Assembly (NCBI GenBank): GCA_964187785.1
Contig: OZ076409.1
Span: 76,262,001-76,326,000 of the forward strand
Reading direction: 5' to 3'
Source of the DNA: Amphiscolops sp. MND2022
Taxonomy: Eukaryota
DNA: 64,000 nt
Shown: in pieces, positions 1 through 64,000 of the stretch
Numbering within the stretch: the stretch's first letter is position 1
Layout of the letters: each line of letters starts with the position of its first letter
Position numbers and translations under genes: made by a program
The notes under the pieces: generated by a model
The model's input: only the letters and a program-made list of their open reading frames with translations
Database searches by the model: none
Told to the model about the DNA's origin: nothing

Positions 1-1355
1 TTTCCAAAGTTATTCGCCCCCCACCGGGTTCCAGCGTGATTGAAATATTTTGACGGGGTACACGGGCGACCGTTAGGGGTCATTTTGGGGGTAAAATTCA
101 TATTGGGCCACATAACTTTTTTTCTGTTGATTTAAAACTTTGGGACCCTGCTAAAAGTTTCTTGACCATGTTGCAGGGGCCCCGGAGGTCCAAACCAAAT
201 TTTTCTATCTTGAAGCTATCTCCAAGTACCCCCCCGCCCAAACCGTTATTTTTCCGGAAACGCCGGTTTTTGACCCGGAAGGAGTCGTCTGAGCGCGGGG
301 TCGTTAGGTGATGTATTGGGGACGGCCTTGAGACGAAGCGGGGGATATATAGTTTGCCGACCCCAGTTTACCCCCCGCACGGGAAATGACCGTTATATGA
401 GCGGGAAAAATGCCCCCCTCCACGTTTTACCGCTATTTCCGGTGTGAAGGAGTGGGAGTAGCGCGTCGGGTGTTATATATCAAAAGTAGGTTTAGACAAG
501 GATCTATCAGGAACATGTAGTTTGGGACCCCCTGGACCAACCCGCTAGCGGGAAATGGCGCTTCCGCCTCCTTTTTTTACTGCTAAAACCGTAAAATGGG
601 CATTGAGGGGTAAATATCTCGTGAACGCGTGGAGCTACGATGTCCTTCACTACTACAAGGTTTCATACCCATGATATGGTGCCTTTAGGGGGGCAAACAG
701 ATTTCCGCTATCTATCACCGTTACCGACTTGGCCCCTCAGCCTAACCGCTATGTGACCGGAAATGTCACTTTTTGAGCCCAAAGGGTCGGTCCCAGCCGG
801 GGAACGTTAGGTAACTTATTGTAGTACTCAATGAGACGAGTTGGGGGATATAGTTTCAGTCACCCCCCGTTACCCCTTGGGACCGGAAATGACCGTTATG
901 TGGGTAAAATTGCAATTTTTATACTTTTTCAAGTGTATTTAGGTGCGGAAGGAGTGGTAATAGGTGCTTGGACACTATATGAGGTAAGGGAGGACGTGAG
1001 GCGAGCATTCGGAAATGACCGTTATGTTGACCCTAAAATCCCCCTGGTACCGTAAACGACCGGAAATGGTCAAATTTTGTGTCTATTGGGTACAAATGTT
1101 TAGTATTTTGTAGATAAAAGTATCTATTAGGTGTTTCGACGGTCTGCAATAGTGAACATAGTCATGAAACCTTGTGGGGGGTAGCGGGGTATATAGCACC
1201 GGAAGTCCAAACCGTTGGACACAGGATAGGTTTTTGGTTTGAAAATGTCTTTCGGCGTACTTTTGTCGACTATTATGGACTATTATTAAAAATTAAAGTT
1301 TTTCCATATAGTTTCAGAGACTCCGAAACCTCAACCAACATAACCGTTACATTTT

Positions 1356-1399
1356 GATAGCCTTTCAAGTTGGCCTGGTGTCAACTTGGAAGCGCTATC
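1356..1399 (+). other. Long bulged hairpin GATAGCCTTTCAAGTTGGC-loop-GTCAACTTGGAAG(C)GCTATC (first example; families A, B, D)
   Basis: Imperfect palindrome, also at about 3329, 5303, 7278, 9250, 10783, 13455, 17486, 34654 and 37420. Confidence 0.85.
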
Positions 1400-1742
1400 C
1401 TTCTGAAATCGTTAATCAAGAGTGTTTTTGGGTAGGTATATATTGCATTAGTACCAATTAGAGCTTCATCAACAGTGTTTCAACGACAAAAACTATGCCG
1501 TCAGGATTCCGTTATTAGAATCATAGTGAGCAAATTGTTGAAAAAAATGGTTTTTTCCATACAAAATGTGTCCTAAATGCCAGGAAACCTATTTACCTAA
1601 CAAATGGTATTAATTGGAATGTATGTAACAGATTTATAAAAGTTCAAGTTGAATATTACATTTCATTATGGAAGCTGAAACCTCACGTTTTAGGTCACTT
1701 AGCGTCAACGCCACATACTTTACATCAACGCCCACTGTCTGT

Positions 1743-1762
1743 GGGCATGCCGAGGCATGCCC
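1743..1762 (+). other. Conserved subterminal hairpin GGGCATGCC-GA-GGCATGCCC (first example; precedes 25 of the 33 junctions)
   Basis: Perfect 9-bp stem inside the conserved block caacgcccaccgtc(c/t)gtgggcatgccgaggcatgcccttcgacgacgtat, ending roughly 45-60 nt before CTAG. Confidence 0.9.
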
Positions 1763-4700
1763 TTCGACGACGTATACCAATTACATATATATCTACACCC
1801 ACCCGCGGTAGCAGCTAGGTGCGGGGGGGAAACCCCATCCCTTATCTTGGAGGATTCGGGTAGGGTCCTGAATCCGAGTTCAGTGCCGCCAGCTCTCAGT
1901 AGAAATCTGGGCATTTTTTTGCGATCTCGTGATCTAACCATAGGATTTTAAAGTTGGAGCGGCCCCCACCAGATTTTCCAAAGTTATTCGCCCCCCACCG
2001 GGTTCCAGCGTGATTGAAATATTCTGACGGGGTACACGGGCAACCGTTAGGGGTCATTTTGGGGGTAAAATTTATAAAAGTTCGCATAACTTTTTTCCTG
2101 TTGGTTTAAAACTTTAGGACCCTGCTAAAAGTTTCTTGACCATGTTGCAGGGGTCCCGGAGGTCCAAACCAAAATTTTCTATCTTGAAGCTATCTCCAAG
2201 TACCCCCCCGCCCAAACCGTTATTTTTCCGGAAACGCCGGTTTTTGACCCGGAAGGAGTCGTCTGAGCGCGGGATCGTTAGGTGATGTTTTGGGGACGGC
2301 CTCGAGACGAAGCGGGGGATATATAGTTTGCCGACCCCAGTTTACCCCCCGCACGGGAAATGACCGTTATATGAGCGGGAAAAATGCCCCCCTCCACGTT
2401 TTACCGCTATTTCCGGTGTGAAGGAGTGGGAGTAGCGCGTCGCGTGTTATATAACAAAAGTAGGTTTAGACAAGGACCTATCGGAAACATGTAGTTTGGG
2501 ACCCCCTGGTCCAACCCGTTAGCGGGAAATGGGGCTTCCGCCTCTTTTTTTTACTGCTAAAACCGTAAAATGGGCATTGAGGGGTAAATATCTCGTGAAC
2601 GCGTGGAGCAATCGTGTCCATCACTACTACAAGGTTTCATACCCATGATATGGTGCCTTCAGGGGGGCAAACAGATTTCCGCTATCTATCACCGTTACCG
2701 ACTTGGCCCCCCAGCCTAACCGCTATGTGACCGGAAATGTCACTTTTTGAGCCCAAAGGGTCGGTCCCAGCCGGGGAACGTTAGGTAACTTATTGTAGTA
2801 CTCAATGAGACGAGTTGGGGGATATAGTTTCAGTCACCCCCCGTTACCCCTTGGGACCGGAAATGACCGTTATGTGGGTAAAATTGCAATTTTTATACTT
2901 TTCAAGTGTATTTAGGTGCGGAATGAGTGGTAATAGGTGCTTGGACACTATATGAGGTAAGGGAGGACGTGAGGCGAGCATTCGGAAATAACCGTTATGT
3001 TGACCCTAAAGTCCCCCTGGTACCGTAAACGACCGGAAATGGTCAAATTTTGTGTCTATTGGGTACAAATTTTTAGTATTTTGTAGATAAAAGTATCTAT
3101 TAGGTGTTTCGACGGTCTGCAATAGTGAACATAGTCATGAAACCTTGTGGGGGGTAACGGGGTATATAGCACCGGAAGTCCAAACCGTTGGACAGAGGAT
3201 AGGTTTTTGGTTTGAAAATGTCTTTCGGCGTACTTTTGTCGACTATTATGGACTATTATTAAAAATTAAAGTTTTTCCATATAGTTTCAGAGACTCCGAA
3301 ACCTCAACCAACATAACCGTTACATTTTGATAGCCTTTCAAGTTGGCCTGGTGTCAACTTGGAAGCGCTATCTTTCTGAAATCGTTAATCAAGAGTGTTT
3401 TTGGGTAGGTATATATTGCATTAGTACCAATTAGAGCTTCATCAACAGTGTATCAACGACAAAAACTATGCCGTCATGATTCCGTTATCAGAATCATAGT
3501 GAGCAAATTGTTGAAAAAAACTGGTTTTTTCCATACAAAATGTGTCCTAAATGCCAGGAAACCTATCTACCTAACAAATGGTATTAATTGGAATGTATGT
3601 AACAGATTTATAAAAGTTCAAATTGATTATTACGTTTCATTATGGAAACTGAAACGTAATATTTTAGTTTAATTAACGTCAACGCCACACACTTTACATC
3701 AACGCCCACCGTCTGTGGGCATGCCGAGGCATGCCCTTCGACGACATATACCAAATACATACCTAACGACGCCCGTACATCCCGGGCTAGGTGCGGGGGG
3801 GTAACCCCAACAAAATTTTTGGAGGATTCGGGTAGGGTCCTGAATCCGATCTTAGTACCGTCAGCTATCAGTAGAAAATTTCCCTCAAAAACCGGGATCT
3901 CGGGAACTAACCGTAGGATTTGAAAGTTGGAGCGGCCCCCACCAGATTTTCCCGAATAAATCGCCCCCCACCGGGCTCCATACCCCGGAAAATTTTTTTT
4001 TGGCCACACGGGCGACTGTTAGGGGGTCATTTTAGGGGTAAATTTCATATTTGTCCATAAAACTTTTTTCCTGTTGGTTTAAAAGTTTGGGAACCCTGCT
4101 AAAGGTTTTTCGACCATGTTGCAAGGGCTCCGGAGGTGCAAACCAAATTTTTCTATCTTGAAGCTATCTCCAAGTACCCCCCCGCTCAAACCGTTATTTT
4201 TCCGGAAACGCAGGTTTTTGACCCGGAAGGAGTCGTCTGAGCGCGGGGTCGTTAGGTGATGTTTTGGGGACGGCCTTGAGACAAAGTGGGGGACATGTAG
4301 TTTGCCGACCCCAGTTTACCCCCTGGACGGGAAATGACCGTTATATGAGCGGAAAAAATGCCCCCCTCCACGTTTTACCGCTATTTCCGGTGTGAAGGAG
4401 TGGGAGTAGCGCGTCGGGTGTTATATAACAAAAGTAGGTTTAGACAAGGATCTATCAAAAACATGTGGTTTGAGACCCCCTGACCCAACCCGTTAGCGGG
4501 AAATGGGGCTTCCGCCTCCTTTTTTTTCGGTTAAAAACGGAAAATGGGCATTGAGGGGTAAATATCTCGTGAACGCGTGGAGCTACGGTGTCCTTCACTA
4601 CTACAAGGTTTCATACCCATGATATGGTGCCTTCAGGGGGGCAAACAGATTTCCGCTATCTATCACCGTTACGGACTTGGCCCCCCAGCCTAACCGCTAT

Positions 4701-7700
4701 GTGACCGGAAATGTCACTTTTTGAGCCCAAAGGGTCGGTCCCAGCAAGGGAACGTTAGATAACTTTTTGTAGTACTCATTGAGACGAGTTGGGGGACATA
4801 GTTTCAGTCACCCCCCGTTACCCCTTGTGACCGGAAATGACCGTTATGTGGGTAAAATTGGGATTTTTGTACTTTTTGAAGGGCAATTAGGTGCGGAAGG
4901 AGTGGTAATAGGTGCTTGGACACTATATGATGGAATGGAGGACGTGAGGCGAACATTCAGACATAACCGTTATGTTGACCCTAAAGTCCCCCTGGTACCG
5001 TAAACGACCGGAAATGGTCAAATTTTGTGTCTATTGGGTACAAATGTTTGGTATTTTGTAAATAAAAGTATCTATTAGGTGTTTCGACGGTCTGCAGTAG
5101 TGAACATAGTCATGAAACCTTGTGGGGGGTAACGGTATATAGCACCAGAAGTCCAAAACGTTAGAGACGGGATAGGTTTTTCCGTTTTAAAATGTCTTTC
5201 GGCGTACTTTTGTCAACTAATATGGAATATTTTTTAAAATTAAAGTTTTTCCATATAGTTTCAGAGACTCCCAAACCTCAAACAACATAACCGTTACCTT
5301 ATGATAGCCTTTCAAGTTGGCCTGGTGTCAACTTGGAAGGGCTATCCTTCAAAAATCGTTGATCAAGTGTGTTTTTGGGTATGTTTGAATCATTTTAGAA
5401 TCAATTAGAGCTTCAAGAAATGTTTGCCAACGACAAAAACTATGTCGTGATGATTCCGTTATTAGAGTAATAGTTAACAAAATATTGATTAAGTTGATTT
5501 TTTACATTTCAAAAGTGTCCTAAAAGCCAGAAAACCTCTTTACCAAACTAATGATATTGATTGAATTGTATATAACAGGTAATAAAAGTTCAAATTGAAT
5601 ATTACGTTTCATTTTGTAAGCTGAAACGTCATATTATAGTTTAATTAACGTCAACGCCACATACTTTACATCAACGCCCACCGTCTGTGGGCATGCCGAG
5701 GCATGCCCTTCGACGACGTATACCAAACACCCTCCATATCTACACCCTAACCGCGGTAGCAGCTAGGTGCGGGGGGGTAACCCCAACAAATATATTGGAG
5801 GATTCGGGTAGGGTCCTGAATCCGATTTTAACTCTAATAGCTATCGATAGGAAATCTTGCAAAAATTTCGGGATCTCGTGATCTAACCATAGGATTTTAA
5901 AGTTGGAGCGGCCCCCACCAGATTTTCCAAAAATTAGCGCCCCCCACCGGGTTCCAAACCCCGGAAAATTTTTTTCTGGCCACACGGGCGACCGTTAGGG
6001 GGTCATTTTAGGGGTAAAATTCATATTGGGCCACATAACTTTTTTTCGGTTGATTTAAAACTTTGGAACCCTGCTAAAAGTTTCTTGACCGTGTTGCAGG
6101 GGCCCCGAAGGTCCAAACCAATTTTTTCTATCTTGAAGCTATCTCCAAGTACCCCCCCGCTCAAACCGTTATTTTTCCGGAAACGCAGGTTTTTGACCCG
6201 GAAGGAGTCGTCTGAGCGCGGGGTCGTTAGGTGATGTATTGGGGACGGCCTTGAGACGAAGTGGGGGACAAGTAGTTTGCCAACCTCAATTTCCCCCCCG
6301 GACGGGAAATGACCGTTATATGAGCGTGAAAAATGCCCCCCTCCACGTTTTACCGCTATTTCCGGTGTGAAGGAGTGGGAGTAGCGCGTCGGGTGTTATA
6401 TAACAAAAGTAGGTTTAGACAAGGACCTATCGGAAACATGTAGTTTGGGACCCCCTGGACCAACCCGTTAGCGGGAAATGGGGCTTCCGCCTCCTTTTTT
6501 TAGTGCTAAAACCGTAAAATGGGCATTGAGGGGTAAATATCTCGTGAACGCGTGGAGCAATCGTGTCCATCACTACTATAAGGTTTCATACCCATGATAT
6601 GGTGCCTTCAGGGGGGCAAACAGATTTCCGCTATCTATCACCGTTACCGACTTGGCCCCCCAGCCTAACCGCTATTTGACCGGAAATGTTACTTTTTGAG
6701 CCCAAAGGGTCGGTCCCAGCCGGGGAACGTTAGGTAACTTATTGTAGTACTCAATGAGACGAGTTGGGGGATATAGTTTCAGTCACCCCCCGTTACCCCT
6801 TGGGACCGGAAATGACCGTTATGTGGGTAAAATTGCAATTTTTATACTTTTTCAAGTGTATTTAGGTGCGGAAGGAGTGGTAATAGGTGCTTGGACACTA
6901 TATGAGGTAAGGGAGGACGTGAGGCGAGCATTCGGAAATAACCGTTATGTTGACCCTAAAGTCCCCCTGGTACCGTAAACGACCGGAAATGGTCAAATTT
7001 TGTGTCTATTGGGTACAAATGTTTTGTATTTTGTAGATAAAAGTATCTATTAGGTGTTTCGACGGTCTACAGTAGTGAACATAGTCATGAAACCTTGTGG
7101 GGGGTAACGGTATATAGCACCGGAAGTCAAACCGTTGGAGACAGGATAGGTTTTTTTGGTTTTAAAATGTCTTTCGGCGTAATTTTTTCGACTCTTGTGG
7201 ACTATTTTAAAAAAATTAAAGTTTTTCCATATAGTTTCAGAGACTCCGAAACCTCAACCAACATAACCGTTACCTTATGATAGCCTTTCAAGTTGGCCTG
7301 GTGTCAACTTGGAAGCGCTATCCTTCTGAAATCGTTAATCAAGAGTGTTTTTGGGTAGGTATATATTGCATTAGTACCAATTAGAGCTTCATCAACAGTG
7401 TATCAACGACAAAAACTATGCCGTCATGATTCCGTTATTAGAATCATAGTGAGCAAATTGTTGAAAAAAATGGTTTTTTCCATACAAAATGTGTCCTAAA
7501 TGCCAGGAAACCTATTTACCTAACAAATGGTATTAATTGGAATGTTTGTAACAGATTTATAAAAGTTCAAATTGAATATTACATTTCATTATGGAAGCTG
7601 AAACGTCATATTTTAGTTTAATTAACGTCAACGCCACACACTTTAAATCAACGCACACCGTCTGTGGGCATGCCGAGGCATGCCCTTCGACGACGTATGA

Positions 7701-9710
7701 CAAATCCTTATCAAACGACGCCCGTACATCCCGGGCTAGGTGCGGGGGGGTAACCCCAACAAAAATTTTGGAGGATTCGGGTAGGGTCCTGAATCCGATT
7801 TCAACTCTAATAGCTATCGATAGGAAATCTTGCAAAAATTTCGGGATCTCGTGATCTAACCATAGGATTTTAAAGTTGGAGCGGCCCCCACCAGATTTTC
7901 CAAAATTGATCGCCCCCCACCGGGTTCCATACCCCGGAAAATTTTTTTCTGGCCACACGGGCGACCGTTAGGGGGTCATTTTAGGGGTAAAATTCATATT
8001 GGGCCACATAACTTTTTTTCTGTTGATTTAAAACTTTGGGACCCTGCTAAAAGTTTCTTGACCGTGTTGCAGTGGCTCCGGAGGTCCAAACCAAATTTTT
8101 CTATCTTGAAGCTATCTCCAAGTACCCCCCCGCTCAAACCGTTATTTTCCCGGAAACGCAGGTTTTTGACCCGGAAGGAGTCGTCTGAGCGCGGGGTCGT
8201 TAGGTGATGTATTGGGGACGGCCTTGAGACGAAGTGGGGGACATGAAGTTTGCCAACCTCAGTTTACCCCCCGGACGGGAAATGACCGTTATATGAGCGG
8301 GAAAAATGCCCCCCTCCACGTTTTACCGCTATTTCCGGTGTGAAGGAGTGGGAGTAGCGCGTCGGGTGCCATATATCAAAAGTAGGTTTCGACAAGGATC
8401 TATCGGAAACATGTGGTTTGGGACCCCCTGGACCAACCCGTTAGCAGGAAATGGGGCTTCCGGCCCGTTTTTTTACGGTTAAAAACGGAAAATGGGCATT
8501 GAGGGGTAAATATCTCGTGAACGCGTGGAGCTACGGTGTCCATCACTACTACAAGGTTTCATACCCATGATATGGTGCCTTCAGGGGGGCAAACAGATTT
8601 CCGCTATCTATCACCGTTACCGACTTGGCCCCCCAGCCTAACCGCTATTTGACCGGAAATGTCACTTTTTGAGCCCAAAGGGTCGGTCCCAGCCAGGGAA
8701 CGTTAGGTAACTTATTGTAGTACTCATTGAGACGAGTTGGGGGACATAGTTTCAGTCACCCCCCGTTACCCCTTAAGACCGGAAATGACCGTTATGTGGG
8801 TAAAATTGCAATTTTTGTTCTTTTTGAAGGGCATTTAGGTGCGGAAGGAGTGGTAATAGGTGCTTGGACACTATATGAGGTAAGGGAGGATATGAGGCGA
8901 GCATTCGGAAATAACCGTTATGTTGACCCTAAAGTCCCCCTGGTACCGTAAACGACCGGAAATGGTCAACTTTTGTGTTTATAAGGTACAAATGTTTGGT
9001 ATTTTGTAGATAAAAGTATCTATTAGGTGTTTCGACGGTCTGCAGTAGTGAACATAGTCATGAAACCTTGTGGGGGGTAACGGTATATAGCACCGGAAGT
9101 CCAAACCGTTGGAGACCGGATATGTTTTTGGTTTTAAAATGTCTTTCAGCGTACTTTTGTCGACTATTAAAGACTATTTTTATAAAATAAAATTTTTCCA
9201 TATAGTTTCAGAGACTCCGAAACCTCAACCAACCTAACCGTTACCTCATGATAGCCTTTCAAGTTGGCCTGGTGTCAACTTGGAAGGGCTATCCTTCAAA
9301 AATCGTTAATCAAGTTTGTTTTTGGGTATGTTTGTATCATTTTACAATCAATTAGAGATTCAAGAAAAGTTTGCCATCGACAAAAACTATGTCGTAGTGA
9401 TTCCGTTATTAGAATAATAGTTAGCAAATTGTTGAGAAAAATGATTTTTTCCATATAAAATGTGTCCTAAATGCCAGGAAACCTATTTACCTAACAAATG
9501 GTATTGATTCGAATGTATGTAACAGATTTATAAAAGTTCAAATTGATTATTACCTTTCATTATGGAAGCTGAAACGTAATATTTTAGTTTAATTAACGTC
9601 AACGCCACACACTTTACATCAACGCCCACCGTCTGTGGGCATGCCGAGGCATGCCCTTCGACGACGTATGACAAATCCATATCAAACGACGCCCGTACAT
9701 CCCGGGCTAG

Positions 9711-11113
9711 GTGGTCGGGTATTTTTTTTGCTCGTATATGACGTTTGCGAGGCTTTGGGGAGGGCCCCGTGCCGAGCCTGTTCCGAAAATCGCCACATGT
9801 AGAAATCTGGCACTAAAATGCGAGATCTCAAAAAGTAGCCGTTAGAATTCTCTGAAATTTTGCATGTGGCTCAGAATTAATGAGTAATGAAAAAGTGTAG
9901 AAGTGACGGTCGCTGGAAAAATGGTCCTTGTTGCACTTTTTGCGCAATTTTTGTCTGATTGTTGCGTTTTTTATGTCATTTTCGACTTTTCAAGCAAAAA
10001 ACTCATGGATGCTTTGTTCCTAGCGCATCAAGTGTGGAGCACGAAAAGTTGCAGCATCTCCAATTGCGTATGCTGAGAAAATTTGGTTGCCGTCGGGTTA
10101 CCCCCCACAGAGGTAGAGGGGTACTTCCGGTTATTTTTGACCCCCTAAATTAGGTAAACTGCTAATTTTTGTAATGAAGCCGTAGATTTAGCGTGTCCGC
10201 ACCCTGCTGAAGTTTTGTTAGGCATTTTGATAGAGACCCAATGACATGTGTTCAATTCAACCCCCATCACCCCCTTGACCGGAAATGAACTTTTTTGTGT
10301 ACATTCAGACCGGAAGTCTCCATTTTCACCGGTAAGCAGTCCTTGAACGAGCAACTAGCAGGATATCAAAATTGAAGTATAACCCAGGGTCAACTTAATG
10401 ACCACGTGTTGTCCAGTCATGGGTTTCACTATGACCGGAAATGGGCTCAAAACCCCACTTTTAGTAGTTTTTTATCAATTTGAATAGTGTTTGGTCCACA
10501 TTCAGGTGGCGTAAGTCACTTGCACCAGTGTGAGTATTAACTGCATGTTCACTGCGTAGACGTAACTGACACTGTCAGATACCGGAAGTAACCCCATGTG
10601 ACCGGAAGTGGTCAATTTTGACCGGAAATGGTCCAAAAAGTAGCGTAAAAGCAGTTTTTCACTACTTTTTAGGGACAATTTTTTACTTTTTTTTCAATCT
10701 GAATGCCTCCTTTATACTACCAAAGCTAACATCGTTGCCTGTTTTGCTAAAGATTTGGCAATTGATTACCTTTATCAACCCCGATAGCCTTCCAAGTTGA
10801 CCTTGGGTCAATCTTGAAGGCTATCTATACTTAAAACGAAAAATCGAGATAAGTTGTTTTCTCCATTACGTTGATAATTTTTCCTTGATGTCAAATTGTT
10901 AAGCAAAGACTTTTAAGCAAATTAATGATCTAAATCTTGTTCAGAGGTCTCACCCTGAGGAAGATTATTTGAGATTGAAGTAAACTGAGAATGAGGTTAG
11001 TATTTGTCAACATCAGAGAATCTTATCAACGCCCACCGTCTGTGGGCATGCCGAGGCATGCCCTTCGACGACGTATGCCAAATAGCGCCACAGGGCGCCC
11101 ACACTTTTGCTAG
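9711..11113 (+). mobile_element. Family B non-autonomous unit (1403 bp)
   Basis: Starts GTGGTCGGGTATTTT; similar to the units at 12388 and 33587. Confidence 0.82.
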
Positions 11114-12387
11114 GTGGCCGGGAACTTTTTTTCCTGCATTTTTCTGTCCAATTGGGGGAGGGGCCCCAAGTGGCTGTTATCCGGTTTTACTACCTACCCT
11201 AAACACGCTCAAAAAATGACGATCTCGAAAACCACCCCTTAGATTTTCCTGAAACTTTGCATACAGGCTTAGAATCAAATCCTAAGAACTATTTCCTACT
11301 GGCGTTTTTCTGAATTTTTTCAAAAAGTTGGTCAAAAATGCAACAAAAGTTGCCAATGGACATAAAAAACGCAACTTTTCGACTTTGAGGGCTCATAACT
11401 TTTTCCAGAGTGCCCGGAGCAATTCGCACAGTAAGAACAATATTGCTCAGCATTGTTGGAGGAGTGCGTGGACAAATTTGGGGTTGAATTGGATGAAAAT
11501 TGACCGAGAAATAAACGAAAATTTTGGTGCATTTGTTGCAAATACCAGTTTATCTCTGCCATTTTCGCCCAAAATTTTTCCCAGAGCCTTTACAGGAGGC
11601 AACCCCTGCCCAAATTTCTGCCGTGCAAACCCATTTGGCCCTAAATACGAGGTTTCAGCGTTCTAGCATTTCCTGGCAAAAAGTTGTGGGACTCAGAAAA
11701 ATTTCAAAAAAACGCAAAAATTGTAAAAATTAACTTCTGGCGTCCCAAAGTCAAAAAACTTTCACACAACTAGTATTGCAAGTGAATGCATGTGGAAAGT
11801 ACTTGCATAGACGAGAAAAATGAGCTATAGAACGACTCTGTAGCTTAATCTGACGTTGACTTATGACATTTTGAGTGTGAGCTTCCTATAGGATTTTAAT
11901 GTCAAAAATGAGATTTTGTAAGTCATGTCTAATCAAAAACTCATCGGAATACGTTCAAACATCCCCATAGCTGTTCAATTACAGTGGCTCAGTAGAGCAA
12001 CGCCATTTAATGTCCTTGGACCCATTTTGAAAATTTTCCTTACCGTCTTATTCGTCCGATATCACGAAACAGTTGAGTACATTCCATCTCCCCCCTTGTG
12101 GGGGAGATGAGAATGTACTCGCCAAAGACCTGATACAGTGGCCCATATTGAGTTTTATTTGACTTTTCTCACGATATTGCACACGGATAGCTGTGTTTGG
12201 TAAAAGTTTTCCTTTGCACAATGTCTCCAGAAGCTAAACCACTTCTTTAGCTTACACTTCTACTCAAACATCACCAACGTCAACGCCACATACTCGCATC
12301 AACGCCCACCGTCCGTGGGCATGCCGAGGCATGCCCTTCGACGACGTATGCCAAATAGCGCCACCTGGCGCCCCCAATTTCCGCTAG
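11114..12387 (+). mobile_element. Family C non-autonomous unit (1274 bp)
   Basis: Starts GTGGCCGGGAACTTTT; similar to the units at 13778 and 51342. Confidence 0.82.
12075..12120 (+). other. Long bulged hairpin GAGTACATTCCATCTCCCC-loop-GGGGAGATG(A)GAATGTACTC (first example; present in the roughly 1.27-kb units)
   Basis: About 20-bp stem with a 1-nt bulge, roughly 240-300 bp upstream of the unit end; the loop is variable. Confidence 0.88.
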
Positions 12388-13777
12388 GTGGTCGGGTATT
12401 TTTTTTTACTCGTAGATGGCGTTTGCGAGGCTTTGGGGAGGGCCCCGTGCCGAGCCTGTACCGAAATTTACCACATACCAGAAGTGTCCGATTTAATCGA
12501 GATCTCAAAAACTAACCGTTAGAATTCTCTGAAATTTTGCATGTGGCCCCTAATCAATGAGTAATGAAAAAGTGTAGGAGTGACGGTTGTTGAAAAACTT
12601 GTCTTTGTTGCACTTTTTGCGCAATTTTTGTCGCATTGTTGCGTTTTTTATGTCATTTTCAACTTTTCAAGCAAAAAACTCATAGATACTTTGTTCCTAG
12701 CGTATCAAGTGTGGAGCACGAAAAGTTGCAGCATCTTCCATTACGTATGCTGAGAAAATTTGGTTGCCCTCGGATTACCCCCCACAGAGATAGAGGGGTG
12801 CATCCGTGTATTTTTGACCCCTAAATTTGGGAGATTGCTAATTTCCGTAATAAAGCCGTAGATTTAGCGCGTGCACACCCTGCTGACGATTTGTTAGGCA
12901 TTTTGAGATAGATCCGATGACATGCGTTGAGTTCACCCCCATCACCCCCTTGACCGGAAATGAGCGTTTTTGTGCACTTTCAGACCGGAAGTCTCCATTT
13001 TCACCGGTGAGGAGGCACTGTACGAGCAACTAGCAGGAAATCAAAAGTGAAGTATAAACTGGGGTCAACTTAATGACCACGTTTTGTCCAGACATGGGTT
13101 TCGCTATGACCGGAAATGGGCTTAAAACCCCCTTTTGGTAGTATTTTTATCAATTTTCCTTGTGTTTGGTCCACATTCAAGTTGCGTAAGTCAGTTGAAC
13201 CAGTGAGAGCATAAAATATATATTCACTGCGTAGTCGTAACTGACACTGCCAGATACCGGAAGTAACCCCCTGTGACCGGAAGAGGTCAATTTTGACCGG
13301 AAATGGTCCAAAAAGTAGCGTAAATGCAGTTTTCAATGCTTTTTAAGGTCAAGTTATTAGTATTTTTTGATTTGAATGCTTTTTTCCACGCAAAAAGCTA
13401 ACATCGTTGCATTTTTTGCTGAAGATCGGAAAAGTGATCACCATTATCACCCCCGATAGCCTTTCAAGTTGACCTTTGGTCAATCTTGAAGGCTATCTGT
13501 TCTGAAAACGAAAAATAGTGGAATTTTGTTTCCTCCTTTCTCTTGATATTTTTCCTTCAAGTCAATTTGTCAAAAGAAAGACATTTGTTCAACTGAGTTA
13601 TCTGAATCCTGTCCAGAGGTGTCACCCGGACGAATACCATTTCAAGCTGAAGTACACAAATCAGGGTTGTATTAGACATCACACACTCCTACCAACTCCC
13701 ACCGTCTGTGGGCATGCCGAGGCATGCCCTTCGACGACGTATGCCAAATAGCGCTACAGGGCGCCCACATTTGCTAG
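12388..13777 (+). mobile_element. Family B non-autonomous unit (1390 bp)
   Basis: CTAG|GTG bounded; similar to the unit at 9711. Confidence 0.82.
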
Positions 13778-15048
13778 GTGGACGGGAACTTTTTTTCCTG
13801 CATTTTTCTGTCCAATTGGGGGAGGGGCCCCAAGTGGCTGTTATCCGGTTTTACTACCTACCCTAAACACGCTCAAAAAATGACGATCTCGAAAACCACC
13901 CCTTAGATTTTCCTGAAACTTTGCATACAGGCCTAGAATCAAATCCTAAGAACTATTTCCTACTGGCGTTTTTCCGAATTTTTTCAAAAAGTTGGTCAAA
14001 AATGCAACAAAAGTTGCCAATGGACATAAAAAACGCAACTTTTCGACTTTGAGGGCTCATAACTTTTTTCAAAGTGCCCGGAGCGATTCGCACAATAACA
14101 ACAATATTGCTCAGCATTGTCGGGGGAGTGCGTGGACAAATTTTGGTTTGAATCGGATGAAAAATGACTGAGAAATAAACGCAAATTTTCGTGCATTTGT
14201 TGCAAATACCAGTCTATCTCTGCCATTTTCGCCCAAAGTTTTTCCCAGAGCCTTTACAGGAGGCAACCCCTGCCCAAATTTCTGCCGAGCAAACCCATTT
14301 GGCCCTAAATACGAAGTTTCAGCGTTCTAGCATTTCCGGGCAAAAAGTTGTGGGACTTAGAAAAATTTCAAAAAAACGCAAAAATTGTAAAAAGTAACTT
14401 CTGGCGTCCCAAAGTCAGGAAACTTTCACACAACTAGTATTGCAAGTGAATGCATGTGGAAAGTACTCGGCTGGACGAGAACAATGAGCTATAGAACGAC
14501 TCTGTAGCTTAATTTGACGTTGACTTAGAACATTTTGATTGTGAGCGTCCTATAGGATTTTAATGTCAAAAATGAGATTTTGTAAGTCATGACTCATCAA
14601 AAACTCATTGGAATACGTTCAATCATCCCCATAGCTGTTCAATCACCGTTGCTTAGTAGAGCAACGCCATTTAATGTCTTTGGACTCATTTTGAAAATTC
14701 TTCTTACCGTCTTATTCGTCCGATATCACGAAACAGTTGAGTACATTCCATCTCCCCCTTGTGGGGGAGATGAGAATGTACTCGCCAAAGACCTGATACA
14801 ATGGCCCATATTGGTTTTTATTTGACTTTTCTCACAATATTGCACACGGATAGTTGTGTTTGGTAAAAGTTTTCCTTCGCACCATGTCTCCAGAAGCTAA
14901 ACCACTTCTTTACCTTACTACTACTCAAACATCACTAACGTCAACGCCACATACTCGCATCAACGCCCACCGTCCGTGGGCATGCCGAGGCATGCCCTTC
15001 GACGACGTATGCCAAATAGCGCCACCTGGCGCCCCCAATTTCCGCTAG
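13778..15048 (+). mobile_element. Family C non-autonomous unit (1271 bp)
   Basis: CTAG|GTG bounded; similar to the unit at 11114. Confidence 0.82.
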
Positions 15049-18000
15049 GTGGCCGGGGGATTCCCCAATCTTCATTTTGAGGCGCGGGGAGGGTCCTGCG
15101 CCGAAGTGAAAAATACCTATTAACAACTAGTATAAAAAATGGTCACTTCTGAAGCCGATTTCGAAAACTACCCACACGATTCGCCTAAAAATTTGCATGC
15201 GGCTCCCAATCGACATTCTAAGAGCAAATCCCTACTACCAATTTCCTGGGAAAATTCATTTTGATGGTCAAAATCTCTATTTTAGGTTCCAAAAATGGCA
15301 TTTTTCTGGAAAATTTTTGTCCCAGAGTCGATTATTCGGAACTGGTGCTTCCAGCGCAGTAAAGCCTAGCTGATTTATTGTTGGGCACTTCATCAGGAGT
15401 CCGTATGCAAATTTTCGTCCAAATCGGATAAAAATTGACTGAGTAATAGCCGCAAATCCGACGATTTTTTCAGAAAATTTTCGTACATCTAGTCTATCTC
15501 TGCCGTTTTTTGCCCAGATTTTTTTCCAGGACCTCTCCTAAAGGCCTCCCCTGGCCGGTTTACCTCCCAGAAAAACCATTTGACCCTTTTGCCGCAGTTT
15601 CAGCGTTCCAGGATTCCCCGGGTAAAAAATAAATGACTTAGAATTTTTTCGAAAAATTTTCAAAAATTTTTTTTTCAAATTCAGGCCTCCCAAAGGTAAG
15701 AAACTTCCACACAACTAGTATTGCAAGTGAATGCATGTGGAAAGTGCTTGAATAGACGAGAAAAATGAGCTATTATAAAACTCTCTAGCTTAACCTGACG
15801 TTGACTTATGTTGTTTTGAAGGTGAGATTGGGGTGTGTGAATTACTAAATTTCGTCTAAACACCCATTTTTCGTGAAGTCGAAATTCAGCTTTTGAAGCA
15901 CAAATATTCTTTCTGATGCAACCAGTGGGGCACATGATATTCGAAAAGACCAATAGGATTGGTACAAGTGGCTCCAATATTACATGGGCAGCGATAAGAC
16001 GTTATTCATAAAAAAAACTTATCAATTCAAGTAAACATATCGGAAGCCTGGGATCACAGTGAAAAATGATTTCATCAAAAATTTACTCGTTTTTGTCAAT
16101 CACTATGTACACAGAACGCGTACGCTGAGTTTCAGCACTAAAATAAGGTTTTTGAAGTAATCGGGCTGCTCAATTTGTGGCTTTTTATCATTTGACGTTA
16201 TTTTGTTGCGTTTCTTATGTCTATTTTGCGTTTTTTTCCTCATAACTTTTTTCCAGGACATCATAGCCATTTTTGTTGCTCCTACGTTGCGTTGCAGCAT
16301 CTGAAAACACATCTGCTGACAAACTTTGGTTGAAATCGGATCACCCCCCGCCGAGATAGAGGGGTACCCCCCTCCGATTTTACCCCACAATTTTGTAAAA
16401 ATGCCAATTTTGAGCATGAAGCTGTCGATTTAGCGTGTCCGTACCCTGCTGAAAATTTGTCGGGCGTAAGGCGTTACAGCTGATAACAGGTATGTTTTTT
16501 ACCTTGTACCCCCCTGAGACCGAAAATGACATTTTTTATGTACTTTCAGACCGGAAATCAACATTTTTACAGATTCAAGCCACCCAAAGTCAAGAAACGT
16601 CCACACAACTAGGATTGCAAGTGAATGCATGTGGAAAGCCCTTGTTTTAGGGAGAAAAATCCCGTTTAGAACGTCGTTTTATCTTAACCTGACGTTGACT
16701 TATGTTGTTTTGAAGGTGCGATTGGGGTACGTGAAGTACCAAATATAGTCTGAAACACCCATTTTTCGTGAAGTCGATTTTCGAAATTCGGCTTTTGAAG
16801 CACAAATAATCATTCTGACGTAACCAGTGGGGCCCATGATACTCGAAAACACGAATGGTACTGGTACCAACGGTTCCAATAACATATGAGCAGCGATAAG
16901 ACATTATTCATAGCAAAATTTCTCAATTGAAGTAAACATCTGGGAAGCCTGGGATCACAATGAAAAGTGATTTCATCAAATTTGTACTCATTTTCGTCAA
17001 TCACTTTGTACACAGAATGCATAGTGTGAGTTTTATCACTTGAATGATGTTTTTGAAGAACTTGGGCTGGTCAAGGTGATGTATGAGACATTTTTTTCAT
17101 GTATACTACTATATTTCCTAAAACTTTTAACCCATTATCTCAAAACGCTAACTTTGCAAAATACGTTCAGTTACTTTATTCAACGATTAGAGTATCGGTG
17201 AACGGTGTGGTTGATCAGAAACTCTCAGTTCTTTTGTTTTACGAGATAATTCCCTTCCCATGCGTTACATTTGTATCAGAAAAAAAGTAGAAGCTAAAAA
17301 ATACGCTATTTTGCAAAGATAGAATCGCCACGATTGTGTCTAAAAACACTTTAAACACTTCTAACGCCACCTTACGGACCCAGGATGGTGGAAAATACCA
17401 TTCACAATGTTGCAATGTGCTCTTTTTACAATCCAGGTTGAACAATTTTTGTATATTTTACAAGTAGCTGTTAACTGAATCTTGTGATAGCCTTTCAAGT
17501 TGGCCTTGTGTCAACTTGGGAAGGCTATCACCACAAAAAAACACTGAACAAAGTCACTTCTCGTTTATGTCGTTTATGGGATAATGCTGGCGATAGTCGT
17601 TTTCGTGATTCTTTCCTACCGTTATTAGCTTCCATCAAGTCAGCTATCGATTGCATTCAGTCTTGATAAAAACCTTATGAATTCGAAGACCTTTTTCTAT
17701 TTTTTTTTGACGGCAGTACTTATGAAATTTATATTAAATCTAAACATTTAGTACAATAATTTTAGCTTTCTTTTACCGTTATCAGCCCCATCCACCCCGT
17801 ACGTTCTCGTACCCCAACACAACAAATTCTCTGAGTCAACGCCACACACTCGCATCAATGCCCACAGTCCGTAGGCATGCCGAGATGAACGTCATCATTT
17901 TTTTGCCAAGATAACAGAATAAGTTAACATTATGTTGTTTCTCACGCGCAAGAGCGAGATTGAAGATCCAAGTCGAAAAAAGATGTTGTCATAACTTTTA

Positions 18001-18164
18001 CACTAATGTGTTCCTAATTTAAACAACAGAACCAATACTGACGCAATCTAATTACCCGACGCCACATACCCTCATCAACGCCCACTGTCCGTAGGCATGC
18101 CGAGGCATGCCTTTCGACGACGTATGCCAAATACCTTCCAGCGACGCCCGCGCTCCCCGGCTAG
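15049..18164 (+). mobile_element. Family D composite non-autonomous unit (3116 bp)
   Basis: Contains an internal duplication of the central block (about 15690 and about 16585) and a decayed extra terminal motif near 17835. A same-length copy lies at 34983. Confidence 0.82.
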
Positions 18165-19436
18165 GTGGCCGGGAATTTTTTTTCTGCTCAAATCTTTGCC
18201 GCTGGGGGAGGGGCCCCTTGCGGCTGCTGTTCGGTTTTACTACCTACCAAAACCTGCTTTTTTTTTCACGATCTCGAGAACCACCCGTACGATTTTCCTG
18301 AAAATTTGCATACAGGCTTAGAATCAAATCCTAAGAACTATTTCCTACTGGCGTTTTTCCGAATTTTTTCAAAAAGTTGGTCAAAAACGCAACAAAAGTT
18401 GCCAATTGACATAAAAAACGCAACTTTTCGACTTTTAGGGCTCATAACTTTTTCCAGAGTGCCCGGAGCGACCCGTGTGCATCGGACACTTTTGTTCAGC
18501 ATTCTAGGAAGAGTGCGTGGGCAAATTTTCGTTTAAATAGGACAAAAATTGACTGAGAAATTAACGCAAATTCTGGTGCATTTTTTGCGAAGACTAGTCT
18601 ATCTCTGCCATTTTCGCCCAAAATTTTTCCCAGAGCCTTTACAGGAGGCAACCCCTGCCCAAATTTCTGCCGAGCAAACCCATTTGGCCCTAAATACGAG
18701 GTTTCAGCGTTCTAGCATTTCCGGGCAAAAAGTTGTGGGACTTAGAAATTTTTCAAAAAAATGCAAAAATTGTAAAAAGTAACTTCCGGCGTCCCAAAGT
18801 CAAGAAACTTTCACACAACTAGTATTGCAAGTGAATGTATGTGGAAAGTACTTGGATAGACGAGAAAAATGAGCTTTAGAACGACTCTCTAGCTTAATCT
18901 GACGTTGACTTATGACATTTTGAGTGTGAGCATCCTATAGGATTTTAATGTCAAAAATGAGATTTTGTAAGTCATGTCTCATCAAAAACTCGTCGGAATA
19001 CGTTCAATCATCCCCATAGCTGTTCAATTACTGTGACTTAGTAGAGCAACGCCATTTAATGTCCTTGGACCCATTTTGAAAATTTTCGTTATCGTCTTAT
19101 TCGTCCGATATCCCGAAACAGTTGAGTACATTCCATCTCTCCCTTAAGGGGGAGATGAGAATGTACTCGCCAAACACCTGACACAATGGCCCATATTGGT
19201 TTTTATTTGACCTTTCTCACGATATTACACACGGATAGCTGTGTTTGGTAAAAGTTTTCCATTGCACCATGTCTCCAGAAGCTAAACCACTTCTTTAGCC
19301 TACTACTTCTACTCAAACATCACTAACGTCAACGCCACATACTCGCATCAACGCCCACCGTCCGTGGGCATGCCGAGGCATGCCCTTCGACGACGTATGC
19401 CAAATAGCGCCACCTGGCGCCCCCAATTTCCGCTAG
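18165..19436 (+). mobile_element. Family C variant unit (1272 bp) with a different left tip
   Basis: Body resembles the 11114 unit; the first ~60 bp resemble the 60351 unit. Confidence 0.8.
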
Positions 19437-20689
19437 GTGGTCGGTATTCTTTACTACCTCATGCTCTGAGGGCGGGGTAGGGCCCCTCGCCCGATCCTAA
19501 TCCTTAGGATTTTAAACATAAGGCCAATAATCCAGATAGAGGCGATCTCGAAAACTAACCTTACGATTTGGCTGAAATTTTGCATGCGGCTCCCTATGAC
19601 AGATATAAGAACAAATCCCTAGTGGCATTTTGCTGGGAAAATTCAGTTTTTGGGTCAAAATCACTATTTTAGGTCCAAAAAATGGCGTTTTTTCGGAAAA
19701 TTTTTTTTCAAGAGCCAATATCTCGCTCCCAGGTGCTCGGAGCGGGTCGCATGTGGACGTTGATATTGCTGGGCACTTCATAAGGAGTCCGTAGACAAAT
19801 TTTGGTTCAGATCGGATGAAAATTGACTGAGTAATAGAAAACTTTGAAAGGCATTTTGTCGAAAATTTTTGAAATCCCAGTCTATCTCTGCCGTTTTTTG
19901 CCCAGATTTTTTTCCAGGACCTCTCCTAAAGGCCTCCCCTGGCCGGTTTACCTCCCAGAAAAACCATTTGGCCCTTTTGCCGCAGTTTCAGCGATCCAGG
20001 ATTCCCCGGGTAAAAGTAAAATGACTTAGAATTTTTTCGAAAAATTTTCAAATTTTTTTTTTTCTACTTTACGCCTCCCAAAGTCAAGAAACGTCCACAC
20101 AACTAGTATTGCAAGTGGATGCATGTGGAAAGTGCTTGAATAGAGGAGAAAAATGAGCTATTATAAAACTTTTTAGCTTAACCTGACGTTGACTTATGAC
20201 AATTTGAGTATAGGTAGGTTTTAAATTAGTGGTGTTCCTAACTAATTTTTTTCCTTTTCCAGGTGACGCAGTCGACTTTTTCTGCATACAGGTAGTATTT
20301 GGTAACAGGTTACGTCTGGTTTGTGGTAATTTGGTAAGCAGAAGGTAGTTTCAGAAGGTAAGTATTTTTTTCTCTGCCCTGTTCTTTTTAGAGGGGGTCC
20401 CATGGACCTCGCTGACGGTTGCAAATGTGTAGGGCAACCTGAGGCGAAAGGTGTAGATCTGCCTTAAGGGGCGGTGAGGTAAAATAAATCTAATTAAGGT
20501 CCGATTGTTTAATGCTTCTTTAAACTGAGCTGTTTTGTATGTGTCTTGTTCTTGTATTATTCGAATGTTTTAAATTTAATTACCTTCAGTTTTTTTTACT
20601 TATTACAGTGTCACATAATTCAAATCTTTCAAATTTAATTACCTTCAGCTTTTATTTACATGATTGTTTCAATTCCTGTTCAAACTTCG

Positions 20690-21270
20690 TCGAGCGACGG
20701 TCTACTAATACAAGGGTGGCCAAATGCTTATATACATTTCTTTGGTATTGATTTTTCTCTAATTTCCTTGGCGAGCGGCGGTCTTTCGATACAAGGGTGT
20801 TCAAATGCTTATTTTTTACATTTTTGATACTGATCTTTTAACGTTTTCCATTGAGACAGTTCACCAGTTTCCATTGGTTTTGAAAATTTATTAAAATTTT
20901 TAAAAATGCTTATATACATTTCTTTGGTATTGATTTTTCTCTAATTTCCTTGGCGAGCAGCATGTTTTATCAGTTGAATAATTCAGTATTTATTTCATCT
21001 TTTGAAGATTTTATTCTTGTTAATTGAAACCTTTAAAACCGAATCTTTAACTAATCCATTTCGCATTCTTTCGAATACCAAACTACTTCTTTATCAAATG
21101 CTCATATATATTTCTTTGGTGTTGCTTTTTCATTTTCCATGGCGAGCGACGGTCTACTGATACAAGGGTGGCCAAATGCTCCGAAAAGCTTCTTCGTGTT
21201 TTTGGTGTTGCTTTTTTTCATTTTCCATGGCGAGCGACGGTCTACTGATACAAGGGTGGCCAAATGCTCT
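20690..21270 (+). repeat. Dispersed direct repeats carrying stem-loop motif GAGC-GAC-GGTCTACT-n-AGGGTGGCC-AAAT-GCTY
   Basis: Copies at 20699-20721, about 20780-20802 (degenerate), 21151-21173 and 21239-21261, plus a truncated copy near 20952. Confidence 0.8.
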
Positions 21271-21328
21271 AAAATATGTATGTAACAGTTTATTGGGTTT
21301 TAATTTTCGGTTCAATTTTTTCAGAAAT

Positions 21329-22003
21329 ATGCAAAATTCAGTCGTGATAAATTCCATGTCTTTTTTGGTGGAAGAATTTATTAACGGAAGTCCTATGCTC
21401 CTTCTTGGAGACAGTCTCTTGTGGGGCTTCCGAATGGCGGAGGTCGATCTCATTGCAATCAAAGGCGCAAGGCCTCAAGACCTCGAACAATACTTGATGA
21501 ATAATCCACTACCCATGGACACTTATAGAGTCATCGCCGTGATATGCGGAGGAAATTGCTTTAAGCAAAAAGTAAAAAATGGTGTCGTCAGGCCAAACTG
21601 TTCGCCATTTCGTGTGAGTAACTTTTCTTTTCACTCATAATGCTATTAATATTTATTTGACATTTTTTTGTGTATTGACACTTTGATACATTGATTCTCT
21701 TTGGAAAATCATACGATTTGTTTCCAGGCATACCGTTTGCTAATCGATTTAGCAAATTTTATAATGGCTCAAGCTACCGCCCGTGTAATAGTTATTGGCG
21801 TGCCTCCGCGCCATGATGGTACCCTTGAAGAAATACGCCAGTTGAATTCTTTGCTTGCCCTAGACAGGCGCTTTGGGTACAAATACATAGGAGTCTCCTG
21901 CTCCCTGATCAACAAGTCGGTCCTCGGTCAGGACAAAGTACACCTCCAGGCAGAAGGGAAAGCGAAGCTCAAAAGGGTTATCAGAACCAAGATAATATGT
22001 TAG
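21329..22003 (+). CDS. SGNH/GDSL hydrolase (esterase)-fold protein, 2 coding exons: join(21329..21613,21728..22003), about 186 aa
   Basis: Block I LLLGDS, block II KGAR, block III CGGN and block V DKVHL are split over ORFs 21176 and 21701. A phase-0 intron 21614-21727 (GTGAGT...TTCCAG) joins them in frame. The ATG lies 4 nt after a TTTTTTCAG acceptor ending at 21324. The start codon is inferred. Confidence 0.82.
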
Positions 22004-22604
22004 TTTTTCTCATCAGTATTCCTGAATATTTTTCTTTTTCTAAAATTTTTCTTTTTTATTCATTTTGAGCTTACATCGTTCGTCATTTTCTCTCTGTGTT
22101 ATTAAATGTTCTTTGTTTTCCACAGCAAGATACCTTTGAAACAGGGAGTCGAGTATCTATCCTGTATTGACTGATTATTGACTGACTGTTACTTTTGTTG
22201 TAGCATTGCTGGTTCAATACTTTGCATTGTTTAGTATTGCTTATTTGTTATTATTTATTCTGGTTCATTATTATGCTTTGTTTTGAATACTCTTTTGAAT
22301 TATCAATCAACTTTGTTTCTAATTTAAAACTAGGGTGTCAGGCAATGTGACGTTAGCGAGATTTTTTCTGTTCAAAAACGTATTTCCCGTCGCAATCAAA
22401 TTCAAGTCGTATAACATTTAAGTGCCGAGTTGACTTTTTCAGGAACAGGTATTATTAGGTAAAAGGTATTAGTTCAATGAATCGAACATGTTTTCCAATG
22501 TAAAACTGCGGAGCATAACCATTTGAGCGTTTTTTCAGAATCAATTGTATTGTTCCCATTAGCTTGGACGACTTTGCAATCGAGCTCTTGGCTAAAAGTC
22601 TAAT

Positions 22605-25600
22605 ATGCCCCCTGGTAGAGGGAGAAAAGCGAAAGGCAGGCGGCCTATGTGTTTGAATTGTGGTGGTTTTCTTGGAGGTGATGGAAGTTGTAGCAGATGT
22701 CTGGCGAGAGAGGTAGTAGTAGAGGATGAACCGCAGGTAAGTATAGACAATACCCCCATACCCCCAATGTTCCCCAATGATATTGACATGACAGAAGAAG
22801 TGACGATGCCCCCGGTTGTCCCCAACGACATTCAGATGACAGAGGAGGAAACAGTGTGCAGTAAGTGTTGCAGGACTACTACTGACGACTACCCACTTGA
22901 CTTCCAAACTTTGAACAAAGACTCTGTACAATCAACAATGTTTGGCAAACCTACTCGTGAGATGGTCGGGGACACAGTAACAATGTGTCAACAGTGCCTC
23001 ATTTACAACAGCAACGATAACCGGTCGACAGATTGGCCCAATGCTTGGCCCAGCGTTATGTATACCTTTTTATTCGAAACACATAGGTTCAATTCTAATA
23101 CTCGGAATCTGTTGAACGTTCTGCCAGTCGAAATAAGACTTTCTTTTCGGTATCACTTAAACACTGTTTGTCCGGGTTTATACACTAGTGTTAACGAAAC
23201 GGGATTTCGGGATATAACTAAAGAAAAGTCAAATTTTTGGACTCTAATTACCACTCGAACTGCTAAAACACTGGTGCAAGCTTTAACTGAGTATTGTTTT
23301 CCAAACGTTAGATGCCCGGCAGGTTGCTTCGAGTTTATTGAAAAAACATCCGGTATTTCTTTTGCACATTTTTTAAATTATTTACACCCGACTTTTACAA
23401 GTTTCAACGCAAACAGTTCTAAATTTCTGAACGGTGCGCGGAAAAATTTCCTAGAACGTGAAACACTGTTGGAAAAGTTCGAAATTTCCCCATGCGTTAT
23501 CAACAACCAAAACGGATTGCAATTAGTAACTTGTTCCGACCATGAGAATGGTGTTACACTAAGATACGTTCATGTGCCAACTAACCCAATAGTAGGAAAT
23601 GTAAGTATTAATAATGCAGACAGATTAGCTTTGATGGTATCGAGCGTTCGAACAGTTCGACCCCTGAAAATAGGATCTAAAAGTGCTACTTTTACCATGT
23701 GCCGTGTCGACAGTGGACGGGTAAGTGGTGTGAGCTCCACTGTTCTCCATAAGTTCAGAAACTTTGACGCCCCCTATAATGAACGTTTATTTAATCTTGA
23801 AAAATTTATAATTAACTGTAGGACTGATGTTCAGGATGTTATTAGAACTTGCTGTGAAAACGAAGAAATGAGCAACATTTTGGCCGAATTTTATTTGAAC
23901 AGTGAATCGCCCGTCAGTAATGTCATTGTTGAAAAGCACATTTCCAATTCAGTAGTTTTTGATATAAATTGTTTGATGAAAATGAAAGATTTTGTTGAAA
24001 GTTGTCCTGATGACATGAAAAATAAGGATTACTTCATGGCGCCCATAGCTTTTGGACACACAGTCGATGATTATGGCCATGAACCACCAACTCTTCCACA
24101 AACAGTTTCAGAAGATTTTGACTTGTTTGCTTTTGTTGTGGCATTTTCTACTCAGGATGTTTTATGGTCCAAGCTTGTGGAAAATTGTCAAGACAACTAT
24201 GATGTTCAAGCATTGTGTGGAACACTCCATAAACTTAGGCAAAGTTCTAATAAAAGAAGAAATGGTAAGAAAACTAATAATTCGGTACGCGCAACAGCTG
24301 TTAGTGCGCTTACATTAGCCTTGGAAAACATTTTTGGCTCTAAAACCGACGCATTTTTAAATATGTGTGAAATTCTCGACGGCTGTATGGTCGTTCAGAT
24401 CCAACGCAGAGAATTCGATATTAGGGTAGACTGTACTAGGAATGACGTTGTTGTTCTTGCTTCCGTCGTCTCAACTGGTAGAAATCCTCAACTTCCGTTT
24501 GAAATAACTTCTGTCAATGGTCGGTCATTCCATTTAACGTTGATAGTTGCGGAAAACAGAGCTAGCGTGCGTTATGGACCACCTTTTTTCGGTTTTTGGA
24601 CCATGTCGTCTGATGGGCACAGACCGGTGAAAGATCCCAACTTGCAGGAGCAGTACAATCGAACTTGGAAGTTTCTCGTTTACATATCAAAAACAACTTC
24701 ACCGGAATCTTCGAAAATGCGATACTTGACGTATATGGGAGGGCAAAGTGTGTTTTTCTGTCGGGAACATAATTATCCCTTAACTACTGATTACATAAGC
24801 AGCAATAGGAAATGTAGTCTACCAAGAACTGACCACCGAGGTCTAACATGCACGCGAAAATCCGCCTGGAGATGTCCTAAGAAAGATTGCTTTGCTTCGA
24901 CTTGCAAATCACATTTCCGCGAGTTATGCGATAACGTAGATCGAGTTTTCGTAGATAATACACCTTCAGATGAGCCTATAGCTGACAGCAGTGATGACGA
25001 AATTCTGTTGCCACAAGACGAAGAACAACAAAGCCCTGAACTTGATCAACGTGAATTTGGTCTTGACAACCCCGGAACTTCTCATTATGAAGAAGAAGCA
25101 AATATGGACGAGTTTGACGCCCCCCAGTTGATTGTAGACGCCGGTTATCAAGACAATAACGCTTTTACCTCTGACTCTGGCTGTGAACCTGTTTACTTGT
25201 CTAAAGATTCCAATTGCGTCCCTATGCACGTTCTTCTGAATGGAGAATGTCAAGTAATGAAACGACTGCGATATCCGACACCTGTAGGCAAAAAGTTCAA
25301 ACGGTTTTTTCAAAATTTTGTTTCAACTCTGCAAGGAAGAGCAATTCCTTTTCTTCAAGTAGAGGCGCACATGTTTGTTCACATTTTTTACAAGCAGTTG
25401 GAGGACGGATCATTTCCTGGCGCACTTCCCTTTTTTTTATATGATGATAGATACGCTAACTCAAAATTTGATTTCGATGGCCTCCACGAGCACATGAAAT
25501 TAAGACTGAAAGACGCAACACTTTTGACTTCATCAAGTCTTCCGTACATTATGCACGCGTTCGATGCCGTTCTAAATTTGTCGTTGGTTAAATGTCACAC

Positions 25601-28600
25601 AAATCAGCTTTTTAAACGTGGTCTGCAAAATATTCAAATTGGTAAGTATAAACCGCAGCAGTTAACATCAACTGAGTCTGTTTTGAGGATGGATAGTGTC
25701 GACAGCGATGTTCATGTTAACCGTCTCGCAGCCGCTTGCAAATCTGAAATTCCCGATATTTTTGTTACTTTTACATGTAATCAAAAGGAACATCCTGGAG
25801 TAGCCGAAGTCGTTCAGGCTATTTATGAACTTTACGGAAACGCAACAACTGAAGAATTGAAAGAAGTGCTCCAGGCTTACATGGTCATCATTGTAAGATG
25901 CTGGACGAGGACAGTTGAACTTTTGTTAGATTATTTGAGATTTTCCGACGAACATATCTTAGGTGAAATTTTGAAGGTTTGGGGTCGGGCTGAGTTTCAA
26001 AATGCCGCAGCAAACTTACAACATTATCATATTCTTTTTTGGTTAAAAAATACGTGCGAAGACATAATCGACAAAATTCAATGTGCTCATAAGCATGTTT
26101 TCAATGAATTCAAAAATTTGTTTCACACGAATTTTGGAACTGTGGATAGTGAACAACATGCAGAACAGATGTTTGATGATTGTGTAAAAATTCAAACACA
26201 TAATTGTGAAAAAGGACATTGTTTGAAGAAAGTTAGGTTGAATGGCGAGCGAAAATGCCGCTTCCCTCCGTATCCCGAAAGTCACGTCCCATGGTACAAA
26301 GAGTTTCATCAGCCGCACTCTAATGAGGCTTTAGAAGCGTTGAGTGAACTCGGCTTGGCTGAACCATTGCCTGGTACGGAAACCGGCTTCCAGGTTACGT
26401 CTACTTTGAAGGCAGGTAAGTACATGTACGCTGCGCAAAAAGGTGAACACATGTCCCCATGTAACGTTCCGTTGTGGAGCATCACAAAATCGAGTTTAAA
26501 CGTGCTTAAGGTTTGTCATTCGGTCGCCCATCGTTACCTTACGTCCTATACAGCCGGTAAAGAAGAACATGCTGATGTTAACATTCACCCCGACAATTCC
26601 CACAACGTCTGTAATGTGCGTGTGCAAAATATACAGAATAAAAAATTAGGCGGTGTAAGAAAAATTTTGGCTCGTGAAGCAAAACAAAATAAAACTGATG
26701 GCCTAATCGATTCTACTACGATTGCCAGCACTGAATGTGTCTCATGGTTGTTGCAACTTCCAACTGTGTTAACAACTATGGATTTTGTTTCCTGTCCTTC
26801 CGTGCCACTTGAAAATCGTGGTGGGGTTATACTTAAGAGAAAAAACAACACCCAGTCGAGGGTTGATAGGCCAGGTGTAGCAAATGAGGGACCAGCAGAA
26901 GTTAGACAACTGATGCTCAGTCTGCCACCTCACAGATGGTTAACAGAGGCGCAAAAAACTGTTTTGGAAAGTGTTAACCAGACTGCTTTTAGCACAGACA
27001 AAGTAACCGTTTTTTCATTACGTCCACCAGAATTACTATTTGTTGATAAATTGAAGTTGTACTTTAGGTGGTTCGTTCGGGAAAAAGTTTCTAAGAAAAA
27101 TGTGCACTTGACGTTATTAAAACTTGACATTACTGAATCCCATTGGTTGGATGGAGAAGGTTACGCGATTCGACTTAGGCCTTGTGCAGTTGAGGAATTT
27201 GAAAATTTTGTACTTGAAAATTGTTTGGAAAATCCCTCGAATGATCGACTGATTGATGCTTCGCTGGTAATTTCGGTTGTGCTAAATGAACCAACACACT
27301 CAAATTATAGTTTTTTCGTTTCTGAAGATAAAACTCTGTCTAATACCCCGGCTGAGGTTGTTTTCTCTAAGGTTTACCCCCGTTCTCCTGCCAACTTTTT
27401 GGTTCATGTTTTACTTTCTACAGGTAGCTTCGAAACTGAACTGGAGCTGTTTGATGTTCCGTCCTTAAAAGATGCGTTTGTAAAGGGTAAAATCATTGAA
27501 GATAAACAATATTATGATGAAAGTGACGTGAATGAAATCGTAAAAAAATATGTTTTGGAAGAACTGAGGTATATGCCAGGTGGAACAAGGTCTTTCGATG
27601 CAAATTTTCTTGCAGCCAAAAACGCTTTCAAGGGTCTTCTCATTAACAACGACATTTATTGTGAGTGTCTTCCAATTACGTTGATGACAACTTTGACTGA
27701 AGCGTTAGAAGATAAAGCCTTGAAAATGATGCGTCAGTCTCAACTAAACATCATCAAGTCGCTGGTACAGAAAAAATTGCCCGGTTTCCCTTCGAGAGAC
27801 GATTTTGAGTACATTAGTAAAGAGTCACCATCAAATTGGGCTGGTGATCTAGTGCCGAATTCCTTTCAATCGGTTGAATCTTTGCAAGAACAAAGCTCAA
27901 TTTTGGAACTTTTAAAAAATGGTATCAATGAATGTGTTTTTGTTGAACATAAGTTTAGGAAGCATCAATTGATTCTTGGCCCACCTGGCACTGGCAAAAC
28001 TTATGTCTTAACTATGGCGTTAGGTTTTGCGTTGTCAAAAGGTTTATTTTGTTTGGTAACAAGTTTAGCTGCAAGAAGATCGATGCAGTTTGGAGGTGAG
28101 CATATTCATAAGTTGTTTTGCCTTCCTACTGTTAACAATGGCTCGCCTTTGAGAATGGCTGAACAAGCGCTGTCGAAACTTGATTACAAAAATGACAAAA
28201 AAATGCTACTGCTTGCCGTCGAAGTGCTGTTTGTTGAAGAAATAAGTTTGATTAGTGCCGAACAGTGGTCTGCAATGGACATCATTCTGCAAGAACTGAA
28301 ACAGGTTACCATGCCATTCGGTGGGATACTCGTTGTTGCAAGTGGTGATCAGATGCAACTTCCGGCCATAAGCGGTAGTGACATTTTTTTCAGTCCCGTT
28401 CTCTTGACAAATTTTGCTTTATTTTTTTTGGAACACTTTGTACGCATGACTGACGCGGATGGGCAAACAATTTTGAAACACATGTGGAGACGTCCCATTC
28501 TACGTCAAGCGATTCAAGAAATAATTGACATTTTGGGTGACAAGTGTACTTTCAAAGAAACATGGGAAGATCTGGACGATCCATGCGTCATGCGTGTCTT

Positions 28601-29756
28601 TGGCAAACGAAAAGCTGAACAAAAAGAGTTCGAAGATCATATTCAGCGAGTACGTGCCTCAGGTACCCCATACAAAATTTTCCACGCAACTGATGAAATC
28701 TGTCTTGCAAAGAGCAAAATTTGGACTGCAACTGACTCTGTACAAGTAACGAACCACCTGAACAAAGAGGTGAATGAGCCAAAACAACTGATTGTTTACC
28801 CAAAAGCGTTGTTGAGAGTCACAGTAAACATGGAATCGGAACAACTATCCCAAGGTCAAGTAGGAGTAGTTCATGAAGTTCCTACTGGTGACTCGGTCAC
28901 AATTTACATTCCTGACAGCAGCGGAGGCGAAGTGACCATTACTTCTGAAATGCTCCAACAGGAACAATACTTGGCCTGGAGATCTGTGACTCTTCGAAAA
29001 CAAATGGGATTCGTGCAGCCCTTTAAGAAAAATTCTGTGAGACGACAGCAGCTCCCCCTGATGAATTTCGTTGCTCTGACAACGCACAAGCTCATGGGTG
29101 ACACTTTTGACAAACTCGCGACGTCGATCTCGGCCAACGGAAACAATGCCCTGTGGATGACGTCCCAGGTTTTCGTCATAGTCAGTCGAGTTAAACAACT
29201 GAAAAACCTGACTTTCGTCGGATCGAAATCGGAAACTTTAAACGCTGTTAGGACAATTTTAGAAACTAGAGACAGACGCGAAGAACATATGTTTAGCTTA
29301 TTGGACGGTATTAGGAACAACTCACGCTCTGGTTCCACCGCGGAGCCCATTAACATCTCTAGAATGTCGTTCGTTCCGTTCAACAAAAACATACCCGAAA
29401 CACCAAATGGTTTTGTTTATCTTCTGACAAGTGTGAATCCAAACTCGGCAGGAACTTTTTACATAGGTCAAACAAGTAGGGCGTTGTTGACTCGTTTGTC
29501 GGAGCACAATACCGGTAATGGCGCTGAATTCACGAAAGTACCCCACCGACTACCGTGGGCTGTTGCCGCTTTTATTTGTAACTTTGCGTCCGCAAATTCA
29601 CGGAAAGATTTAGAAGAAGAACTACATCGTTGTAAGATAGCTCGGCGGCACAGTTTAAAAACTCTAGAAGACATGATTGCACTTTTCCAGGAGAAGGTTA
29701 ATGAAAAAGATTGTAGTTTGTATTTTTGTGTATGCGGGGGAACTGGGCCAACATAA
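22605..29756 (+). CDS. Helitron-type Rep-helicase transposase (Cys-rich N-terminus, HUH Y2 Rep, PIF1-family SF1B helicase) with C-terminal GIY-YIG nuclease, 2383 aa
   Basis: Rep motif 1 PDIFVTFTCN (about 25752), HUH motif EFQNAAANLQHYHILFW (about 25992-26042), QTHNC..HC..KCRFP Cys/His cluster, and Y2 motif RYLTSY (about 26535-26549). Helicase motifs GPPGTGKT (about 27978), LFVEEISLI, FGGILVVASGDQMQLP, RQQLPL..ALTTHKLMG and QVFVIVSRVK. GIY-YIG signature GFVYLL..FYIGQT..RLSEHN.GNGAEFT...PW from about 29409. Confidence 0.93.
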   Translation: MPPGRGRKAKGRRPMCLNCGGFLGGDGSCSRCLAREVVVEDEPQVSIDNTPIPPMFPNDIDMTEEVTMPPVVPNDIQMTEEETVCSKCCRTTTDDYPLDFQTLNKDSVQSTMFGKPTREMVGDTVTMCQQCLIYNSNDNRSTDWPNAWPSVMYTFLFETHRFNSNTRNLLNVLPVEIRLSFRYHLNTVCPGLYTSVNETGFRDITKEKSNFWTLITTRTAKTLVQALTEYCFPNVRCPAGCFEFIEKTSGISFAHFLNYLHPTFTSFNANSSKFLNGARKNFLERETLLEKFEISPCVINNQNGLQLVTCSDHENGVTLRYVHVPTNPIVGNVSINNADRLALMVSSVRTVRPLKIGSKSATFTMCRVDSGRVSGVSSTVLHKFRNFDAPYNERLFNLEKFIINCRTDVQDVIRTCCENEEMSNILAEFYLNSESPVSNVIVEKHISNSVVFDINCLMKMKDFVESCPDDMKNKDYFMAPIAFGHTVDDYGHEPPTLPQTVSEDFDLFAFVVAFSTQDVLWSKLVENCQDNYDVQALCGTLHKLRQSSNKRRNGKKTNNSVRATAVSALTLALENIFGSKTDAFLNMCEILDGCMVVQIQRREFDIRVDCTRNDVVVLASVVSTGRNPQLPFEITSVNGRSFHLTLIVAENRASVRYGPPFFGFWTMSSDGHRPVKDPNLQEQYNRTWKFLVYISKTTSPESSKMRYLTYMGGQSVFFCREHNYPLTTDYISSNRKCSLPRTDHRGLTCTRKSAWRCPKKDCFASTCKSHFRELCDNVDRVFVDNTPSDEPIADSSDDEILLPQDEEQQSPELDQREFGLDNPGTSHYEEEANMDEFDAPQLIVDAGYQDNNAFTSDSGCEPVYLSKDSNCVPMHVLLNGECQVMKRLRYPTPVGKKFKRFFQNFVSTLQGRAIPFLQVEAHMFVHIFYKQLEDGSFPGALPFFLYDDRYANSKFDFDGLHEHMKLRLKDATLLTSSSLPYIMHAFDAVLNLSLVKCHTNQLFKRGLQNIQIGKYKPQQLTSTESVLRMDSVDSDVHVNRLAAACKSEIPDIFVTFTCNQKEHPGVAEVVQAIYELYGNATTEELKEVLQAYMVIIVRCWTRTVELLLDYLRFSDEHILGEILKVWGRAEFQNAAANLQHYHILFWLKNTCEDIIDKIQCAHKHVFNEFKNLFHTNFGTVDSEQHAEQMFDDCVKIQTHNCEKGHCLKKVRLNGERKCRFPPYPESHVPWYKEFHQPHSNEALEALSELGLAEPLPGTETGFQVTSTLKAGKYMYAAQKGEHMSPCNVPLWSITKSSLNVLKVCHSVAHRYLTSYTAGKEEHADVNIHPDNSHNVCNVRVQNIQNKKLGGVRKILAREAKQNKTDGLIDSTTIASTECVSWLLQLPTVLTTMDFVSCPSVPLENRGGVILKRKNNTQSRVDRPGVANEGPAEVRQLMLSLPPHRWLTEAQKTVLESVNQTAFSTDKVTVFSLRPPELLFVDKLKLYFRWFVREKVSKKNVHLTLLKLDITESHWLDGEGYAIRLRPCAVEEFENFVLENCLENPSNDRLIDASLVISVVLNEPTHSNYSFFVSEDKTLSNTPAEVVFSKVYPRSPANFLVHVLLSTGSFETELELFDVPSLKDAFVKGKIIEDKQYYDESDVNEIVKKYVLEELRYMPGGTRSFDANFLAAKNAFKGLLINNDIYCECLPITLMTTLTEALEDKALKMMRQSQLNIIKSLVQKKLPGFPSRDDFEYISKESPSNWAGDLVPNSFQSVESLQEQSSILELLKNGINECVFVEHKFRKHQLILGPPGTGKTYVLTMALGFALSKGLFCLVTSLAARRSMQFGGEHIHKLFCLPTVNNGSPLRMAEQALSKLDYKNDKKMLLLAVEVLFVEEISLISAEQWSAMDIILQELKQVTMPFGGILVVASGDQMQLPAISGSDIFFSPVLLTNFALFFLEHFVRMTDADGQTILKHMWRRPILRQAIQEIIDILGDKCTFKETWEDLDDPCVMRVFGKRKAEQKEFEDHIQRVRASGTPYKIFHATDEICLAKSKIWTATDSVQVTNHLNKEVNEPKQLIVYPKALLRVTVNMESEQLSQGQVGVVHEVPTGDSVTIYIPDSSGGEVTITSEMLQQEQYLAWRSVTLRKQMGFVQPFKKNSVRRQQLPLMNFVALTTHKLMGDTFDKLATSISANGNNALWMTSQVFVIVSRVKQLKNLTFVGSKSETLNAVRTILETRDRREEHMFSLLDGIRNNSRSGSTAEPINISRMSFVPFNKNIPETPNGFVYLLTSVNPNSAGTFYIGQTSRALLTRLSEHNTGNGAEFTKVPHRLPWAVAAFICNFASANSRKDLEEELHRCKIARRHSLKTLEDMIALFQEKVNEKDCSLYFCVCGGTGPT

Positions 29757-29795
29757 AATGTTATGTTTCTAAACAGAAAATAATTTTAAACGTAG

Positions 29796-30365
29796 GCACT
29801 GTTGAATTTCGCACTAAGTTCGACTACAAAGGGTGGACACCGTGCGATATTCAACAGTTGAATTTCGTACAAAGCTCTACTAATTCTTTGAGGGTGGGCA
29901 TCGTATGAAATTCAAATGTCTACTTTAAAAGAGAAAGTAAACTTAAAAGTTTGATAATACTGCTTAAACTTTGTTGGGTATCGCACAAAGTTCGACTACA
30001 AAGGGTGGACACCGTGCGATATTCAACAGTTGAATTTCGTACAAAGCTCTACTAATTCTTTGAGGGTGGGCATCGTATGAAATTCAAATGTCTACTTTAA
30101 AAGAGCAAGTAAACTTAAAAGTTTGATAATACTGCTTAAACTTTGTTGGGTATCGCACAAAGTTCGACTACAAAGGGTGGACACCGTGCGATATTCAACA
30201 GTTGAATTTCGTACAAAGCTCTACTAATTCTTGAGGGTGGGCATCGTATGAAATTCATAACTCTAATTTAAAAGTACGATTAGATCTGATTACTTCATAA
30301 TTACCTTGAACAATGTTGAGTGTCGCACAAAGTTCGACTAAAGAGGGTGGACGCCGTGTGACAAA
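29796..30365 (+). repeat. 172-bp tandem repeat (three copies plus a partial fourth) downstream of the Rep-helicase stop; each full unit has two stem-loops
   Basis: GTTCGACTA(C/A)A(A/G)AGGGTGGAC at 29818, 29990, 30162 and 30332; GCTCTACT..AGGGTGGGC at 29874, 30046 and 30218. Confidence 0.9.
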
Positions 30366-31128
30366 CAAAACTTTCTTTGTTTTTGTACGTTTAATACGGT
30401 TCAGACTGTTTAGTTAGTTTCCTTTGCACTTAACTGGGACAGATGCAACAAAAAAACGGGAGAGAAGAGGCGGGACGAACTCCACAGAAGATCAAACGGC
30501 AAGTAGCTAAAACTAAATGTATGCCTTAGTTAGCTACTTGTCCTTTGTGGCAAGTACAACGAGCCCTTCTATCTTCATGTACTTGCCACTCTTAAGATTT
30601 AGGAACTAAAATGGGAAATTTTTTGACTTGAAAGCCAATTGAATGCTTTCACTGGACTTTTTGACTTTTTTTGACTCGAAAACAGACTTAAAACTAACAG
30701 ACTTAATTGAACTCTTAACCCCTACACCAATTGTTTTTTCCTAGTGAGATGAGTTGAGTGAGGCGTAGTGTTCATACAACACTCGAGAACAGTCATCAGA
30801 TCTTTTAAAAATAGCGTAATGTGAGTCCAATGCATGATCCAAAATGAGGCGGAACAATTTTAGTTTCAAATTGAGTGCATTACCAGCATTTTCTTCGTAG
30901 AAGAAAATGCTGCTTCAAAGAAAGTAATTGTGAGATTGAGGAGACATTAATTAGGGCGTCGAACTCGTATAGGTGATGTATGACTGATTACTACGGTTCA
31001 ACGACTTGTACTCATATTGTATTTGAATTTCAGATTCTTTGAATTCACTTTCTGCAGCTTCTTGCCATTCCGTCTGTTTCTTAAAGTCATTCCGTCAATT
31101 GTCATCATAGTAGTAAATCATTCAAAAA

Positions 31129-33104
31129 ATGGCCCAAGAAAAGCAAGTTGTCAACGGTTTTTTCAAACCTGGTGCATCGCTTGAGATGTGTGTCAATAAT
31201 CTCCGGAGATTCGATGATGTGTCATTCGGGACCTTGATTTCAAGTGACAGAAAGCCACGACTATACAAGGTGCAGGCAATTTATTTGTACGCGACGAAAT
31301 CGCAAAAGAAGTACCGAATGTATGCGCCGGCGAAAGGCAACCTCACCGCAGTTAATAAGGAAATAACCACCTTTGACAGGTTTCTGGTTCTTGGAATTCC
31401 AAGCAGTCCACATGTTGTCACCATGTTCCTGAAAACGCCGGCCGCAACTAAGTTGAATCTGAAGTTCAGTCAGCATATGTCGCCAGGTTCTCCTTTATAT
31501 ATAATTATGCCCCGAATAGTGTCCTTCCTCTCGCCTCAGAATCCGGAGATTGTGTCGGCGGACCCCCTCATTCCCGTGCCTACCAACTCGTTTCGACAAC
31601 TGTACACACTTCCCCCAGCAGATGTCGACAGCCCAAACTTTACATGGTTTGACTTTGCGTCCAAAAGTGTAGAGGTGTTCCAGGCCAATGCGCAGGACAG
31701 TGTCTGCATCGGCACATTCTGTGATAGCCAAACGAATCAACTGTCCTGTCCGTGTACATGCACGGTACCGGAGAAGAAGTGGGTGCTGTCACTCACGTTC
31801 ATGTGCGATGAGCTGGCGGGCATTGCCAGAGATCAGGTGGTGTTTGTTTCTCAAGCGCTATCCCGAGTTTTCGTTTCCAACGAAATGTTAAAATGGCCTC
31901 TCACCAATGACATTATCGACCCGTTCGACATGGACGATGCTGTAAGATAACCTAATTTTCCTTCACTGACTTTTATCTGTAAAAAATTGAAAATCAATTG
32001 AATTTTGAAAAATTTAAATTCTAAAAAAAGTGAAAATGAAACAAATGATTGTAATTCGAGAATTCAACAAACGAGGTATTACGTGTCATGTGACATTATC
32101 CATTTCATGAACTAAAGACATCGTATCAGCAGTCCTTTCAATTTGTCTTGAGATACTATAAGGTTTTCTTTGGCAATTTTAACTATTGATTATCAAACAA
32201 AGTTCGACTACAGAGGGTGGACACCGTGCGATATTCAATTGTTACATTTTGCCAAAGAAAACCTACTAGCATCTCAAGACAAATTGAAAAGACTACTGAT
32301 ACGATGCCATAAGCTCATGAAATAGATGATGTCACATGATTCAGCATACTTCCATTGTTGGAAATTTTTAATTGTAATTAAAATGGTATGAATGTAATTC
32401 CACAGGTCCGAAATCTTGTCGATGACGTTAACAAAAAACAAGGATTCCGCATAAAGGGTTGGTTCAAACCCGCTACGACTGAGGATGGAGTCACACATGA
32501 AATTTTTAGTATTCATGTGTCCTCCTTGTCTCCTGTAGAGCCTTTAACAGATGAACAAAAAAGGCTTATGTACGGAGCAACTTCACGTAAGTATTTCTCT
32601 CTTCTTCAATTTCCCCTAAAATAATGTTCTTTTATCTAGCGACTTGCTTAAAGTATAAACCATTGTGGAAAATGGGTTTCTCAAAAAATGAGGTCATATT
32701 TTATAGTGATTACAGAAGAAAAAATCTGGTGTATACTTGGTGGAAAAAAATTACAAGTGAAGCCGTTACCAATGACGTTCGATCATGCAGCAAACAAAAG
32801 TTTTATTCTTGATAGCTCTTGCTATAGCGCAAGCTTTGTGTATGAACAAAGACGTTTTTTCAAAAATTAATATTGCTTTTGTGGAAATTGAATTCAATAG
32901 CCTTTTCATTTGCACTTATTTAATTGTTTAGATGCCACTACTACTACTACTACTACTACTACCACTAGTGCTACCGGATTTAATTCGAGCGCATTATCAG
33001 GTGCTAACCAAAGTGTTTCATTTGGCTGTGGCAGCGCAGACGGTGGCAGCGGCTCTAACGACAGCGCAGAGAATCCTCCCAGTAAAAGACCTCGTACAGA
33101 ATAA
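31129..33104 (+). CDS. Protein of unknown function, 3 exons: join(31129..31941,32406..32586,32932..33104), 388 aa; Cys cluster, low-complexity tail, C-terminal basic NLS-like motif
   Basis: ORFs 31129, 32388 and 32910 join in frame through a phase-0 intron (GTAAGA 31942...CACAG 32405) and a phase-1 intron (GTAAGT 32587...TTTAG 32931). The product ends PPSKRPRTE. AATAAA lies at about 33482. Confidence 0.75.
32080..32345. repeat. Long imperfect inverted repeat (arms about 100-120 bp) in intron 1 of the third gene
   Basis: TCATGTGACATTATCCATTTCATGA..CATCGTATCAGCAGTCCTTTCAATTTGTCTTGAGAT..AGGTTTTCTTTGGCAA pairs with TTGCCAAAGAAAACCT..ATCTCAAGACAAATTGAAAAGACTACTGATACGATG..TCATGAAATAGATGATGTCACATGA. 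Confidence 0.88.
32937..32966 (+). repeat. (ACT)n microsatellite encoding a poly-Thr run in exon 3
   Basis: actactactactactactactactaccact is visible in the sequence and in frame with the Thr run. Confidence 0.85.
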
Positions 33105-33586
33105 GGTCTAATCGAGAGAATTAGAAACCAACATTTTTGGTTTTGTTGACAAACTACAAAATAGGGTTGCCACTAGTATTGACCCAGATCTCCTGTATTA
33201 TGATTTTCTGTATTATGATTCATTTTTGCACGAACCTTTCAAAAGTTGGTTACACTTCGAGATATTACTGTTATTTCATGTTGAATGTTGATTTGTTGTC
33301 CAGATTACTCATTGGTATTTAATTTGTCAATTCACTATTACTGAACTGGTTGTCTCTTTTAAAAATAGAAGTTAACATTAGACATTCAGTAGTTACATTT
33401 CTCTAGTTAAACCACAAATACAGCTCCTGTTGTCGTGAAGGTTGGTTTTGTGTAAAAGTAACAAAATGGCGTTGGTTTGAAAATAAATAAAAAAATAAAA
33501 TGGTATTGCAAAAAAGTACACGTTTTTTCAAGTAAAAATTTAATACTACCGCCTCCTGGTTTGATTGTTCAACCGTGCACGTCTAG

Positions 33587-34982
33587 GTGGTCGGGTATTT
33601 TTTTTTACTCGTAGATGGCGTTTGCGAGGCTTTGGGGAGGGCCCCGTGCCGAGCCTGTACCGAAATTTACCACATACCAGAAGTGTCCGATTTAATCGAG
33701 ATCTCAAAAACTAACCGTTAGAATTCTCTGAAATTTTGCATGTGGCCCCTAATCAATGAGTAATGAAAAAGTGTAGAAGTGACGGTTGCTGAAAAACTTG
33801 TCTTTGTTGCACTTTTTGCGCAATTTTTGTCGCATTGTTGCGTTTTTTATGTCATTTTCGACTTTTCAAGCAAAAAACTCATAGATGCTTTGTTCCTAGC
33901 GTATCAAGTGTGGAGCACGAAAAGTTGCAGCATCTTCCCTTACGTATGCTGAGAAAATTTGGTTGCCCTCGGATTACCCCCCACAGAGATAGAGGGGTGC
34001 ATCCGGGTATTTTTGACCCCTAAATTTGGGAAATTGCTAATTTTCGTAATAAAGCCGTAGATTTAGCGCGTGCACACCCTGCTGAAGATTTGTTAGGCAT
34101 TTTGAGATAGATCCGATGACATGCGTTGAGTTCACCCCCATCACCCCCGTGACCGGAAATGAACGTTTTTGCGCACTTTCAGACCGGAAGTCTCCATTTT
34201 CACCGGTAAGGAGGCATTGTACGAGCAACTAGCAGGATATCAAAAGTGAAGTATAACCTGGGGTCAACTTAATGACCACGTGTTGTCCAGTCATGGGTTT
34301 CGCTATGACCGGAAATGGGCTTAAAACCCCCTTTTGGTAGTATTTTTATCAATTTTCCTTGTGCTTGGTCCACATTCAAGTTGCGTAAGTCAGTTGAACC
34401 AGTGAGAGCATAAAATATATGTTCACTGTGTAGTCGTAATTGACACTGCCAAATACCGGAAGTAACCCCCTGTGACCGGAAGTGGTCAATATTGACCGGA
34501 AATGGTCCAAAAAGTAGCGTAAATGCAGTTTTTCATTCGTTTTATGTCACTTTTTTTACTTTTTCCAAGCTGATTGTTTTTTTTCTACTCACAAAGCTAA
34601 CATCGTAACTTGTTTGGCTAAAGTTCTGCAGAATTATCACCTTTATCACCCCCGATAGCCTTTCAAGTTGACCTTGGGTCAATCTTGAAGGCTATCTTTT
34701 CTAAAAACGAAAAACAGGAAAATTTGTTTTTCTCATTTTCTTTAATATTTTCCTTTAGGTAATTTGTTTTAGCAAAGACTGTTGCTCAACTGAATGATCT
34801 GAAACTTGTTCAGAGGTGTCACCCAGACAACGATTATTTGAGGTTGAAGTAAACTGAGAATGAGGGTAGTATTAGTCAACATCACACAATGTTACCAACG
34901 CCCACCGTCCGTGGGCATGCCGAGGCATGCCCTTCGACGACGTATGCCAAATAGCGCCACAGGGCGCCCACACTTTTGCTAG
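33587..34982 (+). mobile_element. Family B non-autonomous unit (1396 bp)
   Basis: Similar to the unit at 12388; directly abuts the autonomous element's CTAG. Confidence 0.82.
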
Positions 34983-37900
34983 GTGGCCGGGGGATTCCCC
35001 AATCTTCATTTTGAGGCGCGGGGAGGGTCCTGCGCCGAAGTGAAAAATACCTATTAACAACTAGTATAAAAAATGGTCACTTCTGAAGCCGATTTCGAAA
35101 ACTACCCACACGATTCGCCTAAAAATTTGCATGCGGCTCCCAATCGACATTCTAAGAGCAAATCCCTACTACCAATTTCCTGGGAAAATTCATTTTGATG
35201 GTCAAAATCTCTATTTTAGGTTCCAAAAATGGCATTTTTCTGGAAAATTTTTGTCCCAGAGTCGATTATTCGGAACTGGTGCTTCCAGCGCAGTAAAGCC
35301 TAGCTGATTTATTGTTGGGCACTTCATCAGGAGTCCGTATGCAAATTTTCGTCCAAATCGGATAAAAATTGACTGAGTAATAGCCGCAAATCCGACGATT
35401 TTTTCAGAAAATTTTCGTACATCTAGTCTATCTCTGCCGTTTTTTGCCCAGATTTTTTTCCAGGACCTCTCCTAAAGGCCTCCCCTGGCCGGTTTACCTC
35501 CCAGAAAAACCATTTGACCCTTTTGCCGCAGTTTCAGCGTTCCAGGATTCCCCGGGTAAAAAATAAATGACTTAGAATTTTTTCGAAAAATTTTCAAAAA
35601 TTTTTTTTTCAAATTCAGGCCTCCCAAAGGTAAGAAACTTCCACACAACTAGTATTGCAAGTGAATGCATGTGGAAAGTGCTTGAATAGACGAGAAAAAT
35701 GAGCTATTATAAAACTCTCTAGCTTAACCTGACGTTGACTTATGTTGTTTTGAAGGTGAGATTGGGGTGTGTGAATTACTAAATTTCGTCTAAACACCCA
35801 TTTTTCGTGAAGTCGAAATTCAGCTTTTGAAGCACAAATATTCTTTCTGATGCAACCAGTGGGGCACATGATATTCGAAAAGACCAATAGGATTGGTACA
35901 AGTGGCTCCAATATTACATGGGCAGCGATAAGACGTTATTCATAAAAAAAACTTATCAATTCAAGTAAACATATCGGAAGCCTGGGATCACAGTGAAAAA
36001 TGATTTCATCAAAAATTTACTCGTTTTTGTCAATCACTATGTACACAGAACGCGTACGCTGAGTTTCAGCACTAAAATAAGGTTTTTGAAGTAATCGGGC
36101 TGCTCAATTTGTGGCTTTTTATCATTTGACGTTATTTTGTTGCGTTTCTTATGTCTATTTTGCGTTTTTTTCCTCATAACTTTTTTCCAGGACATCATAG
36201 CCATTTTTGTTGCTCCTACGTTGCGTTGCAGCATCTGAAAACACATCTGCTGACAAACTTTGGTTGAAATCGGATCACCCCCCGCCGAGATAGAGGGGTA
36301 CCCCCCTCCGATTTTACCCCACAATTTTGTAAAAATGCCAATTTTGAGCATGAAGCTGTCGATTTAGCGTGTCCGTACCCTGCTGAAAATTTGTCGGGCG
36401 TAAGGCGTTACAGCTGATAACAGGTATGTTTTTTACCTTGTACCCCCCTGAGACCGAAAATGACATTTTTTATGTACTTTCAGACCGGAAATCAACATTT
36501 TTACAGATTCAAGCCACCCAAAGTCAAGAAACGTCCACACAACTAGGATTGCAAGTGAATGCATGTGGAAAGCCCTTGTTTTAGGGAGAAAAATCCCGTT
36601 TAGAACGTCGTTTTATCTTAACCTGACGTTGACTTATGTTGTTTTGAAGGTGCGATTGGGGTACGTGAAGTACCAAATATAGTCTGAAACACCCATTTTT
36701 CGTGAAGTCGATTTTCGAAATTCGGCTTTTGAAGCACAAATAATCATTCTGACGTAACCAGTGGGGCCCATGATACTCGAAAACACGAATGGTACTGGTA
36801 CCAACGGTTCCAATAACATATGAGCAGCGATAAGACATTATTCATAGCAAAATTTCTCAATTGAAGTAAACATCTGGGAAGCCTGGGATCACAATGAAAA
36901 GTGATTTCATCAAATTTGTACTCATTTTCGTCAATCACTTTGTACACAGAATGCATAGTGTGAGTTTTATCACTTGAATGATGTTTTTGAAGAACTTGGG
37001 CTGGTCAAGGTGATGTATGAGACATTTTTTTCATGTATACTACTATATTTCCTAAAACTTTTAACCCATTATCTCAAAACGCTAACTTTGCAAAATACGT
37101 TCAGTTACTTTATTCAACGATTAGAGTATCGGTGAACGGTGTGGTTGATCAGAAACTCTCAGTTCTTTTGTTTTACGAGATAATTCCCTTCCCATGCGTT
37201 ACATTTGTATCAGAAAAAAAGTAGAAGCTAAAAAATACGCTATTTTGCAAAGATAGAATCGCCACGATTGTGTCTAAAAACACTTTAAACACTTCTAACG
37301 CCACCTTACGGACCCAGGATGGTGGAAAATACCATTCACAATGTTGCAATGTGCTCTTTTTACAATCCAGGTTGAACAATTTTTGTATATTTTACAAGTA
37401 GCTGTTAACTGAATCTTGTGATAGCCTTTCAAGTTGGCCTTGTGTCAACTTGGGAAGGCTATCACCACAAAAAAACACTGAACAAAGTCACTTCTCGTTT
37501 ATGTCGTTTATGGGATAATGCTGGCGATAGTCGTTTTCGTGATTCTTTCCTACCGTTATTAGCTTCCATCAAGTCAGCTATCGATTGCATTCAGTCTTGA
37601 TAAAAACCTTATGAATTCGAAGACCTTTTTCTATTTTTTTTTGACGGCAGTACTTATGAAATTTATATTAAATCTAAACATTTAGTACAATAATTTTAGC
37701 TTTCTTTTACCGTTATCAGCCCCATCCACCCCGTACGTTCTCGTACCCCAACACAACAAATTCTCTGAGTCAACGCCACACACTCGCATCAATGCCCACA
37801 GTCCGTAGGCATGCCGAGATGAACGTCATCATTTTTTTGCCAAGATAACAGAATAAGTTAACATTATGTTGTTTCTCACGCGCAAGAGCGAGATTGAAGA

Positions 37901-38098
37901 TCCAAGTCGAAAAAAGATGTTGTCATAACTTTTACACTAATGTGTTCCTAATTTAAACAACAGAACCAATACTGACGCAATCTAATTACCCGACGCCACA
38001 TACCCTCATCAACGCCCACTGTCCGTAGGCATGCCGAGGCATGCCTTTCGACGACGTATGCCAAATACCTTCCAGCGACGCCCGCGCTCCCCGGCTAG
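34983..38098 (+). mobile_element. Family D unit (3116 bp), apparently identical copy of 15049-18164
   Basis: All ORF-track entries lying wholly within the unit recur with identical translation at a constant offset of 19,934 bp. Confidence 0.88.
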
Positions 38099-39351
38099 GT
38101 GGTCGGTATTCTTTACTACCTCATGCTCTGAGGGCGGGGTAGGGCCCCTCGCCCGATCCTAATCCTTAGGATTTTAAACATAAGGCCAATAATCCAAATG
38201 AAAGCGATCTCGAAAACTAACCTTACGATTTGGCTGAAATTTTGCATGCGGCTCCCTATGACAGATATAAGAACAAATCCCTACTGGCATTTTGCTGGGA
38301 AAATTCAGTTTTTGGGTCAAAATCACTATTTTAGGTCCAAAAAATGGCGTTTTTTCGGAAAATTTTTTTTCAAGAGCCAATATCTCGCTCCCAGGTGCTC
38401 GGAGCGGGTCGCATGTGGACGTCGATATTGCTAGGCACTTCGTAAGGAGTCCGTAGACAAATTTTCGTACAGATCGGATGAAAATTGACTTAGTAATAAA
38501 AAACTTTGATTTGCATTTTTTCGAAAATTTATGAAATCCTAGTGTATCTCTGCCGTTTTTTGCCCAGATTTTTTTCCAAGACCTCTCCTAAAGGCCTCCC
38601 CTGGCCGGTTTACCTCCCAGAAAAACCATTTGGCCCTTTTGCCGCAGTTTCAGCAATCCAGGATTCCCCGGGTAAAAGTAAAATGACTTAGAATTTTTTC
38701 GAAAAATTTTCAATTTTTTTTTCAACTTTAGGCCTCCCAAAGTCAAGAAACGTCCACACAACTAGTATTGCAAGTGAATGCATGTGGAAAGTGCTCGAAT
38801 AGACGAGAAAAATGAGCTATTATAAACCTCTGTAGGTCAACCTGACGTTGACTTATGACAATTTTAGTGTGAGCTTGCTAAGTGACAAAAAATTTCAAAA
38901 ATTGAAAATCGAAGCATAGTCTCATCCAAACTCCTCGGAATACGTTCAATCCAAGCCAGAGCGGATTAAATCCAGCTATATAGTGCAGCAACACCATTCA
39001 AGTTGTTTTTGACTCCTTTTAATAAGTTTTGACACTGTCTTATTCATCCGAATGTTCGAAACAGTCAAGTACATTCCATCTCCCTTTAGGGAGATGGTAA
39101 TGTACTCACCAAAAACCAAGTAATATTGCCCTTTTTATACCTGGAAAGGCCCTAGAAATGCAGTAGCGTGAGCTCCAGGTCGTTTGCAGTAGCCTTCACG
39201 TGTGTTGTGACTTTGCTATAAAACTAACTATGTTACTAAAAGTGAAAAAAATTTCTCTTCAAAAAACTATTATATTTACACGTTTTGTTGTCAAATACAA
39301 CTACTAAACAAATAGCGCCCCCTTGTCTACTGTTCAACCGTGCACGTCTAG
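38099..39351 (+). mobile_element. Family E unit (1253 bp) sharing both ends with the autonomous element
   Basis: First ~765 bp match 19437-20205; ends TGTTCAACCGTGCACGTCTAG. Confidence 0.85.
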
Positions 39352-41491
39352 GTGGTCAAGGGGGATGCCCATCAGAAAATATTGCGAGGCCGGGGAGGGT
39401 CCCGAGAGCCGAGCACATTCTATCAATTCCTACCTTCAGGATTGCGAAGTATTTTAACCGATCTCGAAATTCACCCGTAGGATTTGTCTGAAACTTTGCA
39501 TGTGGCTTTATCTCAAAAATTTAAGAATTTTTTTCTGCTGACGTTTTTCCAGGAAAATTCATTTTGTAGGGTTTTTTTGGGTTTTTTTGGTTTTTTTCAT
39601 CTTTTTTCATCTTTGATTAATCAATGACCGAATCAAAGGCCATTTTCACCATGAAGGAAAACCCGTAGCGGCAAAGTGCACTTTTATGAAACTCATCAAC
39701 GGTCAACGGTCTTTCGAACGGTTCAAAAAAATTTCCCCCCGGGGGAAACCAAAGTGCCGAAAAGTGCCAAAATTATTTTTTTGACTGAATCACTTTGATC
39801 AAATTGATGATTTGAGCAGCCGGAACGGTCCGCACGGTCTCGGACAATAAGGTCAAAAATTGTCAGCATCCAATGGGGGTTCCAAAAATGTAGTTCGTTC
39901 ACCTGTAGGAGACATCAGAAAAAAGTTGATTTTTTGGGGTATATGTCATTATGAGTGATTGGATGAGAAATAATTGTATCACTTTCAGTTGGATATGATG
40001 CAGCACAGGAAGCAGCTGCAGCAAACTTGAAAATGATTATGGGGCTGGGGTTTACCCTCTCTATCGAGCAAAACAGCCCTAGGGCATAAGTTGTGCCAAA
40101 AAATGCCTCAAAGTGATGATTAGGTTATTGCAAATCGTTCAGCAAAATTTATTGTCACCGGTGTTCCGAGAGTTGCGCAGCATCTCGCAGGAACAACGGT
40201 GCTTGCTTAGAAAGCAAAAAACCACAAAATCCCTTGAGTTAAGTTGACGGCAGTCACCATAGACATTCACTCGTCAGGGTGATGATATTTATCGTTCAAT
40301 CCCAGAATAACTTACAAAAAATTGCTAGCCTCAATATTTCTTTTTCATACTCCATTAGCAAAGGTTGCGCTGTTAAGTTTAGGCCTTTTACTAGCAGTGC
40401 TCTAAATCGCTCCATCGCTAGGTGGTCAAGGGGGATGCCCATCAGAAAATATTGCGAGGCCGGGGAGGGTCCCGAGAGCCGAGCACATTCTATCAATTCC
40501 TACCTTCAGGATTGCGAAGTATTTTAACCGATCTCGAAATTCACCCGTAGGATTTGTCTGAAACTTTGCATGTGGCTTTATCTCAAAAATTTGAGAATTT
40601 TTTTCTTCTGACGTTTTTCCAGGAAAATTCATTTTGTAGGGTTTTTTTGCGTTTTTTTGGTTTTTTTCATCTTTTTTCATCTTTGATTAATCAATGACCG
40701 AATCAAAGGCCATTTTCACCATGAAGGAAAGCCCGAAGCGGCAAAATGCACTTTTATGAAAATCATCAACGGTCAACGGTCTTTCGAACGGTCCGAAAAA
40801 ATTTCCCCCCGGGGGAAACCAAAGTGCCGAAAAGTGCCAAAATTATTTTTTTGACTGAATCACTTTGATCAAATTGATGATTTGAGCAGCCGGAACGGTC
40901 CGCACGGTCTCGGACAATAAGGTCAAAAATTGTCAACATCCAATGGGGGTTCCAAAAATGTAATTCGTTCACCTGTAGGAGACATCAGAAAAAAGTTGAT
41001 TTTTTGGGGTATATGTCATTATGAGTGATTGGATGAGAAATAATTGTATCACTTTCAGTTGGATATGATGCAGCACAGGAAGCAGCTGCAGCAAACTTGA
41101 AACTGATTATGGGGCTGGGGTTTACCCTCTGTATCGAGCAAAACAGCCCTAGGGCATAGGTTGTGCCAAAAAATGCCTCAAAGTGATGATTATGTTATTA
41201 CAAATCGATCAGCAAAATTTATTGTCACCGGTGTTCCGAGAGTTGCGCAGCATCTCGCAGGAACAACGGTGCTTACTTAGAAAGCAAAAAACCACAAAAT
41301 CCCTTGAGTTAAGTTGACGGCAGTCACCATAGACATTCACTCGTCAGGGTGATGATATTTATCGTTCAATCCCAGAATAACTTACAAAAAATTGCTAGCC
41401 TCAATATTTCTTTTTCATACTCCATTAGCAAAGGTTGCGCTGTTAAGTTTAGGCCTTTTACTAGCAGTGCTCTAAATCGCTCCATCGCTAG
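39352..41491 (+). mobile_element. Family F units, tandem dimer (39352-40421, 40422-41491; 1070 bp each)
   Basis: Near-identical pair that keeps the left-end motifs but has an unrelated interior and the 3' end TCGCTCCATCGCTAG. Confidence 0.82.
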
Positions 41492-42763
41492 GTGCCGGGA
41501 TTACTATTCGATAAAGTATTTTGCGCGGTTGGGTAGGGCCCCGTGAGCGCGCCAGGGGATTGTGTTAGAACAACAAGGATTTGGGCATCAGTTGGGAGCG
41601 ATTTTCTAAACTATCCGTACGATTTGGCTGAAATTTGGCACGAAGCTTCCTTGGAACATTCTAAGAACAAATCCCTAATGGCGTTTTGCTGGGAAAAATC
41701 AAAAAGTTGGTCAAAAATGCGATTTTCCGACAAAATTTTGGGGTAAAATTTTTTTGAAACGTTATATCTCGCCACAGGGTCACGCTAGCGCCTCGCAACC
41801 TATGATCGTGTTTTGTTGGGCGTTGTCTGTAGAACACGTATGCCAAATTTGGTGGCGATCGGACTTAAACTCAGGGAGATATAGCGATTTTTTAGGTGCA
41901 TTTTTTGACATTTTTTGCATTTGCCGATTTATCTCTGCCGTTTTTTGCCCAGAATTTTTTTGAGACACTCTCCTAAAGACCTCCCCTGGCCGGTTTACCT
42001 CCCAGCAAAACCATTTGGCCCTAAATACGGAGTTTCAGCGTTCTAGCATTCCCGGGCGAAAAGTTGTGGGACTTAGAATAATTTTTTTGGAAACGCAAAA
42101 TGTGTAAAGTCAACTTCATGCCTCCCAAAGTCAAGAAACTTCCACACAACTAGGATTGCAAGTGAATGCATGTGGAAAGTACTCGACCAGACGAGAAAAA
42201 TGAGCTATAGAACGACTCTGTAGCTTAACTTGACGTTGACTTATGACATTTTGAATGTGAACTTGCTGAGGGTTCTGAAAGTTAAAAATTGAAAATGGAA
42301 ACTAAGTCTCATTGAAAACTCACCGGAATCCGTGCAATCGACCCCAGAGCGTGCTCAAATTTAGTTTTCTAATCTATCAACACCATTCAAGGTCTTTTGA
42401 CTAATGTTGAAAAAATTGATACCGTATTATTCATCCGAGAGCACGAAACAGTTGAGTACATTCCATCTCCCCTCCGTGGGAGATGAGAATGTACTCGCTA
42501 ACGTCCAGGTACTACAGCCCATATTTGTTTTAATGCGACGCTCTTTATGCTAGTGCGTACACGTAATAATCTTTTAACTGAACTTTCTATTGTCTGCACT
42601 TTGAGTTTGACTTGACATATTCTGATTGTTTTTGTCCTTACAACATACACATGACTAACGTCAACGCCCCATCCTTCAATCAACGCCCACCGTCCGTGGG
42701 CATGCCGAGGCATGCCCTTCGACGACGTATAGCTAAGATATTCCCAAGCGCGGTAGCTGCTAG
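41492..42763 (+). mobile_element. Family G unit (1272 bp)
   Basis: Starts GTGCCGGGATT; similar to the unit at 59082. Confidence 0.82.
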
Positions 42764-44042
42764 GTGGTCCGGTACACTACCAACAAAACATTGTCGCGAG
42801 CAACGGGGAGGGTCCTGTAGCGAGCTTTATAGGAAAAAAACGGCGGAGCATATATACTAGGCAACATCGGCACTTTTACCCACGATCTCTGAAATGAACC
42901 ATACGATCCGGCTCAAAATTTGCATACGGCTTCCTCTAGCGATTCTAAGAACTTTTTCCTACTGGCATTTTGCCCGGAAAATTCAAAAAGTGGGTCAAAA
43001 TCTTAGTTTTTTGGTCGAAAAATGGCGTTTTTTTGGAAAAAATTTTTTTAAGAGCCCATATCTCGCTCCCAGGTGCTCGGAGCGGGTCGCATGTGGACGT
43101 TGATATTGCTGGGCACTTCTTAAGGAGTCCGTAGACAAATTTTCGTACAGATCGGATGAAAATTGACTGAGTAATAGCCGCAAATCCGACGAATTTTTCA
43201 GAAAATTTTGGTACACCTAGTCTATCTCTGCCGTTTTTTGCCCAGATTTTTTTCCAGGACCTCTCCTAAAGGCCTCCCCTGGCCGGTTTACCTCCCAGAA
43301 AAACCATTTGGCCCTTTTGCCGCAGTTTCAGCGTTCCAGGATTCCCCGGGTAAAAGATAAATGACTTAGAATTTTTTCGAAAATTTTTCAAAATTTTTTT
43401 TTCAACTTCAGGCCCCCCAAAGTCAAGAAACTTCCACACAACTAGTATTGCAAGTGAATGCATGTGGAAAGTGCTCGAATAGACGAGAAAAATGAGCTAT
43501 TATAAAGTTCTGTAGCTTAACCTGACGTTGACTTATGACAATTTTAGTGTGAGCTTGCTATGTGAGAAAAAATTTCATAAATTGAAAATCGAAGCTAAGT
43601 CTCATCGGAATACGTTCAGTGGACCCTAGCGCTGTTTAAATGCCGCTGTTTAGTGCAGCAACGCCCTTTAAGGTCATTTGATCCATTTTTTACAGGTTTT
43701 GACACCGTCTTATCCATTCGAAAGTTCGAAAGAGTTGTGTACATTCCATCTCCCCCCTTCTATGGGGGAGATGGTAATGTACACGCAAAAAGCCAAGTAC
43801 TACTGTTCTTTTTATACTTGGAGTGGCCTCGGCAATGCAGTAGCGGGAGCTCCAGGTCGTTTGCCGTAGCCTTATTGTCTGTTTAGACTTTGCTACAACA
43901 GAAACTATGTTACTGAACATGAAAAAGATTGTTTCAATCCAAATGTTTTTTTAATTAATAATACCAAATAACACATGTCCATATATCCACTATTGCCACT
44001 AAATACTGGCGCATCGTCGCACAACGAAGCCTGCAGCGCTAG
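42764..44042 (+). mobile_element. Unit H (1279 bp): E-like body with unique tips
   Basis: Ends GAAGCCTGCAGCGCTAG and lacks the GCATGC hairpin. Confidence 0.78.
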
Positions 44043-45315
44043 GTGGCCGGAAATTTTTTTTTTCATCAAAATCTTTGCCATTGGGGGAGGGGCCCCGGAT
44101 GGCCAGTAGTACGGGATAGCTTCCTACCAAATCCAGGCGGAAAAAACGTGATTTTGGAAACTAGCCGTCAGAATTTGCTCAAATTTTGCATACGGCTTCC
44201 TATAACAATCCTAAGAACTAATCCCTACTGGCATTTTGCCCAAAAAACGCAAAAAGTTGGTCAAAATCTTAGTTTTTTGGTCAAAAAATGGCGTTTTTTC
44301 GAAAAAAAATTTTTTCAGAGACAATTACTCGTAACTGGTTCACCCAGCGCAAAAACGCCTAGCTGATTTATTGTTGGGCACTTCATGAGGAATGCGTATA
44401 CAAATTTTCGTCCAAATCGGGTAAAAGTTGATTGAGAAATAACTGAAATTTTGAGGCATTTTTTTGAAAATTTTTGAAATCCCAGTCTATCTCTGCCGTT
44501 TTTTGCCCAGATTTTTTTTCCAGACACTCTTCTAAAGACCTCCCCTGGCCGGTTTACCTCCCAGCAAAACCATTTGGCCCTAAATACGGAGTTTCAGTAT
44601 TCAAGCAAACCCCGGGTAAAAGATAAATGACTTAGAATTTTTTCGAAAATTTTTTCAAAATTTTTTTTTCAAATTCAGGCCTCCTAAAGTCAAGAAAGTT
44701 CCACACAACTAGGATTGCAAGTGATAGCATGTGGAAAGTGCTTGAATAGACGAGAAAAATGAGCTAATATACGACTCTGTAGCTTAATTTGACGTTGACT
44801 TATGATAATTTTAGTGTGAGCTTCGTATGTGCTGAAAAATTTAAAGAAACCTAAAAGTCTTTTTAAGGTAATCAGGATACGTCCAATCAACCCCAGAGCT
44901 GTTATATTGCCGTTGTGTAGTAGAGCGACACCATTTAGAGTGTTTTGACCCATTTTGACAAGTTTTGATACAGTCTTGTTCATCCAATAGCTTAAAACAG
45001 TTGAGTACATTCCATCTCCCCCCTTGTGGGGGAGATGAGAATGTACTCGCTAAAAGTCAGGTACTATAGCGCCCATTTTGTTTTATTCGACGCTAGTGAT
45101 GCTATTGCACACGAATACAATAGTTTTGTCAAATCATGTTTAACATGATGAATCTTACTATACCTTTGGTGTACGTTAACCTACTACTACAACATCGCAT
45201 CCCTGACGTCAACGCCACACACTCTCACTAACGCCCACCGTCCGTGGGCATGCCGAGGCATGCCCTTCGACGACGTATGCCAAATAGCGCCACAGGGCGC
45301 AAACATTCCCGCTAG
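44043..45315 (+). mobile_element. Unit I (1273 bp)
   Basis: Left part resembles the 52617 unit; right part resembles the 61619 unit. Confidence 0.8.
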
Positions 45316-46581
45316 GTGGTTGGGAATCTTTCCTACCTGATGCTTTGAGGGCGGGGTAGGGCCCCCTGCCCGATCCTAATCCTTAGGATTTTAAACATAA
45401 GGCGCTTTCACAGAAAAAACGCGATTTCGAAAACTAACCTTACGATTTGGCTGAAATTTTGCATGCGGCTCCCTATGACAGATATAAGAACAAATCCCTA
45501 CTGGCATTTTGCTGGGAAAATTCAGTTTTTGGGTCAAAATCACTATTTTAGGTCCAAAAAATGGCGTTTTTTCGGAAAATTTTTTTTCAAGAGCCCATAT
45601 CTCGCTCCCAGGTGCTCGGAGCGGGTCGCATGTGGACGTCGATATTGCTAGGCACTTCGTAAGGAGTCCGTAGACAAATTTTCGTACAGATCGGATGAAA
45701 ATTGACTTAGTAATAAAAAACCTTAAAATGCATTTTTTCGAAAATTTTTGAAATCCCAGTGTATCTCTGCCGTTTTTTGCCCAGATTTTTTTCCAGGACC
45801 TCTCCTAAAGGCCTCCCCTGGCCGGTTTACCTCCCAGAAAAACCATTTGGCCCTTTTGCCGCAGTTTCAGCAATCCAGGATTCCCCGGGTAAAAGTAAAA
45901 TGACTTAGAATTTTTTCGAAAAATTTTCAAATTTTTTTTTTCAACTTTAGGCCTCCCAAAGTCAAGAAACGTCCACACAACTAGTATTGCAAGTGGATGC
46001 ATGTGGAAAGTGCTCGAATAGACGAGAAAAATGAGCTATTATAAAACTTTTTAGCTTAACCTGACGTTGACTTATGACAATTTTAGTGTGAGCTTGCTAT
46101 GTGAGAAAAAATATCGAAAAATCAAAATCGAAGCTAAGCCTCATCCAAATCTCATCGGAATACGTTCAATCTATCCCAAAGTGGTTTATTTCCAGTTGTC
46201 TAGTGCAGCACCACCATTCAAAGTCCTTTTTGACTAATTTATATAAGTTTTGACATCGTCTTATCCATTCGAAATTTGAAGCAGTTAAGTACATTCCATC
46301 TCCCCTCCGTGGGAGATGGTAATGTACGCGCAAAAAGCCAAGTACTATTGCCCTTTTTCTACATGGAGTGGACCTAGAAATGCATTAGCGTGAGCTCCAC
46401 GCTGCTTGCAGTAGCCCTTACAGGTGTTGTACCTTTGTTACAAAACTAACTATGTTACTAATCATAAAAAAAATGTTACACTCGAAAAATTATTTTCATT
46501 AATTATATTTACACGTTTTGTTGTCAATTGCAATAACTACAGCTACCGCCCTGGCCTGATTGTTCAACCGTGCACGTCTAG
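45316..46581 (+). mobile_element. Family E variant unit (1266 bp)
   Basis: Similar to the 38099 unit; ends GATTGTTCAACCGTGCACGTCTAG like the autonomous element. Confidence 0.82.
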
Positions 46582-49150
46582 GTGCCAAAATCTATTGATT
46601 TGCCAAACACTTCGAGGGCGGGGTAGGGCCCCCAGCCCGAGTCAAAAGTCGAAGACAAACAACTTAAGGCAACTGTCGAATTCTCCTATCGATTTTCTAA
46701 ACGAGCCGTCAGATTTGGCTGAAATTTTGCATACGGCTTCCTATAACAATCCTAAGAACTAATCCCTACTGGCGTTTTGCCCGGAAAATTCAAAAAGTGG
46801 GTCAAAATCTTAGTTTTTTGGTCGAAAAATGGCGTTTTTTTGGAAAAAATTTTTTTAAGAGCCCATATCTCGCTCCCAGGTGCCCGTAGCGACCAGACCT
46901 CGGACGGTACTATTGCTGGGCACTTCGTAAGGAGTCCGTAGACAAATTTTCGTACAGATCGGATAAAAATTGACTGAGTAATAGCCGTCATTGGGACGCA
47001 TTTTTTCGACTTTTTTCGAAAACCTAGTCTATCTCTGCCGTTTTTTGCCCAGATTTTTTTCCAGGACCTCTCCTAAAGGCCTCCCCTGGCCGGTTTACCT
47101 CCCAGAAAAACCATTTGGCCCTTTTGCCGCAGTTTCAGCGTTCCAGGATTCCTTGAGTAAAAGTAAAATGACTTAGAATTTTCTCAAAAAATTTTCAAAA
47201 TTTTTTTTTCAACTTCAGACCTCCCAAAGTCAGGAAACTTCCACACAACTAGTATTGCAAGTGAATGCATGTGGAAAGTGCTCGAATAGACGAGAAAAAT
47301 GAGCTATTATAAAGCTCTGTAGCTCAACCTGACGTTGACTTATGATAATTTTAGTGTGAGCTTGCTATGTGAGAAAAAATTTCAAAAATTGAAAATCGAG
47401 CTAAGTCTCATCCAAAACTCATCGGAATACGTTCAATCCACCCTAAAGCGGTTTAATTCCAGTTACTAAGTGCAGCAACACCATTCAAGGTCATTTAACC
47501 CATATTTATAATTTTTGACACCGTCTTATCCATTTGAAAGTTCGAAACAGTTGAGTACATTCCATCTCCCCTACGTGGGAGATGGCAATGTACTCGCAAA
47601 AAGCCAAGGTCCTACCGCCCTATTCTATCCGGCGTTGCATCAGAAATGCAGTAGCATGAGCTCCAGGTTGTTTGCAGTAGCCTTTACGTATGTTGTGACT
47701 ATGTATTACAATTCTAACTCTGTTACTAAACATGAAAAAATTGTTTCAATCCCAAAAATTTTCATTTCAACTTTAGTATGTCACCAATAAACATATATGC
47801 ATCTTTCCTACTACAACCACCCTACCACCCGGCCCCTTGTCCACTGTTCAACCGTGCACGTCTAGGTGCCAAAACCCAATGGTTTGCCAAACACTTCGAG
47901 GGCGGGGTAGGGCCCCCAGCCCGAGTCAAAAGTCGAAGACAAACAACTTAAGGCGATTGCTGGGATCTCCTATCGATTTTCTAAACGAGCCGTCAGATTT
48001 GGCTGAAATTTTGCATACGGCTTCCTATAACAATCCTAAGAACTAATCCCTACTGGCGTTTTGCCCGGAAAATTCAAAAAGTGGGTCAAAATCTTAGTTT
48101 TTTGGTCGAAAAATGGCGTTTTTTTGGAAAAATTTTTTTTAAGAGCCCATATCTCGCTCCCAGGTGCCCGTAGCGACCAGACCTCGGACGGTACTATTGC
48201 TGGGCACTTCGTAAGGAGTCCGTAGACAAATTTTCGTCCAGATCGGATAAAAATTGATAGAGTAATAGCCGCCGATTTGGCGAATTTTTTCGACATTTTT
48301 CGAAATCCCAGTCTATCTCTGCCGTTTTTTGCCCAGATTTTTTTCCAGGACCTCTCCTAAAGGCCTCCCCTGGCCGGTTTACCTCCCAGAAAAACCATTT
48401 GGCCCTTTTGCCGCAGTTTCAGCGTTCCAGGATTCCTTGAGTAAAAGTAAAATGACTTAGAATTTTCTCAAAAAATTTTCAAAATTTTTTTTTTCAACTT
48501 CAGACCTCCCAAAGTCAGGAAACTTCCACACAACTAGTATTGCAAGTGAATGCATGTGGAAAGTGCTCGAATAGACGAGAAAAATGAGCTATTATAAACC
48601 TCTGTAGCTTAACCTGACGTTGACTTATGACAATTTTAGTGTGAGCTTGCTATGTGAGAAAAAATTTCAAAAATTGAAAATCGAGCTAAGTCTCATCCAA
48701 AACTCATCGGAATACGTTCAATCCACCCTAAAGCGGTTTAATTCCAGTTACTAAGTGCAGCAACACCATTCAAGGTCATTTAACCCATATTTATAATTTT
48801 TGACACCGTCTTATCCATTTGAAAGTTCGAAACAGTTGAGTACATTCCATCTCCCCTACGTGGGAGATGGTAATGTACTCGCAAAAAGCCAAGGTCCTAC
48901 CGCCCTATTCTATCCGGCGTTGCATCAGAAATGCAGTAGCATGAGCTCCAGGTTGTTTGCAGTAGCCTTTACGTATGTTGTGACCATGTATTACAATTCT
49001 AACTCTGTTACTAAACATGAAAAAATTGTTTCAATCCCAAAAATTTTCATTTCAACTTTAGTATGTCACCAATAAACATATATGCATCTTTCCTACTACA
49101 ACCACCCTACCACCCGGCCCCTTGTCCACTGTTCAACCGTGCACGTCTAG
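46582..49150 (+). mobile_element. Family J units, tandem dimer (46582-47865, 47866-49150)
   Basis: Both start GTGCCAAAA and end TGTTCAACCGTGCACGTCTAG. Confidence 0.82.
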
Positions 49151-51341
49151 GTGGAGGTTATTTTATAATAATTAAAGTGTTTTTTTCCGGAGTTTGTGGC
49201 TTTGGAAAAAACAAAAGGCGAGAAATTGGGCACTCCGGACTGAACCGTATACACTCAAAATTCGCCCAATATTTATACGATCTCGAAACCCAGCCGTACG
49301 ATTTGGCTGAAAATTTGCATGCGGCTAAAAAATCAGATTCTAAGAACTATTTCCTGCTGACATTTTTTTGAAATTTTTGTGTACGTTTCCCCCCCCGCCC
49401 CCTAAAGGGGTCAATTTTCCCCAATTTTGCACTTATGAGTCAAATTCTCAAAACTGGTGGATCTGAGCGTATTCCCAGCGGGGACAACTTTTAACAAGCG
49501 CTCTTCAGTAGACCTTTTTGAATTTTTACTTTGGTGGTAGGTTCACCCCCCAAGGAGGAAATGGCTTTTTTGTGACTTCCGGTCGAGACTTTTTTCACCC
49601 AAAAAATAGAAATAAGCCAGTTTTGAGCAGGAAGGAGTGGATTTGAAGTGTCTGTACCCTGCTAAAAATTTGTTGGGCTTGTAGCGATATATCTCATACC
49701 AAGTCTGGTTTTCAGCCCCAAACCCCCCTTGAGACCAAAATTCACCCAAACATTTTACCTCTATTTGTCGTTTTTTTCACAAAATGTCGTCATTTCCATC
49801 GGCAAAGATTTGAATTAGGGGCTCCTAATAGGGTACCAAAGTTCAAGTACACTTGGAGTGCAACTGAGTGACCCTTTTTGGGCCTCTCGTGTGTTCGGCA
49901 ATGACCGGAAGTGGTATAAACCCCCCTTTTTTGACGTTTGTTGACCTTGAGACCCGCGCTTAGATGACGTTTATGTCGCGCAAATCCCACAAACCAGTAT
50001 TAGCATGACATGCTAGCCAACTAGAGAGCAATAAGGGAAACTATACTATACCGGAAGTGACCCCCTCTTGACCGGAAGTTGTCATTTTTGACCGGAAATG
50101 GTCCAAAACCTAGCGTGAAAGCAGTTTTTCATTGCTTTTAATGTCAACTTAATACTTTTTTCACTCTGCGCGAGCTTGCCTTCAGGTTCGTTAGTGTTGC
50201 CCGTGCACACTGCAACAAATATACATCTGTAAAGATTTGGCTATAATTTCGTCGGAGAGAGAAATAACGGATTTTTGTGATTTTTTTCAAAAATATTAGT
50301 CTTTATCTGTCATTTTTACTCAACGTTATTGAACAGTAGAACCACAGGGGTTAGTCTCTGCACAAATATATGTCTAACAAAAGCACTTGTTCCATTGGCT
50401 GCAGTTTGAGCGTTCTAGTTTTGCCTCGTCACAAGTTAGGGGACTTGAAAAACTTTCAAAATCTTTTCCGAATTTTTTTCCAAACGTCACGTCTCCCAAA
50501 GTTAAGAAACTTCCTCACAACTAGGACTGCAAGTGAATGCATGTGGTAAGACCTATAAATGGAGAGAAAAACTCCGTTTAGGACGTCTCTTTATCGTAAC
50601 GTGACGCTAAGAGATGTTGCTTTGAATGTGAGTTTGATAATGCGTCGAGAAGTAAAAGCGTGTAAATGGAACCTTTGTCTCGATAAATACTCATCGCAAT
50701 ACACCCGATGAACCCCAGTTACCCTCAGTTTCAGTTGCTTAGTACATCAACGTCTTCCAAAGACCTTTTATCTATTTTGAAAAGTGTCGAAATCAATATT
50801 GATATCAGTTATCATGAAACACTTGAGTACATTCTCATCTCTCCCCATCGGGTGAGATGAGAATGTTCTTGCTAAAAGCCAGGTACTACGGCCCCCTTTT
50901 GTTTTAATACGATGCATTCTCAGTTTTAGCACATATATATTTTATTTCGCCTGATTGCTTGTATACTCTCTGACTTGTTGTTATAAATCTCTCGTCATTA
51001 CTTTACATAAATATACAACCAAAAATCATCATCGTCAACGCCACATACATTTAGACGCCCACCATTCCGTAGGTATGTCGAGGCATACCTTTCGATTACG
51101 TATGTCAAAACGCAAACGAGATAAAAAGTGCTGAAAGTCTGAAACAGTGACAAACAATTTTGACTGTTTGACATATGGTAGGTTTTAACATGGGAGTTAC
51201 ACATCACTGACATTTCACATCATTCCAGCTGACGCCCACATACCAACATCAACGCCCACCGTCCGTGGGCATGCCGAGGCATGCCCTTCGACGACGTATG
51301 CCAATTTCTGCATATCTACACTCAATTACGGTAGCTGCTAG
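49151..51341 (+). mobile_element. Unit K (2191 bp), divergent composite
   Basis: Contains B-like GACCGGAAGTG segments, a C-like central block and a duplicated terminal motif (about 51033 and about 51232). Confidence 0.75.
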
Positions 51342-52616
51342 GTGGCCGGGAACTTTTTTTCCTGCATTTTTCTGTCCAATTGGGGGAGGGGCCCCAAGTG
51401 GCTGTTATCCGGTTTTACTACCTACCCTAAACACGCTCAAAAAATGACGATCTCGAAAACCACCCCTTAGATTTTCCTGAAACTTTGCATACAGGCCTAG
51501 AATCAAATCCTAAGAACTATTTCCTACTGGCGTTTTTCCGAATTTTTTCAAAAAGTTGGTCAAAAATGCAACAAAAGTTGCCAATGGACATAAAAAACGC
51601 AACTTTTCGACTTTGAGGGCCCATAACTTTTTTCAGAGTGCCCGGAGCGATTCGCACAATGAAAACAATATTGCTCAGCATTGTCGGAGGAGTGCGTGGA
51701 CGAAGTTTGAGGTGAATCGAATGAAAATTGATTGAGAAATTAACGCAAATGTTTGTGCATTTGTTGCAAACACCAGTCTATCTCTGCCATTTTCGCCAAA
51801 AATTTTTCCCAGAGCCTTTATAGGAGGCAACCCCTGCCCAAATTTCTGCCGAGCAAACCCATTTGGCCCTAAATACGGAGTTTCAGCATTCTAGGATTCC
51901 CGGGCGAAAAGTTGTGGGACTTAGAAAAATTTCAAAAAAACGCAAAAATTGTAAAAAGTAACTTCAGGCGCCCCAAAGTCTCAAAACTTCCACACAACTA
52001 GTATTGCAAGTGAATGCATGTGGAAAGTACTCGGATAGACGAGAAAAATGAGCTATAGAACAACTCTGTAGCTTAATCTGAAGTTGACTTATGACTTTTT
52101 GAGTGTGAGCATCCTATAGGATTTTAATGTCAAAAATTAGATTTTGTAAGTCATGTCTCATCAAAAACTCATCGGAATACGTTCAATCATCCCCATAGCT
52201 GTTCAATCACCGTTGCTTAGTAGAGCAACGCCATTTAATGTCTTTGGACCCATTTTGAAAATTTTCCTTACCGTCTTATTCGTCCGATATCACGAAACAA
52301 TTGAGTACATTCCATCTCCCCCCTTGTGGGGGAGATGAGAATGTACTCGCCAAAGACCTGAAACAATGGCCCATATTGAGTTTTATTTGACCTTTCTCAC
52401 TATATTGCACACGGATAGCTGTGTTTGGTAAAAGTTTTCCTTTGCACCATGTCTCCAGAAGCAAAACCACTTCTTTAGCTTACTACTTCCACTCAAACAT
52501 CACTAACGTCAACGCCACATACTCGCATCAACGCCCACCGTCCGTGGGCATGCCGAGGCATGCCCTTCGACGACGTATGCCAAATAGCGCCACCTTGCGC
52601 CCCCAATTTCCGCTAG
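51342..52616 (+). mobile_element. Family C unit (1275 bp)
   Basis: Similar to the units at 11114 and 13778. Confidence 0.82.
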
Positions 52617-53905
52617 GTGGCCGGAAATTTTTTTTTTTCATCAAAATCTTTGCCATTGGGGGAGGGGCCCCGGATGGCCAGTAGTACGGGATAGCTTCCT
52701 ACCAAATCCAGATGGAAAAAACGTGATTTTGGAAACTAGCCGTCAGAATTTGCTCAAATTTTGCATACGGCTTCCTATAACAATCCTAAGAACTAATCCC
52801 TACTGGCATTTTGCCCAAAAAACGCAAAAAGTTGGTCAAAATCTTAGTTTTTTGGTCAAAAAATGGCAATTTTTCGAAAAAATTTTTTTTCAGAGACAAT
52901 TACTCGTAACTGGTTCACCCAGCGCAAAAACGCCTAGCTGATTTATTGTTGGGCACTTCATGAGGAGTGCGTATACAAATTTTCGTCCAGATCGGAAAAA
53001 AAATGATTAAGTATTAGCCGGAATTCGGACGCATTTTTTCGCAAATTTTTGAAAACCTAGTCTATCTCTGCCGTTTTTTGCCCAGATTTTTTTCCAGGTC
53101 CTCTCCTAAAGGCCTCCCCTGGCCGGTTTACTTCCCAGAAAAACCATTTGGCCCTAAATACGGAGTTTCAGCGTTCTAGCATTCCCGGGTGAAAAGATGT
53201 GTGACTTAGAAAAAATTCAAAATTTTTCAAAAAAAATTTTTTTCGTTTTCCGGCCCCCCAATGAAGGGGAACGACCCCCCAACGAGGATTTTTGGTGAAT
53301 TCACGTGGAAAGGCCTTGTTTTGTGGAGAAAATTGCCGTTTAGAGCGACTTTTTATCTTAACTTGACGTTGACCTCTGTCGTTTTGAATTTGATATTAGT
53401 ATGTGTTGAGCATGTGAAAAGTTGATGATTTCAGTTGTTCTCTCGTGTTCAAGCCATTGAGATACAAGCGGTAGTGATCAAAATGTGATTTATCGCAATT
53501 TGGTGGTGCTTTTGGTGTATTTTGATTCTTTTAAATAAAAAGTTGTTCTTTATATATTTGGTGTATTGATTCAAATGAACAAGAAACAGTTGAGTACATT
53601 TCATCTCCCCCCTTGTGGGGGAGATGAGGATGTACCCGCTAAATGACACGCACAATGGCCCAATTTTATTTTTATGCGACGTTCTCTAGGCTTTTGCGCA
53701 AGCCCACTAAAATTTAGACTGGTTTCCTTTTCTTTTACTCCAAAATTTTCCGTACTAACCACCTTACGCACCACCAGCTCAACGTAACATCTGTAACGTC
53801 AACGCCACACACTCTCACTAACGCCCACCGTCCGTGGGCATGCCGAGGCATGCCCTTCGACGGCGTATGCCAAATAGCGCCACAGGGCGCAAACTTGTCC
53901 GCTAG
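52617..53905 (+). mobile_element. Mosaic unit (1289 bp)
   Basis: Left part resembles 44043, middle resembles 55207 (GGCCCCCAATGAAGGGGAACGACCCCC), right part resembles the 53906 and 60351 units. Confidence 0.8.
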
Positions 53906-55206
53906 GTGGCCACGACCATGGTTTCTTGCGTATCTTGTCGAATCCTTTGTCGTTGCCGGCCGGGGAGGGACCCGTTTGCCGGCGTGTGTAGTGTGGGGCC
54001 CCCATACCCAAAAAGTGGTATTTTTTTCAGAGATCTCAAAATCGGCCCGTCAGAATTGCCTGAAATTTGGCATGAGGCTCCCAATTGGGGAAAAAATAAG
54101 AAGTGTAGGAGGCGACTTGTTCGGGTAAATATTGTATGTTGACTTTTGGCCAAAATAGTGTTCCCCCCCAACATGGGCAAAATCACATGAGGTGTAAAAA
54201 TATGATCACAACTTTTGAACCTTTGGATTTAGGGGTACGGTCGTGGACCACATTAAGCAAGAGCTTTGGTGAGCAGGTAGGATAGATGGGTTTTGATCCC
54301 AGTACCTTCAACCACTTTTGAGAAATTAACGTTTCAAACAAACATCCGGGAGGTATCTGTTGCCCCTGAAGGCAGGTTTTTCGCCATTTTCAATGTGAAG
54401 GAGTGGGTTTAGCGTAACGTGTGTGGTGTGCTTTTTTGTTTCCTGTGTGCGGAGCGTTGTATAGAGGTGCTGGTTGTTGAAATTGGAAAAGTTGGTAAAA
54501 AGTTATACCTATACCCCCCCTACTGTCTCTGCCATTCAATTTTTTTTTCAACTTCAGGCCTCCCAAAGGTGAGAAACTTCCACACAACTAGTATTGCAAG
54601 TGAATGCATGTGGAAAGTACTCGGAGAGACGAGAAAAATGAGCTATAGAACGACTCTGTAGCTTAACTTGACGTTGACTTATGACATTTTGAGTGTGAGC
54701 TTGCTATGTGAGAAAAAAATTCAAAATTTAAAATCGAAGCTAAGTCTCATCCAAAACTCATCGAAATACGTTCAATCCATCCCAAAGCGGATTAATTCCA
54801 GATATATAGTGCAGCAACACTATTCAAGACCATTTGACACAATTTTACTAGTTTTGACATTGTATTATTCATCCGAGAGCACAAAACAGTTGGGTACATT
54901 CCATCTCCCTTTCGGGGGAGATGAGAATGTACCCGCTAAATGACACGCACCATGGCCTAATTTTTACCTTTATGCGACGTTTTCTAGGCTTTCGCGCAAG
55001 CCCACTAATATTTACACTGGTTTTTTTCTCTTTCACTCCAAACTTTCCGTCCGTACTAACCACCTTACACACCACCAGCTCAACGACACATCTGTAACGT
55101 CAACGCCACATACTCGCATCAACGCCCACCGTCCGTGGGCATGCCGAGGCATGCCCTTCGACGACGTATGCCCGTTGTCACAACAGGGCGCCCCCATTCC
55201 CGCTAG
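53906..55206 (+). mobile_element. Unit L (1301 bp)
   Basis: Unique left half, shared right half, CTAG|GTG bounded. Confidence 0.8.
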
Positions 55207-56483
55207 GTGGCCGTGTCTTTTCGACGTGCTTTTGCATCGAGGAGTGGGTAGGGCCCCGCGACGACCTAGAAGAATTGGATGCTCACCGAAACGTGCAGAA
55301 TTCTACGAGATCTCATAGTTTGAGCCATACGATTTTTCTGAAATTTGGCATGTGGCCTGGAATTGGTGAGTAGGTAAAACGTGTAGGAGGTAATTTTTCC
55401 CAAATTCCATTGTGAGAGGAGATATGGGCAAATAACGGACCCAAAAATGGGGAAAATGCAATTTTTTCAAGTTTGTCAGCCAAAATCTCATTTCCAGGTG
55501 CCCGTAGCGTCCCGCACGTGGACGTCAATATTGCTCAGCGCTGTTAGAGGAGTGCGTGGACAAATTTTGGTTGAAATCGGACGAAAACGTGAGGAGAAAT
55601 TAACGGTTTTCCGGGTGTTTCCGGGTTAAAATTTTTAACGGTCCAGCTTATCTTTGCCATTTTTTCGAAAATGTACTTGCCTAAAGGCCTCCCCCTGGCC
55701 GAATTTCCTCCCAGCAAACCCATTTGGCCCTAAATACGGAGTTTCAGCGTTCCAGCATTTCCGGGCGAAAAGTTGTGGGACTTAGAAAAATTTCAAAATT
55801 TTTCAAAAAATTTTTTTTCGTTTTCCGGGCCCCCAATGAAGGGGAACGACCCCCCAACCAGTATTTTGAGTGATTGCATATCGAAAGCCCTTGTTTTGAC
55901 GAGAAAAATACCGTTTCGAACATCTTTTTATTTTAACTTGGCGTTGACTTATGACGTTTTGAATGTGATGTTAGGATGTGTGAGGCATGTGAAAAGTTGA
56001 TGTTTTGAGTCTTTATCTCATGTGAAAGCGATTGAGATACAAGCTGTTTCGCTCAAAACGGGTTTCATCGTAATTTCGCAGTGCATCATTGACCTTTGTT
56101 GTCTTTTGAAGAATTTTTTCTTCATATAACAACAATTTTGGTGTGTTTCTTCCAATTTTTCTCATCTTCTAATTTGAAACAGTTGAGTACATTTCATCTC
56201 CCTTTCGGGGGAGATGAGAATGTACTCGCTAAAAACCTAGTGCTTTTGCGTCGCAATGTTTGCAAAAGTTGTTATTATTGCTGTTCCATCAGCATTTTCT
56301 AATTGACTTTTTTAAAACTATCAATTAACTTGAAGTACATTACTTGAACTTACTACTAATACCATACATCTCTAACGACAACGCACCCTGCTTGCATCAA
56401 CGCCCACCGTCCGTGGGCATGCCGAGGCATGCCCTTCGACGACGTATGCCAAATACCAAATGCCACGCTGTCATTCTCGCTAG
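55207..56483 (+). mobile_element. Unit M (1277 bp)
   Basis: CTAG|GTG bounded; carries all the shared hairpins. Confidence 0.8.
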
Positions 56484-59081
56484 GTGCCCGGATTTCTATT
56501 CATTAAAGTATGTTGCGCGTGTGGGTAGGGCCCCGTGGCGCGCTCTTGTGTCCCTGTTCTCATAACTGCAATTTCCGGCAGCATTCTGAGCGATTTTCTA
56601 AACTATCCATACGATTCGGCTGAAATTTGGCACACGTACCCCCCTCGGCACGGTGAAGATGATTTCCTACTGACGTTTTTCCCGCAAAATTTTTTTTGTT
56701 GTCCAAAATAACGGTTTTTGGGGTAAAATTTTGAACTTTTTTTAAATTTCATCTTATATCTCGCCACGGGTTTACGCTAGCGCTTCAAAACCCTGCTAAA
56801 GAAAGCTTGCAAACTGTCTCAGGAATGCGGTGTGAAATTTTCAGCTCAATCGGACTTGAACTCAGGGAGATATAGCGTTTTTCCGGAGCGGGGGGGTTTC
56901 ATTTTTCTAACGGTCCAGCTTATCTTTGCCATTTTTTCGAAAATGCACTCGCCTAAAGGCCTCCCCTGGCCGGTTTTATTCCCAGCAAAACCATTTGGCC
57001 CTAAATACGGAGTTTCAGCGTTCCAGCATTCCCGGGCGAAAAGTTGTGGGACTTAGAAAAGTTCAAAAATTTTCAAAAAATTTTTTTTCCGTTTTCCGCC
57101 CTCCCCCCCTAGGAGAAAAGACCCCCCAACCAGTAATTTGAGTGAATTCATGTGGAAAGGCCATGTTTGGAGGAGAAAAATGCCGTTTAGAACGTCTTTT
57201 TATCTTGGCTCAACGTTGACTTATGACGTTTTGAAGGTGGTGTTTGGAGGTGTAAAGCACGCGAATAGTAACCGTTATGAGTATTTATCTGATCTGAAAG
57301 CCATTGAGATGAATATGGTTTGCTCAAAACGTAATTCATGGCAGTTTGGCAATCAATCAACACCCTTTGTTGTCGTTTGACATACTTTTTTGTTGTTATA
57401 ATAAAAAATTTTGTGTATTTATTCATTTTTTTCTCATCAAATAACTTGAAACAGTTGAGTACATTCCATCCCCCCCTTCCGGGGGAGATGAGAATGTACT
57501 CGCAAAAAGCACCGAACTACGGCCCTAACCTTCCCGAGCTACGCAGTATAAGGATTACATATTGGTTCCGACATTTTCATAGAGTTAAATCTTGGTAATC
57601 TGTCTGGATATGCAGAAAAACCAGCACGTGCTTTTTTATACCAAGTTGCTTACAACGACAATTATTTTATATCAACGCCCCCATATTTATCAACGCCCCC
57701 CGTCCGTGGGCATGCCGAGGCATGCCCTTCGACGACGTATACCAAGATATTCCCGAGCGCGTTAGCCTAGGTGCCGGGATTTCTATTCGATAAAGTATGT
57801 GGCGCGTGTGGGTAGGGTCCCTGGCGCGCTCTTGGGTATGGTGTTCACCAGCTAGGAAATAGGGGTCGATTTTTCGGGATCTCCTAAACTAGCCACACGA
57901 TTTGGCTGAAATTTGGCACACGTACCCCCCTCGGCACGGTGAAGATGATTCCCTACTAGCGTTTTGCTCGCAAAATTTTTTTTGTTGTCCAAAATAACGG
58001 TTTTTGGTGGAAAATTTTGAACTTTTTTTAAATTTCATCTTATATCTCGTCACGGGTTTACGCTAGCGCTTCAAAACCCTGCTAAAGAAAGCTTGCAAAC
58101 TGTCTCAGGAATGCGGTGTGAAATTTTCAGCTCAATCGGACTCAAACTCAGGGAGATATAGCGTTTTTCCGGAGCGGGGGGGTTTCATTTTCCTAACGGT
58201 CCAGCTTATCTTAGCCATTTTTTCGAAAATGTACTCGCCTAAAGACCTCCCCTGGCCGGTTTTATTCCCAGCAAAACCATTTGGCCCTAAATACGGAGTT
58301 TCAGCGTTCCAGCATTCCCGGGCGAAAAGTTGTGGGACTTAGAAAAATTCAAAAATTTTCAAAAAAAATTTTTTCCGTTTTCCGCCCTCCCCCCCTAGGG
58401 GAAAAGACCCCCCAACCAGTAATTTGAGTGAATTCATGTGGAAAGGCCATGTTTAGACGAAAAAATTGCCGTTTAGAACGTCTTTCTATCTCAACCTGAC
58501 ATTGACTTATGAAGCTTTAAAGGTGATGTTTGGACGTGTGAAGCATGTAAAAAAAGGAATTTTTTTGATTTTATTTCATCAGAAAGTCATTGAATCACAC
58601 GCTGTGAAGCCCAGAGCGTGGTTTCTAATAGTTTGGTATCGTTTAAACGCATTTTGGTGTCTTTTTACTCTGTTTAAAAAACTTTTTTCCTGAAAATTAA
58701 TAAATTTTGATTACTTTTCTTACTTTCCATTAATTTTTTTTCTTATATTTTTACTTGAAACAGTTGAGTACATTCCATCTCCCTTCCCGGGGGAGATGAG
58801 AATGTACTCGCAAAAAGCCGCGAACTACGGCCCATACCTTCCCGAGATACGCAGTATAAAGATAACATAATGGTCCAGACATTTTAATGGAGTTGTATCT
58901 TGGTAATATGTCTGGATTTGCAGAAAAATCAGCACGTGCCATTTTATACCAAGTTGCTCGCAACGACAATTAATTTAAATCAACGCCCCCACAAAAATCA
59001 ACGCCCCCCGTCCGTGGGCATGCCGAGGCATGCCCTTCGACGACGTGCACCAAAATATGCCCCGAGCGCGTTAGCAGCTAG
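56484..59081 (+). mobile_element. Family N units, diverged tandem pair (56484-57770, 57771-59081)
   Basis: Share the body containing GGCACACGTACCCCCCTCGGCACGG; CTAG|GTG bounded. Confidence 0.8.
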
Positions 59082-60350
59082 GTGCCGGGATTTCTATTCG
59101 ATAAGGAATTTTGCGCGGTTGGGTAGGGCCCCGTGAGCGCGCCAGGGGATAGTGTTAGAACAACAAGGATTTGGGCATCAGTTGGGAGCGATTTTCTAAA
59201 CTATCCGTACGATTTTGCTGAAATTTGGCACGAAGCTTCCTTGGAACATTCTAAGAACAAATCCCTACTGGCGTTTTGCTGGGAAAAATCAAAAAGTTGG
59301 TCAAAAATGCGATTTTCCGACAAAATTTTGGGGTAAAATTTTTTTGAAACGTTATATCTCGCCACAGGGTTACGCTAGCGCCTCGCAACCTATGATCGTG
59401 TTTTGTTGGGCGTTGTCTGTAGAACACGTATGCCAAATTTGGTGGCGATCGGACTTAAACTCAGGGAGATATAGCGATTTTTTAGGTGCATTTTTTGACA
59501 TTTTTTGCATTTGCCGATTTATCTCTGCCGTTTTTGCCCAAATTTTTTTTGAGACACTCTCCTAAAGACCTCCCCTGGCCGGTTTACCTCCCAGAAAAAC
59601 CATTTGGCCCTAAATACGAAGTTTCAGCGTTCTAGCATTCCCGGGCAAAAAGTTGTGGGACTTAGAATAGTTTTTATGGTAACGCAAAATGTGTAAAGTC
59701 AACTTCAGGCCTCCCAAAGTCAAAGAACTTCCACACAACTAGGATTGCAAGTGGGTGCATGTGGAAAGTACTCGGATAGACGAGAAAAATGAGCTATAGA
59801 ACGACTCTGTAGCTTAACCTGACGTTGACTTATGACAATTTTAGTGTGAGCTTGCTATTTGGTGTAAAAATTCAAATGATGAAAATCGAAGCTAAGTCTC
59901 ATCCAAAACTCATCGGAATACGTTCAATGCACCCCAAAGCGGATTAATTCGAGATGTTTAGTGCAGCAACACCATTCAAGACCATTTGACCCATTTTCAT
60001 AAGTTTTGACAACGTATTATTCATACGAGAGCACGAAACAGTTGAGTACATTCCATCTCCCTTTCGGGGGAGATGAGAATGTACTCGCTAAAGTCCAGGT
60101 ACTACAGCCCATATTTGCTTTTATGCGACGCTCTTATGCTAGTGCGCATACTTTTTAATCGTTTAACTGAATTTTCTTCTGTCTGCACTTTGACTTTGAC
60201 TTGACATATAGTGAACGTTTTGTCTTACAACTTACAAATGAGTAACGTCAACGCCCCATCCTTGCATCAACGCCCACCGTCCGTGGGCATGCCGAGGCAT
60301 GCCCTTCGACGACGTATGCCAAGATATATCCCAAGCGCGGTAGCAGCTAG
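59082..60350 (+). mobile_element. Family G unit (1269 bp)
   Basis: Similar to the unit at 41492. Confidence 0.82.
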
Positions 60351-63300
60351 GTGGCCGGGAATTTTTTTTTCAGCAAAATCTTTGCCGCTGGGGGAGGGGC
60401 CCCGGGCGGCTGTTAACCGGAATTCATACTATGCAAAACCTATCACAATTCTCAGATCTCAGGATCCAGCCTGTAGGATTCGCTCAAATTTGGCACAGAG
60501 CCTCCTTGAAAGATTATAAGAACTTTTTCCTAGTGGCGTTTTTCGATTGAAATATTTTATGTTGACCAAAATTGCGTTTAAAATGCCCATTGTTGCGTTT
60601 TTATTGTCTTTTTCGAATTTGACGGTCCATAACTTTTTTTGAGGTGCTCGGAGCGGGTCGCACGTGGAGAGCAATATTACTCAGCACTAAAAGGGGAGTG
60701 CGTGAACAAAATTTCGTCCAAATCGGATGAAAATTGGATGAGTAATAGCCGGAAATTTGGCGCATTTCGTCGACTTTTTTCGAAAACCCAGTCTATCTCT
60801 GCCGTTTTTTGCCCAGATTTTTTTCCAGGTCCTCGCCTAAAGGCCTCCCCTGGCCGGTTTACATCCCAAAAAAGCCATTTAGCCCTTTTGCCGCAGTTTC
60901 AGCGTTCCAGCGTTTCCCGAATAAAAGATAAATGACTTAGAATTTTTTCAAAAAATGTTCGAAAAATTTTTTTTCAATTTCAGGCCTTCCAAAGTCAAGA
61001 AACTTCCACACAACTAGTATTGCAAGTGAATGCATGTGGAAAGTGCTTGAATAGACGAGGAAAATGAGCTATTATAAAACTCTGTAGCTTAACCTGACGT
61101 TGACTTATGACATTTTTAGTGTGAGCTTCCTATGTGCTAAAAAATTAAAAAACGTAAGTCTCTTTGAAAACAAATCGGAATACGTCCAGTCAACCCCAAA
61201 GCTGGTAAATTGCCGTTGTCTAGTGCAGCAACGCCATTTAGAGTCTTTTGACCCACTTTGATACCGTTTTGATACCGTCTTATTCATCCGATAGCACAAA
61301 ACTGTTGCGTACATTCCATCTCCCCCTTTGTGGGGGAGATGAGAATGTACCCGCTAAATGACACGCACAATGGCGCAATTTTATTTTTATACAATGTTTT
61401 CTAGGCTGTCGCGCAAGCCCACTAATATTTAGACTGGTTTCTTTCTCTTTCACTCCAAACTTTCCCTACTAACCACCTAACACACCATCAGCTCAACGTT
61501 ACTTCTGTAACGTCAACGCCACAAACTCGCATCAACGCCCACCGTTCGTGGGCATGCCGAGGCATGCCCTTCGACGATGTATGCCCATTAGCGCCACAGG
61601 GCGCCCAATTTTTTCTAGGTGGCCGGGAATTTTTTTTTCCACATAAATCTTTGCCACTGGGGTAGGGGCCCCGAGTGGCTGTTGTTCGGTTTACTTCCCA
61701 TAGGATTTGACCGCTGCGGAGACGATCTCAGAAACTAGCCATACGATTTGGCTCAAACTTGGCACAGAGCCTCCTTGAAAGAGTATAAGAACTTTTTCCT
61801 AGTGGCGTTTTTCGATTGAAATATTTTATGTTGACCAAAATTGCGTTCAAAGTGTCCATTGTTGCGTAATTTTTGTCTTTTTCAACTTTGATGGTCCATA
61901 ACTTTTTTTGAGATGCCCGGAGCGGGTCGCACGTATTGAACAATATTGCTGGGCACTTCAAGAGCTGTCCGTAGACAAATTTTCGTCCAGATTGGAAAAA
62001 AATTGATGGAGTAATAGCCCCAAATCGCACACATTTTGTCGAATTTTTTCGAAACCCTAGTCTATCTCTGCCGTTTTTTGGCCAGATTTTTTTCCAGGAC
62101 CTCTCCTAAAGGCCTCCCCTGGCCGGTTTACCTCCCAGAAAAACCAGTTGGCCCTAAATACGGAGTTTCAGCATTCCAGTATTCCCCGGGTAAAAGATAA
62201 ATGACTTAGAATTTTTTTCGAAAAATTTTCAAAATTTTTTTTTCAACTTCAGGCCTCCCAAAGTCAGGAAACTTCCACACAACTAGTATTGCAAGTTAAT
62301 GCATGTGGAAAGTGCTTGCATAGACAAGAAAAATGAGCTATTATACGACTCTGTAGCTTAACCTGACGTTGACTTATGACAATTTTAGTAAGAGCTTCCT
62401 ATGTGAGAAAAAATTTCAAAAAGTGAAAATTGAATCTAAGTCTCTTCCAAAACTCATCGGAATACGTTCAATTCACACCAGAGCGGTTCAATTCCAGTTG
62501 TATAGTGCAGCAACACCATTCAAGGTCTTTTGGTCCATTTTTATAACTTTTGACACCGTCTTGTTCATCCGATAGCACAAAACAGTTGAGTACATTCCAT
62601 CTCCCCCCTTGTGGGGGAGATGAGAATATACTCGCTAAAAGTCAGGTACTATAGCGCCCATTTTGTTTTATTCGACGCTAGTGATGCTATTGCACACGAA
62701 TACAATAGTTTTGTCAAATCATGTTTGACATGATGAATCTTACTTTACCTTTAGTTTACGTTTACCTACTACTACAACATCGCAGCCCTAACGTCAACGC
62801 CACACACTCTCACTAACGCCCACCGTCCGTGGGCATGCCGAGGCATGCCCTTCGACGACGTATGCCAAATAGCGCCACAGGGCGCAAACTTGTCCGCTAG
62901 GTGGCCGGGAATTTTTTTTTCAGCAAAATCTTTGCCGCTGGGGGAGGGGCCCCGGGCGGCTGTTAACCGGAATTCATACTATGCAAAACCTATCACAATT
63001 CTCAGATCTCAGGATCCAGCCTGTAGGATTCGCTCAAATTTGGCACAGAGCCTCCTTGAAAGATTATAAGAACTTTTTCCTAGTGGCGTTTTTCGATTGA
63101 AATATTTTATGTTGACCAAAATTGCGTTTAAAATGCCCATTGTTGCGTTTTTATTGTCTTTTTCGAATTTGACGGTCCATAACTTTTTTTGAGGTGCTCG
63201 GAGCGGGTCGCACGTGGAGAACAATATTACTCAGCACTAAAAGGGGAGTGCGTGAACAAAATTTCGTCCAAATCGGATGAAAATTGGATGAGTAATAGCC

Positions 63301-64000
63301 GGAAATTTGGCGCATTTCGTCGACTTTTTTCGAAAACCCAGTCTATCTCTGCCGTTTTTTGCCCAGATTTTTTTCCAGGTCCTCGCCTAAAGGCCTCCCC
63401 TGGCCGGTTTACATCCCAAAAAAGCCATTTGGCCCTTTTGCCGCAGTTTCAGCGTTCCAGCGTTTCCCGAATAAAAGATAAATGACTTAGAATTTTTTCA
63501 AAAAATGTTCAAAAATTTTTTTTTTCAATTTCAGGCCTCCCAAAGTCAAGAAACTTCCACACAACTAGTATTGCAAGTGAATGCATGTGGAAAGTGCTTG
63601 AATAGACGAGGAAAATGAGCTATTATAAAACTCTGTAGCTTAACCTGACGTTGACTTATGACATTTTTAGTGTGAGCTTCCTATGTGCTAAAAAATTAAA
63701 AAACGTAAGTCTCTTTGAAAACAAATCGGAATACGTCCAGTCAACCCCAAAGCTGGTAAATTGCCGTTGTCTAGTGCAGCAACGCCATTTAGAGTCTTTT
63801 GACCCACTTTGATACCGTTTTGATACCGTCTTATTCATCCGATAGCACAAAACTGTTGCGTACATTCCATCTCCCCCTTTGTGGGGGAGATGAGAATGTA
63901 CCCGCTAAATGACACGCACAATGGCGCAATTTTATTTTTATACAATGTTTTCTAGGCTGTCGCGCAAGCCCACTAATATTTAGACTGGTTTCTTTCTCTT
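60351..64000 (+). mobile_element. Family O units (60351-61618, variant 61619-62900, partial 62901-64000)
   Basis: The 60351 and 62901 units are near-identical (offset about 2550). The middle unit is a related variant with a different right end. Confidence 0.8.

Follow-up and report, generated by a model that had tools for sequence, protein, structure and literature searches.

Introduction

Transposons of the Helitron superfamily are usually split into two groups, HLE1 (Helitron1) and HLE2 (Helentron/Helitron2). Helraiser, which belongs with the first, is described as moving by single-strand rolling-circle transposition through a circle (PMC5876387). In the HELIANO survey unclassified clusters exist, and one HLE2 family, HelenSM92 of Sphagnum, is described with a GIY-YIG domain, inverted repeats, and T|T sites; the text available does not name GIY-YIG among the stable extra domains of HLE (PMC11417382). 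Paramecium Helitrons are presented as a third clade outside HLE1 and HLE2 with a telomere-repeat target, and the term "GIY" is absent from the main text of that preprint (10.1101/2025.11.06.686955). The bacterial element IS91 is reported to insert at CTTG and to end in CTCG, with its HUH enzyme alone picking the target (PMC13181058).

Here, we describe a Helitron-like element in a 64-kb stretch of DNA (the window) on contig C1 of the 1.07-Gb Amphiscolops genome. We lean, with some reserve, toward the view that it represents an undescribed, ancient Helitron-like branch of animals and diatoms, recognizable by CTNG|RT ends like those of IS91 and by an SLX1-type nuclease fused to the transposase. 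Its members would home into the origin of related elements and in this way assemble arrays of several megabases in which many families share one direction. If this is true, the joint between transposons would itself be what these transposons target. Our literature search, from which Repbase/Dfam and subscription journals were left aside, found no description of the clade; as far as the available text of each source goes, neither the fusion nor the target is described in PMC5876387, PMC3627910, PMC6431247, PMC5148889, PMC13565253, 10.1101/2022.12.15.520654, or 10.64898/2026.09.17.752431. The superfamily would gain a widespread branch whose ends and target rule are both new, and which finders built on TC/CTRR or on inverted repeats would likely miss.

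A Rep-helicase protein with a C-terminal GIY-YIG domain

The RepHel-GIY-YIG gene lies at positions 22605..29756 (+) and encodes 2383 aa in a single open frame (frame 22596-29756, first ATG at 22605), in the order Rep (HUH, two Tyr), PIF1 helicase, and C-terminal GIY-YIG. The Rep domain (25722..26594, +; about aa 1040-1330) matches Pfam Helitron_like_N at aa 1042-1144 (E 5.3e-10), and its motifs, H1140-Y-H1142 and then Y1311 and Y1315, are kept in 26 aligned proteins and can also be aligned with HLE1 and HLE2 references. The PIF1-family helicase (27966..29213, +; about aa 1788-2203) has its Pfam match at aa 1788-1923 (E 4.6e-11). The GIY-YIG motifs follow about 70 aa C-terminal of helicase motif VI, in an SLX1-like domain with C-terminal helices (29409..29756, +) that is recognized by Pfam, by profile, and by predicted fold. 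When the whole protein is searched, the Pfam match covers aa 2269-2339 at 24.0 bits against a cut-off of 22.6; with the last 143 aa alone, it reaches E 1.4e-6. A preliminary description made from the sequence alone had read this ORF as a Rep-helicase with a C-terminal GIY-YIG nuclease, and the Pfam match and the presence of the motifs it quoted bear this out. No Pfam match to an AP endonuclease or to DUF6570 was found in the 2383-aa protein at E<=1.

Six catalytic-type residues are intact (Y2272, Y2286, G2288, R2297, H2301, and E2337); they stand at the usual catalytic positions of the family and presumably have the roles known there. A profile built from 15 copies matches SLX1 chains (E 1.3e-10 to 1.2e-7) and UPF0213 (E 1.9e-8 and 7.7e-4), with no other match under E 1. 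Searching with an AlphaFold model of the last 138 aa (pLDDT 81.8), Foldseek returned 11 matches at E<=0.001, every one of them Slx1 or HIGLE, while UvrC appeared only at E>=0.56. The likeness to SLX1/UPF0213-type domains in the preliminary description therefore holds in both profile and fold. The domain resembles SLX1, HIGLE, and UPF0213 in fold, motif spacing, and catalytic-type residues; unlike SLX1, it is fused to a transposase and no RING domain follows, and the model contains no DNA-binding module C-terminal of the GIY-YIG domain. By profile and predicted fold, it belongs with the SLX1/HIGLE branched-DNA nucleases and not with the homing or UvrC types. Over 15 pairs of copies, with pS near saturation, pN/pS is 0.22 for the GIY-YIG domain, 0.12 for Rep, 0.14 for the helicase, and 0.32 for the N-terminus, and the value of 0.22 indicates that the fusion is under purifying selection.

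Structure of the element

The gene sits in an autonomous Helitron-like element of 14,150 bp (19437..33586, +; 5'GTG...CTAG3') with a junction at each side. At the left junction (CTAG|GTG, 19433..19439, +), the end of the upstream unit is followed by the start of the element, and the right junction (CTAG|GTG, 33583..33589, +) marks its right end. The first 773 bp of the element, like its last ~41 bp, recur in short non-autonomous units; one such derivative (38099..39351, +) carries the left 773 bp at 95% together with the right-end motif. Just inside the left end, at 19470..19492 (+), lies a hairpin around a conserved GGG(G/T)AGGGNCCC motif, recognized by co-variation of its arms. A 172-bp tandem repeat of 2.7 copies is also contained in the element (29809..30274, +).

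Two further genes accompany the RepHel gene. Upstream is a two-exon accessory gene (21161..22003, +) supported by frames and splice sites, with GDS, GGN, and DxxH motifs and no Pfam match; judging by these motifs, it presumably resembles the SGNH hydrolases. In other families, SGNH-like frames of this kind lie on either the upstream or the downstream side of the RepHel gene. Downstream is a second conserved gene (31129..32587, +; exons about 31129-31942 and 32406-32587) that encodes a beta-rich protein with five conserved Cys (model pLDDT 83.6). Homologues of its first exon occur in 15 further elements, with identities of 25-100%, and the gene is conserved across families that are 25-36% alike. 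The protein matches the uncharacterised family PF28132 (Atlas score 0.93), which may be a transposon accessory family, and weakly the OB-fold proteins CDC24, POT1, and CTC1 (Atlas 0.83, below threshold and a lead only); when solved structures were searched by sequence, the single match had E 0.46. The protein is thus possibly an OB-fold single-strand binding protein. Altogether, 20 accessory frames returned zero Pfam matches.

Relationship to HLE1, HLE2, and other known systems

The element shares the defining features of the Helitron superfamily: an HUH/Y2 Rep followed by a PIF1 helicase in one protein, and multiple copies with defined ends and no target duplication. For comparison, we took three HLE1 and five HLE2 references, all found in the Amphiscolops genome and assigned to type by motif and DUF6570, and built an unrooted tree from 409 Rep+helicase columns of 26 sequences, 18 of them clade members. 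The references split from the 18 clade members at 100/100, and separate Rep and helicase trees support the split at 0.886 and 1.0. The preliminary description had proposed a distinct Helitron lineage, and this split, together with the clade-wide occurrence of the fusion described below, upholds that proposal. The element is likely a distinct lineage apart from HLE1 and HLE2, as judged by the unrooted tree, and an overlooked branch.

As in Helitron1/HLE1 (Helraiser), a Rep with HUH and two Tyr is fused to a PIF1 helicase, right ends are mostly CTAG, target duplication is absent, and non-autonomous derivatives occur. Unlike HLE1, the left end is GT(G) instead of 5'-TC, the flanks are CTNG and RT instead of A|T, a conserved left-end hairpin and a fused GIY-YIG domain are present, and the RepHel protein falls on a separate branch; the match to Helraiser is restricted to the helicase (E 5.6e-7). 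With Helentron/Helitron2/HLE2, it shares an additional endonuclease with the RepHel, a left-end hairpin, and, in some relatives, an OTU. Unlike HLE2, it lacks an AP endonuclease, DUF6570, asymmetric terminal inverted repeats (in 113 end pairs, the longest inverted match averaged 4.9 versus 5.1 in a crossed control), and a T|T target, and it does not group with HLE2.

Two systems outside these groups are alike in behavior. Going by their description, Paramecium Helitrons share the strict orientation and the clustering with non-autonomous copies, but theirs target telomere repeats and no GIY-YIG is mentioned in the main text. IS91, as described, also uses an HUH enzyme, has a tetranucleotide target (CTTG, also CTCG) that is mimicked by its terminator end, is orientation-specific, makes no duplication, and has circles with an ori-ter joint (PMC13181058). 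Unlike the present elements, IS91 is bacterial and has no helicase, no nuclease, and no megabase arrays; the likeness noted here is one of rule.

Ends, target site, and left-end hairpin

Elements of the clade run 5'GT...CTNG3'. Among 169 units, the right end is CTAG in 153, CTGG in 14, and CTTG and CTCG in one each. CTRG precedes 612/621 left ends of one abundant family, and 59 left ends genome-wide are preceded by CTTG or CTCG. At 20 loci outside the main array, we sampled 21 right ends and found CTAG|GT at 12, CTAG|AT at 8, and one variant, so that 20/21 read CTAG|RT. Founders in unique DNA read CTTG|GTG...CTAG|AT, and three founder insertions showed no target duplication.

To look at empty sites, we took 30 loci with left ends after CTTG or CTCG, eight of which have a paralogue that runs through the site. 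GT continues in 4/8 of these; the other four read CA, GA, CT, and AA, the AA case being a short 87% match. Three left ends follow internal CTTG sites at which the intact paralogues read on with CA, GA, and CT, and these cases may reflect either relaxed targets or early termination. Taken together, the ends and flanks indicate an IS91-like target rule of CTNG|RT without duplication. Since the elements themselves end in CTNG, every junction is itself a target. The preliminary description had raised the question of whether homologues also sit in CTAGGTG arrays; they share this kind of junction, but their target is wider than that heptamer. A GIY-YIG match exists, and the homologues are not ordinary dispersed A|T-inserting Helitrons, so neither observation that would have spoken against the initial proposal was made.

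The GGG(G/T)AGGGNCCC motif lies ~39 nt inside the left end, and its flanking arms vary by family yet pair. Over 48 left-end types, the arms co-vary, with a mean of -8.86 kcal/mol versus -6.36 +/- 0.27 kcal/mol for swapped arms, and swapped arms were as stable as the real ones in 0/300 trials. Folds of single sequences gave no significant hairpin at the left end or at the right end of the 14,150-bp element. For HLE1, the expected right end is CTRR with a hairpin close to it; here, many right-end types have a hairpin, while the type found on this element is without one. We consider the left-end hairpin a likely origin signal, a role that we assign by inference.

Array organization and growth

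The whole window (1..64000, +) is a mixed head-to-tail array with 33 CTAG|GTG junctions. CTAGGTG occurs 34 times, 33 of them on the forward strand, versus 3.56 expected by chance. When the window is cut at CTAG|GTG, the units other than the 14,150-bp element measure 1.07-3.1 kb. An equivalent of the empty site is present at 12384..12390 (+), where a junction unites both unit families that flank the element; the junction-proximal sequence is identical to the flanks of the element, and the whole units are 91% alike.

Of the 266 candidates found across the genome by matching the GIY-YIG domain, 150 were scored, and many of them sit in frames >2,200 aa. The copy in the window and 20 others, spanning 28-99.96% protein identity, were examined; these 21 were chosen for long open frames, which biases them to young array copies. 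A CTNG|GTG junction is present at the right of 21/21 and at the left of 20/21, and the autonomous elements are 12-26 kb long. The copy that is 99.96% identical has equal length and different neighbors at both sides. Degenerate, older dispersed copies exist as well. On C1, the listed array markers all lie on the same strand; they begin at 70.5 Mb and end at about 76.5 Mb, with unsampled gaps between them. Further clusters lie at C2 102-104 Mb, at C3 2.4-3.9 Mb, and at many smaller sites. Megabase clusters are found on only a few of the 13 large contigs; the regions on C1, C2, and C3, which consist largely of these elements, may be centromeric or subtelomeric heterochromatin. Arrays with exact joints bring together families that are just 30% alike in protein, and small arrays of three to four unlike units are embedded in unique DNA.

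We then compared neighbors among the 169 units, which come from 20 stretches and form 149 adjacent pairs. None of the pairs (0/149) are twins at 99% identity, four are at 95% (shuffle 2.9), and 10 are at 90% (shuffle 5.8, p 0.03). On the other hand, a non-adjacent twin at 95% was found for 101/169 units, and a given family is followed by many different ones. The lack of twin neighbors at 99% argues against simple rolling-circle concatemers, and separate insertions at joints fit the growth of the arrays, as read from these sequences, better than concatemers do. Stacks likely grew through new copies landing exactly at the joints of old ones. Some read-through or block copying contributes, given the excess of neighbors at 90% and a 30-kb two-unit block shared by C2 and C4. 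In this block, a 4.9-kb unit and a 25.7-kb autonomous element are 97% identical on C4 and C2 while their outer neighbors differ, which possibly reflects co-transposition of two units.

Proposed mechanism and competing explanations

The reading that we consider reasonably probable is that of a Helitron-like transposase, apart from HLE1 and HLE2, whose Rep likely joins the element at CTNG|RT with a preference for resident joints, while the nuclease is predicted to trim flap or branched DNA. Wherever the right end of one element abuts the left end of another, CTNG|GT is formed anew; almost all young copies occupy joints of this kind, share one orientation, and differ in their neighbors. By analogy with Helraiser and IS91, Rep would nick CTNG|GT, the helicase would peel off one strand, and the joint of the resulting circle would be the same as the genomic joint. 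On its own, the hexamer is present millions of times in the 1.07-Gb genome, so a strong bias to joints needs a second cue. Most likely, Rep would bind the left-end hairpin of a resident element and take that origin as the acceptor. A signal common to all families would then lead to shared arrays of up to megabases that serve as a safe harbor. The fused nuclease would cut by shape, either clearing flaps of the displaced strand or resolving a branched, looped integration or donor intermediate, a job comparable to what the AP endonuclease may do in Helentrons.

A different possibility is that the GIY-YIG domain itself recognizes and nicks the junction or the opposite strand and so directs insertion, in the manner of the target nucleases of Penelope elements or of homing endonucleases. 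The preliminary description had named nicking of the junction target, besides resolution of integration intermediates, as a role of the nuclease that could explain the self-targeting. The fusion and CT[AG]G|GT ends do co-occur in distant hosts and the domain is under constraint, but its nearest structures are the shape-specific SLX1 and HIGLE, no DNA-binding module follows it, and insertion leaves no target duplication. IS91, in its description, reaches its CTTG target with the HUH enzyme (PMC13181058), a rule like the one seen here. Moreover, exact junctions are also occupied by C1_75.17 (R to C, H to I) and C1_73.91 (R to G), two families in which the active site has degenerated. This counts slightly against a role in targeting, although both families may have been moved in trans. 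Target nicking by the nuclease is therefore less likely, and we regard this explanation of the self-targeting as unlikely.

The arrays could also have arisen with no insertion preference, through rolling-circle concatemers and read-through, scrambling by unequal exchange, and selection against dispersed copies. In plants and bats, Helitrons arranged in tandem are on record (PMC5876387), and the slight neighbor excess at 90%, the shared two-unit block, and the older dispersed copies would fit such an origin. It is harder to reconcile with 0/149 neighbors at 99%, with 101 families at 95% among the 169 units and many different successors to one family, with exact joints shared by families 30% alike in protein, and with the small arrays of unlike units in unique DNA, and overall it seems improbable. 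About as improbable, in our judgment, is that the lineage has already been noted, as the Paramecium third clade with its strict orientation, the HELIANO unclassified clusters, or the GIY-YIG-bearing HelenSM92 (PMC11417382), and that the nuclease, decayed in part of the clade, is an optional captured passenger, because inverted repeats and T|T sites, both part of the description of HelenSM92 as an HLE2, are absent here, the Paramecium preprint has a telomere-repeat target and no "GIY" in its main text, and the domain is retained across about 25-30% protein identity with pN/pS of 0.22.

Insertion at CTNG|RT with a preference for resident joints would offer a route to megabase satellite-like arrays by insertion instead of amplification. 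The young intact copies (99.96% alike) make both the role of the extra nuclease and the resolution of the single-strand integration product testable. Genome engineers would also have an interest in a transposase that stacks 12-26 kb of cargo, always in the same orientation, at a short joint placed beforehand.

Relatives in other hosts and additional loci

A profile of the last 914 positions matched 698 protein clusters at E<=1e-30. We examined the best 150, some of which come from the Amphiscolops host or close kin. The GIY-YIG domain is present in 134 of these best 150 clusters; Y, Y, G, R, H, and E are all kept in 103/134 domains, while 31/134 are without one or more of them. Among further homologues, 94/96 have the domain. 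Sea squirts, crustaceans, and diatoms are represented among the named hosts, which include Styela clava, Cyprideis torosa (where the copy is truncated), Hyalella azteca (where the site has decayed), and Thalassiosira sp. By sequence, the GIY-YIG fusion is clade-wide. Viral contigs gave 41 pattern matches, none of them a relative.

At metagenome loci, the domain lies in a frame of at least 200 aa in 25/32 cases. A recognizable end was present at 5/32 loci; none was seen at the other 27, most of which are short. Of two copies that are 99.8% identical, one has its GT start after CTGG and the other, on a second contig, after CTAG. At three further loci, CTGG|G precedes the same hairpin motif, in one case downstream of the gene, as expected for a next element. 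A clade member was also found on an 8.9-kb contig labelled as a Marinobacter MAG, which is likely eukaryotic DNA binned with the bacterium. At four plankton loci, the homologues are accompanied by a conserved frame of 600-790 aa on the opposite strand, which is 55-73% alike and has no Pfam match.

Two DNA sequencing runs with a small share of the element yielded only short diverged contigs, and no RNA run was among the sequencing runs listed with the element. Canonical HLE1 families and DUF6570-bearing HLE2 families occur in the same genome, one with JAB and one with OTU. At C3:19.968-19.988 Mb, an intact GIY-YIG frame and an HLE2 Rep frame with DUF6570 share one strand about 9 kb apart, and the pair may represent either nested elements or an HLE2 carrying the nuclease. 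In family C2_102.54 (C2 about 102.543 Mb), an apparent frameshift was rejected, as a 67-nt GT-AG intron restores the fusion. This intron lies between the helicase and GIY-YIG exons, so gene callers give a RepHel protein without the nuclease.
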